A DNA stretch of 64,000 bases from Nageia nagi (lineage: Eukaryota; Plantae; Pinophyta): contig JBITNC010000001.1 of the NCBI GenBank assembly GCA_050084985.1, positions 8,680,001 to 8,744,000 on the forward strand, given 5' to 3'. Both the position numbers and the translations under genes were made by a program. Positions 1 through 64,000 of this stretch are shown one piece after another. Position 1 is the stretch's first letter; every line of letters begins with the position of its first letter. Below the pieces are notes generated by a model. The model was not told where the DNA came from and did no database searches. It was given only the letters and a program-made list of their open reading frames with translations.

Positions 1-584
1 AAACGAGGAGGGAGACTGCCAAGCAATGACAAGGTCATGCTCTCAGTCAGTCTTGCTACTGCTGCATTTGGCAGAGGAGGGTGAGGGCGAGAGAGAGAGG
101 GCGAATATCCCCATATTTGCTTTAAAATTTAAAAAAATAAATAAATTGCCTCTAAAAATTATTTCCCTCTATTTGCATTAAGATTTTTGCAAAAATAAAA
201 AAATTAGAGAAAAAAATAAAGTATTATGTAAATATTACACCTTGGCAATGCTTGTAATAGAGTTATTAATCAATGCTACTAACAAACAAAATGTTAGTAA
301 AAATATTTGCATTACATAGTATCCTCTTAAAAGGTATATCATGTATTAAGCATTTTGTAAAAAAATACTACTAACATAAGAGGTTAGTATAGGAAAAAAA
401 AATTGTTTGCATTGCCATTTTGATCATATTTTGCAAAAATAAGCTCCAATATCTCATAAAATATGTTAATATCTAATGCAATAATCCATAAGATAACCAA
501 ATGAGGAGGAAATTTATACCTTCTCTTAGTTTTACCTCACCAATGGGGTGTAAGATGAGGAATGAAGAAGGATCACCAAGATGT

Positions 585-641
585 AGCTTCCACACCAAAA
601 AGAAAAGCTTTCACACCAAGAAGAAGAGCTTTCACACCAAG
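585..641. repeat. 21-bp tandem repeat (about 3 copies, AGCTTTCACACCAAGAAGAAG) in the internal leader of an LTR element
   Basis: Units start at 585, 606 and 627, directly beside the PBS-like motif at 641-653. Confidence 0.85.
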
Positions 642-1146
642 CTCTTGATACCAATTGAAGGAATTAGATCTACTCTAATCCTCAAGGTCCAAGACTATAG
701 AAAACTCAATCATTCAACATCTACAAGCTAATAACACCATTCACACAAGATAACACAAATATAATGTGGTTCCTCCCTCCTTGAGAGTACATCCACAATT
801 AGATCTCAATTCTCAATCTATGCACCCTCTTACAACAATTCCTTTCTCTTCTACACAAACTAGTAGAGTAATCTTACTCCAAAAACTTAGTTATGTTACA
901 AGAGGAGAGACCTTCTATTTATAGCATGAGAGCACCTCCCTAACCTCCCTTTAACCCAAGGGTAAGGTTAGGGTTACAATAAATATATGACCTAACTTTA
1001 ACCTACCAACTAACCACTTGGTAAGGTCAAAGTTTACATAATAAAGAATTCAATTAATCCCTTAAGGTATCTAAATATCCTTTAAGTGATTAATTGAATT
1101 TACAAGGAGTTTAGATATTCACAATATTTCATTACAAATTCTAACA
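641..1146 (-). mobile_element. 5' LTR (656-1146) with tRNA-iMet PBS of a truncated LTR retrotransposon
   Basis: TG(656)...CA(1146) ends. GCTCTTGATACCA at 641-653 is the reverse complement of TGGTATCAGAGC with a 1-nt insertion. Reverse TATA CTATTTATAG near 915. Shares motifs with the solo LTR at 60290-60783. Confidence 0.75.
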
Positions 1147-1569
1147 TTTTGAAACCATGCGCTTGAAACTGCTCCAACTTGCTGTTTTCGACCTTCATTT
1201 CGACCTGGGCAGCTCTTGGGTCTAGGCGCATGTCCCAAAAAGACAAAATTTTATCATTTTGAGGCATGCTCTAGGCCTTGAGATGGCCCAGTTTCACTTG
1301 GCTTGACTTGGACTCGACTTGGGTTCCCCTATTTTGCCTAAACTGGACTTATGATTTCCAGACTTAGTCATTTTCGAAGAATCTTGGGCTTTGTTTGACA
1401 TGGCTAAGACCAGATGGATAGTAACACTTAGGCTTTGGATAATAGGCTTGACAACTAGGTAGGCAAAGCTTTCAAATAGGCGTGATGTAGACATGACATT
1501 TTGTGGACCTGAGTTGCAGTGGGTTCCAAAAATCACAAGATTTTGGGTTGTATTATGTTATTCACAACA
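1147..1569 (-). mobile_element. Truncated terminal fragment of the same family as the 5.9-kb unit at 17763-23661
   Basis: 1503-1569 (...CCAAAAATCACAAGATTTTGG...TTCACAACA) matches the reverse complement of 17763-17830. It contains the same GGCGCATG..CAAAAAGACAAAA..TTTTGAGGCATG palindrome near 1225-1270. Confidence 0.75.
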
Positions 1570-2257
1570 GAAGGAAACCTTGGAGGTTGGGGACCTGAAG
1601 GTGGAGGAGATGGATAAGATGGAGGTTTGGCCATTTGTGCTTGTGTTCTTTTCCTTGTCTCATTTTTTTCTGATTGAGTCTTCAAGTAGGCATTTATTTT
1701 CCTCTAGACATCAACATCCATATGGGGGCAAGGTCTAACATTTTTCCTAGAAATTCTTGCTAAATTGAACTTCATCCTAAATACCCCTCCAGTAATAGGT
1801 TCATTGCAAAAATTGTATTAGTTGTTGTCAAATAAGCCCAATAAAGATCCCTTTTTGCCCCTTGTTCTTGTCTAGGTTGTCCTTGTGAAGAACTCATGGC
1901 TGTAGTTGTAAAAACAAAAAAACAAACAAACAATTTCACAAGGGGCAAGCAATCATAGACATTAGAAAAAATAGCAAGAATACCCACTAAAACTAATAAG
2001 CAAACTAGGAAAAAAACAATAGAAAAGATTGAAGAGAAATACCTAACAAAACTGAAAAATCCTCGGACAAATCTTTAGAACTTACTTGAATGTGTTGGAA
2101 TCTAGTTGAAATCGTGATTTTCTGGGTTAAAAATTGGCTAAAAATCACAACATCATCAAAAATGAAAAAATCAGAACTGGTTCAAAAAACTCAGTTGCTT
2201 ACCCGATCCCAATTTTTGGCTGATTCTTCCGATTAATCACCGATTTTTACAACACTC
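1570..2257 (-). mobile_element. 5' remnant of a hAT transposon (BED zinc-finger region and one terminus)
   Basis: The minus strand reads KRDLYWAYL...FCNEPITGGVFRMKFNLARISRKNVRPCPH, parallel to the BED finger of the hAT at 37132-37800. The end GATTTTTACAACACT with CCGATT repeats resembles a hAT terminus. Confidence 0.65.
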
Positions 2258-2526
2258 TGCATTATAATGATGTAACATTAGAAACAGTAGGTAGTTTCTG
2301 TGAAGTTGCATGGACCAATCCAATACATCACCTTTGGAATATATGTTCTGGCATGCATTGATCTAACATATGTACAACATATGTCATTGAGATTCATAAT
2401 GTCAGTCATGATTGTCCAGTATAATTGTAGGCATTCTTCTTAATCCATCATGTAACTAGAATGGATACCGATACATTAATGTTTGACAACAGATTATTAA
2501 AAGAAGATGATGTGTTACTTTTTTAG

Positions 2527-2648
2527 CATGGATGCAATCCTTCTTACACACTAAGGGTATGACGAATGCAAGATCTGACCTTTCTTATGTTTTCTGTTGA
2601 AAACATTATAAAGGCAGCTAATCTTCTAGATAAGGTTGATGCAAACAG
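2527..2648 (+). CDS. Lipase exon A (HGCNPSYTLRV*RMQDLTFLMFSVENIIKAANLLDKVDAN); alternative start ATG at 2566
   Basis: Acceptor TTTTAG| and donor AG|GTAAC. Phase 2 joins the next exon to give AGC (Ser). Confidence 0.6.
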
Positions 2649-3678
2649 GTAACTTGTTTACAGTTCAATCGATTTAATGCGTTATATCAGGGATGTGATG
2701 TCATTATTATGATGCCTAAAGATCTGAATAATATCATATTATCAACAATCATATGTATGAATTCTCTCAACACTATAGACTGTCTTGTGTTCGATACTAT
2801 AGGTTTTTGTGACATAATATTTACAACAGTTATATAAGTTACAGCTTGCATGCAACCAATATTTTTTTCCAATTTGCTTCTTGTAGAAGAGATACTAGAA
2901 TTCCCCAATTATGCATTTGATGTTGGTGGATTATTGTTGTGTAAAACTAAATGAAAATTATGAAAGCCATGGAAATTCATTAGTACCTCACATGTGCAGT
3001 AGGAATCAATGTATATGGAAAAAGAAGGCATCCTTCCTATGTTTTTTTGCCTTATTAACAATCTGGATGGCTGCCTGAACATTTGCTTTTCTTTTGTTTT
3101 TATTTTCTTTTTTTTGCTTCATATATCAAATAACTGCATTTTTTAGATGATTGTATGGGTGAATGGGGATATTCAGAGCATTCACTGCCTGTATTTCTCC
3201 TTGAGAAACACATCATCCTAACATTAGTTTTATGTAGCTGACTCATCCAAAGGGGCCTATGTTTTGTGTACCTTATCTGCTATCCATAATGGATGTTCTC
3301 ATATTTCCTAGTCTCATTCATTTATGCCATATATTGAATGAATGTTTTTAAAAGCCTTCATTGCTGAAATTCTTCCTTGGCAACACACAATACTAACTTT
3401 TAGTTTTATGTGGCTGATGGTCCTCCAAGGACTTGATTAGTTGCGCAGAAGTGATGCTTTCCCATTTTTATCTCTTGTTTTTATTCCCTTTGATTCTTTT
3501 ATTTCTTCAACTCTTTGAATTTCCTTCGTTTATCTAACCGTGTATGTATGGCATGGACCTTTCCTTATTTCTTACAATAGCTGGTTCTGATTTGTGAAAC
3601 AAAATCTATAAATTTTTTGGAGAACCAATTCAGTGTGTAGCTTTTTAGAGTTTTCTAATTTAATTGATTTGAATCTAG

Positions 3679-3766
3679 CAATGAATTTGAAGAAATGTGC
3701 CACTGGTTGAAGTGGGCTATAGCTGCCTATAAAACAGATCGAAGGTCTGTAGCAGAATGTTTACAG
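3679..3766 (+). CDS. Lipase exon B (SNEFEEMCHWLKWAIAAYKTDRRSVAECLQ)
   Basis: TCTAG| acceptor, CAG|GTTTG donor; 88 nt restores phase 0. Confidence 0.8.
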
Positions 3767-3911
3767 GTTTGTTTTTGCCATTTCACTCTAAGGTTCTTTA
3801 ATCTTTTCTTATTGTACAAAGTACTTATCTTCTAACACAAGAAGACATTTTTATGCAGAAGATGCCTTACTTTCGATGTACTGATATATTTCCATTTGGG
3901 AAAATTTTCAG

Positions 3912-4084
3912 ATCAGTGAGATGCAGATTAAAAAGCATGTAAGGACAGCTGCTGTTTTGAGGCCATCATATTATATTGCAGTTGATAATGTTAAGCAATG
4001 TTTAGTGATGGCTATTCGTGGGACACGGTCTACCACAGACATCGTGACAGACTTGAACCCTCATAGTGAAAAGTTTGAAAAAGG
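3912..4084 (+). CDS. Lipase exon C (ISEMQ...RPSYYIAVD...AIRGT...EKG)
   Basis: TTTTCAG| acceptor, GG|GTATC donor; IRGT oxyanion-region motif of Lipase_3. Confidence 0.9.
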
Positions 4085-4323
4085 GTATCATCTCACTTTG
4101 TTACTTGTTATTTAACATTTCAATGCATTGCATGTTTTACTGTGTGCTCTGCCTAAGTCTGCATAGAGCTAGTTCCTGTATTGGTCTGCTTTTGTGCTAA
4201 ACTCTAGTCCGTGCTTGATATAGAGCTAGTTCCTTTCACCTGTTTTATTTAGTTGCAACCATTAATTTAATTTCAATTCATTTATATCATCTTTTCAACT
4301 AAACTCTAAAATCAAATTGTCAG

Positions 4324-4411
4324 GCATGCACATTCAGGGATGCTTGCAGCTGCAAAATGGTTGATGGAGGAGGAGCATGAAAATATTCAAATACTAATGG
4401 CAACATATCCT
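4324..4411 (+). CDS. Lipase exon D (HAHSGMLAAAKWLMEEEHENIQILMATYP)
   Basis: TGTCAG| acceptor, CCT|GTATG donor; HxGM motif. Confidence 0.9.
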
Positions 4412-4686
4412 GTATGTTTTTTTTCCTAAAATATTGATTAGAGAAACTGACCATATAGAACCTTTTTCGTAATGTTTTTTGACATCTATTTTCAGTTTAC
4501 TTAGGTTATTTTGTCGGGAATTTTTCTGGAGTTTTTGTTAAGGTTATAGGAAGTTAGGAACCAATAGCTGGGAAATGCAGTCCCCTTAAATCATATTTAT
4601 TTTTGTTTGGATGATTGATTTTTATCTCTCGTGAATTCATTTTTTGCTTAAGATATAATTGGTTAATGCATTTCCTTTGTTGTCAG

Positions 4687-4880
4687 GGATATAAATTTGT
4701 GCTCACAGGGCATTCTCTTGGGGCAGGGACTGCATCTTTGCTCTGCATATTACTTCAAGAGAAGTTTTTGAAGCTTAATATTCCCAATTCTTTGTTATTT
4801 TGTTGGGGATTTGGATGCCCCCGTGCATGGATGAGAAACTTTCACAAGAAGCTGCTTCCATTAAGAATCTTATTCTTCAG
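4687..4880 (+). CDS. Lipase exon E with GHSLG nucleophile; -1 frameshift at 4818-4822
   Basis: GYKFVLTGHSLGAG...GFGCP in one frame continues as PCMDEKLSQEAASIKNLILQ in another. The exon is 194 nt where 195 is needed. CAG|GTTTA donor. Confidence 0.9.
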
Positions 4881-7429
4881 GTTTATAAAATGCCGTCTTT
4901 AATTTTTGTTTTTTACATGTTGAGAAACAGCCCTTTTGATTTAATTTGTATGTCTTATACTGTTATAGACAGTTTGGGTTTCGTTTTATAATTATATTAC
5001 TTTTAACTCTATTAGTTCCTGTAAAATTTGTTTTTTGATTTTTCAATATTACTATAAGCAAAAGTTTCATTACAAGCATTTGTACTATAGTTCTGAACCT
5101 ACTATAGTCTGTTAGTTTTCTTTTTGAGTTTGATTAGTGTACAAAAAGGAGTTCACTTACTAAAGCACACGATTTATAATTGTTCATGATAGTGATGGTT
5201 GGATGATGCTAATGACAAATAAATTGATAGTAATTTTTATATCTAACATTTTCTTGATACAAATTAAAATAAATGATGAAAGTTTCAAGGTAGCAAAAAT
5301 ATGAAGAAATGCATAATAACTAAAATATTGATTCTACATACTAGTGATTGGATGTAAACTATATATTTATACATCATTTAGGCTGATGAGGAATATGAAC
5401 TTTCATTTCCTTGCGCTTTCATTGCCCCATTAAAATCCTTGAGTTCTATTGTTTCTATTAGTTTACTTTTATCCTTTTCAAGCCTCTTTTCTGACTTTTG
5501 TCTTAATGTCAGTTCACTTCTTTCTTTGTATAGGATGTAATTTGCAAGCTCAAAATTATAGCATGCAAGTGTATAGGGGAGTCATCTATACTTAGAATGC
5601 TGGTAAAAGTTACTGTAACAAATCTTATTGCCTATAATGAATAGGGTTGCTTCAGTCATCAAGGCTACAAGGATCAAGTAATCTATTCCATGGTCTTGAT
5701 GAACCACTAGAACATGTTCCTTCTTTTTCCTTGTCGAAAAACCTTTCCTTTTCTGCGATCTATGTTTGAAAACTGTTCCAAACATCTTCATTTATCTTTT
5801 TGTGTAGAATTTTGGTTTATGCTTTCTGACATTTCATCGGGGTTTATATTTTATAAGAATCAAATTTATAGGAGTGTAGTCTATAGATATGAAATACTTA
5901 TATTTTTTTAGCTCTAAACTTTAGGTTGCTGAAAGGGCACTCCCTCAAATAAGAATAGTAGGGATCATGATTCACATCATTCGATTCGATGGTTGCTTAC
6001 CCCCGATTCGTTGCTCGCAAATAATAATAGTAGGGGAAGTAACGAAGACAATACTGGGTAAGCAGCCAATAAACCAACCCACTTATTATATTTTGAGCGC
6101 TTTCCTCTACCACAAGACAATCCAATTTACCAACTATTAGTGGCGCATAGGCCCTACTATTAGAATAAGGCAACTTTGAAGAATTTGATCTAGTTTTTTT
6201 ACCAATATACATTATTGGGTTTGTGTATGATGCATTTATAGGTTTCGCTTTTGTTCCAATTATCATCCCTATTTACATTGTTCTAGAGATTTTCCATTTT
6301 AATTGTTTCTCTTAGGTGTGTGGTGCAATGATCAACTTTGGAAATGACCCTCATGTCCATAAGCATGTATGGCACATGGTGATTTCTAGCATATGAGTGT
6401 TTCATCAAAGTGACATAAGTTTAAGCAACAGTTTGTAATCGTCAATTGAGACTATCTAGATGGGCGTCTCTCAATCTAAGGCTTGTTGCACAAGCTTTTC
6501 TTTTTAAAGGGAATGCCTCTCCACTTTGGAACATAAACGCATTTGGGAATATTTTAAGGACACCTTATACTTGAAGTCAGTTATGGCTTTGAGGTGTGCC
6601 GAAGCTTGGGACATCTTGATTAAATGTGTATTGAGTATCTTCATGCGATCCTTCTCCTATGTGTGATCCAATACAAAAGGATTATCCGTTGGTATATTTT
6701 CAAGTCAAATTCTCTTCCTAGTTGCTTCATCTTGAGAGCATCTTTAGGATTGTCATCTATCTCTATGAACATAAATGCATGGCCAACAATATGATGGTTA
6801 GGAAGAGAAATCCTTACATAGACCTTTACTTTTTTGAGTGAGTAGCGGCTAGATGTTTGTGAGGATGGCACTTTTAGGGATACCTTATCCTTTGGTCTAT
6901 TGAAGTCTCTATAGATCATAATGTTTAAACTCAGACTGCAGAAAAACTTGACAAGCCTTTGGCTTGGAAAAAACTTGGTAAAAATATTGGCAAAAACTTT
7001 AGAATAAAAACATATTGTTTTTCTTTTCAAATAACTAAGTAAATATCTTGAGTCATTGAGAAACTCAGCGAGAACTTGCTAGTCAACTACAAATTCGGCA
7101 AAAAATTTAATCAACATAAAAAATTTGTGAGTTGAATGTGAGTACTCATTTTGAACGATTACGCATGAGTACTTGCTTGACTCAAAGTTTTGAGTACTGC
7201 GGTGTAGATGCGATCCCTCAATTTAGACACTCCTAGAATTCCCTTCTTCTTCTGCCAAACAAGAAGTGAGCCAATAAATTAATAAAGTAAGACATATATT
7301 GTCTATATATTCCTATCACATGAATCTCTCCACCTCAAACTCGTAGTAAAACAATGGATTTCTATGTTGAATGTTTCCATAATACTAAGGATGATCTGAT
7401 TTCCTGTCATGATTATCTTCAATGGCATT

Positions 7430-7640
7430 CCATTCATATCCTTCAGATCTCAATCAGTTAAAATAAAGTTTCCTCTCATCAAATGCAAGTTGAGATTGAT
7501 CACAACATTCCCAAGGATGACAAGAAATCTTGCAAGTTTTCCATGCATAAGGTAGAGATTGAAGAGCACTTCATCTTCATGTGTCCTATCTATTATGAAT
7601 TCAAGGAAGATTTATCCACTTGTTCAAATGCTCAAGAGGA
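7430..7640 (+). mobile_element. Degenerate non-LTR retrotransposon (LINE) C-terminal zinc-finger fragment
   Basis: IPKDDKKSCKF..HKVEIEEHFIFMCPIYYE resembles the C..C..E..EH...C motif at the end of LINE ORF2. Confidence 0.55.
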
Positions 7641-9858
7641 TAATTTGTTGCATATATTTTGTAATGACTCCTTATTTGGCCTACGCTGGTTACACTTTTT
7701 TTCGGTGATGCCATTATTAGAAATAATATTATATAAATAGGAGCATATGTAGTGTTCATTATAATAATTGGAAAATCATATCTTCATTGCTCAATCACAA
7801 TATTTGGAGGTTTCCCCTTTGAAGTGGCAAATCTATTGGAGGTTTACCTCTTGAAGTGTTGGAAGCTATCATCTTTGGACTTCTATTCATTGATATCTTG
7901 GATTAGGCTGGTGCAAGTCATTCTTCATTTGACATTATACAGCGATATTATTCTTTGATTGCTTTTCAATTTTGTTTTTTTAATATAATTATTCTGTTTT
8001 TTTATCAACATATTTATATATTCACGAGGCACTCACTATTAGGTCTCACAAATTGTGAGAGATCTTGAAGACCACCAAACTGATTGCTTCTTTCTTTCCT
8101 TCTTGCCAGTTAGGGGTACCAACACCATTTTCATGCTATCGAAACAAAATTTGATAAGAACCAAATTGTGAAGGTATGTCTCTTTGCACAAACTTTTATT
8201 GTCAGCACCACTATCCCTCTCTTGGCATCGTGCTTGTTGCTTTTTGACATTATGTACCAACTTTTCTTTGATCACGAATTCCATCTAAGTAGAGACATGT
8301 GACAATGTTCTTGTCATCCTCTAAAAATTAGATGAACTTAGATGGTAGAGTTTTGTGATGTTGCAGTGTTTTCTTGCCTTGGACGTTTTCGCATGAGCAT
8401 CATGTGATCATGTATCAATTCTTTCAAGTACATGATATGACAATCATGCTTATCCTATCACCTAACAAATCTATGTCAGTTAGATTTAATTTAGATTCAT
8501 TTGCAGATTTTAGTTTTGGCATTGTTTAAGCATGCACTACTAAATAATATTGTATCATGCTCTAGCTGTTGTATTTTTTTTAAGTGCTTATAAGTTATAT
8601 CTTTAGCGATAAACTTTTTCTATCTTTCAAACTCCTTTGGGCTTGTAGAAATTCCTGGTAATGTTGGAAGTCAAAGCTCTTCTTAATGTTCGAAGTGTTC
8701 TGTTGACCCAACGCCAGCGCTAGTGTACCTGTTCCAATGCCATCGCCCACATCAGCATCCATGCCCATGTCAGCACTAGCGCTGTCCTTTATGTTGTTTC
8801 GTGTGTGTTGTTTCATTTCCTGTTTTCTGAGAAGTATTAGAGTTTAGATTGGTGGTGTTTCATACTCTGGATTGCTCCTGAATTCAGAATTCGAATGTAT
8901 ATGGCTTTTGTTTTGTCCGGAAAAAGGTTGGAGTGTAATGAGATAGAAGTTTGGTTCAAGTATTGCATGTATGTATTGTGGTGGTGTGATATTAATAAAA
9001 TAGACTCCATTACTGTCTCTGTTCAGTTTTTGCTCCATTGTTGAATGTTTTATTTTAGCATATATACTTCAAGTAATTCTTCATGAAAATCACAAAATGT
9101 TATAGAGAAGACGGAACACTAAAATAAATTTTCAATTTTATTTATTATATAATATGTTACACTTGATACAATGTGTGATAATGGAGTGTCAAAGACTCAA
9201 ATTTCATCTCCAACAAAACCTTTTATGTTCTTTCATAAGAAAACAAAGTCTATGTCTTTGAGGTTATACTCAAAAGACAATTGTTGTTATCTCCCATATA
9301 AAGGTGAAATACATGCCTAAACAGTATTTCCAACACCCTCTCTTAATGTCGATGATCTTTTCTTGCAAACTCACGTTCCTTCTCTATAGAAAAACCTCTG
9401 TAGAATATTGTTGTGAAACTCTCTTTGCAATGCATCTTTTCAACATTTCTTTGGAATGTTTCCTTGTAGTATCATGAGGATGAGAATGAGCATAGGCTTT
9501 GGCTTAACCTTATCCTTGCATTGATATCATATGGTTTTACCTACCCATCTTGGGTTAGGGTTATGACCCAATACATCTTTATGCTATCTTCTTATTTGCT
9601 TGCATTTCTTACATTGTATATCATGTTTTGAACCTTAGACATAGATTTTGGTGGTTCTTTAGTTTCAGTCTCCTTTCATTTTGGTCACATGGTGACAAAC
9701 CTATCAATTCCGGCTTACCCATTTGTACTTCAGATTAAATAGGATGTAGCTATAGAGTTAAAGTCTGTAGGAGAAACCATACTGATAACCCTCTTTTGAA
9801 GCAATGATCATACTACAATTTCCAGCTCTAAAATTTTAACCTGAAATCACCCTCTACA

Positions 9859-11724
9859 TGTTAGGAATTATGTGTGAGGTTGTTAGTATGTGAGTCTCAG
9901 GTGTTGTTTGTTAGAGGAAGAAGACAAATATGTTTGTTACCCTCAACAAACTGTTGTGTGTGCAATTATAGGAACCTTGTGAAAATTTGTTAGAAGCAAT
10001 AAGACAACCAAGTTGGTTGCATGATATAACTATAAATACTTACATCTATAATGAAATAGATACTGGAGTATTCTTAAATCCTCTCATGGTATCAAAGCTG
10101 GAAATGGGTTGGTGAGGTTGCCCTCCCCCCCGAATATGTGGAGATATACATTACTATTTCTCTGCTGTAAATATGTACATAGAAAATGTAGTTAATTTTT
10201 GATAAGAGTAGGAAAGCATAGAAATAGGAGAAATAATGGCAAGGCATGGAATTCACTACACGATGGATAGGAGGATTCAATGTCAACAGTAAATGGAGAT
10301 GGGTGGTCAAACACAATGACTTTAGCTGGAAAGTCTTTATTCTACGTTAGAAAAGATTCGATCTTTTCAGAACGATGTTTTGGTGAAGAGGATGGTCTTA
10401 TGTGTTTCGAGAAGACGACGGTGTACCATAGGAACTTGGGCACATGTCATTCGAAAAGAGGCTTGTGATGTTCGACATGATCTGCTGCAAAACATAACAT
10501 AACGTAGCATGTCATCAACAGGATTTGAACGGTAAACCTCAGGCTAGTTGCTTGCATCGGTGTCAGATCATTCAAGAAGGAGTCTCTCATTGTGTTAGTA
10601 ATGGGGAAAGAATGCTTATATTTGTTTTTGTTTGGTATGTATTTTGAAGTAGTTTTATAGTTTAAATAAATTATATGACAATACTAATCTTTAATTACTA
10701 TTGTTATAATAGATTTTTTACATGTAGAATTTAGAAAAAAATTGGAGTGCATGGTTGATGTTACTCGACATTCCTAGCACTTGGATTGAAGATGCTTCGA
10801 GTTGTCATAGGCAATCAAAGAAAATTAAAACTTGACCTCTAGTAGACAGAGTGAACCTCGTATGTAGTAGCTTACTGTATTACATTTGGCGGTTGTAGCG
10901 ACTGGTCATCCATGCAGTCTGGTAAGATGAAGAGATTACCATAAGGACGCTCTAGAACGCTCATGGAGATAATGGCAAGCTTTAAAATTGTATGGTAAAT
11001 TACGATCTATACATGTGAATGGTTGTGTTTGTTCCCATTCACAAGTAGATAGATGCGATTGGTTGTGTTTGTCCCCAATCACAATTGTTGAAGATGATTG
11101 GTTGTGTATGTCTCGAATCATATGTTGTAAATGGTAGTGTGTGTCCCTATTTACAACTTTATACTTTGGATAATGTATGCATCCTTATCCAGTTATGTGT
11201 GATTGGTTGTGTGTGCCCCCAATCACAGGTAGGTGAACTGTAGTGTGTCTCCCTATTCACAACTATGGTGTTTGGATAGTGTGTATGCCCCTAATCAGTT
11301 GAAGTGGTAAATCATTGATGGTCAAATGAAGAAGCATAGAGAGGCGAGTTCCACTATTGCTTATCACCAATAGATGTGTAAGTCCCTATTCATACCTAGT
11401 ATATTGATGAACAAGAATATGCTCATCAAGCAGTTATTAGTACACTATCCCCATTTAGAGATTGATGTAATAAGGGGGAGTGTTAGGAATTATTACATCA
11501 TAAGAATTATGTGTGAGGTTGTTAGTGTGTGTCTCATGTGTTGTGTTTGTTAGAGGAAGAAGACAAACATGTTTGTTATCCTCAATAAACTATTGTGTGT
11601 GCAATTATAGGAACCTTGTGTAAGTTTGTTAGAAGCAATAAAATAACAAAGTTGATTGCATGATGTAACTATAAATACTTACATCTATAATGAAATAGAT
11701 AGTGGAGTATTCTAAATCCTCTCA
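9859..11724 (+). mobile_element. 1.87-kb non-autonomous (TRIM-like) Copia-derived LTR element
   Basis: LTRs 9859-10086 and 11481-11724 (TG..CA, clearly alignable). PBS TGGTATCAAAGC at 10087-10098, PPT TAAGGGGGAG at 11471-11480, TSD CTACA/CAACA (4/5). No intact ORF. Confidence 0.9.
11014..11390 (+). repeat. Array of nine stem-loops with a conserved 11-12-nt loop and variable but complementary stems
   Basis: Examples: TGTGAATGG-ttgtgtttgttc-CCATTCACA (11014-11043), GTTGTAAATGG-tagtgtgtgtcc-CTATTTACAAC (11124-11157), TGGATAA-tgtatgcatcc-TTATCCA (11167-11191), TGTGATTGG-ttgtgtgtgccc-CCAATCACA (11198-11227). Confidence 0.85.
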
Positions 11725-12891
11725 CAACAACTTTTTTTTTTCTGTTCTATGAGGCGTTTTTTTGTAGGTCCATACATCATGTTCATGGTTATAAAAAGCC
11801 TTATTTTTGTAGGTATGTGAATCAAGGTTTAGTCCATGTGGCAAAATCAAGCTAGCATAGGTATATAGCCATTGGAGTTTGCTTTTCAGTTTTGATAGTT
11901 AGTAGTTTCTACCTATGAGGTCTTATAATAATACTTTAACCTTGTCCCACCCACTACCATTTTCTTATCGATAAAGGACACCCATGAAGAAGATCATTGT
12001 TTGTCCCTTGGACTGTCAAATCCTTGTGGAGGTTAAATGCCTTTTACTAGGAATGAATAGGCGATAGAGTGGTGAATGTAGATCCCTCCTTTATAAACTT
12101 GACAAATTTGTTGGCAATCACACCCTTTTGAAACTATGGACCTGCCAAAAGAAGCTCACATGGGTTCCTATTCAATTTGTATAATCTCACGAGGTTGTAT
12201 AACCTTGCATGACATTATATAACTCCTAACAACCACCACAATATCCTAATCCTGTATTCGTGTTTTCGGAGGTCTATTACCACAAATTGGGAGTATAATT
12301 TTCAATTAGGAAGAAGTGCTAGATGTTGTTTTTTGTGGAGAATCCTAATTTTGAGGCCTTGCGAGGAACAAAAGCCGCTCCTATTATCTTCTCCTTATTT
12401 TAATGTTTTGGTATTAATTCTTATTCATTTTCATCGTGATGGGGCCTAACAATCTTAAAATCGAGTTCAGTTTGTTTGCCTTTAGATTGTGGAAAGGATC
12501 CTCATTGCTGCTTAATGGATGTTACATCTTTAACTAAGTTGTTTTAAGCATTTTGAAATCCTTACATCATGGCAAGAATGTTCTCTTTTTTTCCATTTAG
12601 GGTGGTGATTTGTGAAAGTTGTTTTTCTAGTTTCTACACTCTAGTGTTCATTTTAGCATATTCTTTAGTCTCATAAGCCATGCAACCAGCAAAAGTATTG
12701 TTGAACACAAAAATCGTTATCAAGAATTTATACCAAAACAATCATTTTTACAAGGGCATTGTAATGGGCTAAGTCTTTAAAAAGTGATTTTTTGAATGTC
12801 ATCTTTTTTTAACGAGAGCCTAGTGTTTGGTATCTAGTAATGAATATAATTCTAGTACTTTACTCTTTTGTTCATTCAAAGGGTTTCTTAG

Positions 12892-14579
12892 TGTTCTCCA
12901 TTGCCTGCAATAGTAGGGTTCTTGAAAGAGCAAAAGGGCGTAGGGAATGCGCTCGTGTTGGTTTTTTGTTCAATCTTCGGATTATAGGCCGGTTTCTATC
13001 TATTGTGAAGGTTAAAAGTAACAAGAAAGAGATAAAAAGGCTAAGAGTAACAAGAAAAAGATGAACACATTAAACAAAGAAAGCAAACTTGACACTAAAT
13101 AGCTCGAGCATTGCAGCACAAACAACAATCCATAACCAAGATTAAGAATAGTAAACTATCTTACCTTTTGGGTCTCGCAATCACAATACACAGCCACAAT
13201 TTAAGATAAGACTTCATAAATAACATTCACAAAGCGTAACAAACAGCCACATGTTGCAAAGGGCAAAGCATTATCAAATTACATTATCACACATGAAAAC
13301 ATCTTACACACTGGGCAAATTTGCTAGAATGTCCGACCTCTTGGACCTATAACAGTCCACTATTTATATAAATTATAGTTGCAATTGTGTTAAATTACAC
13401 AGTGCCAGATTCTGGAAATCTGACATCTCTATGCTATTGTACTTCCCAGCCGCAATCCTTCTGATATTTCTTTGACTAGATCCTCTTGAGATTGTAGTAG
13501 ATTATGAATGCATGGTTTGTCGGCTTGATATGTACGATTTAGCTCTGTGCTTTGTCGGTAGCCATTTAACTGTTTGCAACCATTATTGGTGATCATTGTA
13601 GTTTCGAGTTGCATATAATAATGAGGGCAATGAATATTGTATCATGGATATCCCAGGAAGAATTGCTACTGTCATGTGGTAATGAGTTGTGGTTGACACA
13701 TTGACAGAGCCTCGGGGGTCAATGTGATGGCAGAAACTTGCTTGACGGGTTCTGTTTTCTCTCGACGGGATTTAGTGATGGCAGAAACTTACTTAACACC
13801 CGCCAATTTTAGACATGTTTGACATCATCACTTAAAATCGACGGGTTCTGTTTGGTGGTTCTTTTGAAATATCTTCCGCTGAACATCATAACTCTTGCTG
13901 ATGATTTTCTTGGGACCTGTTGATTTTAAGCAAAAAGTATGATGTCATCGCTCGAAATCGGCAGGCTTTGGACAATGGAATTCTTGAAATATCTGCTGCT
14001 AATTTTCGGCATAAGGCGGAACTTCTGTTTGGAAATCCACAGGCTTTACTATATTACCCGTTGGTGACTTTGACTCAATAGAGATTCTTATCTACAATAC
14101 TTACCGGAAAGATCTAAGTTTCTACAATAATCGGACTTGACTTAGACATTTACTTCCCTTACATGTGTTGGTATCTCTCGGACACGACACATTACTTCCC
14201 GGATATGACTTTGACATATTAACAATAACATATGACTTCAGACTTATGTACAGTTACCGGAAAGTATTAGACATACTATGATCAACCTCCGGGACATATT
14301 ACAACATGCGCTAGATAGTGATTAAGCTTCAAACCAAAATGTTTAAGATTTATTTACATAGATAGTACTCGGACTATTGACATTACCTGGAACTTTCAAA
14401 ACTTAACAAACTCTGACAAAATGACAAAGTACAAAGAATAGACACCTTTCGAATATTTACAAAACGTGAAAGGGGAGAAAGAAGCAGAAATTAAGAATGA
14501 ATTTATTTGAAATTAATGAAAGAATAAAAAATATCAGAATGTTACCCTGTTCTCAGAGTGTGATTTTGAAAGAATAACA
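12892..14579 (-). repeat. 3' LTR of the Tat element (1,688 bp)
   Basis: Aligns along its length with 30872-32695; reverse TATA (TATTTATA) near 13361. Confidence 0.92.
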
Positions 14580-14647
14580 GTCTTTTGGCGGCTCTCGGGG
14601 TCTTAGCCTACTGAAGAATCGAACCTTTTACTTGCTACTCCACCTGC

Positions 14648-17600
14648 CTATCCAGATGAAGCTTTTGAACTGGTCTTAGGTGGCAAAATTAGTTCTGTGG
14701 GGAGCAAAGATCGGAGTTTGGTATACAAATCTTGATAATCTACTTGTGATAAAACAGGGCATGCTTGTAATTTGATTGTGTCCGCTCTGAAACCTGTCCG
14801 CACATTTTCCAATCTTCCGGCATATAGAAACCTTGCAATTGCTTCTTGAGTTGTGTCACTTATTTGCTGTAGATTTGAGATTTGTTTATCAGAGAAAGAC
14901 TGTTCCAAAAATTGAATGGTATTGGCCACCCATTGGTTGGCACTACCCTGTACATCTTGTTCCTCCCATAATTTGGGAGTTTTTAATTCTATTAAAGAAT
15001 GAAAGAATTTGTTAATAAAAACAATCTTTGTCTTCAATTGTTGTTTCTAAATATCTAACCTAAATATCAAGTCCTATAATTCGCAGATGTCCCGACTTTT
15101 CTTTAAAATTGTTTGCCTTTGCCTAGGGGTGATGGTAGCTAGATCCTTTTCGGTCAGGGTTTTCAACCAACTCTACATTCCTTCAATTATTGACCTGGGT
15201 ACACTTAGAGCTAACTTGTGCAAAGTAGCCTAGGTAATACATTGTTGGAGAACTTGTTCTGTTTGATTTTTTAATAAATGCAACTGTGATAGACTCACCA
15301 GTCTTTCTCCTATTTGCTCAACCAGGGATTTTTTGAAGTTTTTCACAATTTGCAGCAGCTTTGTCTTATCATCACTAAGTACTTTGTTTGCTGCTATTGC
15401 CTTTTTCAACTCCTCTTCAGTTTGTTGAGCCTTTTGATTATCTATTACAGCGGCTTGAGCTTTCAGATCTTCCATTGTTTCTTTACATTTTCCTGTCCAA
15501 CTTTTGTAATAAATTCTTATTCTGGTTCTGCAGCCTGGCAATTGTTGTCTTTAAGGGAGTACTCCTTATACTGATCTATCTTCTTATTTAACCTATCAAT
15601 CTTATTTTCCATAGATTGGAGACTTTTGCAGGCCGGCATGGAAGTATTTACAAGCAATCGAGATTGGTCTACAACATCGGGGCAATTTTGATATCTTCCA
15701 TTTCTATTACTCTACTCAAAATTCTAGACTATTGCTCTGGTAGCATAGGTGGTTTATTTACAAATGTTGCCCAATGAATGGGCTGTATTATCCGAGTTGA
15801 AAAAATACTTCTTATTTCCTCTTGTGAGGCTGTAGAAAAAAGAATCAAAGAATGTGGAATTGCACATGTCCTTGAAGTGGATGCCGGTGTGTCTTGTGGA
15901 GGCTCTTGTATTGTCTTCTGAGAGGAAACTAAAATTTCAACTTCCTCCTCTTCTTCTTCTAAAGGTTTTTCCTTCTCAGGAGTCTTATCCATTGGGTCGG
16001 ATTCTTTTTCTTTCTTAGGATCCTTATCATCATCGTTGTCTCCATCTCCACTCGCTTCACCCCCAACTGCTGTGGCACTAGCCATTCTGAGTACATTGCC
16101 TCCTTGCTGTACCTCATCCCTTGTTTCTTCCCGTACATCCTAGTAGACGATAGTGTCTGTGTTTTGGGGTCCTTGAGTTTCTTCAGCATCAAACATCTTT
16201 GTTTCTCTTGTGATTGCTTCCGACATTTCTTGACTCATTCTAGGTGACGGAGTTTGTGCACTCCTAGCTGCCAATGGTTGTGTGGTTCAGGGTTTCTTTT
16301 TGGGTATCTCTTCCTTCTCCGGGGCTTGTTGTTTTTGAGTCTATGCCAAAAGATGGACTCTTCTCCTTTTTGGGGAAGACTCCCAAGAAACAATAGCTGT
16401 TTCATCTTGACTTTTCTTCTTATTCTTTAGCGGCTACTGTGAACCAAATGGTTCACGTGTCTCTTCTCTTTTCGTTGACCCCTGTGCCCTTTGAGCCTTG
16501 GGCTTTGTCACCCTATTTAGATATTCCTTGAAAATTCGATGGGATTGGTTTACCTTTTTCTGGCAATGGGTCTTGCATGTACTGAGCTTCCCAGTACTTA
16601 TTATATTGAAACTCACCAAAAGGCTGTTCTTCAACATGATGAACCTTAGTGGTATATTCAAATCGAAATTTGGTGAAATAATCAATTTTGTTGGGGCCCC
16701 AACCCAACTCATCTCTTAACTAGGTAAAAACTTCCGGGTTGAGGGCAAACTCTTGCCGCCTAACCTCCCAGTTTCTGTATTTTTTGATACCCTCGAGGGT
16801 TAACCAGGCCTTATTCAAAGCTCCAATTTCCCACTTTGGGGACTCCTCAGCTTCTTGTTCAAATTGATTGACAAAATATTCAACATGGGGCTGGGGCTCA
16901 TGAACAAAAGTTGGGCGCTTCTTATTTGACCTTATAATCTTTGTAATTTCTCCTGGTGGGTCATATGCCCAAGGGGAATCTGCCATTTCTAACTTGAAAT
17001 TTTGTACAATAAAATTAGCTATACTATCTTTACAATCTATTTCTAGCAATGTAAAATTTTCAGTAGTTGCCGACATATTTACAATGGGCTTGAAATTACC
17101 CCTAGACCCATATTTTGTTTCTATAGCATGCATTTGCCAACCCATTTCTATAGAATGCACTTGGGTAGTAACAAATTTTGGTAGGAAAAATGGGTTCTCA
17201 AAATACCCATATCTTATAATAACAGTTCTGTTCTTCAAGAAGTACCAATCACCTATCTTATTGCCACCTTGCAATTTTCGCATGGTCGACTGACATAACC
17301 TATGGGGAGCCTTTCCTGTTAGAATCTGCACCACCGGTGCATAGAATTTCTCCATAAATTCATAATATGACCCATGTAGCTTGGTCAATATAGGGACTCT
17401 CAAATCAATTGGCGTAGGTGCCATGGTCAGGGTTGCAGGTTCAACTTGAAGTCCTCCTTCCACCAATGCCTCCAGATTTTGGTGGACTATGAGCCACCAT
17501 AGATAGGAAGAATGCCAGAAATTTGATTTTTCTATTTTAAAGAGATTCTTCCTTATCTCATTTGAAATGAACGTAGGAAAATCATAGAAGACATGGGCCT

Positions 17601-17762
17601 CTATGATATTGTAGGCCATTCTCATCATGGCCTCATCAACCTCTATTTGGGTCTTCTTCCCAAGAATGATCGCTAATGTTTGCAAGACCTTTCTATCTCG
17701 AGACTTCTTGAAGGAGGCGATATCATAACTATGCATAATCTTTGTGCATCTACCATCATACC
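14648..17762 (-). pseudogene. C-terminal part of the Tat element's accessory ORF (unknown function; acidic and coiled-coil C-terminus)
   Basis: Colinear ORF pieces 16720-17762, 16513-16707, 15729-16085, 15230-15541 and 14648-15037, separated by stops and frameshifts. Homologous to the ORF at 19393-22546. Confidence 0.75.
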
Positions 17763-18065
17763 TGTTGTGACTAAAATACAACATGCTCCAAAATCCTATG
17801 ATTTTGGGGACCCTCAAGCACACCTTTGTATATACTTCGATTTGTCGTTGTCTTCACTCCACATGTTGCGTCACCGAGACCCTAATTCATGGACTACTCA
17901 TAGTTCATAGCCTCTCCCTTCATTAGAGTTAGCTAGGATAAAATAGAAATTGCAAATTCCTTAGAATGGCTAAGCCTAGGAAGAGTAAAAGTTGAATCTA
18001 GGTGAATTAGGAAGTCCAAGATAAGCCATAAGCTGATCAAGTCAAACTAGGCATTCCCAAGGGCT

Positions 18066-19007
18066 GGCGCATGCTTCAAAAAGACAGAATTGTCTTTTTG
18101 AACCATGCGACTGGGCTAAGGGGTCGTCCAGGTGAGAGGGAAGGTTCGAATATGAAGTCTGGGCACTTACAAGCCCAACGCATGCCTCCAGGAGACAAAA
18201 CTTGGAATTTCGTGAGTATATGCTAGAGATAGGAAGTATTCTGGACCAGAAGAAGGCGCAATAATCCTAAGGCAAAGACACTAGGAGGCTAGTGCATGCT
18301 TCTTTTTGAACCATGCGATTTGGCTAAGAGGACAAGTTGAGCAAGTTTGGATGCTGGAAAAAGAATCTAAGTCACCTAGGAGGTTGGCACATGCCTCAAA
18401 AAGACAAAATCTTGTCTTTTTGAACTATGCGCCAAGCTTGGAAGGGTTTTCAATTCGACAGAAAGTGAAAATTTGACAACACATGGACCTGGGGAACTCA
18501 AAACCAATTCAAGCATATCTAGGGGGGCTAGCGTATGATCTCAAAAGACAATTTTTTGACTTTTTGAGGCATGTGCCAAGCCCAGGAAGCCTCTAGGATT
18601 CGAGAAGCATGAAAATTCGGCTAAGGCATGAGCATTTGAAGGTCAAAATTCGCAAAATAGGCCAATAGGAGGCTGATGCATGTTTCAAAAAGACAAAATA
18701 TTGTCTTTTTGAACCATGTGACCAAGCTGGAGTGGCAAGCAAGCCTGGCGCAACCTCAAAAAGTCACAATCTTGACTTTTGAAAGCATGCGCCAAGCCTA
18801 CAGGTTGCCCAATTTGAAACGAAGCATCAAAATTGATAAATTCAGCCAATTGCAAGACCAAAAATCAGAGAAATCAGGTTAATGGGTGAGTTGGAAGATC
18901 AAAGCAAGCAAGCACATGACTAGGAGACCCAACGTTGGGAGCATACTCCCTTCCAGGGTTGGCGCATGGTTTAAAAAGTCACCTTTCTGTCTTTTTGTCC
19001 ATGCGCC
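18066..19007. repeat. About eight dispersed ~45-bp imperfect palindromes GGCGCATGnnTCAAAAAGACA..TGTCTTTTTGAnnCATGCGCC
   Basis: Copies near 18066, 18179 (degenerate), 18292 (centre deleted), 18386, 18531, 18676, 18747 and 18961. Confidence 0.85.
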
Positions 19008-19163
19008 AAGCTTGGATGACCTTCTGGACCCCAACGTCTGGACACAAGAGGCTTGGCATGAGTTTTCGAACTGGCACACATCTCGAGGTCAACCAGATAG
19101 AGGGCTATGATTAGGTTTGATAGAAACCCCAGCCGACTAGGGCAAGGTGGGAGACAAATTGGC

Positions 19164-19171
19164 TATAAATA
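19164..19171 (+). promoter_or_regulatory. Putative TATA box (TATAAATA) of the ORF inside the 5.9-kb unit
   Basis: CTATAAATA lies about 230 nt upstream of ATG 19393 and downstream of the palindrome array. Confidence 0.5.
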
Positions 19172-19392
19172 CAAGCTTTGGGACCTCAGTTTCCCATATT
19201 CAAAATTTGCTCCACTTCTACCCTTGCACCAAAATAGCAGGAAATTGCAAATTTTTGCATCCAAACATCTTCATTAGTGCATCTTAGGGCTTGCGCAAGC
19301 ATTTGGGAGGGTAGCTACCATTACGTGAGGGTTATTCTCACTTGGAAACCCACGTAGCATCCTTGGTGAGCCACGTTCCAATTGAAAATACC

Positions 19393-22300
19393 ATGACTCC
19401 CTCCAAGGGCAATTCGACTCCTAACTTTGCTAGGGACCTCGAGTGGTTGAAATAAGATTGCATTATCTCCATTCTTGAAGGACAATAAGCCCTTTCCCAA
19501 GGGCCCAGGTTCTCAAGGAACGGTTTTGCAACCATCGGAGATACTAACTGGCAAAACATAGATCCCATGGAGATGAGGGAGAGCATTCATGGGCCTCCTT
19601 CCACTGACCTAAAGCAGGACATTGTCTTCTCCGGGCTCTCCACCTGCACCTTCATCCTGTTCATAGCTCCATTCCCTGAGTTGTGCATGGAAGTCGATCA
19701 CCATTGGCAGAAGGGAGAGAGAATCCTCCGAGACATCATTATATACTTTCGCCCTGAAGCTATTAAAGCAGCATTTCAATGGACTTCCAAGGGTGACTAT
19801 GAATATAGCGAAGCTAGGTCACTCACATACTACCAAGAGACTCCTAGGGCATCCATCACTATTAAGAGTTGGATGTTTGAAGAACATCACGGGTTGAAGG
19901 GAAATGCACTCATCAATGCTTCTCGCTTTAACTTCTACCGGGTAGTCAAGTTAATGATTCTCCTGTTATCCAAAGTTTTCGGGAAGGAAGATGCTTCAAA
20001 ATTCAGGAAGGAGTTCTTTGGGTTCATTCTTGAGATTGTTAGAGGCAAAAGGATTCGATGGAGCAAGGTGTTGAGCGATTCAATTGCCGATCAATTGTCA
20101 TCCATTGATACAACTCCTAAATTCTACCTCAGTTCATACTTGGTATACATGTTGCTCCACGGCAAATACAGGGTTACAGCGTAGGGTGAGACAACTTGGG
20201 TAGAAAGAGGAACTTACTCCATTTGGAAGTGCTATCCCAAGTGGAAGTTAGAGAGAAGGTGGGACAATTTTACAATGAAAAACGATGGATGGGAATATGA
20301 GATATATAAGGAACTTAAGGGAGAGATCATAGTGGCACAAATATCCAATTCCGCCCAAGATGCTTTGAAGAAGCATGGCAATTTCTTCCTCCATCACCAA
20401 CACTTCTCTTACATTCGTATACATGGATCAGCTGTACAGCCCTATCAATTGCCAAGGTTCGTGAATAACAGGATTTTGCTAATGGAGATGATGAGGCAAT
20501 TGGCCTTTTTACATCAAATCTTCCGATCGCTGTGGGAGAATACTAGTGTAAGTTCTGGATTGATGTGGATGCTATGAAAGAAGAGTTGGCTAGGTTAAAC
20601 TTCAAAAGGATGCTTTCCATCGACCACTATGATCCGGACCACAAGTTGCACTTATTCTTCATGAAGGAAAGGAAGAAACCCTATGAACATAAGCCACTTA
20701 AAGATGAGGAACTTTTTCGGAATATCAGCAATGACTTAGAGATCAAGAGGATAAGAGAAAGGGTACACAAGAATGCAAGTGATGAGCAACCCATGTGGAA
20801 GCCACAACTAGCAAGAGACTCTCGTGGAACAAAGGAAGAAGAACTCAAGAGTCTACTTCCAGGGTCACCTAGTCTTCTCCAGTAAACAAGATAACTATTG
20901 GGCAGTGTACAACCATGCATGGTAAGAACCCAGTTGAATGAGTTGTAAGGCAAGTGCAGGCCATCATGGATGAGCATGATGCGAGAGAACTAGAGCAGGT
21001 AGCCACAACAAGGTAGTAAGGTGTGTGTGAAATAGACATCAAGATCCTTCTCCACCACCTAGACCACTTAGAGTCACCTTAGTTGCGACGTCACTTGTTG
21101 TACCACCATCTGGGTCAGTAGCCTCCAGTCCCTCTTATAGGCCTGATGAAAACCAAGAGGAAGGAAAGATTGGAGTATTGGAGGATGAACAGGAGCAGAA
21201 TATGGTCCAGGATGAGGAGATCCTTGATGCGTAGTGACAAGATGTGTATCTGGAGATTTTAGATGAGACTCATAGGCATACAATGTCAAGGCTATCTATA
21301 GAGAGAAGTAGAGAACCAATTTCAGAGACAGTATAGAGGATTCAATTGAAGAGGACTCGGTAGTCCCAGGCCACAGGAGCTTTAGATGATCAACATGATG
21401 AACAGGAAGAGAGACCCTCAAAGAGAATAAAGAGGAACATCATTGCCAATCAAGATGCCGTTGTGGACACTTATCAGCCATCACCCACGGATGAGTGGGG
21501 TGTCAACATGGAGGAGTGCCTTGATGTGTTCAACATGTACGTCGGAAAAGAATTTGGAGCAAGGGAAAAGGATGACCAATTAGGAGAAAGCTCCACCCAT
21601 CCAGGAAAATCCCAGACGTATGTCCACTTGGCCGATAATGCTATACACATTAAGACTATTATAGCTGACAAGGAGAACCCACAATGCCCAGAAGACCTCA
21701 GGCAGATTACCCAAATCGTTCATACAGGTCCGATCGGTTTGGCTGGTCGGAAACATATAATCATCTCCAATGTTGAGGCCATCACCAAAGATGGTATGAT
21801 GAAAGATAAGGAGATTAAGGGCCTCAAGAAGGAGTTAGCCGCATAGAAGAAGTTGACAAAGGAATTGGAGTCGGCTAAGGTACCCATCGAAGAACTTCGA
21901 AAGATCAAGCCACTAAAGGAGAGTATGATTGCAGTGAAACAAAAGCACACAGTATTGGAGCATTGGAGAGGGTAGCACTCGAGGAGTAGAAGCTCAAAGA
22001 TATCATTATGGAGAGAACCAGTTTTCTCAGAGTCTTGGATCCCAGGCGACACATGATCATGCAGTTTGAGATGACACATAATTGCAGGTCAGAAGACGTG
22101 AAGTTCGGCAAAGAATATTGGTTCTATTTGGGTGTGGTCAATCAAATGGTCACTCGATTCCAAGAGATGCAAAAGGATGTGCAGAAGCTCAATGAAAAAG
22201 TGCAAACACTTGCCTTGAGCAAATGGAGTTCCTGGTAAAGTTCGTTGATAATGATGCGAGCAATCGAGATAGAGACCTAGTGGTGGCAGACGTGAGGCAC

Positions 22301-22546
22301 TTTCTTCATGGCTTGATTATGACTGAAGATATCAACACATTCCAGACTGGCAGTTACTTGGAGCATTTGCTTAAAGCTCATGCATGCGAGAAGGATATGT
22401 TGAGGATAGTAGACAAGGTGGAGTGCTACATGGCCAAGAACAAGCCCAGGTTATCAGAGATACTGCATGGATTGAAGCTTACAGCTAAATTCCTAGACGA
22501 CGACTTTGAGGGGCGTGTAGAGGCGTTGGGCCCACCAAACGCCTAG
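19393..22546 (+). pseudogene. Degenerate ~1,000-codon accessory ORF, homologous to the Tat accessory ORF
   Basis: ATG 19393 is in frame with 19567-20184; colinear pieces continue to 22546. Shared motifs with 16720-17762: FYLSSYLVYMLLH/FWHSSYLWWLIVH, PYQLPRF/PFFLPKF, YDP. Confidence 0.8.
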
Positions 22547-23661
22547 TCACAATACTTGTTATATTTTATTTCATAGTTATGATTGGAAATTTAATTTTAT
22601 TTGTTAATAATTCCCAAGTTTGTGATGGATGAGGATTTGCTCCCACAAACTTGGAAGATATCTTGTGACGCCATGTGGCGTATTTTGATTGGACCATATT
22701 TTATTTTCTCGTAAGTTGCAATTAGGGTTAAGGCAAAATTTAGAGTTGCTCTAAAACTATATATAGCCCGTTTCGGGTCATTTGTAGGGGATTAGACATT
22801 TTGTAAAAAATTGGACTACTTAACACTATTCTTCCAAACTTGCAAGTTTCTTTTTTTTTGCCATTGTGATATAAATCTCAAGTAATTGAAGTGAGCATGT
22901 TCTTATTTGAGACTATGGATGTCATTGTATGTTATTTCTCTATGCTATCTTGAATGTTTGGTTCAGTTTGTAAATCTTCTAAAAGGTGGACAAAAGAGTG
23001 CTTGTAGATCCTACGAAACATTCTAAGTGGTGTGTGGTTGTAGCATTCCGTAGTTTGCACTTTGGATTAGTGTCTTCCAAGAGAACTCGCATATGTTGTT
23101 TAACTTAGGAACTTCATTCCGTCATTGAGTCTTACCCCATCCTATCCTACCTTTCCATCGCTTTAGCTTCAAGCTCCCCTTGATGAGGTATTCATGTTGT
23201 TGCCTCACAAGTCGGATCGGGAATGCATGGAACCTAAAACAAATCCATGAGAGTCAAGTCTCTAAAATTCACACTAATCGGTGAGAACATTGCCCTAGAG
23301 CCCCATTCATATATCATTGTCTCTTCATAAACCCCTTTTCTTTATTTTTCCATTTTTTACGTGGCTTTCGCAACTAACTCCTTTTATTTTTTTATTTTTC
23401 TTCAAGAAACAACCTAACTGGATTAGAGAGACCCTTCGAGTCCTTGAGTAACAAATTTCATTTGAGTTGGTAATAGCTTAAAACTACTCTACCAAACCAC
23501 CTAAGTAAGCTCATGTACCCTTCACTTTCTAACCTTTGAGGTGAACAATCCTCATAGCGGGTAGAGGTAACGCCCTACCACTCAGGTGTTGGAGTCTTTC
23601 TACTAAGCCCTGCGATACTACTTGCCAAACTGTAGGGGTAGGAATGAAAAAGCCCCCAACA

Positions 23662-24245
23662 ATACCTTTTGTCAATCCAATCTAGCATCTCTACTTCATT
23701 CCTGTAAAAGTCCTCACGCTTTAGATCAATTTGTTTTTTAACGTGGAAGGTCTAGTCGGTTGGGATTGCAAGTGCATGCACAATAGCTTTGGGGGAGTTA
23801 TCCAGGATTATCTCGGGTCCATATCCGGATTCTACTTTCTTTGGTTGCTGCTCCTTGAAAGCCTTGATTTCATACCATTGTTGGCCATGCCTGAGCACGA
23901 TAGCATACAACAACTCAGTACAGGTGAAAGATTCGTAGGGCACATCATATGCAAGGCTCTTGTCTATCATGACGTCCCTCTTGGACTCAGCCAGCAATTT
24001 ACCTTTACCTGCAACCTCGGGCTTTAGGTGCTACAATAGGATCCTCATGGGATCGGCGCACTAGGTATCCATATGATTGATGACCCCCATCTCCGTCCAG
24101 TTGATGCCAAGAGCATTCTCCAAATATTCATCTTGAATTGCGATGAGTCAACGTCCACCCCCTCATGTTCAGTCATAGCTAGTTCCTTGGTTGCTGTCAT
24201 AGTGTCTACTATTTTCTTTGCAGCACGAGCTAGCATACAAAACAT
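23662..24245 (-). pseudogene. N-terminal part of the Tat accessory ORF
   Basis: ORF pieces 24045-24257 and 23752-23997 continue past a stop to WIDKRY at the TSD, in frame with the part left of the insertion. Confidence 0.7.
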
Positions 24246-24719
24246 GCAAACTTGCAATATTAAGCTCTGTGACTCTCTTCTTCCTCACTTAACTTGCTCT
24301 GTAGGTTCTAAGTTCTGGTTCTCTCGGAAACTTGTGCTTTGAAATTTGCTAAGTGAAGAATAGGAGGGTTAGGGAGTATGTTTTATTTGCTTAAGGTTTG
24401 TAATTGATGTCTATTAATGGCAATTAATGACCAAGGAATGTTGGGGTTGGTGTGAAGTACAGTGCCATGGATGATAGGGGAGTACATTAGTTTGAAGCGT
24501 GCCAAATTTAAACTGAGAGATAGGGTGCAGCTGGTGGGTTTTCCAAGGAGATCTCCTTCTTAAATGTTGTCCTTTTGATTGAACAATTTACATTAAACAA
24601 TCCTAACTCCACACCATACTTAGTTAATTTATGGCTACCTACCTCTTTAGAAAATGTGCCTAAGCTACAGGAGAATGTACAAACAATAAATGATTTTTTT
24701 TTGGAAGATAACAACATTT

Positions 24720-27328
24720 ACACTATACAATCTTTCGTGGGTGTTGTGTAATCACCCTATCACCTGATAATGTTTCAAATAGATTCCATTTACTAGGATA
24801 GGTAGCTCTTGGGACCTCGTGATATCTTGAAGTTTAAATGCATTATTTTGCATAGATTGAGTAATGATATAGGGCCCGCTCCACAAGGAATCAAACTTTT
24901 GATGTTTTCCGGGCTTTGCTCTTTCCTCATCCCATTTGAGGATAATGTCTCATGTTTCAAAGTTTACCCGGGAAGACTTTTTCTTGTCAAACCACTTTTT
25001 AACTATTTATTGTTGATGTTGGAAAGACCCATATGCTCTATTTTTGTCTTCTTATAGTTTCATGAGCTGATTGAATCTTGCTTGTAATGGTTCAAAATCA
25101 TAATCTTCCAACTCTTGCAGAACTTTTAGCGCAGGCAACTTAAGATGAATTGGCAATATTGGTTTTTAACCATGTACTAATACATAAGGGATGTCTTGAT
25201 AGCTGATTTGATGCAAATTCTATCTGCCCATAATGCATAGTCTAATTGTGTATGCCATTGTCTGGGATTCCCTTCAATCGTCCTTTTGATGATCTATGTT
25301 AGGTTCTTATTAGTTGATTATGCTAACCCATTCCCTTGTGGGTAATATTTGAAGAGAATAACCAGTAGATCCTGTTGTTTGATACAATAGTCTGTTGGAT
25401 ACCAAAGAGAGTGATTATTCTCTTGATCATCTCTATCACTACTTCCTGATCTGCATTCTTACATGGCATGGCTTCCGACCATCTTGTGAAATACTATGTT
25501 GGAGTCAGAATAAACTTATGGCTTGCTGAGGAATTAGGATTTATAACACAAATGAAATCAAGACCCTATTGTTGGAAAGGTTCCTTAACAACCACAGGCT
25601 TAAGAGGCATTGTAGCTTGTTTTTTTTTCCCACATATCTGCTACATTTGTCACACTCCCGAGCTATCTTGAACGAGTCTTGAAATACAGTAGGCCAATAA
25701 TACTCAGCTTGTAACACTTTTGCTGAAGTGGTTGGACCACTATAGTGTCCTCTAGAGAATCCGTAATGAAATTCATGTAGTATTCTTCAAGCTTCATCAT
25801 AAGTCACACATCTCAATAGGGTTTGATCAAAGTTTTTCCTATAAAGATAGTCATCTATCATCACAAACTTTAATGCTTGCAGCCTGAATCTCCTCCTTTG
25901 AAACCTATATAGGGATTCAAGACATTTACCAATCTGAAAATAAAAAATAAATTATTTAATCCAATCACTTTCTTGATTAAGATGCTTTTCATCTTCTATG
26001 ATAGCAATCATGTGTGAGGTTTCTGCTATATTTTCACAGAGAGCCCTATCCCTAATAAGCTTGGTTGGCTCACTATCTACATTATATTCCATTATCTTTG
26101 CAATCCAATCAGCTTTTCCTTCACCCAATTATTCTTGAATAATATAGTTTCTCACATCAAGGTGGATAGTATATACAAGAATCTTATTATGGGACACAAT
26201 GCTTAAACTTCTTAAGTCTTTTCATTATGGAAAACACTTGTTTCTCGATAAATGAATACCTTTTCTTATGTCGGTGCAGTGTTTGATTATGAAAGGCAAT
26301 TGAATGTTCTTCTTTCTGGTCATTCTTCTATGCTAGAATGGCAATGATACTTTTTTCTGCTCCGTATGCATACATAATGAAATCTTTTGAAAAATCAAGA
26401 TTCTTCAAAATAGGAGCTTCTGTTACAACCCTTTTGATGTCCTGAAAAGCTTGCTTTGCTTCCTCTAACCAGGAGAATACATCTTTTTTTAACATTGCAG
26501 TAATTGGAGAAACTATTTATGAAAAATCATTAATAAATTTCTTAACAAAATTGATTTGACCAAGGAAAGATTGTAGGGTTTTTTTGTTGGAGGGGAGGGG
26601 CAACGCTTCAATGGCTTTTACTCTGTCTGGATAAATTGCCAATCTCTTCTCTGAGACAATGTGACCAAACAATTTTCCTTGGTTAACTATAAAAATGGCC
26701 TTTTTGGGATTAATTGAGATCCCAAATTCTATACATTTTTCAAAAACTTGCTTAAAAGGATGCAAATGATCTTTTCTATTCTTGGAAAATACTATGATAT
26801 CATCCAGGTAGACTAAAATGATCTTGTTTATCAATTCACCAAAGGCATGGTCTATTGCCCTTTGAAATGTAGCTCTAGCATTAGATAGCCCAAAGGGTAT
26901 CCTTTGAAATGTAAATGTCCCCCATTTGGTTGTGAATGCAGTTTTGAATTGATCCTCATCTTTTACCCAAATTTGGTTTAATCCCAAGTAGCCATCAATT
27001 ATAGAAAAACAACATACTCCAGTTATTGTGTGCAGGATTTACTCCATGGGAGGGAGGGGATAATTATCTTTGAGAGACACTTAATTTGGATTTTGAAGTC
27101 TATGCATAACCTAATTTCTCTATTCTTTTTCATTACTGGGACTAGATTGGCAACCCAAGAAAAATGCTTGATAGGATAGATAATTTTAGAATCAAGCAAT
27201 TTAATTAACTCTTGCTTCATGGCTTCTTCAAATTTTGGGTTGACCGGCCTTTGTTTTTGCTTGTATGGTTTGGCTTCTGGTTTAAGTTCAATGGTGTGCT
27301 GGATCACATTTGTGTCATATGTTTTCAA
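24720..27328 (-). pseudogene. Tat pol: RT (27328-26517), RNase H and integrase, heavily degenerate
   Basis: LCIDF, KTAFTTKWGTF, PFGLSNA, VYLDD, FLGQINF in RT; integrase remnants GHYSGPTT, AGYYWP-like and YYPQGNG-like further left. Confidence 0.88.
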
Positions 27329-27838
27329 ATCATCATAAGTCTAGGCAATTGCTTTTGAGAACTAGTGATAAATCTGAAAAATGTTCTTTTTTTATTCTTC
27401 AGAACACTTTGATCCAACCTTTATACATTTTTCGGGTTCTACTTTCATCTCAATATTACCCTCCTTTTGAATAGCCAAGGATTTAGCTTTCTGAACATCT
27501 TTTGAATCAAACAATCTTTTAAAAGAAAGCAATTCTTTTGGTATGACATTGTTTCTAAGTTGAATTACATCTAACTTTTGGAAATAGTCAGGTAGTTCTT
27601 CAATACCAAAGGTATGAGCCACTGCTTCATCTAATAGGAAATTCATAATGTGTTCATCAAAGTCAAACAGTTGCTAGAAGTTTGCAACATCAAGCATTGA
27701 TGGTCCACATTGAAGTTTGACTCCAAAGCTTCCTCTCTTGTAATGAGCATGGTTATAACGTTCCCTTTTACCAGCAAGTGCATTAGCAACTTGATTATAC
27801 CTTCTAGAAATTGAGATAAAATTAATAACTAGGAATGA

Positions 27839-28861
27839 CTATAGTAAGGTCCATATTCTATTCCTGTAGGTTTTCAGATAGTGATGTTTTGCACTAATTT
27901 GGTTTTTAATTTGCTTTACGACCAATTCAAAATCACCATGCACAATTAGACATTTGATGCCCATGCTAATTGCTTTGGAAAACCCTAAACAGAGGGCTTC
28001 ATACTCAACAACATTGTTTGTGTAAATCCATGTGAATCTGAATGAAAATCTTCTCATATGTTCCTCTAGCAATTCAAAGACAACACCAGCTCCGCATCCA
28101 TGTTTACATCTTGCCCCATCAAAGTACATTGTCCATATCTCATGTTTCTTTTCAGCTGTGACTGAAATTGGCTGCACATTTTCATATAAACAATAGTTTC
28201 TCATGCCAATGTTTGTGACGTGATAATTGAGGTGATTTGCTGAAAGAAGTTCATTTGTTAGTAGTGTTTCTCTGAGTGCATCTCTTTCAAACACTTCTAC
28301 AAGTTCAGAGCCATTCATATAGTTATATTTTGTGATCTTCTTAAGATGAACACTTTTGGTACTCTCATTTAGAATCATTACTTGTTTATTTTGGAAAGGG
28401 AGTAAAAGATGTGTATAATCCAAAGCTAAGTATCCTCCCAATTTAACAGTAAACTCTCTAGACAAACAGATTCCAAATAGAGTTGGAAGGTCAACAACAA
28501 TAATATCTTGAATGACACAGATATCAAGGAATGCATTAAGAGTAATTGAAACTCCTTTAACACTACCAACGACATCTATTGAGGAAGAATCTAATTGTAT
28601 GGCACCATCAATGCATCTCGTGATATATAATTTCTTTTCATTTGCAACAGCTTTGGGGATTACGATAATAGTAGCTTCGGTATCTATCATGCAATTATTA
28701 ACTACCCAACCTTCTAGTCTAAAGGACATATAGAAAGGTGAAGGTCTTCTTATACCTATAAAAGCCAAAGGGACATCATCAGATATTGCAAAGACAACAT
28801 TACCCTCATTTACCTTTTTTTTACCACTTTTCAACTTCAAAGCTTCTTGCAAAAGGTCCAT
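27839..28861 (-). CDS. Tat aspartic protease followed directly by an additional (archaeal-type) RNase H domain
   Basis: NCMIDTEAT protease-like motif, then WTMYFDGA..GAGVV..TNNVVEYEAL..HGDFELVVKQI (RNase HI), located upstream of RT. Confidence 0.85.
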   Translation of the reverse strand: MDLLQEALKLKSGKKKVNEGNVVFAISDDVPLAFIGIRRPSPFYMSFRLEGWVVNNCMIDTEATIIVIPKAVANEKKLYITRCIDGAIQLDSSSIDVVGSVKGVSITLNAFLDICVIQDIIVVDLPTLFGICLSREFTVKLGGYLALDYTHLLLPFQNKQVMILNESTKSVHLKKITKYNYMNGSELVEVFERDALRETLLTNELLSANHLNYHVTNIGMRNYCLYENVQPISVTAEKKHEIWTMYFDGARCKHGCGAGVVFELLEEHMRRFSFRFTWIYTNNVVEYEALCLGFSKAISMGIKCLIVHGDFELVVKQIKNQISAKHHYLKTYRNRIWTLL

Positions 28862-29395
28862 CTATTTCGAAATCCTTAATGCATCAAACATGGTCATTTT
28901 GGAAAGCATTTTCTTCAATTCTTCCACAATGTTATATGGAGCATAAGGGACAAGCTTACTTGTTTCGACGGATTGATATGTTTTGAATTGCTGAGTGGCC
29001 TTTTTTTTATAATGATCAGTGATAAAAGGATATCTTAATGAATGATGCCTCTCTTTCTTTGAGAGTTCTTTTCTTGTCACAACGGGATTTCCTGCTACAG
29101 GGGTAGTATTACCCGGGTCCTAAGAAATATGATCCGAATGTTCAGGAAGTTGATTTTCTTGATTTTGTGGTTGAATCACAAGAGTCTTAGCTCTTTTTGA
29201 TTCAGGTTGTACTGGAATGGTTTGTTGATTTTGCTAAGCGGCTTGGGGCTATTGCTGAGTTGTTGAAGAAGAAGCTCTAGTTTGAACACAATTTTCTTGT
29301 TCTCCAGCATAACTTGGAAGTCAAAAATTAACCATGGTAAGGTTAGCAATAGGATCTGATGCAGGTTCTACCATTTGGTCTGAATGCAAGCTCAA

Positions 29396-30514
29396 CTATT
29401 GGTGTTGATACACAGCGTATGAGTCTGGACAATGAGGAGCTGAACATGGAGGGTACCACTTTGTAATGTCCGTAGTATCACTCTTTGCAGCACTAATAAC
29501 CGTATTATCAATTGCTTTAGGAACATTAGGTAGTTTTGTTTGGTTCTTGGGCTGAAATCTAGGTTGATACTGGTTATCATATCTTCTGTAATTAAAGTTT
29601 TGATTCTGTCTCGCTTGCAAAGTGAACTTATTTGTAAGATTCGTAATAGTTACCTCCAATTGCCTTATCCTTTCTTCCTCTTGAGATTTAGAATCAACAT
29701 TTGTACTAGTAGATGCAAGAGCAGGTAGTGCTGGTACTTGATTTTGAATGATAGGCTTGGGAGGAGGAGATGGTAAGGCTAACACTTCAAGATGAGTAAT
29801 TTGTGAAGCTTGTTTAGGAGGTAAATTAGGAAACAAAGGCATAATAGTTCTTGCTTGTAGCTTTCCAGAGGATACTAAGGTATGTTTAGAGGTTTTAGCC
29901 GTTTGGTAAACATTAGAGAAAGTATCTCCAGACATAACAATAAGCATATTAAGATCAGGAAGAAAAACTTTCCTATAATATACCAAGGCTTGTGCATTTG
30001 TTGGTCTAATCCTTATCAGGATAGATTTCCATGTTTTCTTAAATCTGATATTGAAATCATCAATAGACTTATGAGTGTGCTGTTTGATGCATGCTATAAG
30101 GCTCAGAAAGGTACTATTATCACCATCTGCAGCAAATCTTTTGATTAGCGCTTGACATAACTTTCCCCAGGTATTTATAGATTGAGGGGTGAGAGTTCTA
30201 AACCATTCAGCTGCTTTGCCTTCAAAAGAATGCAATAGCAATCTGGTCATCACTGTTTCATCAGTGATATCAAAACTTGAAGCCAAAAGATAAATATCCT
30301 GACAGTGCTCATATGGTGTTTTGCCAGACCCATCATACTTAAGCAAAAATTTGAAAGTTCCTTGGGGAACAACTGGGGAATTAGCAAAAAACCAAAGGAT
30401 GTCCGTTATTCCAAGCAGGGAAATCAGCAGGAGCAAGTTGAGCCATGCTTGGACCACTGGTATCAAGTGAAGGATTTTTCGGGGCATAGTCAAATATGGC
30501 CGATAATGGAACAA
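29396..30514 (-). CDS. Tat gag (Retrotrans_gag)
   Basis: KYDGSG..HC, RLLLHSFEGKAAEWF...INTWGKLCQALIKRF, IKQ..SIDDFNIRF. Confidence 0.85.
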   Translation of the reverse strand: MFHYRPYLTMPRKILHLIPVVQAWLNLLLLISLLGITDILWFFANSPVVPQGTFKFLLKYDGSGKTPYEHCQDIYLLASSFDITDETVMTRLLLHSFEGKAAEWFRTLTPQSINTWGKLCQALIKRFAADGDNSTFLSLIACIKQHTHKSIDDFNIRFKKTWKSILIRIRPTNAQALVYYRKVFLPDLNMLIVMSGDTFSNVYQTAKTSKHTLVSSGKLQARTIMPLFPNLPPKQASQITHLEVLALPSPPPKPIIQNQVPALPALASTSTNVDSKSQEEERIRQLEVTITNLTNKFTLQARQNQNFNYRRYDNQYQPRFQPKNQTKLPNVPKAIDNTVISAAKSDTTDITKWYPPCSAPHCPDSYAVYQHQ

Positions 30515-30794
30515 ATTTCAAAGGAATTTGAGGAGACAAAGTCCGGGTAATCTTTCGCCTAGTCCTATGAGAAATTGATAGCTTTTGAAATATTGACTGT
30601 CTGAGGGAATTTTTGGCACTACTTCTAGTAAGTCTGCTTTCTGGAGGTGTCAGGGTTCGAAATGTTGACTAGTTGACAACAGAGTCGCCAATAAGGTAAC
30701 AAAAACCTTATAATATTTCAAAGCACTTAGTGATAACTTACCAGATACAACTATCTGGCCTATTCACACTCACTAAATATGGAATTTAGCTCGC

Positions 30795-30812
30795 GTCCCA
30801 CCGGATCTGCCA
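30795..30812 (-). promoter_or_regulatory. Putative tRNA-Arg-type primer binding site TGGCAGATCCGGTGGGAC
   Basis: Resembles the Tat/Ogre PBS TGGCACGCCCGGTGGGAC (recalled) but lies 59 nt inside the TSD-defined LTR end. Confidence 0.55.
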
Positions 30813-30871
30813 AAAACGAACTTTTCTACTATTGATCGGTATAATGTAACCTCAAGGGTTTTGTCTGGTCG

Positions 30872-32695
30872 TGTTCTCCATTGTCTGCAACAGTAAGGTC
30901 CTTGAAAGAGCAGAAGGAGGTGGGGAATGCGCTCGTATTGGTTTTCTGCTCAATCTTCGGATTATAGGCTGATTCCTATCTATTTTGAAGGTTAAAAGTA
31001 ACAGAAAAGAGATAAAAAGGTTAAGAGTAATAAGAAAGAGATGAACATATTAAACAAAGAAAGCAAACTTGACACTAAATAGCCCGGGCATTGCAGCACA
31101 GACAACAATCCATAATCAAGATTAAGAATAGTAAACTATCTTTCCCTTGGAGTCTCACAATCACAATACACAACCACAATTTAAGATAAGACTTCATGCA
31201 TAGCATTCACAAAGTGTAACAGATAGCCACATGTTGCAAAAGGCAAAGCATTATCAAATTGCATTATCACACATGAAAGCATGTTACACACTGGGCAAAT
31301 TTGCTAGAATGTCCGACTCTTGGGCCTATAACAATCCATTATTTATATATCTACAATTGGGTGGTTGTCCGCCATTAATGCTCTTAACTAAGCTACTGAC
31401 TGAGAAGAGTATAAGGAACTATTTACAAATGTACAAATTATAGTTGCAACTGTGCTAGATTACACAGTGACTAAGTACAATCAGCACCAAATTTTGGAAG
31501 TTTGACATCTCTAGACTGTTGTACTTCTCAGCTACAATCCTATTGATATGTCTTTGACTGGATCCTCTTGAGATTGTAGCAGATTATGAATGCATGGTTT
31601 GCCGGCTTGATTTGTACGGTTTAGCTCTGTGCTCTGTCAGTAGCCATCTAATTGTTTGCGACCATTAATGGTGATCATTGTAGTTTTGGGTTGCATAGAA
31701 TAATGAGGGTAATGAATATTGTATCATGGAGATCCCAGGAAGAATTGCTATTGTGATGTGGTAATGAGTTGTGGTTGATGCATTGACAGAGCCCCGGGGG
31801 TCAAACACTCATGATTAAGTGGACCTAGGTGTTCTTCCTAACTCATTATTCCTTTTTTTGCTTGATGGGTTCTGTTTCCTCTCAACGGGATTTAGTGATA
31901 GCAAAAACTTAACACCCGTTGATTTTAGACATGTCTAACATCATCACTTAAAATCATCAGGTTTTGTTTGCTGGTTCTTTTGAAATATCTTCCGCTGAAT
32001 GTCATAACTCCTGCGTATGATTTTCTCGAGACCCATTGATTTTAGGGAAAAAGTATGATGTCATTGCTCGAAATCGGCAGGCTCTGGACAATGGACTTCT
32101 TGAAATATCTCCCTTGATTTTTGACATATTGTGGAACTTTTCGTCTAGAAATCCATGGGCTTTACTATATTACCCGTTGGTGACTTCGACTCAATAGAGA
32201 CTCTTATCTACAATACTTCCCGGAAAGATCTAGGTTTCTACAATACCCGGTCTTGACTTAGACATTTACTTCCTTTACATGTGTTGGTATCTCCCGCACA
32301 CGACACATTACTTCCCGGATATGACTTTGACATATTAACAATGACTTATGACTTTAGAATTATGTACGGTTATCGGAAAGTATTAGGCAAATTATGATCA
32401 ACCTCAGGGACATATTACAACATCTGCTAGATAGCGGTTAAGCTTCGAACCAAAATGTTTAAGACTTATTTACATAAATAGTACCTAGACTATTGATAGT
32501 ACCCAGAACTTTCAAGACTTAACAAACTCTGACAAAATGACTAAGTACAAAGAATAGACACCTTTCGAATATTTACAAAATGTGAAAGGGGAATAAGAAG
32601 TAGGAATTAAAAATGAATTTATTTGAAATTAATGAAAGAATAAAAAATATCAGAATGTTACCCTATTCTTAGAGTGTGATTATGAAAGAATAACA
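30872..32695 (-). repeat. 5' LTR of the Tat element (1,824 bp)
   Basis: Direct repeat of 12892-14579, with extra segments near 31355-31435 and 31803-31858. Confidence 0.92.
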
Positions 32696-34117
32696 CTTAG
32701 TATATAGGTACATTGGTTATCTCAATGTTTTAGGTATGTATATGCATGCAACCTTTTGGTATACTAATGAGACTTGGCTTTCTCATATATGTGAGTGATC
32801 TCCCCAAGAGAGTATTCCCAGTGTACTGTGTTTATACACAATTGACGATCTTTCTAAGGTTAAGTTCTAGTTTATATTCTATAGGGGTCTCCTGATATAC
32901 TTGACGATGCATGGAAGCTCAATCACATATATAGGTTTTGTCTAAGGCTTTGGTATTGGGGCATTTTTTTGCACCTCACTTCACATGTTGCTTTACGGGC
33001 TAGTGTGCTTAGCCAAGAATGATAGAACATTGCGATATTTGAAATACCAGAAATAGAAATTCATAGATGCAGGTGGTCAAAAATAAGAGCGCTTCCTATT
33101 ATTGTTGGCTTCTTCAAGATGCTAATTTCCAAAATGAGCATAGCTTGAATTACAATTATTTACAATGATCCACTTGGCTTTCAACAAGGATCTTCAAGAT
33201 CATATCATTGTTCAAACCTTAACCCTAACCTAAACATATCACTTTGTGCTGGAAATATCACATCTGAACATTACTAAATACACCAAAACATTATAAAGTA
33301 AGAATATTCATTATTACATAATACAAGCATAAGTGGCTATGTAACTTGCATACCATAAAAATTAAAGATATAATTCATTCCTTAAATATATGGTCAGCAT
33401 TCAATTCTCAGAAACATAGTCACGAAATTCTGCAAATATTATGTTTATGTATCCGAATGTTTGCTGAGTCAATGAAAATGAATATTTGGCAAAAATCATA
33501 TATTTTAAGAATATACAACTATTACCTCTGAATATTCTTGATTAACTGCTGAATAATCACTATTTGATGTATATTTAGTATATTTTTCATTTTCAAGTTG
33601 CTGCGTTTTTGCCAAATTTTCTTTGAATGGCCGAATTTAAGAACAAATCCAAATGATTATTGGCTAAATCCAAATTTTGCTACTATGCTCAAAACACAAA
33701 TCAAAACTAAACACAACCAAATAGCTCACCATGAATTCCAAATTATATGAAACAAGTGATTATCCAAACCTGATTTACATTAGTATGCAACATGTTACTC
33801 ATGTTTTTGGCCATCTTATGGTAGGGCTACAAAATCAAACAGGACTAACCAATTTCTAGGGTTTACCAACTATGCAATTGGTCTATAGTAGTTCTATATC
33901 ACTCTCAAAACACAAGACATAGTTATAATTTAATCTAGCCTTCAATTTAGAGTCACTATCTTATTCATTGACTACATCCCATGGATCTTAACAATCATTA
34001 TGCTCATAAATATACATTTTTACCCTGTCATCTCTTTTGCATTTCTGAGAGCTTATGATAGCTCTCTTTAATGCCGATACACATTCTTAACTTTCTACAG
34101 CCATATCACCTTTATAC

Positions 34118-37100
34118 CATAGAATAAAAAGACAGTTTTTTGAAAATACGGTCGGGGGCCAAAGACGGAAAAACGGCCTTTAAACGGTCAAAATACGTTG
34201 AATACGGCAAAAATTTGACTCTAAAAATACGTAAATACGGAAAAAACGGGGGGAAAACGGAAAAGAAATGGAAAATACGTGATCAAAAAACGGAAAATAT
34301 GGCAAATAAACAGACAAAAGATGAGGAAAGTACAAAAAATTTGAGGAAAAAACGTGATGCATTGAAAAAAAAAACAAATTTTTAACTTTTTCTATATAAT
34401 ATGCTTATCTAATTACCATAAATGATTAAATCATTCACATAAACGATCATATCAGCTACCAACTACCAAATTACAAACACATTCATATTTCATAAATCAT
34501 ATCATCGATATATGAAAATAAAAGGCATCTACAAAATGTCTATCAGTTCATAAGTTATAAATCTACTACTACTAGTATTGTCACTATTGTGACACTATCC
34601 CATACACTCATGAGTCATAATGCCACTAAGTGTCCATTGCTAACTTGCTAAGCACCAACAAAGTACAAAATACAAATAATCATAAATAACTAAAAACAAT
34701 GTCTCATGAGTCATGACTCCATGTGTGGGCATTGGGGACTCATCAATATGTGCGGTCCGGGGCTCTAGCCCTTTTACTATGCAATCAGTCACCACCACTA
34801 GTACTACGGCTACCAGTACGAGTACCACGTGCTCCACTAATAGGTGTAGTAGGAGACTCAGAATGAAAAGGTGGTCTCGTAGGGGTAGGAGTACTACGAG
34901 GAGGCAATCCTAAACTACTAGAACCGCCACCAACACTCTTGCGGGGCTTTTGCCTAATCCTTTGGTACCGAACAAGTGGCTCATCATCATCAGGCTCACT
35001 CTCAATGTCTCGGAAAACCCGATGCTCATGAACCTGGTGAGGTCCAACACCATGATCAATCTCCACAGGAGGAAATGGATCAAAACGCTGATGCTCCTCC
35101 TTCTCCTCCCCCTCCTCATCTTCTGCATGCTCCTCCTCCTTGCCCTCATCTACAAGTTCATCTATCTCCTGCTCCATATCAAGCCATTCTTCTCGAAATG
35201 CTTCATGTAACTCCTCCTCTGGATCTGCCACTACATCCACTGGAGGTGCATCACTGTCAAAAAAACAAAAAACAAGTCTACATTTATAATTTTATAGGAC
35301 CTATCAAGATATTTTAAAAATCACATGTAGAGGGGTGCTAGGTGGGAGTAAAAATGAAGAAGATAACCTATATGAGGGATTAATGGCAGTCAAGTTAATG
35401 GGCTCATCCTCATCCTTCTTTTGCAGTTGCCTCACATACAATCGTAGGTTGACATAAATGTACACAATATTATTCAAGCGTTGTGTTGTCAACCTATTAA
35501 CATAAAAAAAAATGAGATAATGATAATTGAGAGTGAGATTTGAGAAGTAAGAAATTTCCATTGCATTTTGAAAGTTGACAGGAATCACAATTGGAATGAA
35601 TCAAATTACTAACCTGTTGCGCTTCTTGGAGTGAATTTTTTCAAATGCACTACAATTGCGCTCACATCCTGAAGCGCTACATGTTTGACTAAGGATGCGA
35701 ATGGCAAATCTTTGCAACTCAGGTGTTTCACCCTCAAAATTCGCCCACCACAACTCTAAAAAAATGTAGTAATATCAATTCAGAAAACATTAAATATTTA
35801 AATGCCTAAATGTATAAACTTAAAAGTAACGCATGAATTTTGTATTTTTCTCACCTGGAGCAATCGTGAAACGTGCCTCCCTAGCGGATTGATACCCAAA
35901 GAGGCGTCTTGAGTGCTTGTATGATTTAAGCTCCTTGAAGATTTTGGATTGAGTGGTAGGATTCTGCACCATACCAGCTACACATTTTGTAAGCCCCAAG
36001 TTAGCATGAGTATCAGTCTTGTATTTTGAGTTTGGTGCAAAATACAAGATAGGGTTTAAGATGGCCCCTGCTCCATGAGTAGGGCGATACAACATATTCC
36101 ACCACCGTTCATCAATGAGAGCCCAAAACTCCATGTGCTTATTACCAAACTCATTATCCTCATCAGGGTGGTCAATATAATAATGCATTATGGCCTCCTT
36201 GGCCCTAGCCATAGCCTCATACAAATAGTCCATAGTGGGCCTATCACTATCAACTAGACGTAGGACTTGTACAAGTGGTCCTGCCACGCTACAATTCTCT
36301 CTGAGCGCCGCCCAAAAATTATCATGGATATCAATGAAGACACGACCATACCCTTTGGACTCGTGCTCATGGCTGTATCACTCCACTTTCTAGAAACAAA
36401 CATGGAACGCAACTCATGCATATTCCAAAATAGCAATTGAAGGTTGATGAAATTGGAGGCAAAACGTGTAACTCCTAGGCGCAACAAGTCCCTGTCGTTG
36501 GTGTACCTCCTCATCATACTAAGAATAGTGGTTTTATTATAAATATACCTAGTAACACAAGATAAGAAATTAAGAATCAAGATAGTTTAAGAGTAAGAAT
36601 ATAAGATAAGAAAAAAATATGATAAGATAAAACAAGATAAGATAGATGTACCTCGTGATTGCCCTAGCTTGGTCAACCACCTCTTTCACCCAAGCCATTT
36701 TTCCTATGTCCTCGAAAAGAAGTCAATGCAATGACAAGCACATGGAGTCCAGTACAAGGAGGGATACATATTCATGAGCTTGCTACCTGTTGCAACATAA
36801 CTAGAAGCATTGTCTGTGATCACCTGAACAACATGCTCCGGCCCCAACTCCTTCACAAACTGATCCAATAAGTCACATAACAAGTTTGCATCTTTTGCCT
36901 TATTGGATGCATCAATGGATTTCTTAAATATTGTCGCATATTTGGAGTATACCAGAAAATTAATCAAGCTTCTTCTCTTACTATCAGACCACCCATCAGA
37001 TAGTATTGTGCAACCCGATAACTTCCAAGATTCTTCAATATCAACCATTTTAAAAACAATAAAATAAAAATAAAATAAATTATAAAACAACTAAATAAAA

Positions 37101-38430
37101 AAAGTAATTTAAACAGTGTAATACATATTGTCTATTGAAATTTGATATCACTATTTACGTACCTATCACGAACTTCTTGCTTGAGATCCTTCATGAGAGA
37201 CCCTTGCATTTCTGCATGAGTAGGGCCCACATACCCAGGTCCAGCGTTAGCCATTGCATCGATCGTTGGTTGCCAAAACACATTCCTGGTAATGTGGATT
37301 GGAACTCCTTCATAATAGATCAATTTTGCCAACATCAAATCAGCTTTTTTCTTCTTCTTTTTCTTCAGCATACTGATAATGGATGGTTGGGATCTAGGAG
37401 TTGTCCGAGGTTGAAAGTAGGAATGGACTCCAACCCTTCCAGGGTATCTACTTCCACTAGGTCTACTGGCACTTGCACTTGCACTGCCACCTATACTTGG
37501 ACTGGACACATTTCCACTTGAAGAGCTTATCCCTCCTAGCTCCATTTGAAATGTTTGTTTACTCTTTTTTCTCTCAACAATAGAATCCAAGGCTCTAATT
37601 GCGTCCAAAGCAAGATCTAGAGTTGCTTTTGGGCAACTCTCTACATCGCTCCTTGGTCTCTCAGAAAGATGCCTTTTGAACCTTGTAATTGTTCCCCGGA
37701 TAGGCTTGCCACATAGATTGCAACTGAAATGCTGAGAATTGCCATGAACCCCCTCAATTGGAGTCACATATTGCCAAAACCTATCCAACTCCTTCAGCAT
37801 TTTGGTGTCTTGGAAAATCTCCCTCAAGCAATAATGCTCTAGCTCCTCTCTCTTTGTCCAAGCCTTGCAAAGCAAAAATGAGGGGAAAAACCCTTCCCCC
37901 CCCTTTATTCCTTCTCCTCTAGCTGCCTAGCGCAGCCCACGTTTTCGCGGTGTATTCGGCTTTTTTTGGCCGTTTAAACAGCGTTTAGATGGAAAAAAAT
38001 GTTTTTGGCGTCTTTCCCTTCCAAATGCGGGTTCTGTCTCTGTCGGACTGTGTCTTTTGCTCTTAAGATGCCTTTTTTTTTACGTTTAAATGCCGTTTTT
38101 AGATGCAAAAAATGCCGAAAACGGCTAGTATGGTGGGGTGTTTTAAGTTAAATCTTTCTTGCGTATTCGTGACATCTTTCACATTTAAACGATGCATTTT
38201 GGAGGAAAAAATACATCTAAGATAGTTTGTAAAATCCGTGGCCATCCTACGTTTTTTCCATGTATTCAATGTTTTTTTTACGTCTTTTCCCTGTTTAGAC
38301 GCCGTTTAAACGGCCTATCTTTTGAAATTAAAAATGGCGTTTTTTCTGTTTTTTTAGGGAAATTTGGAATTCTCCCAAATATGGAAAAAACGCCGTTTTC
38401 CACGTTTAAACGCCGTTTTTTTATTCTATG
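34118..38430 (-). mobile_element. Full-length hAT DNA transposon (4,313 bp)
   Basis: 13-bp TIR CATAGAATAAAAA at both ends, perfect 8-bp TSD CTTTATAC, AAACGG/AAATACG subterminal repeats. Confidence 0.95.
34785..37800 (-). pseudogene. Intron-containing hAT transposase (BED finger, DUF659-type core, dimerisation domain), frameshifted
   Basis: CNLCGK..RFKRHL..C; GCTILSDGWSD; VVQVITDNAS; WTPCACHCID; GVTRFASNF; PLVQVLRLVD; the minus strand near 35650-35700 reads IRILSQTCSASGCERN. Confidence 0.88.
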
Positions 38431-38849
38431 CTTTATACATGATTACAAACCATTACATAAGGGTTAAACCTAGACATTGCTGCCAACATAACTTAACAGT
38501 TACAAATGCTTACAAATGGTAAGTAGGGTTCTTCATCTAATGATAAAATGATATAATATATAAGTTCATGGGAGGGTGGTTAGGATTCTCTCCATCTCCT
38601 CCTAACCACTTCATTTACAATAATTTCTTAATAAATAAAATCTTCATGGTGATAACATAGTGTCAAGTTCACATCAAAAGGCTCACTATCACATATTCTA
38701 CCGGATAAGATATGAAACAAAGAAAAAACATCATTTTTCATTTCTTCCTTCATTGTCGCCTTCACATCATTCTTGAGATAATTCTGAGAATCTGATCTAT
38801 AGGTTCAATGTACCCACTGCAGACAACATCCCAAACATCTTTACTAATG

Positions 38850-39406
38850 AGAAATGTTTTCATTTATTAGATGGCCAATAATCATAGTTCTTCCCTTTTT
38901 AAACTGTAGAATTGATAATAAAGAATTATTGCTTGTTGCTTCCATTGTAAACTATAAACATCTTGAAATTTGAAATTCTCTAGTTAGAGATAAATCCCAA
39001 ATTAAGTTCCTTCACTCCCAACAACCTAGAACAAGAAGGCTCTGATGTCAATATGTGAAAATAAGATAGAGGTGTACAATGATTAATACAATAAAAATAT
39101 GAAAAAGAAATCAAGAACATACAACAGACTGAATAAATCTATATTTATAGGATGAATATTGCAGACTTGCGACATCACACAATTGTTGCTACTCTGAACA
39201 TATACGATTGCATTGTCAAGCATGACCCTTGGTTACAAAACTGTAGAGTAAAGAATATACATCAACTCCTTATACTCATTTGATGAAAACAAAAGTAGTG
39301 CATTCTTATATACAGATGTATAAGACTATTGACATTTTTAAAAACAAAGAAATGATGCCTAAACACCGAATCTTTCAGTTCCCTCTTTGAAATTTTACTG
39401 TTAACA
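38850..39406 (-). mobile_element. Truncated Copia element: LTR (39054-39406), degenerate PBS and gag N-terminus
   Basis: GCTCTGATGTCA (39039-39050) approximates the iMet PBS complement; TG..CA ends; the minus strand reads ...KNYDYW..MKTFL (Copia gag start). Confidence 0.55.
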
Positions 39407-40125
39407 ATTCTCACTGAAAAGTGATGGTTTCATTTAGCAAGTGGCAGTTCTGTTTCTAAACTAAAACTTTGGTCATTCAAGATCAACTCTCGACACAGTA
39501 TCTTGCATTAGGAAATTGGGGCCTAACTCACTTTTTATTCTTTATCACAGCTCTGCAATTGAGCAGTATGCATTAATTCTCTTGGAACTTATAACAAGTT
39601 ATTTTCTAAATTGTGGAGGGCCTGTTTTGGGTATTTACATTTTATGTCCTACGTTCTAGCTTACCTGCTTTTTAATTTCAGCCCATCTTTTATGATTCGT
39701 TGTATCAAGAAGTTTCCTCTCTGTCTCATTGATCTACTTTGCTCCCTCGATGGCACTAATAAAATTTTTCTGTAAACTGATTGGTAACACTATAAACATC
39801 ACAAGTTCTTCAATTCCGTTACTTATTTTGGAATGTAACTTACTAGGTTTTCTGATAAATGATTCATAATCTTCTCCCTATTGTTCACATGATCATTGTG
39901 TTTCGAAAATTTCCAATGATATTCTTAGACAAGTTTAATCTTTGGACTTCGATTGTCATCACTGATGTTGAACTCAGCTAGCTTCATCAACTTTGTCATT
40001 TTTGGGAGTTAATTAAATGTTGTTCACAATATTCATTCTTTTTGCAAGCGTATTTTAAATTCAATGTGGTAGTTATCTAAATGTTGGTTATTAGGGCTGG
40101 ATAAAGCATTATAAAACAGCATGTT

Positions 40126-43100
40126 TGATCCATAAACAGTAAGATTAAACAATTTCAATTTAATCTTCTCTTAAGATCAATTCACACTTAAAACAATTAA
40201 GTGCTTGTAAAGGAAATTCAGGAATAAAGTTGTAAACACAGAGAAGAGAAAAGCATTCACCATAGAAGAGAAGCAAAATTTATCCTGGTTCACCCAGTGT
40301 GGGCTACATCCAGCTCATAAGCTCTCTACTATCAATAGATGGAATCACTTTACAAGGCCTCCTTGGTCCTTCAAAACCTCCTCTCACATTCACAACACAC
40401 TCCCGCTCTGAAAATCACAACAAAACTGGAAAACACTTCCCGAAATCCTCTTTTTTTTTTCCTGTACAATTTGCTCCTCTTTTATACAATTTTTGGAGCT
40501 AAAATTGGAGAGAATTACAACTAAGAAATTGGGAAAAAAAACACATTTTCGGATACCCATTAACTTCCTTGATCTTCCTGTCAAATTTGGGCTCAAATGG
40601 TTTTGAAAATCTTCCAAAAACGAGCTCTGAAACCAAAAAAAACGCTCTCTGGACTGTTATAGGCTTACTGGATAACTCAGCCCAATTATAGGACCTTAGG
40701 CGAATCAAAAATCGCCAAAAACCTTAGAAAAACCCCAAAATACGTTAAAATACTCCAAAATTGGGCGGGTGCGCTGTGGTGCTGACACATGGTAGGCGGT
40801 CAGGTGGCGGTTTGGTTGGTCACGTTGGCGGTACACGCAGGCGGCTTGCGGTCTGGCGTGGACGGGTTGCACGCGGTCGCGGTCGCGTGGGCGGACAAGT
40901 CTGACAGGCGGTCAGACGCGGGGGTCCATAGTGGCAGGCGGGTTGGCGGTCAGATGGTCAACTCGCCCTATCACCTCCACGCAGTCCTGGTCACCTACGT
41001 GGCCTCCACGGTGGCGGGCGGGTCCCGCCATATTTTTTATTTTTTATTTTTCAAAAATACACAAAATGGACTTAAGGTCATATCTTCCACATACGGACTC
41101 GGATTCTCGATCCGAAAGAAGCATCGGAAAGCTGAAGACAAGACGATCACACTGAACACACTGAAATGGAGATTACTGAATGTTGAAGGGATCCAAATTT
41201 TGGATCATTCCTCCCCACTGAGAGAGAGCTTTTGTCCCCAAAAGCATTTAGGATGATGGAATGAGGTGAAGGTAGAGCTCCCTCACCCGATCAACTGCAT
41301 ACCACTTGGCCTTGTGTGGATGTTGGCCCTTCACTCCAATACGCCACACCTCATGTATGCCACTACGAGATGATCATTGCTTCTTTTCCAATACTGCATC
41401 CTCAACCAACACATTCATGTGCTCAACTGATGGTAACATAACCTCTGTATCTTCTGCAACTAAGGCTGGTTCATACAACTTCAAATTCTCAACATTAATA
41501 ACAGAATACATTTGCATATAGGGTGGTAAGTCTAACCGAAAAGCATTGTCTCCAACTTGACCAATAATTGTAAATGGACCATACCTTATGGGTTTCAACT
41601 TCCTTCCCTTACCATGCTGTCTCTCTTTGCTAAGATGAAGCCATACTTGATCCCCAACCTGAAATTTATGATCCACCCTATGACGATCATGCCTCTCCTT
41701 ATACTTGGCCTGACTCTTCTCCAACTGTTCTTTTATCTTTTGATGAATCAATCTAACCCTCTCAATAAAATTCTTTGCCCTTTCCTCCTCATCATGAAGA
41801 ACTATATTTCCATCACTCGTTGAAGCAAAAGCCATATCAAAAGATGATTTTGGCAAATAACCAAAACAAGTCTCAAAAGGTGTTTTGTTATTAGAAGAAT
41901 GTAAAGCCCGATTATATGCATGCTGTATATAGTTCAAATGTTCATCCCAAGTCTTAGGATGCTTACCACAATAACCTCGTAATAGGTGTACCATTGTCCT
42001 GTTTACCACCTCTGTTTGACCATCTGTCTGTGGATGAAATGTTGTACTCCTCTTTAGCTTAGTGTCCATCCTTTCCCATAAAGAAATCCAAAATTTTTCA
42101 AGAAACCTGGAATCCTTGTCAGAAATGATAGAAGTAGGAAGACCAACACCAAAGTGCCCTGAAATACGAGAAGTATGAGCTTCCCTAATCAAATCATTCC
42201 TCTCACCATTAGGAATACAAAGTTTGCCCAAAAGTAATCCATCATGCAAATGAAAGTCATGATTTCCAACCTCATTACCAAGACTCAATCTATGATAGAC
42301 ATTTTGGAAATCAGGATCAACCACATATTGTTCTTTATACCCATCATGCATTAAAGAATTATTTTGCAGAATCACAACACTAGCAACTATTGGAGGCCTA
42401 GACAACATATCAGCAATTTTATTTTGAGTACCCTTCTTGTACTTAATCACCAAATGAAATTGTTGCAAAAATCCCATCCAACGAAAGTGCCTAGATTGTT
42501 GCAACTTAGATTGTGATTGAAGATATTGCAAGGGTTGATGGTCTGTATGTATTATTGTCTCTTTACCTACCAAATAGTGCTTCCATTTCTTAACACTTTG
42601 AACTAATGCATACAACTCTTTGTCATAGGTGGGATAGTTTCTTACCACACTAGTAAACATTTCCGAGTGATAGCAAACCGAATGTTTTTCCTGCAATAAA
42701 ACTGCACCCATAGCATAGTCACTAGCATCAGTTTCAATTTCAAAAGGTTTCTGAAGATTAAGCAAAGCAAGTACTGGAGCATTACTGATTTTCTTTTTAA
42801 GCAACTCAAAAGCATGTTGTTCTTTCCCTCCCCACTGAAATCCATGACTCTTTTTTGTAATTGCATGAAGTGGAGAAGCCATGTAAGAAAAGTTAGCAAT
42901 AAACTTGCGTAAATATTGTACTGCCCCAAGAAAACTCCTAGTCTCTGTCACATTAGTGGGAGTAGGCCATTTCAACACAGCCTCTATTTTTGCAGGATCT
43001 ATCTTCAATTGACCTTCACCTACAATGTGGCCAAGATAGATTAAACTTTTCCTGACAAACTCACATTTAGACATTTTCAAATAGAGTTTTGCTTCCCTTA

Positions 43101-46100
43101 AAACTTCAAACACTTTACGAATATGCACCACATGATCTTTCCAATTATCACTATAAATGAGAATATCATCAAGGTACACAATAACAAAATCATCAATGAA
43201 AGGCCTTAAAACCTCATTCATTACATGTATGAAAGTAGCAGGAGCATTGCATAATCCAAACGGTAAAACCAACCATTCAAACAATCTTTGCCTAGTTTTA
43301 AAAGTAGTTTTCCAAACATCCTCGTCTTTAACTCGTATTTGATGATAACCACTTCTTAGATCTAATTTTGTGAAAAGCCTAGCTTTTGTTAATTGATCCA
43401 TTAAATCATCAATACGTGGCAAAGGATATCGATTTTTAACCGTGATCTTATTTAGTGCCCTGTAATCAACACACATACGTCAAGTTCCATCTTTCTTTGG
43501 AATTATAACAATAGGAGATCCACATGGTGATGTGCTAGGTCTAATGACTCCTTGATCTAACAATTCCTTGACTTGTTTCTTAATTTCTTCATTTTCCAAA
43601 ACAGAATTTCTATATAAGCCAATATTAGGAAGTGCAACATCAGGATGTAATTGAATCTCATGTTGTATATCTCTTTTAGGTGGAAGTTCTTTAGGTACTT
43701 GAAATAAATCTTCAAATTCAGAAATTACCTCTTTTACTTCTTCTTTGTATTGTGGTTCACAATCATCAAGTGCCTTTATGATTTCCACTTCATCTTGAGA
43801 TTTCACCATTGCAAGAAAAAACATTTGTCCTGTATTGATTAGTTTCTTTGCTTGTCCTGCAGTAATCAAAGAAATATCCTTTTTCTTGCTTTGATGAGCA
43901 CTAACCATGTATTCAATTCCATCTTTAATGAGTCTATATTTGTTTTCCTTTCTATAAAATAAAGCATCTCTTTTCCATAGATAAGGACTACCAAGCACAA
44001 TCCCACAAATATCCAAAGGAACAACATCAAGTAAAACTTCATCAATGTAATCCCTGTTAATCCCAAATTGCAACTTGCATTGTTGTGTTACCTTTATTTT
44101 GAATTTTTATTAATCCATCCCAATGGATATGGGTTTGGATGGGGTTGAGTAGTGAGTGCAAGTGATTTGACATACTTTTCTGCAATTAAGTTAGCTTGAG
44201 ATCTAGAATCAAACAATGTATCAATCCTAGTCTTCTTAGCTTGCACTTTGATGTGAAAAAGTTCAATTTTCTTCTTTTCCTCATCTTCATTAGGTGTATT
44301 ATGCAAAACCATACATGCCATTTTATCATCTACATCTGAACCATCCTCAATTTCCTTAGTAATAGTATTTGTTTGTTTTCTTTGAACTTTAGGTTTAGGA
44401 CGTAATTCAGGATGCAATTTCCAACATTTAGCTTCTAAATGACCTTTTTGACAATGTGCACATACATCTTTAGACTTCTCTTTTTGTGTAGTTGACATAG
44501 TTTTCTTTTTCCCCTTTCCTTTATTCCTTTCAGAATCATTATTACTATTATAATTGGAAGCATTGTTCTTTTTTCCATCCTTAATGAATTTTCCTCTTTC
44601 TTCTAAGTGAGTGGCTTGTACACAAATTTTATCCAAATCATTTGGATCAAACATCAAAATGTATGCCTTAAATAATTATGCAAACCACCAATATACTTAA
44701 GAAGAGTATCTTGGGAATCAAGAGGAATACCTAGCATTGTAGCTCTTCTTCGGAATTCCGTAGTGTACTCTTGCACACTTTGCCCTTTGCCTTGATGGAA
44801 AGTTTGCCATTCCATGATTGCCTTTTGACGATAACCCAAAGGATAAAATTGATTTCTAAGCAATTGTACAAAATGAGTCCAAGAAGCATTACAAGCTTGA
44901 ATTGATTCATTCTTATTTTGCAAACAACATTCCCACCAAACAAGTGCATTACCACTCATTTTAAGAGTTGCTAATTGGATTTTATCCTAATCTCTTACAA
45001 TTCTTTGAATTCTACAATATACTTCAATTTGTTTAATCCAATGGTCTAACTTCTCAGCATTCACTTCTCCAATAAAAGTAGGCAAATCAAATTTAACTTC
45101 CAATTTCAAGGGAGAACTTTGAAAAACACTATGTGTAACATCATTGTCAATTTTATTACATTCACTAGTTTCACCTTCATTTTTCTTGTATTGTTGCTCT
45201 TGAAAGTGTTGGAATTGTAGAGACATTTTTTAGAACATTGTGGCAAGATCAGCAATTTGCTTTTCCACATTAGACCCTCCTTCATTGGCCATGGCTCCAA
45301 GCTCTCTTTGCTTCTTTAGCCAAACTCTAGAACCAATTTCTGGATCCTCCTCTACAAATTCTCCTTCTCCTTTCTTGCTTTGTGACCTGGTATACATGCA
45401 AGAACACTTTCCAAACACCAACAACAATCTCAAAAATAGAGGTTAGCCCAATGATTTCAACTTGCTCTGATACCAAACTTGATCCATAAACAGTAAGATT
45501 AAACAATTTCAGTTTAATCTTCTCTTAAGATCAATTCACACTTAAAACAATTAAGTGCTTGTAAAGGAAATTCAGGAATAAAGTTGTAAACATAGAGAAG
45601 AGAAAAGCATTCACCATAGAAGAGAAGCAAAATTTATCCTGGTTCACCCAGTGTGGGCTACATCCAGCTCAAAAGCTCTCTACTATCAATAGATGGAATC
45701 ACTTTACAAGGCCTCCTTGGTCCTTCAAAACCTCCTCTCACATTCACAACACACTCCCAGCTCTGAAAATCACAACAAAATTGGAAAACACTTCCCGAAA
45801 TCCTCTTTTTTTTCCTATACAATTTGCTCCCCTTTTATACAATTTTTGAAGCTAAAATTGGAGAGAATTACAACTAAGAAATTGGGAAAAAAAACACATT
45901 TTCGGATACCCATTAACCTCCTTGATCTTCCTGTCAAATTTGGGCTCAAATGGTTTTGAAAATCTTCCAAAAACGAGCTCTGAAACAAAAAAAATGCTCT
46001 CTGGACTGTTACAGGCTTACTGGATAACTCAACCCAATAATAGGACCTTAGGCGAATCAAAAATCGCCAAAAACCTTAGAAAAACGCCAAAATACGTTAA

Positions 46101-46586
46101 AATACTCCAAAATTGGGCGGGTGCGCTGTGGTGCTGACATGTGGCAGGCGGTCAGCGGTCAAACGGCTTGCGTGGGCGGTCAGGCGGCGGTCTGGTTGGT
46201 CACGTTGGCGGTACACGCAGGCGGCTTGCGGTCTGGCGTGGACGGGTTGCGCACGGTAGCGGTCGCACAGGCGGACAGGTCTGACAGGCAGTCAGACGCA
46301 GGGTCCACGGTGGCAGGCGGGTTCGCGGTCAGACGGTCAACTCGCCCTGTCACCTCCACGCAGTCCTAGTCACCTATGTGGCCTCCATGGTGGCGGGCGG
46401 GTCCCACCATATTTTTTAATTTTTTTTTTTCAAAAATACACAAAATGGACTTAAGGCCATATCTTCCACATACGGACTCAGATTCTCGATCCGAAAGAAG
46501 CGTCGGAAAGCTGAAGACAAGACGATCACACTAAACACACTAAAATGGAGATTACTGAATGTTGAAGGGATCCAAATTTTGGATCA
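40126..46586 (-). mobile_element. Ty3/gypsy chromovirus-like (CRM-like) LTR retrotransposon, 6.46 kb, internally deleted
   Basis: LTRs 40126-41207 and 45480-46586 (TGATCC..GGATCA, highly similar), TSD ATGTT/ATGTT, PBS TGGTATCAGAGC at 45464-45475, PPT complement TTCCTCCCCAC at 41208-41218. Confidence 0.95.
41374..45397 (-). pseudogene. gag-pol of the chromovirus-like element (gag, CCHC, PR, RT, RH, partial INT)
   Basis: CAHCQKGHLEAKC; LFDSRSQAN; MCVDYRALN..YLDD; ETDASD; FHPQTDGQTE; YGPF. Several stops and frameshifts; integrase core deleted near 42150. Confidence 0.92.
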
Positions 46587-46786
46587 ATGTTTTGGACAAC
46601 ATCAAAATTTTGATTGGTTTTTTGCTTCAATGATATGGTTAATATGCTAAGAACAATGAACATTTTGTACATGTCATGAACACACTTTTCTTGAAATTAT
46701 GAATTTATTTCAATTTACCTAATTTTTTTGGTCTTACCCCTTAGCAGAAAGCTTATGTCTAACTATACGCTTCATTGCATAGTTAG

Positions 46787-46857
46787 GATGATATTGTTGC
46801 TCGTCTAAGCCCTGCTGCTTTAGAAGATTTGCGGTGCGAAATATCAAAGACTGAATG
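46787..46857 (+). CDS. Lipase exon F (DDIVARLSPAALEDLRCEISKTEW), catalytic Asp
   Basis: TTAG| acceptor, TG|GTATG donor; D.V.RLS motif. Confidence 0.9.
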
Positions 46858-47063
46858 GTATGGACTTTTGTTCGTGTGAAATCCTTTGGCATGAATTAAA
46901 CGAGACATCAAATTTTGGATTTTTAAATTCGATTTTTGTAAATTTTTGAAAACTAGTTTGGCATGGGTTTTTGAGAACCTTTTATTTATGATTATGTTAA
47001 CCGTGGAAGGAAAGTTGTATGGATGTGTTTTAAACTTTTACTACATTTGAAATAATATCACAG

Positions 47064-47305
47064 GGCTCAAAATCTTGTAGCTAATGGCAAACTGAAAAAG
47101 GTTGTAGAACTTGCTGAAACAGCCAGTGAATTTGTGGATGGCATTGAGGCCAGACTAGGTTATGAACATGGCCATTTTAGGAAGCAAATCAAATCATTGG
47201 TCATGACAGAGTCAGCTAAAACTCAGCAAAACGCAAGCAGTTCAAATGATAAAACGTTTACAAAGTGGACCCTTTTTGGAGCCTCTACTCTCTTCCGCTG
47301 TGCTG
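47064..47305 (+). CDS. Lipase exon G
   Basis: CACAG| acceptor, G|GTAAA donor; open frame, phase 2 in and phase 1 out. Confidence 0.85.
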
Positions 47306-47478
47306 GTAAATTTACTTTCCCTACTCTTTTTCCCTAAAAAGCTTGAAAAGTACCATCTATTAGACAATGGAAATATGTAAATACATTTCCATAGTTGCTA
47401 GTGGTAAACATTTTGTATGATGCATCTGTAGTATGATGGATGCTTTTATTAAGTTATGTGCTTGATGTGTTGATGCAG

Positions 47479-47888
47479 AAATGTTTTCAACTCTTAGCAC
47501 TGATCAGCCACAAACAGGAACAGGACTAGCAACTCCAGCTGTAGCAAATGTAGCTGCTAGAAAGGATACAAGGAAGTCAAATACATGTGATGTGCGACTT
47601 TATGTCCCTGGAATTCTCTACCATGTTATATGCAAAGAAAATCTGAAAAATGTTCAGCATGTACTTGCTAACAATCTAGAAGCAAATAAGGAATTGGAGA
47701 TGGCAACTGTTTCAACAAAGCAATACACTGTTACTCGGGGTGATGACCCTACATTTAGATTTAAACGAATTGTGCTATCAAATTCAATGATATCAGATCA
47801 TAGTACCGAGAGCTACAAAAATGCCTTGGATGGTGCACTTGAGTATGCCAGAAAAACTGTCAAATTTGGTAGGAATGATTGCAAATAG
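47479..47888 (+). CDS. Lipase terminal exon H (RLYVPG...FKRIVLSNSMISDH...stop)
   Basis: TGCAG| acceptor; phase 1 gives GAA then ATG 47481; catalytic-His motif SDH; TAG at 47886-47888. Confidence 0.9.
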
Positions 47889-48695
47889 CATTATTTGCTA
47901 CCTGCAGTATTAGACCGACAACAACACTGCAATTCAATGATACTTTTTATCGCTCCTGTTCAGCACTCTAATCAAAAGGGAGTTTGCAGTACAATTCAAA
48001 TCAAATGTGACTGGGCAGTATGATTGACTTCCATTGTAAATGAGTTTGTGTTTCCTAATATTGGCTGATATGATATGAAAGTATTCATATTGTAATGTAT
48101 AAAATATTTTTTCTATTTATTCATGGAATCATGCTATAGCTGCAAGCACGAGTTCCATATTGAATCTTTCTAGTGTGGGATTTACTGGCATTTGACGCAA
48201 GTGTTTATATATTACAGTGGTCATGAATATAATTGAATGGTATTATTTCAGGATATCTATTAAAAAATAAAGTCAAAATGTCTGAATATTTATATAGCCA
48301 TAGAATGTTAAAATTATTAATAGAATTGTTGTTTATTATCGTTCTACTAAATTACATTTAAAAATAAATAAATTTTAGATGATACAAATTTTATGATTTG
48401 ACTATAACGAAGATATTATTATATATAAAATAAGTTTTTATTTTAAATGTGTAATTTTAAAATTAAAACTAAAATATTAAAGCTCGAATGTTTTAAGAAT
48501 AAAATCAAACATGCTAAAAATAGTAGAAAATATACGTTACCTGTACGTGCATAGGGTAAAAGTAGTAGGAAAAAAACATGTCGTGCAGAGGGTAAAAGTA
48601 GTAGAGAAAAAGCATGCTAAAAATAACAGAAATAATCTATAAATATATATTAATTTTCTTACATCATGGCGAGGAAACTGCAAACTACTTTTATC

Positions 48696-49278
48696 GAGGG
48701 AACATGTAAAGATTTCGGACTATTACCAAGAAATGGAACTCAATTCTGAGTTCAAATACTTTTTCTTTTCTAATCATTCATCCCAATTCCATTCATTACA
48801 AACCCTATCCCTCTCATTCTTGAGGGAACTAAACCGCAGGGGATGCGGCTGCTCTTAGTCGAAGACCCCTTTTCCGTTTACAATGCAATCCTCTGAGGCA
48901 AACCTTCAAGAAACTGCCATTCCTGAATTACTGGCCGAAGTCCGTAAAATTACAATTGTACGATTCTGGGGAAGAAAATTGGAGGCCTATTCCAGCGGCC
49001 TTGCCGGACCGGCGATCCCGGTTCACAGGATTGCAGACGTATGTTTTGTAAACTCAAAATGAATCTTCCACTAAGAGCAGCCGTGGGGTGGATCCGAGGC
49101 GGCGGTTTTGTTTCTGCGAAAAGGGATAGGTTTGCCATGAGCGGGACTGGAATGAATAGAGGAAGCATGGTAGTCACTGTTGAAGGCTACAAAGAATTAT
49201 AAAGCGGAAACGATTTGAACTTAAAACTGAAACTGAGTTCCATTTATTGAAAGTAATCCGAAGCTCAAACATGCCCTC
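48696..49278. repeat. Long imperfect inverted repeat (fold-back) with a near-perfect 20-bp inner duplex
   Basis: 48846-48865 pairs with 49064-49083 (19/20). Further paired blocks: TGCAATCCT/AGGATTGCA, CCTATCCCT/AGGGATAGG, AAATGGAACTCA/TGAGTTCCATTT. Confidence 0.75.
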
Positions 49279-52200
49279 AATGCGTGAAAATGTTTTTTGC
49301 TCAAATGCTGGACAATTTCTCAGAACTTGCAATAACTTGTATTGGGCATCTTAGATTCAGTCCTACCCACACCTAGATGCGGCTGTTGGGAGGGGGATGC
49401 ACCTAATTCCCTTTATTTCGTGAGCGAGCCGATGCTCCACTAAGAAAAGAAATTACGTCTTAAGTCATAATTAGGGTCTAAGGTGTCTTGAGCTTTGCAG
49501 ATTGAATTTTTTCCTCTTGCAATAGTCCCAGAAGGAGTCTATGGTGATTGACATCTCCCCAATGCTAAGTCTGTTATGCCATCAATTCCGCACACTCTTG
49601 GCATAATGACATTCCATTAGGCGGTGGTGAGTGTTGTGGGCCTTGGGAATCGAACAACGGGCGACTCGGCAAACCACACAGGGCATCGGCTCTTCCAAAC
49701 AAACCGTAAGGACAAGGGTGATTAGATGGTCACCGGACTACGCCTTTCCACGCGCCGACCTGCAGGTTTAGCGCCAACAACACACGGTGGAAGACTAACA
49801 GGATCAACTCAGTGAACGGGCAATCAAACACAAAGGAGCAAAATGCGCAAGTCTTCGAAAAATAGCCGTTTTATTATACTGACGGATTGAACTGCCTAGG
49901 AGGACAATACAATGGGCACCAAGGCCAAACGGACTGACTCGGACTTGTGAGTCGGGCACCGTCGAAAATGCTCACCAACCTTATATACAGACGATATGTA
50001 CAAGACCAATATATAGGACTCAGACATGATCCGCCCAGCCGGCTGACTAGTGGAGTTGACCCACTGCTCGCTGGCTCAGATCGCAAGGGCAGAAGTCAGG
50101 TGGTCGCTTGATCGTTTGGGTGCACGGTTTGGAGGGCTTAGTGTTCCCTAGAAGGCTTGGGCGCAAGAAGGCTTTGGTCGCAAGGTTGCAGGAGAGCCTT
50201 AACGCCAGTAGTTAGCTGGCGAGTGGGGAATAGTGTTTTCCCCACCAAATACTCCTCGGTTGATTCGACGACGGCCTCGTCTTTGTGCATGCGCCGACCC
50301 ACCTAAGGCATCAATGATGGGTTTCTATCCAAAAATGCTTGCACCTGATCGCTGAATGGCCATAGGTTGTCCACCTTCTCCCACATCGTCTCTAGCATGC
50401 CACTGTCTTCCCAGGTCACCAGGTACTCACGCTCCATGCGGTTCTTGAAGCCAACCTTCCTCTGCACCAGCACCTCGATCACTTTCCACCCTGGCTCATT
50501 CACTAAGTGGATGGGCGGTCTTGTTGAACGACTCCGTGCAGGATCCTTTCTGTCCTCGACAAACGGTTTCAGTAGCTTCACATGGAACACAGGGTGCATT
50601 TTCATCCGGTCCGGCAGCTAAAGCTTATATGCGACCCTGCCCACTTTCTGGATCACTTGGAATGGCCCTTCCCACCTGCGTGTCAACGACTTGCTTTGTC
50701 CAGTTGGAGGAGGATGGTGGTCCACATCCAATTGTAGCATCACTTTGTTGCCCATCTGAAACTTGGCGTCCCGCTTCATCTTCTCACTAGCCTGCAAGAG
50801 ATGCATCCTCGCTAAGTCTTGTCGATCGTGCTAAGTCTTCAGATACTACGATGCCTACGCATCTCCTCCAAGGTAAGTCGCGACGATCGTGTGCGGAGTC
50901 CTGGGTTGTTATTCGATTGCCAGCTCAAACGGTGAGTACTTGCTCGATTGGCTCTTATGGCAGTTGTAGCAAAATTGTGCATAGTCTAGCAGCTTGGGCC
51001 AGTTCTTTTGGTTGTTTGTGACAGTGCCGAAGGTAGTCCTCCAGCACCCAGTTGATCCGCTCCGTCTGGTTGTCCATTTCTGGGTGATAGCTCGTCGACA
51101 TAAACAGTGCGCTACCCATCAGCTTAAATAGCGCCCTCCAAAAACTCCCCATGATCGTGCGTCCTTGTTCGACACAATGCTCAACGGCATCCCCCAGTAC
51201 TTCACGATATGCTTGAAAAAGTGCTCGGCGACCACCTCCATCGTGCAGCCTGTCTTGCATGGTACAAACGTTGCGTACTTGGAGAAGCGATCCACCACTA
51301 CCATGATGTTGATGTATCCGTCCATGTTAGGCAAACCCATGATGAAATCCATACTGATGCTCACCTAGGGTCGGATTGACACAGGCAGGGGTTGCAATAG
51401 CCTGCACGGTCTCCTACATTCTGCCTTGTCCTGCAGACAGATCAAACAGGATTGCACACACTCTGCAACATCTCTATCTATGCCTGGCCAGTAGAATCCT
51501 TGCTCCAACAAGGCCAACATTCTATGCTTCCCCGGATGCCCAACCCACAGTGCATCATGGCACTCCCTCAGAATCCGTCTCCGCACATCTTTGAACTTCG
51601 GCACGTAGACCCGTGTGTTTTGAAACATAAGCAGCCCGTCTACCATTTTGTGCCGAAGGATCTATCCCTTGGTTGTTTCATACTCCAACATCTTGATCAA
51701 ACTTGCAGCTTGCAGATCAACCTTCAGTCCCTCCTTGATCAGGTCCAAGAGCTTGTCGTCCAGCTCTAGCCTGCTCTCTCCGTGGGTGCTAACTTGATTG
51801 GTCCCTACTGCCTGCAAAGTGGCCAACTGATAGTTGGGCGTCAACTGCCCCTTCTTGCTCAGCATGTCGGCCACTACGTTCTTGGTCCCCGTCGAGTAGA
51901 CAGTCACAGTCATACTTGGCCAACTCATCCTGCCACTGGGCCTGCTTACCGGACAACTTCTTGGTCTAGAAATAGGTGTTCGAGATGTTGTCCATGTACA
52001 CTGTGAACGGAGCCCCCAACACATAGTGTCTCCAGGTCCTAAGGTAGTGGATGACCCCTACCATCTCTTTCTCGTGCGTCGACCATCTTCGCTCAGCCTC
52101 TTTAAACTTGCACGACTCGTACGCTATCAGATGCCTATCCTAAAAAAAATCAGACGCGATCGTTTGCATCGTGAATGGTCGAGTGAAGTTCAGCAGACCC

Positions 52201-54681
52201 AACACTGGCACTGAAATGAATTGCACCTTCAACTCCTCAAACACCTTCTGGCACGGCTCAAACCAGTTCCATGCCTTTTCTTTCTTGATCAGGTCTATCA
52301 AGGGCGTGGCTATCTTGGAGTACCCCTCTACGAACCGTCAGTAGTAGTTCGCCAGATCGAGAAAGGACCTAACCTCATGTATGTTCCTGGGTAGCTCCCA
52401 ATCCCTAATGGCTTCTATCTTCTACGGGATTGGTTTGATCTGCCCGCGGCCCACGACATGGCCCAGAAACTGCACTTCCTCCACACCAAAGGCGCACTTC
52501 TCCCACTTTACAAACAGCTCTGCCTTCCTTAGCAGCTTAAAGACTTGGTCCAAGTGCGCGCCATGCTTTTCCATGGTCTTGGAGTAGACCAAGATGCCGT
52601 CCAAGTATACCACCATGCACTTGTCCAACAGGGTCCTGAACATCTCGTTCATCATCATGCAGAAGGTGGCCAGGGCATTACACATGCCAAACAGCATCAC
52701 CAACCACTTGTACATGCCATACCGGGTCACGCACGTCGTCTTCACCTCATCTCCCTGCACGATCCTGATTCGATAGTACCCTGACTTCAAATCCAACTTG
52801 CTGAACACCTTTGCTCCGTCCAACCTGTCAAAGTAATCATCCATCCACGGGAGTGGATACTTGTTCTTCACCGTCAGCTTGTTGATCACCCGATAGTCTA
52901 TGCAAAGGTGCAAGTTCCCATCCTTCTTTTGAAACAACATGGGCATACCATATGGGGATTTAGCCGATCTAATGTATCCTACGGCCAGCAACTCTGCCAG
53001 CTGCCGCTTCAACTCACTCAACTTCGGCTCGGACATCCTGTATGGTACTCCAGCAAGTGGCTTGGCCCCCGGCACCAACTCTATTGCATGGTCCATTCCC
53101 CTTCTCGATGGTAGCGTGGGGGGAAGCTCCTTCGGCATGCGGTCCGCATTCCGCGACAAGACCGTGTCCAACCTCGCAAGGCCTTCATGCGATCCCGATG
53201 GACTGCTTTCCGCACCTTCCTCTTCATCGTGCCATTTGCCTACCAGTACTACCACATACGTCGGATAGACGTTCCTCTTCAACATGGCCTTGCATGTGAG
53301 AGGGTAACCTCTCATGACCCGGGGTGTGAGCGGATCTAGAGCGAAACCTCTATACTGCGAGGATACATTCCGGACCCGACTACTGTGTAGAGGAATCATA
53401 GCGGTCTCCGTGAGAGAGACTGTTCTGATGGTTGTACTGAAGGGACAGTCAGGGTGAATAAAGCTTAGGGGGACCTTAGGGGTGATTCCCGTATGAAGGT
53501 CGTTGGTTGGGCTATGAGGAGGGGTCCCATGGGATCTCATTGGTGGTGCATGATTATATGATTCCTGGAGCCGAGAGGTCGGGATGAGCCATAGAGACTG
53601 TGGTCTTTGGCAACGTGTAACCGAGGAATTGACGGATGTAGGATAAGGCTTAGCTCGGGTAGGCCGTGAGCGGTGCTATACACGGGTTGTCACACGGTAC
53701 CCGGCTTGGGTCATGTCCTCTGGGGTGGCTCAAGCAGGTACTGTGACAATTGGTATCAGAGCACCTCTAAGGGTCTGGGTATACTGTGGTACCGAAAACC
53801 ATATGCATTGTGCTAATGCGACCCATATGAGGCAAGTGTATATTGGGTGATGGCCGCTCTCATCGGACTACATCGAGGTAGTAGGTGGAGAGTGTGCACT
53901 GTGTCGGTTGGCCGTGCAGAGGCGCCTTATGACCTGCCATGGTTGTGCCTTGCCATTTGGGTTGGGCGCATGTGGAGTCATGTTGCATCGTCCCTTGATG
54001 GTACTCTGTGTGAGCCCATCATAAAATGTAGGAGTGTTCGTGTTGGGGTGTGTTTCGCCAGTGATGGCAGCACCACACCATTTGTGCATTCTGAGTGGGA
54101 ACTTCATGTCTCGGACCTTAATTTTGGGCAGAGGGGACTTGGAGTGTCTAGTTGAGGTCGCTCGGGTCGAGCTGACGTACGCAGCTAGCGGGTGTGCATG
54201 AGATTCCTCTTGGGACATGCAAGAGTGTTGAATGTTGTAGTGGAGGTCGCACTCTACCTTCTACGCTCCCTTGTGGAGTGGACCTTACGGGTGTAAAATG
54301 TTCCCCCCCCCTTTGCTTTATATTGGAGACCATGCCATGGCTTCTAGCTCTCCAGGGGACATCCCGTAATAGCGCACATTTGTGCATCATTATTGTGACC
54401 ATGCCCGGCGTGGAAGTGTCGGAAGGACTGCGGTGTTGTCAAGGGTAGGGCGTGCACCAAAGTAGAGGATTTGCCCAAGGAAGCAACATAGGTGCATCTT
54501 GCGTCTCACAATATGCAACGATGCATCCCTCTGTAGACCCGTAATGCTGAGAGAGTCAGTTGGGTGGGGGAATTGTGTGTGCATTTGTGCCTATGCTATT
54601 GATGCTCGCTTGTGAAGCGTGTGCTCTGTGCTATGCTCAACTTGCTTTCCTCGTAACTCCTGATGCTTATGTTGGAAGCTT

Positions 54682-55003
54682 ACCGAACCTCATCGTGGGA
54701 TGCAAGTTGAACTCGAAAAGTTGGATGTGGATCGAGATTTGTGTTGAATGCTGACCAGACCTCATCGGTGGATGTAGGGTGAACTTGGGAAGCTTGTTGT
54801 GCTGAGTGCTGATCGGACCTCATTGCTGGGTGTAGGTTGAACTTGGAAAGCTTGACTTAGACCAAGGTTTGTGTCGGATGCGGACCGGACCTCATCGTTG
54901 GATGCAGGTTGAACTCGGAAAGCTCGACTTGAACTGAGGGATATGCCAATGCGGATCAGACCTCATCATCGAGCGTAGGTTGAACTCGGGAAGCTTGATT
55001 TGA
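54682..55003 (+). repeat. Five degenerate tandem units (~58-73 bp) with core GACCTCATCG..GGATGCAGGTTGAACTCGGAAAGCT
   Basis: Units near 54683, 54755, 54813, 54885 and 54956. Confidence 0.85.
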
Positions 55004-55089
55004 ATTGCCCGTGCTAGCTGAGAAGCGTGGTTTGAGATCTTTAAGCAAGAGTGTGCTTTGTGTGTGAATTCTGGGTTGGAGCTACTAGA

Positions 55090-55659
55090 ATGTCGGACGA
55101 GATTGCTGAGCAAGTCGTGGACTTGAAGAGTTGAGTTGTGGCTCTTGAGGAGTTGGGTGAAACCAAGATCCTCGTGCAAATACTAGCGAAAAATGAGGCG
55201 ATATTGAGACATGCTTGTGCCAATCCCATGGGAGGTGGGAAAAGTGGCAACAAGAAGTAGACCAAGAAAAGCATTGGAAAAGGTAAGAGAAAGCAAGAGA
55301 ATCGAGGTGCGAAGCCTCGTAGGGTTGATGGAAGTGGAAAGAGAAAGCGAGGAGGCAAAGGAACGGATTCCCATCGGTTGGTTGAGTCGCAACAGGTTGA
55401 GCCTGCCAAGAGACTCAAGAGGATGTGTTATGTATGCAATAGTGAAGGTCACATGGCGAGGGAATGCCCTCAAAAGAATGGCCTTAACTTTACAATGAAG
55501 CAAGTGCAAGAAGCTGCTGCAATGGACCTCCAGTTCCAAGCGAAAGAGTGTCAAGGTTCTAGCAAGCAAAAGAAGAAGGTAGGATTTGTTGATCGTAGAC
55601 GGTGCTACGTGTGTGGTGAAGAAGATCATCTTGCAAAGGCGTGCCTTAGTCGGAAGTAG
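55090..55659 (+). pseudogene. ~190-codon ORF: short helical N-terminus, basic linker, two CCHC zinc knuckles; two in-frame stops
   Basis: MSDEIAEQVVDLKS*VVALEE...KK*TKKSIGKGKRK...CYVCNSEGHMAREC...CYVCGEEDHLAKAC. Confidence 0.75.
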
Positions 55660-58600
55660 AGGACAGGAGGTAAGTGGCCTGTCGAGACTTCCCACCTTGG
55701 CAGGATGGAGCTGAATGGATCGTTCCTCCCATCTTGAGGATGGGCAAGGTTTGATATAGGGAATTTGGTGATGTTACCTATGGGTGTTCGATATCGATAT
55801 GCCGACAAGGCAGTATTGGACACCGCCTTCAAGGTTGCAAAGCTGAGAGGGTCGTTGACGTGGATGTCAACACTCCTAAGTGGGGGAGAATGTGAGAGGG
55901 TAACCTCTCATGACCCGGGGTGTGAGCTGATCTAGAGCGAAACCTCTATACTATGAGGATACATTTCAGACCCGACTACTGTGTAGAGGAATCATGGCGG
56001 TCTCTGTGAGAGAGAGACTGTTCTGATGGTTGTACTGACAGGATAGTCAAGGTGAATAAAGCTCAGGGGGACCTTAGGAGTGATTCTCGTATGAAGGTCG
56101 TTGGTTGGGCAGTGGGCAGGGGTCCCGTGGGATCTCATTGGTGGTGCATGATTATATGATTCCTGGAGCCAAGAGGCCAAGATGAGCCATAGAGACTGTG
56201 GTCTTTGGCAGCATGTAACTGAGGAATTGACGGATGTGAGATAAAGCTTAGCCCAGGTAGGCCATGAGCGGTCCTATACACAGGTTGTCGCACGGTACCC
56301 GGCTTGGATCATGTCCTCTGGGGTGGCTCAAGCAGGTACTGTGACATTGCACATCACTAAGGCTGACACCAACTGCACTCCATCCGGCACAGGTTGCTTT
56401 TTCACCCACACGGCTACTTGCCTCTACCTGGCTCCCCTCTTCTTCCCATGCACGGTCCTGTTCTCCTTGACAGCTAACTCGTACGCTCCTCGTTCACCTC
56501 GCTAATTGAGGAAGGGAACCGAACAACCTTTCCTCATGCGGATCTCCAACACCTGCGTGTCCGGATAGGCAAGGCAGTTCGACAGTCGGATGAACTCATG
56601 CCCCAGTATCAACCCAAAGTCGTCTATGTCCATGATGGACAGATCCATCCGACGCTAGTCTCCCATAGCCAAAGTGACTCCTCGCGTGATCCCTTCCAAG
56701 GCGATCGCGTTCGCATGCACGAACTTGGTTGTATGGTTGCACTATTAATATCATAGCCTAAGGTGTTTGGCCAGCTTAGGGGAGATGTAGTTGTGTGAGG
56801 CACTAGAGTTGTACATGCCCAAGATCTTCTCGCCCTTGATCACCACCTCCACGTACTGCAGATCATGGAGCGCCTTCCGATCCACCTGCCTGCTCAGAGT
56901 GTTAAGACGTTTCAGCACGCCAACTTGATGTCCACCATCTTTACCACTCTACTTCTGTTGAGCTGTATGCACCTGTTAGTTCGGACAGCCTCTAGCGAAG
57001 TGGTCTCCTCTGCAGTTCCAGCAACTGCGGGGCTTCAAAGCATCGAGGACCACTTTGCTCGCTCCATTTCTGACCGGTCGAGTGTCTGGGCTTGCTAGCC
57101 CCAGAAGTTTGCGCTGAAGCGATCGACTTCGGTTTGTGTCCATCGTCGGACTTGGCACCTGACTATTGCGGGTGCTTCCCTTTTCCCTGCTCAGCTGTCT
57201 TGCCCTTCGTCCTGTTTGAGGGCCTCCTGAAGTCGTTTATCCAATCGGCACAGGCGATGGCCTCCTTGATCTTCTTTGGGTCATGCCGCTGGACCTCGTT
57301 CTCAGCCCAGGGTTGCATCATCTTCAGGAAGTTAAACAATCGGTACTCTTCGCTCATGTCCCTTATCTCCAACATCAATGCCGAGTACGTTTTGATGTAC
57401 TCCCTGAGCGATCCAGTCTGCCTCAAGTTCATCAGCTACCACTTGGACAAGATGTTCACGTTGCCCGGCATGAACTGTTCCTTCAGCAACATTTGCATCT
57501 CCTCCCAATCCTTCACCGCAGGGTGCATCTCGACCTCTATCTCCCTGCAGAGGTTACGCCACCACGTTTTGGTAAGGCCGTCCAAGTAGCGAGATGCTAT
57601 GTTGACCTGCTGTGGGCCGAACAATCTTCCTCGTACGCCCAGGAACTCCATGTCCCACATGAAGTTTTCCAGCACATTGTCCACCTGATCTCTGTTGTAA
57701 GATTTGGGATCTCTGATCTTCAACATCCTGCTGGGACTCCCTCCCAATCCTGAGCCAGAACCACCTTCGACAGACATCTCACCTTCATCGCGCGCTCCCA
57801 AAGCTAACTGCTGAGCCATCAGCGCATAATTCTTGCACAAGCGCACATCCTTCGCAATCATGGCTTGGGCCAGCTGAACCTCCTCTAGCTGGGTTTGAAT
57901 CACCTTGTCGGACGACTCGTTCAGGCAGGCCTCTAATCGTACCACGTTTACCTGCAGCTGTCTGACCTCGTAGGACATCTTCGACATCTTGGGTACCAGC
58001 CCATCTTCGTCGGCTATCCTATCTTCTATGTCCTCGACCCTGGTCTCTGTCTGCTACATCTTGGCATACACGGTCCCCTTAAATGCCTCGAAAGCGGCCT
58101 CCATGGCTCTCATGGACTCCTCAACCGATCCTGCCTCAGCTATCTGCGAGACCCTTCCCTTAGACTTTTTCCTGGTCTCTCCCTTGGCTGTCTCACACTC
58201 CATCCTCCTACTGCGATCCTCCTCAATGATGCTAGTAATCTCAAGACCCGGTCCACTACCACCCATCACTGGCTACTTCTCTGGATTGGACACGACTGAC
58301 ACCTGATCGTCTGAGGACAAAGACTCCAAGGACTCGGCTCAGATAAACCCTACCTTGCTCACTGACCTAGACTCAACCTACAGAGCTGACAAGGCTCTGA
58401 TACCAACTGTTGTGGGGCTTGGAAATCGAACAACGAGCAATTCGACAAACCACACACGGCATCGGCTCTTCCAGACAAACCGCATGGACAAGGGCGATTA
58501 GACGATCATCGGACTATGCCTCTCCACGCATCGACCTGCAGGGTTAGCACCAACAACACAGCGAAAGACTAAACAGGATCAAGTCAATGAACAGGCAAGC

Positions 58601-59989
58601 AAACACAAAGAAGCAAAACGCACAAGTCTTAGAAAAATAGCCATTTTATTATACTGACGGATTGAACCGCCCAGGAGTACAATACAATGGGCACCAAGGC
58701 CAAATGGACTGATTCGAACTTGTGAGTCGGGCACCGTCGAAAATGCTCACCAACCTTATATACAGACGATATGTACAAGACCAATATACAAGACTCAGAC
58801 TTGGTCTGCCTACTCGCTCAAATCGCAAGGGCAGAAGTCAGGTGGTCGCTTGATTGCTTGGGTGCACGGTTTGGAGGGCTCAATGTTCGCTAGAAGGCTT
58901 GGGCGTAAGAAGGCTTTGGTTGCAGGAGAGCTTTAACGCCAGTAGTCAGCTGGCGAGTGGGGAACAGTGTTTTCCCCACCAAAGTGAGACACTTATTCCT
59001 CTCCTAGGTTCTACATTATGTATTGATTTAGGTCAATGGACCATCTCCTACGCAAATTATTTTGAGGTGAAGCTGTTGTTGTCGATCACTTGTCAAGAGA
59101 CAATTTATCTTTGTTAATATTTTTGCTTGTCATAAGTTTTTCTCAAAGGATCTTTTTTTTACTTAAAAATAAATTATAAATAACAATTAAATTTTATAAT
59201 TCTATAATAAATAAAAGTAAATTCTAAATAAAAGATGCTATTATATGTTATCTTTTTTTTATTGGAAATCACTCTTTTGGAAAAGTTACAAAAGGTAGAT
59301 CTTTCGATTGCACCTGGAATAACTCAACATAATTTTTTTTTGTGATATTTCAACTAGAGAAAAAGGTACAAAGCTTTTTGTCACAATCTTAAGACTAATG
59401 TAGAAAGTGTTTTTGTCGTAGAGATATTTGAACCTAGGTACTTTGGATTCCCATAGATTTTAACCTCCCTCTATCCAACTCTCCTAACTATTATCAAAAT
59501 TTTCTATTTAAAAAATAAATAAAGTACAAATCAAAATCATCTAAAAAAAATATTTTTATTTTTAAAATAATAAAATAACTCTATAAAAATACATAAATTA
59601 GTATAATAGATACAAGTAAAAAATATTGTTCAATCTAATATAATCTTTATAATTATACAAAGATATACCCAAAAAAATCTAAAAAATATCATTAAATTTA
59701 GAAAACCTTGAAAATATCATAGAAAGATGAAATGATTAATAGAATAACAATATCACTATTGCAGGCATCTACACTATATTCTTGTCGGTCTACATTATCA
59801 AAGTACCAAACGTATATTCGATAGAACATTGTCTTTTTTGTCATAATCCTTGTACCACCTAAGGATAATCGATTTTTCATCTATCAAGTTAGCAATGATG
59901 GCCACACAAGCTGAGAAGTTTTTTGCTACAAATACCTTGTGCCTACCATGCAACATTGCTAGATCTTTATTGAGATTACAAAATATGTG

Positions 59990-61050
59990 TTGATTCCTTT
60001 CTTTCCAAATTAACCAACAATAATGGGGGAGCAGAAATTTCTATATCATGTTCAACGCTTTTGAATCATATGTGAGTTCCCATCAATGGATTAACTGCTT
60101 AAGGGAATTCAAGAAAACCCAACAAATAATGCAAGTAGAATGATTTTTTTCCTTTATCGATTGAGTGAATGACCATTGAATGAATAGATGATTCACCAAC
60201 TCTCCCTCTTGCTTGCAAAGTTCCTATCTATTAGGGAAGAAAAAGCCTTTTTTTCTAAGATTATTATTAGTAAGGATCTTATTTTGATATGAAGGAACTA
60301 ACACTAACAAGATAATTCCTAATCAACCAAGATCACATAAAAGCTCACAATAAGTTCTAAAAAACTCACAAAACAATCTCACAACACAAGATGTAAGTGG
60401 TTCCTTCAACTAGGAATACATTTAGTAACTATATCTTTTCTTCAATCACAAATACAACTCTTTTACAGTTCTCCTAATCTCAACTCCTACACTTCTATCC
60501 TATAACATAACTTTACTCCACACTTGGTGTGTGATCACAAAGAGGGAGCCTTCTATTTATAGGCCAAAATCTCTCTTTGGATCACTTTTTTATCCAATGT
60601 ACAAAAGCATGACGTGCACATCCTTTTACCCAAGGAGCATGCTCATGACATGGAGTGTAGGATAAGTTACATTATCATATTCACTTAAATATTTAAGGTA
60701 TCAAATGATACCCTTAAGTATTAGTGAACTTACATAGAAGATTTAATACAAACCTTTACAATAATGCATTATACATTCCAACATGATCTATTGCCCATAT
60801 GAAGAAGGAGATCTTAAGGATGAGGCCTTTTAGCTAGATTCTTTTCCAAAAATTAGGTTCTTTATTGGGAAAAGTACCTTAGAGAACTTGATAGTTAGAG
60901 TATTGAACACAATCTTGGAAATCTTTATAATGGTTGACTAGAGGTTTATTTCTCAACCAAGGATCATCCTAAAAGAAGACTTGAACTCAATTTCTAATTT
61001 CCTAATTAATATTATCCTCTATCATTTGTTTGGTTTGAAGGTGTTCATTC
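59990..61050 (-). mobile_element. L1-type LINE 3' remnant (zf-RVT region) interrupted by a solo LTR
   Basis: The minus strand around 60280-60170 reads KILTNNNLRKK..FFPNR*ELCKQEGELVNHLF; FWKRI-like remnants lie right of the LTR. Confidence 0.55.
60290..60783 (-). mobile_element. Solo LTR (494 bp), same family as 656-1146
   Basis: TGAAGGAA...CCAACA ends, TSD TGATA/TGATC (4/5), shared GTGGTTCCT and CCTTCTATTTATAG motifs. Confidence 0.75.
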
Positions 61051-61475
61051 TAGAAGGTAAAGCCTTTGGGTGGGTTCTCCACATGGAAAAATGAATTGGA
61101 GGAGTCAAGATATTTTGCTTTGCATATTTGAGCCTAATAAGTAATTAATTTCTATCCGAGCTTCCCTAGGAGTTCTTTATCCATCTTCATTTTTCTCATA
61201 CCCATGCCACCTTTTCTATTATAAACCCTATCTTGGACAACTAGGGTTATTCGTCTCCTTTTTGATGATGCACATAATGGCCTCATTATTAACATAAATA
61301 ATTTATTATAATATGGAATCACAAGGATACTTTAGTAATTGTATGCATATTTTATATACTTAACTTCTCTAAATTAGATATAAGATCCAATATTTTGTTA
61401 TTAATTAATGATTTTATGTTTTTGGATCAAAGTCTCACTTTTACCTTATAGCTTTGACACTGAAATGTGTTTTAT

Positions 61476-64000
61476 TGATCTAAAAAATTGGATCAGTGTA
61501 AAATATTGTGTAATCTATCTCATATTGTAGAGCTCTTTTCTAGCTTTTCGACACTTCAAACGGATCGAAAATCTGACTTCATTTGCAAAAATTATGGGGT
61601 TTCAAAGTTCTGTTGAATTTAATTAAAAATGAGGTGACAAAAATAAATTAAAAAATATATGTGGGACCCACTGCCACGCCGTGTAGGCGCCACATCAATA
61701 GGGGCGAATCAGCAGTCACGCACAGTAAGTAGACATATCAGAAAAGGGAAGTGGGACTCGTGCACGCTAAACAAAGGAGGAGTCCATACGTTTTAATCTG
61801 ATTGACATGGCCCCATAAATGCCACCTCTATCCCATAAATGCCCTGTCAAATGATTATATGGTATTTTATTTGCCCCCCTACTCATTGGACTCTTTTAAT
61901 ACCTATTTTATTGGCCGTCTAATGCTATCTTGAGTTTTGGAAGGTTCCACGTGACCCAAGGAAGGAGGTGCATTATTTTATTTGATTCATCCATGCACTT
62001 GGAAGAGACTATTTTGCCTTGTAAAGTTTTATCCGGTTAAAAGAGCCCCTATATTTTCCAGAGAGTTTTTGTCTTATATCATAGCTGATACCTCTTAAAA
62101 CCAAATTAAATATGGAGATTTTCATAATGAAGGTGGTTAGCAATTTTTTTATTTTATTATGGGGTTTTGGCTATACAAGGAGGGGTATGAGGGCATAGAT
62201 GCATATGGAAACAATTGAGCAAAAGTGCTAGAATTGTTTTTAGGGGGAGATTTTGTAGAGAGGAAGATTTTATAAGATGGAGATATTATGTTGCATTGCT
62301 AAGAGAGAATTGTAGGAGGATGTTCTTAGCGACATTTGTGAAGTCCATATTGGAGATATTATGTATCACACCTTCGAATTAAGGAAGCTTTTAGTTGATG
62401 TTGGGGTTTTATTCTCGAAGGAAGGGTTTCCCCAAGGTATATCGGTGTCTCAATTTGTGGGTGATGTTCTATCTTTCTTAAATTTTCATTTTCTTATGAA
62501 GTGTCCTAAATGTCTTCATTTTTTTCAAGCACTTAGAATTAAGTGTGGAGTGATTCTAAACTAAGGGAAATATTAAAATTATTTTCAAAAGAGTTTATGG
62601 ATCATGTTTGGTATCAGAGTTCATGTTTATGATCATGTTGGGAATGTGATTATTTTGAGCTAACATTGCTTATGAGAGTTTCTTTTACCAAATATTATTG
62701 CATGATTACTAGATCAAGGAGCAAGAAGGGAGAAGGTGAATTAGTAGAGCCAAATCTAGAGCTTGGATTAAGGATTTGGGCTAGAGAACAAATAAGCCAA
62801 CTCCACCTCCTCCTTTGGAAGAAACAAATGTTGCACAAGAGATCAAGGAACTTAAAGACATGTTCCAACAAATGATGGTTCAAATGGGAGCAATTCAACT
62901 TAAAACCATGAAGCAAGGTGGAGAAGGACCAAGTAAGGATCTTTAAGACATCAAAGGCGATAATGTTAAACCTAAGAATGGTAATGTTAGTATATCATTT
63001 CTTAAGAATTCATCACTTAAGTTAGAGGTAAAATTTGATGTACCTATATTTGATGGAGAAATCAATGCTGAAAAACTTGATTATTGGCTTAAGCAAATTG
63101 AAGTCTATTGTAGAGTTCAACAAATTAATGATGATAGAGAAATGATTCAATTGACTACTTTGAAGTTAGGCGGTAATGCTCTCATTTGGTGGGAGAGTCA
63201 TTCATAATCTAATTTCTATGAACTTGACTACATATGAAAGGAGTTTGTAGAATTGCTAAGAGACCAATTCTATCCACTTGGGTATAGAGCAAAGACAATC
63301 ATGGAGTGGCAACAAAGTGTTCAAGACTACACTACAGAATTTTGCAAGAAAGCCAAGGTGCTAGATATATCTTTGGATACTCAAGATACTCTCTTTAAGT
63401 AGATTGATGGTTTATATAGCTATTTGAGGCATACACTTTTGATGTTTAATCCTATAAATTTAGATCAAGTGTGTGTGCAAGAAACTCATTTAGAAGCTAG
63501 AGGTAAAAATGTACACGATGGTAGAGAGAATAAGAAGTTCAATCCTAAGCATAATTTTCATAAAGGAAAAGGGAAAAATAAAACTCACAAAAAGACTACT
63601 TCTACACTACGTAAAGAAGATGAATCTAATTGTTGTCCACCTTGTTAAAAAGTAGGACATCTTGAGGCAAAATGTTGGAAGTTGCATCCTGAAATTCATC
63701 TTAAAAAATATTCAAAAGATAAGAAAACTACAAATACTATTCAAGTAGATGTAGAAGATAAATTAGATACCGATGAAAGGCTTGCTTGTATGGCTTTGCA
63801 AGGGGATTCTAAATCACATGAGGAAAGTAAAAGGATAAAACTTTTTCATTGTAAAGTACAACTTAAAAGAACATGTATTGATGCTTTGTTTGATCTAGGA
63901 TCTCAAGCTAACTTAATTGCAAAAGAGGATGTAAAGAATCTTGAGTTGCCTACAAAACCACATCCACATCCTTACCCATTAGGTTGGGTACATGGTGATG
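61476..64000 (+). mobile_element. 5' part of a Ty3/gypsy element related to 40126-46586 (LTR 61476-62604, PBS 62609-62619, degenerate gag-PR), truncated by the window end
   Basis: TGATC..GGATCA LTR ends, TGGTATCAGAG. Gag motifs TRSRSKKGEGE, LKLEVKFD, LMFNP..LDQVCVQ, CWKLHPE, LFD..SQANLI, PHPYPLGW match the 40126-46586 element. Confidence 0.9.

Follow-up and report, generated by a model that had tools for sequence, protein, structure and literature searches.

A 5.9-kb gene-bearing unit in the Nageia nagi genome, probably a solo LTR of a Tat-like retrotransposon

In plants, the reduction of retrotransposons to solo LTRs is regarded as the way in which the genome rids them of their coding capacity. 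Among retroviruses, MMTV sag and other ORFs carried by LTRs lie complete within U3 and persist when only a solo LTR is left. Plant LTRs of 5-6.5 kb are on record, and the literature searched, some of it accessible in part and with subscription papers, Repbase and bioRxiv supplements outside its scope, held no description of a plant LTR with a whole gene. TatII elements have 5/4-bp target-site duplications (TSDs) and, according to the accessible part of the source, 26% of the 27 elements bear a forward 3' extra ORF (PMC6317226); what the extra ORFs do in Tat, Athila and Ogre elements has long been an unanswered question (PMC7264820, PMC11963269). VANC, a protein of other transposons, carries DUF1985 (PMC5735166, accessible in part).

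In the window, the whole 64,000-nucleotide stretch of Nageia nagi DNA that was analysed, a unit of 5,899 bp (17763..23661, plus strand) is best read, with a probability of roughly 0.65, as the solo LTR of a Tat-like Ty3/gypsy element, the LTR being ca. 5.9 kb long and holding a complete accessory gene with a predicted VANC/PMD-like DNA-binding product. The TGTTG start at 17763, the CAACA end at 23661 and the perfect 5-bp TSD, all described in an earlier note on this DNA, were borne out: ATACC occurs in exact copies at 17758..17762 and 23662..23666 (plus strand), and since the reading frame of the interrupted host element is in register across one copy, the boundaries of the unit are exact. Hallmarks of a solo LTR are thus present, namely TG...CA termini with a short inverted repeat (5 bp only) and a duplication directly at both ends. 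As the note had also stated, terminal direct repeats are absent (arm-arm local scores of 25 direct and 27 inverted, with shuffle means of 28 and 29), and so is gag-pol, with no domain in the parts of the unit scanned and no primer site or second LTR between the duplications.

The left terminus, TGTTGTGACTAA... (17763..17830, plus strand), is of integrase type, forms two short hairpins (fold z -3.2) and is conserved, with an identical start at window position 1569 (minus strand), at 8413 in the related locus L001 and at 2849 in L002. The second left end in the window, noticed earlier, runs from 1569 to 1147 on the minus strand and scores 324 against 197 for the best of 100 shuffles; it is diverged, has one palindrome and is cut by a nested small LTR. 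A loose end before 17778, in 12 contigs of X4, was considered as shared upstream sequence and set aside, its median length extending only ca. 3 letters past the terminus. At the other side, a right arm resembling R-U5 (22786..23661, plus strand) has a conserved subterminal motif and the right terminus ...CCCCCAACA, and is mildly T-rich on the plus strand (skew of 0.12, versus 0.20-0.22 for the part of the host LTR that follows its TATA box).

Between these ends lie an array of palindromes and two TATA boxes, all reported in the note and found again here. The array (18062..19016) is made up of six dyad-symmetric palindromes of ca. 50 bp, candidate binding sites whose folding z values range from -4.3 to -7.3, with none of 200 shuffles as good; L001 has six such units and L002 seven. 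TATA box 1 (19164..19195, plus strand), followed ca. 22 nt downstream by an initiator-like TCA(T/G)TT, is conserved in L001, L002 and L003 and would be the promoter of the gene. TATA box 2, with a hairpin and an initiator-like TCATTT (22758..22785, plus strand), is conserved in L003, L005 and a distant unit of L002. All right arms (4/4) keep this promoter, which shares its initiator-like motif with TATA 1 and is similarly spaced. In three relatives this box reads TATTTATA, which is a canonical box on the opposite strand, so that its direction is deduced from the initiator-like motif. Downstream of it the unit has no ORF of 100 aa. A box that probably faces outwards, with nothing inside the unit to drive, is as expected of an LTR promoter, and TATA 2 is likely to be the LTR promoter for genomic RNA.

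The ORF of ca. 3.1 kb that the note had placed at 19393-22546 is not open, its longest stop-free stretch being 231 codons. What occupies this interval (plus strand) is a broken single-exon gene of ca. 1,050 codons, with at least nine in-frame stops in the aligned segments and five frame switches relative to L005, which itself holds one frame over the part corresponding to window 19951-22546. The gene in this unit is a pseudogene. Its dN/dS is 0.13, 0.19 and 0.08 for three of the five related loci, as taken from tblastx segments, which favours conserved parts, with dS saturated in the other two; a third-position excess was found in all five. As judged from the aligned codons, dN/dS of 0.08-0.19 shows that the gene was formerly under purifying selection. 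The product has a globular N-terminal domain (predicted VANC/PMD-like), an acidic middle and, by eye, probably a coiled-coil C-terminal part. A Pfam scan of the gene and its relatives yielded nothing credible, five pieces of the gene (all but 20885-21363) gave no integrase or transposase Pfam match, and a weak search for longer homologues found none among 1,366 candidates.

The gene product is predicted to fold like VANC21, the anti-silencing protein of other transposons; VANC proteins bind the repeated motif of the element that encodes them and lower methylation. For the model of an intact relative, P0015, VANC21 in its DNA complex (9lnk_A) ranked first of 48,161 chains (rmsd 4.7, 238 residues aligned, 6% identity) with a Z of 8.0, which by the tool's own standard is borderline; the next structural match had a Z of 3.1. 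The model of the window's own protein matched the same chain at rank 5 (Z 4.5, rmsd 5.1, 222 aligned). With Foldseek, neither the PDB nor the viral models yielded a match at E 0.001, VANC21 included, and the Foldseek hits reached a Z of 2.4 at best on re-examination; sequence searches of the solved structures returned nothing significant. Atlas leads were DUF1985, PMD, Transposase_32 and ATHILA, at 0.80-0.84, while Pfam DUF1985, DUF287 and PMD were absent among the 25 of 30 families listed for 76 members and absent for 13 long relatives.

The unit interrupts a TatII-type Ty3/gypsy element on the minus strand (12892..32695) with LTRs at 30872-32695 and 12892-14579, the TSD CTTAG, gag and an extra RNase H before the reverse transcriptase (RVT_3 precedes RVT_1). 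The 3' extra ORF of this host (ca. 24200 to 14650), split in register by the unit, follows pol and precedes the 3' LTR, is in sense orientation to that LTR, and is homologous to the unit's own gene (iE 7.7e-9; HHalign probability 96.2, E 2.6e-9), which is thus related to the forward 3' ORFs of TatII elements. Unit and host have in common the order ORF, TATA, T-rich arm, AACA. The host LTR is 1.7-1.8 kb long, with the homologous ORF internal to the element and the primer site 59 nt beyond the LTR.

The ends, the gene, the two TATA boxes and the array of palindromes recur in five related loci with identities of 60-71%, which indicates a family and not a one-off rearrangement; the note had named short LTRs with an internal ORF, together with a one-off rearrangement, as the finding that would overturn it, and the layout instead recurs in copies 30-40% diverged. 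None of four left and none of four right ends adjoins a primer-binding site or gag-pol, no polypurine tract adjoins any of the eight, and the flanks are mutually unrelated; two of the ends have a single flank of only 31 bp in common. Within this small sample of eight ends there was no full-length parent, paired copy or internal-region junction. High-depth contigs stop at 23659-23661, and those that continue past the right end, among the matches listed, are mutually discordant (five in X1, agreement 0.52; two in X3, 0.67). Scans of viral contigs found no relative, the one terminus match, L006, being a chance one inside a phage gene, and scans of genome contigs found no protein relative; the two bacterial matches, L007 and L008, were discarded, having no similarity to the window.

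The reading as a giant solo LTR, proposed in the earlier note, best fits this evidence, whereas the paired units around gag-pol that it implies were not found. In the lineage of the unit, the LTR boundary would lie upstream of the extra gene and its promoter, placing the gene within U3. In the 5' LTR, TATA 2 would start the genomic RNA and TATA 1 would give a subgenomic mRNA ending in R. A full element would then have integrated, and recombination between its two long LTRs would have deleted gag-pol, leaving one gene-bearing LTR inside the 5-bp duplication. As a dimer or oligomer, the protein may attach to the palindromes of the array and protect the LTR from silencing, as VANC21 does for VANDAL21; granted the steps of LTR boundary, promoters and recombination, we put anti-silencing through the array at about even odds. 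A predominance of solitary copies is plausible at the ratios of solo to intact elements given for Cunninghamia (0.97) and Taxus wallichiana (5.51; PMC13415678). Pinaceae have one solo LTR per 3.7-7.5 complete elements, and the same study did not find LTR length and solo ratio to be linked in spruce (PMC5751070); at the Pinaceae ratios, six solitary ends beyond the unit's own copy would have a chance of ca. 3% (hand arithmetic), which counts against a solo LTR.

The solitary state of 8/8 ends would also fit an independent DNA cassette that arose from the LTR region of a Tat element, in which the gene and its target array, set between integrase-type ends, were mobilised as a single piece by an integrase in trans and never paired around gag-pol. 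The contigs that stop at the right end, with the few continuing ones among the matches listed differing from each other, point the same way, as does a layout kept across subfamilies with saturated synonymous sites. Nevertheless, we regard such a cassette as unlikely, given a terminal inverted repeat of just 5 bp, the absence of integrase and transposase domains from the scanned parts and a conserved, probably outward-facing second promoter for which a cassette offers no evident reason. Retrotransposon integrases, moreover, are not known to cut integrated DNA back out, and with solo ratios between 0.97 and 5.51 the chance of six solitary ends is 8% to 42% by hand arithmetic. An extended version, a family of conifer anti-silencing cassettes with a VANC-like gene and a palindromic target array between integrase ends and lacking gag-pol, spread by the Tat integrase and unsilencing related elements in trans, appears more doubtful still.

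A giant LTR could also be read in reverse, with the 0.9-kb right arm as U3, TATA 2 directed leftwards and the gene antisense in a very long R-U5. In L003, in L005 and in the distant unit of L002, TATA 2 is TATAAATA on the minus strand, the right flank of L005, read so, has 12/15 purines, and in Retand the extra ORFs are as a rule antisense (PMC11963269). On the plus strand, however, TATA 2 is followed by the initiator-like TCATTT and the right arm is rich in T as the host R-U5 is, the flank of L003 has 6/15 purines, no left flank resembles a primer site, and the homologous host ORF is in sense relative to the host LTR; the reversed orientation is very improbable. Slightly less probable yet is an ordinary element with short LTRs and the extra ORF in its interior, altered by a single deletion event or by nesting into a composite. 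The internal ORF and 1.7-1.8-kb LTR of the host would suit it, and the last 1.1 kb of the unit resembles a complete ordinary LTR, but independent copies largely refute it: the distance from left end to gene is alike in L002 and the unit (1,547 and 1,630 bp), left end and gene lie in one unbroken 3.2-kb alignment in L001, and L005 has the same right end after the gene. Moreover, no repeat is common to both arms, and the entire unit was covered in 4/4 runs.

If the giant solo LTR is real, a whole accessory gene outlasts solo-LTR formation, and so do the promoter and the likely target sites that go with it. The fold predicted to be VANC21-like and the adjacent conserved palindrome array provide a concrete protein-DNA pair for testing, and sequence-specific anti-silencing, if true here, would extend from dicot DNA transposons to the retrotransposons that dominate the 10-Gb genomes of gymnosperms.

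Ginger and Polinton, DNA transposons of the integrase type, have long terminal inverted repeats and their own DDE integrase or transposase, whereas the unit has a 5-bp inverted repeat and an arm-arm inverted score below the shuffle mean. With MMTV sag the protein is unrelated, and the LTR content is about ten times larger here, in a plant retrotransposon. Gymnosperm TatII elements with a forward 3' extra ORF are like the unit in their 5-bp TSD and TG...CA ends and in a homologous extra ORF in the sense of a downstream LTR or LTR-like arm; as far as the accessible part of the source goes, their ORF is internal and lost on solo-LTR formation, whereas that of the unit is enclosed by integrase-type ends, has a promoter and a palindrome array to itself and is without gag-pol attached (PMC6317226). 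Ogre LTRs, of 1.9-6.5 kb (PMC6431247, accessible in part), match the unit in size class, and Ogre accessory ORFs have a PMD domain, to which the unit's product is predicted to be related (PMC6317226, likewise in part); in the available text of both sources the Ogre extra ORFs belong to the internal region, in contrast to a gene within the LTR. The Sirevirus LTR has a cis-region with a hairpin-forming palindrome array upstream of the TATA box, as the unit does, in a short Ty1/copia LTR without a gene, and its palindromes are read in the accessible part of the source as siRNA hotspots, an alternative role for the array described here (PMC4728375).

VANC21 of the VANDAL21 Mu-like transposons (PDB 9lnk) matches the predicted fold of the unit's product over ca. 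240 residues, and in both cases a transposon accessory gene stands beside repeated motifs in non-coding DNA (PMC5735166, PMC13547354, accessible in part). The product differs from VANC21 in its 6% identity and in having no Pfam DUF1985 or DUF287 match, and its gene is without introns. VANC is encoded by Mu-like VANDAL transposons, whereas the unit has a 5-bp TSD, LTR-type ends and a retrotransposon homologue, and while VANC is described as dicot-specific in the accessible parts of the same two sources (PMC5735166, PMC13547354), the gene reported here belongs to a gymnosperm and to a retrotransposon context.

The insertion at 17763-23661 is real, and although its parent element is unproven, we consider it most probably a solo giant LTR (probability about 0.65). 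Its limits agree with those proposed in the earlier note, with TGTTG...CAACA ends, a total length of 5,899 bp and the pentamer ATACC on both sides. It interrupts the 3' extra ORF of a Ty3/gypsy host element located at 12892-32695 (minus strand), whose LTRs are 10% apart and which is flanked by a CTTAG duplication. The host element contains gag, an extra RNase H upstream of the RT and a long extra ORF downstream of pol, the order that defines the TatI/TatII elements, among which TatII is the gymnosperm group (excerpts of PMC6317226); a protease-like motif was read by eye before the extra RNase H. In this one copy, a primer-site-like sequence (30872-30795, minus strand) begins 59 nt beyond the LTR end fixed by CTTAG, the usual distance being 0-5 nt, and no G-rich tract abuts the 3' LTR. 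Since the minus-strand host frame of both flanks stays in register over one ATACC copy, the event was a single clean insertion. Host position 17669 is joined to 23662 by one contig each in two of four public runs, as expected of host copies without the insert, and all 30 bins of the insertion and its flanks are covered by 1,616-8,240 contigs in each of the four sequencing runs.

The internal layout described from the sequence was largely confirmed. Neither direct nor inverted similarity links the two non-coding arms (scores of 25 and 27, against shuffle means of 28 and 29), six palindromes of about 50 bp each lie at 18062-19016, and TATA boxes are present at 19164 and 22758. The second left terminus is a diverged minus-strand copy (1569 to 1147) cut by a nested small LTR. 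The exception was the supposed 3.1-kb ORF at 19393-22546, which is a pseudogene with at least nine stops and five frame switches. Contig depth over a subterminal motif at 23540-23600 exceeds that of the final 50 bp by a factor of 10-20; depth is no measure of copy number, but the excess hints that the motif is shared by a broader set of elements. Elsewhere in the window, ordinary-looking elements with paired direct repeats occupy 40125-46586, 49632-58983 (with 53294-56346 nested) and 9855-11724, their repeats being 93%, 84%, 92% and 91% identical, respectively; three of the four have Met-type primer sites. Frames at 35820-37926 (minus strand) resemble, by eye, a decayed hAT-type transposase.

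The insertion belongs to a family. A metagenome scan covering 56 of 64 parts rendered at least five confirmed loci among 591 pattern matches, L001 to L005, which align to it at 60-71% over 2.6-3.9 kb. The left end and first TATA box are common to the insertion, L001 (six palindromes) and L002 (seven), while the second TATA box and the same right end are present in L005 and L003; L002 additionally retains the last part of a more distantly related unit, whose right arm shows these motifs too. In that locus (1-2849), 31 bp separate the distant-subfamily unit, which comprises a related gene tail, the second TATA box and a right end at 2817, from the second unit's left end downstream; this may reflect nested insertion, targeting or an assembly artefact. 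The L003 contig (1-2300) contains two occurrences of the right end, identically flanked, together with a segment in inverted orientation; it is probably a chimera and was scored as one right end.

L005 stays in a single frame throughout the part of the gene present in it, and the ancestral gene therefore comprised one exon of about 1,050 codons. Against the window copy, dN/dS was 0.13 for L001 (465 codons), 0.19 for L004 (746 codons) and 0.08 for L005 (795 codons, dS near saturation), in segments picked by tblastx and thus biased towards conserved parts; dS was saturated for L002 and L003, and third codon positions were the most changed in all five loci. Two of ten protein relatives looked up carry species names, Cryptomeria and Taxus. 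A distant member of 1,010 aa (P0111; 21% identity, E 8e-5), encoded on a 3.5-kb contig, is unbroken, and therefore whole genes exist in the wider family. In P0140, a gene model from Cryptomeria that bears the name mannosyltransferase, the first 75 or so residues match the family (E 1e-3), possibly as a transposon fragment fused into the model.

Pfam recognised no credible family for the gene or its relatives in the parts scanned and among the matches listed, and weak Atlas leads were Transposase_32, ATHILA, DUF1985 and PMD (0.80-0.84). A profile of 76 relatives matched the extra ORF of the host element (iE 7.7e-9), as did HHalign (96.2%, E 2.6e-9, 238 columns), so that the cargo is, by sequence homology, a Tat accessory gene; this homology led us to reject a captured host gene and a transposase. 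The predicted fold resembles VANC21, the anti-silencing protein of VANDAL21 transposons, over the N-terminal third of the protein, a likeness that demonstrates no function. When the window's own protein was modelled with X in place of three stops (pLDDT 72), VANC21-DNA came at rank 5 (Z 4.5, 222 aligned), as the sole listed match with more than 82 aligned residues. With the better model (pLDDT 83) of P0015, an intact relative 27% identical over 341 residues, VANC21 ranked first of 48,161 chains (Z 8.0, rmsd 4.7, 238 aligned; runner-up 3.1). Foldseek recovered it for neither model.

The LTR reading draws on the end sequences, the retrotransposon origin of the gene, an order matching the 3' part of the host element and a TSD length typical of TatII. 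Its weightiest point is the second TATA box, which is kept in all four right arms; as with the first box, an initiator-like motif follows it at about 20 nt, yet the unit contains nothing for it to transcribe. Against it, no unit end adjoins an internal region. The flanks of four left and four right ends are mutually unrelated, and their best match to the host or Met primer site had at least five mismatches, whichever way they were read. In tblastx, gag-pol from three elements of the window matched none of the loci. High-depth contigs end at 23659-23661 and, among the matches listed, the continuing ones differ among themselves, a comparison that could miss a shared continuation overlapping by just 30 letters. 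A hand calculation gives six solitary ends beyond the window copy a probability of about 3% at the solo ratios of Pinaceae (excerpts of PMC5751070), or of 8% and 42% at ratios of 0.97 and 5.51 (excerpts of PMC13415678), so the missing paired parent weakens but does not refute a solo LTR. A stand-alone cassette moved in trans by an integrase is less likely than a solo LTR. An LTR read in reverse is improbable; the L005 flank is then purine-rich (12 of 15) but that of L003 is not. A one-off rearrangement, suggested as a way to refute the earlier proposal, is slightly more improbable still, the layout recurring in five related loci.

The most likely route to a solo LTR involves a Tat-like lineage whose LTR begins before the 3' accessory gene, with the result that gene, promoter and palindrome array would be copied into both LTRs. 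Recombination between these long repeats would leave a gene-bearing solo LTR; the window copy has decayed. The intact protein might bind the dyad-symmetric palindromes and protect the LTR against silencing; alternatively, the array could be an siRNA hotspot, as described for Sirevirus palindromes (excerpts of PMC4728375).

VANC is described as bearing DUF1985, with target motifs forming tandem repeats (PMC5735166), and as a structural homologue of MAIN, a PMD protein (PMC13547354); PMD proteins counter Polycomb silencing via DNA motifs (bioRxiv 2024.09.27.615353), and Gypsy elements encode some PMD clades (PMC5418596). Searches of the open literature turned up no plant LTR described as containing an entire gene, with nothing on point in the available parts of PMC13468544, PMC13477047 and PMC11539532, and the extra ORFs of plant Gypsy elements are reported from the internal region (excerpts of PMC7264820 and PMC11963269). 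LTRs of 5-6.5 kb are already known in plants. A precedent for a gene held in an LTR is the sag gene of MMTV.
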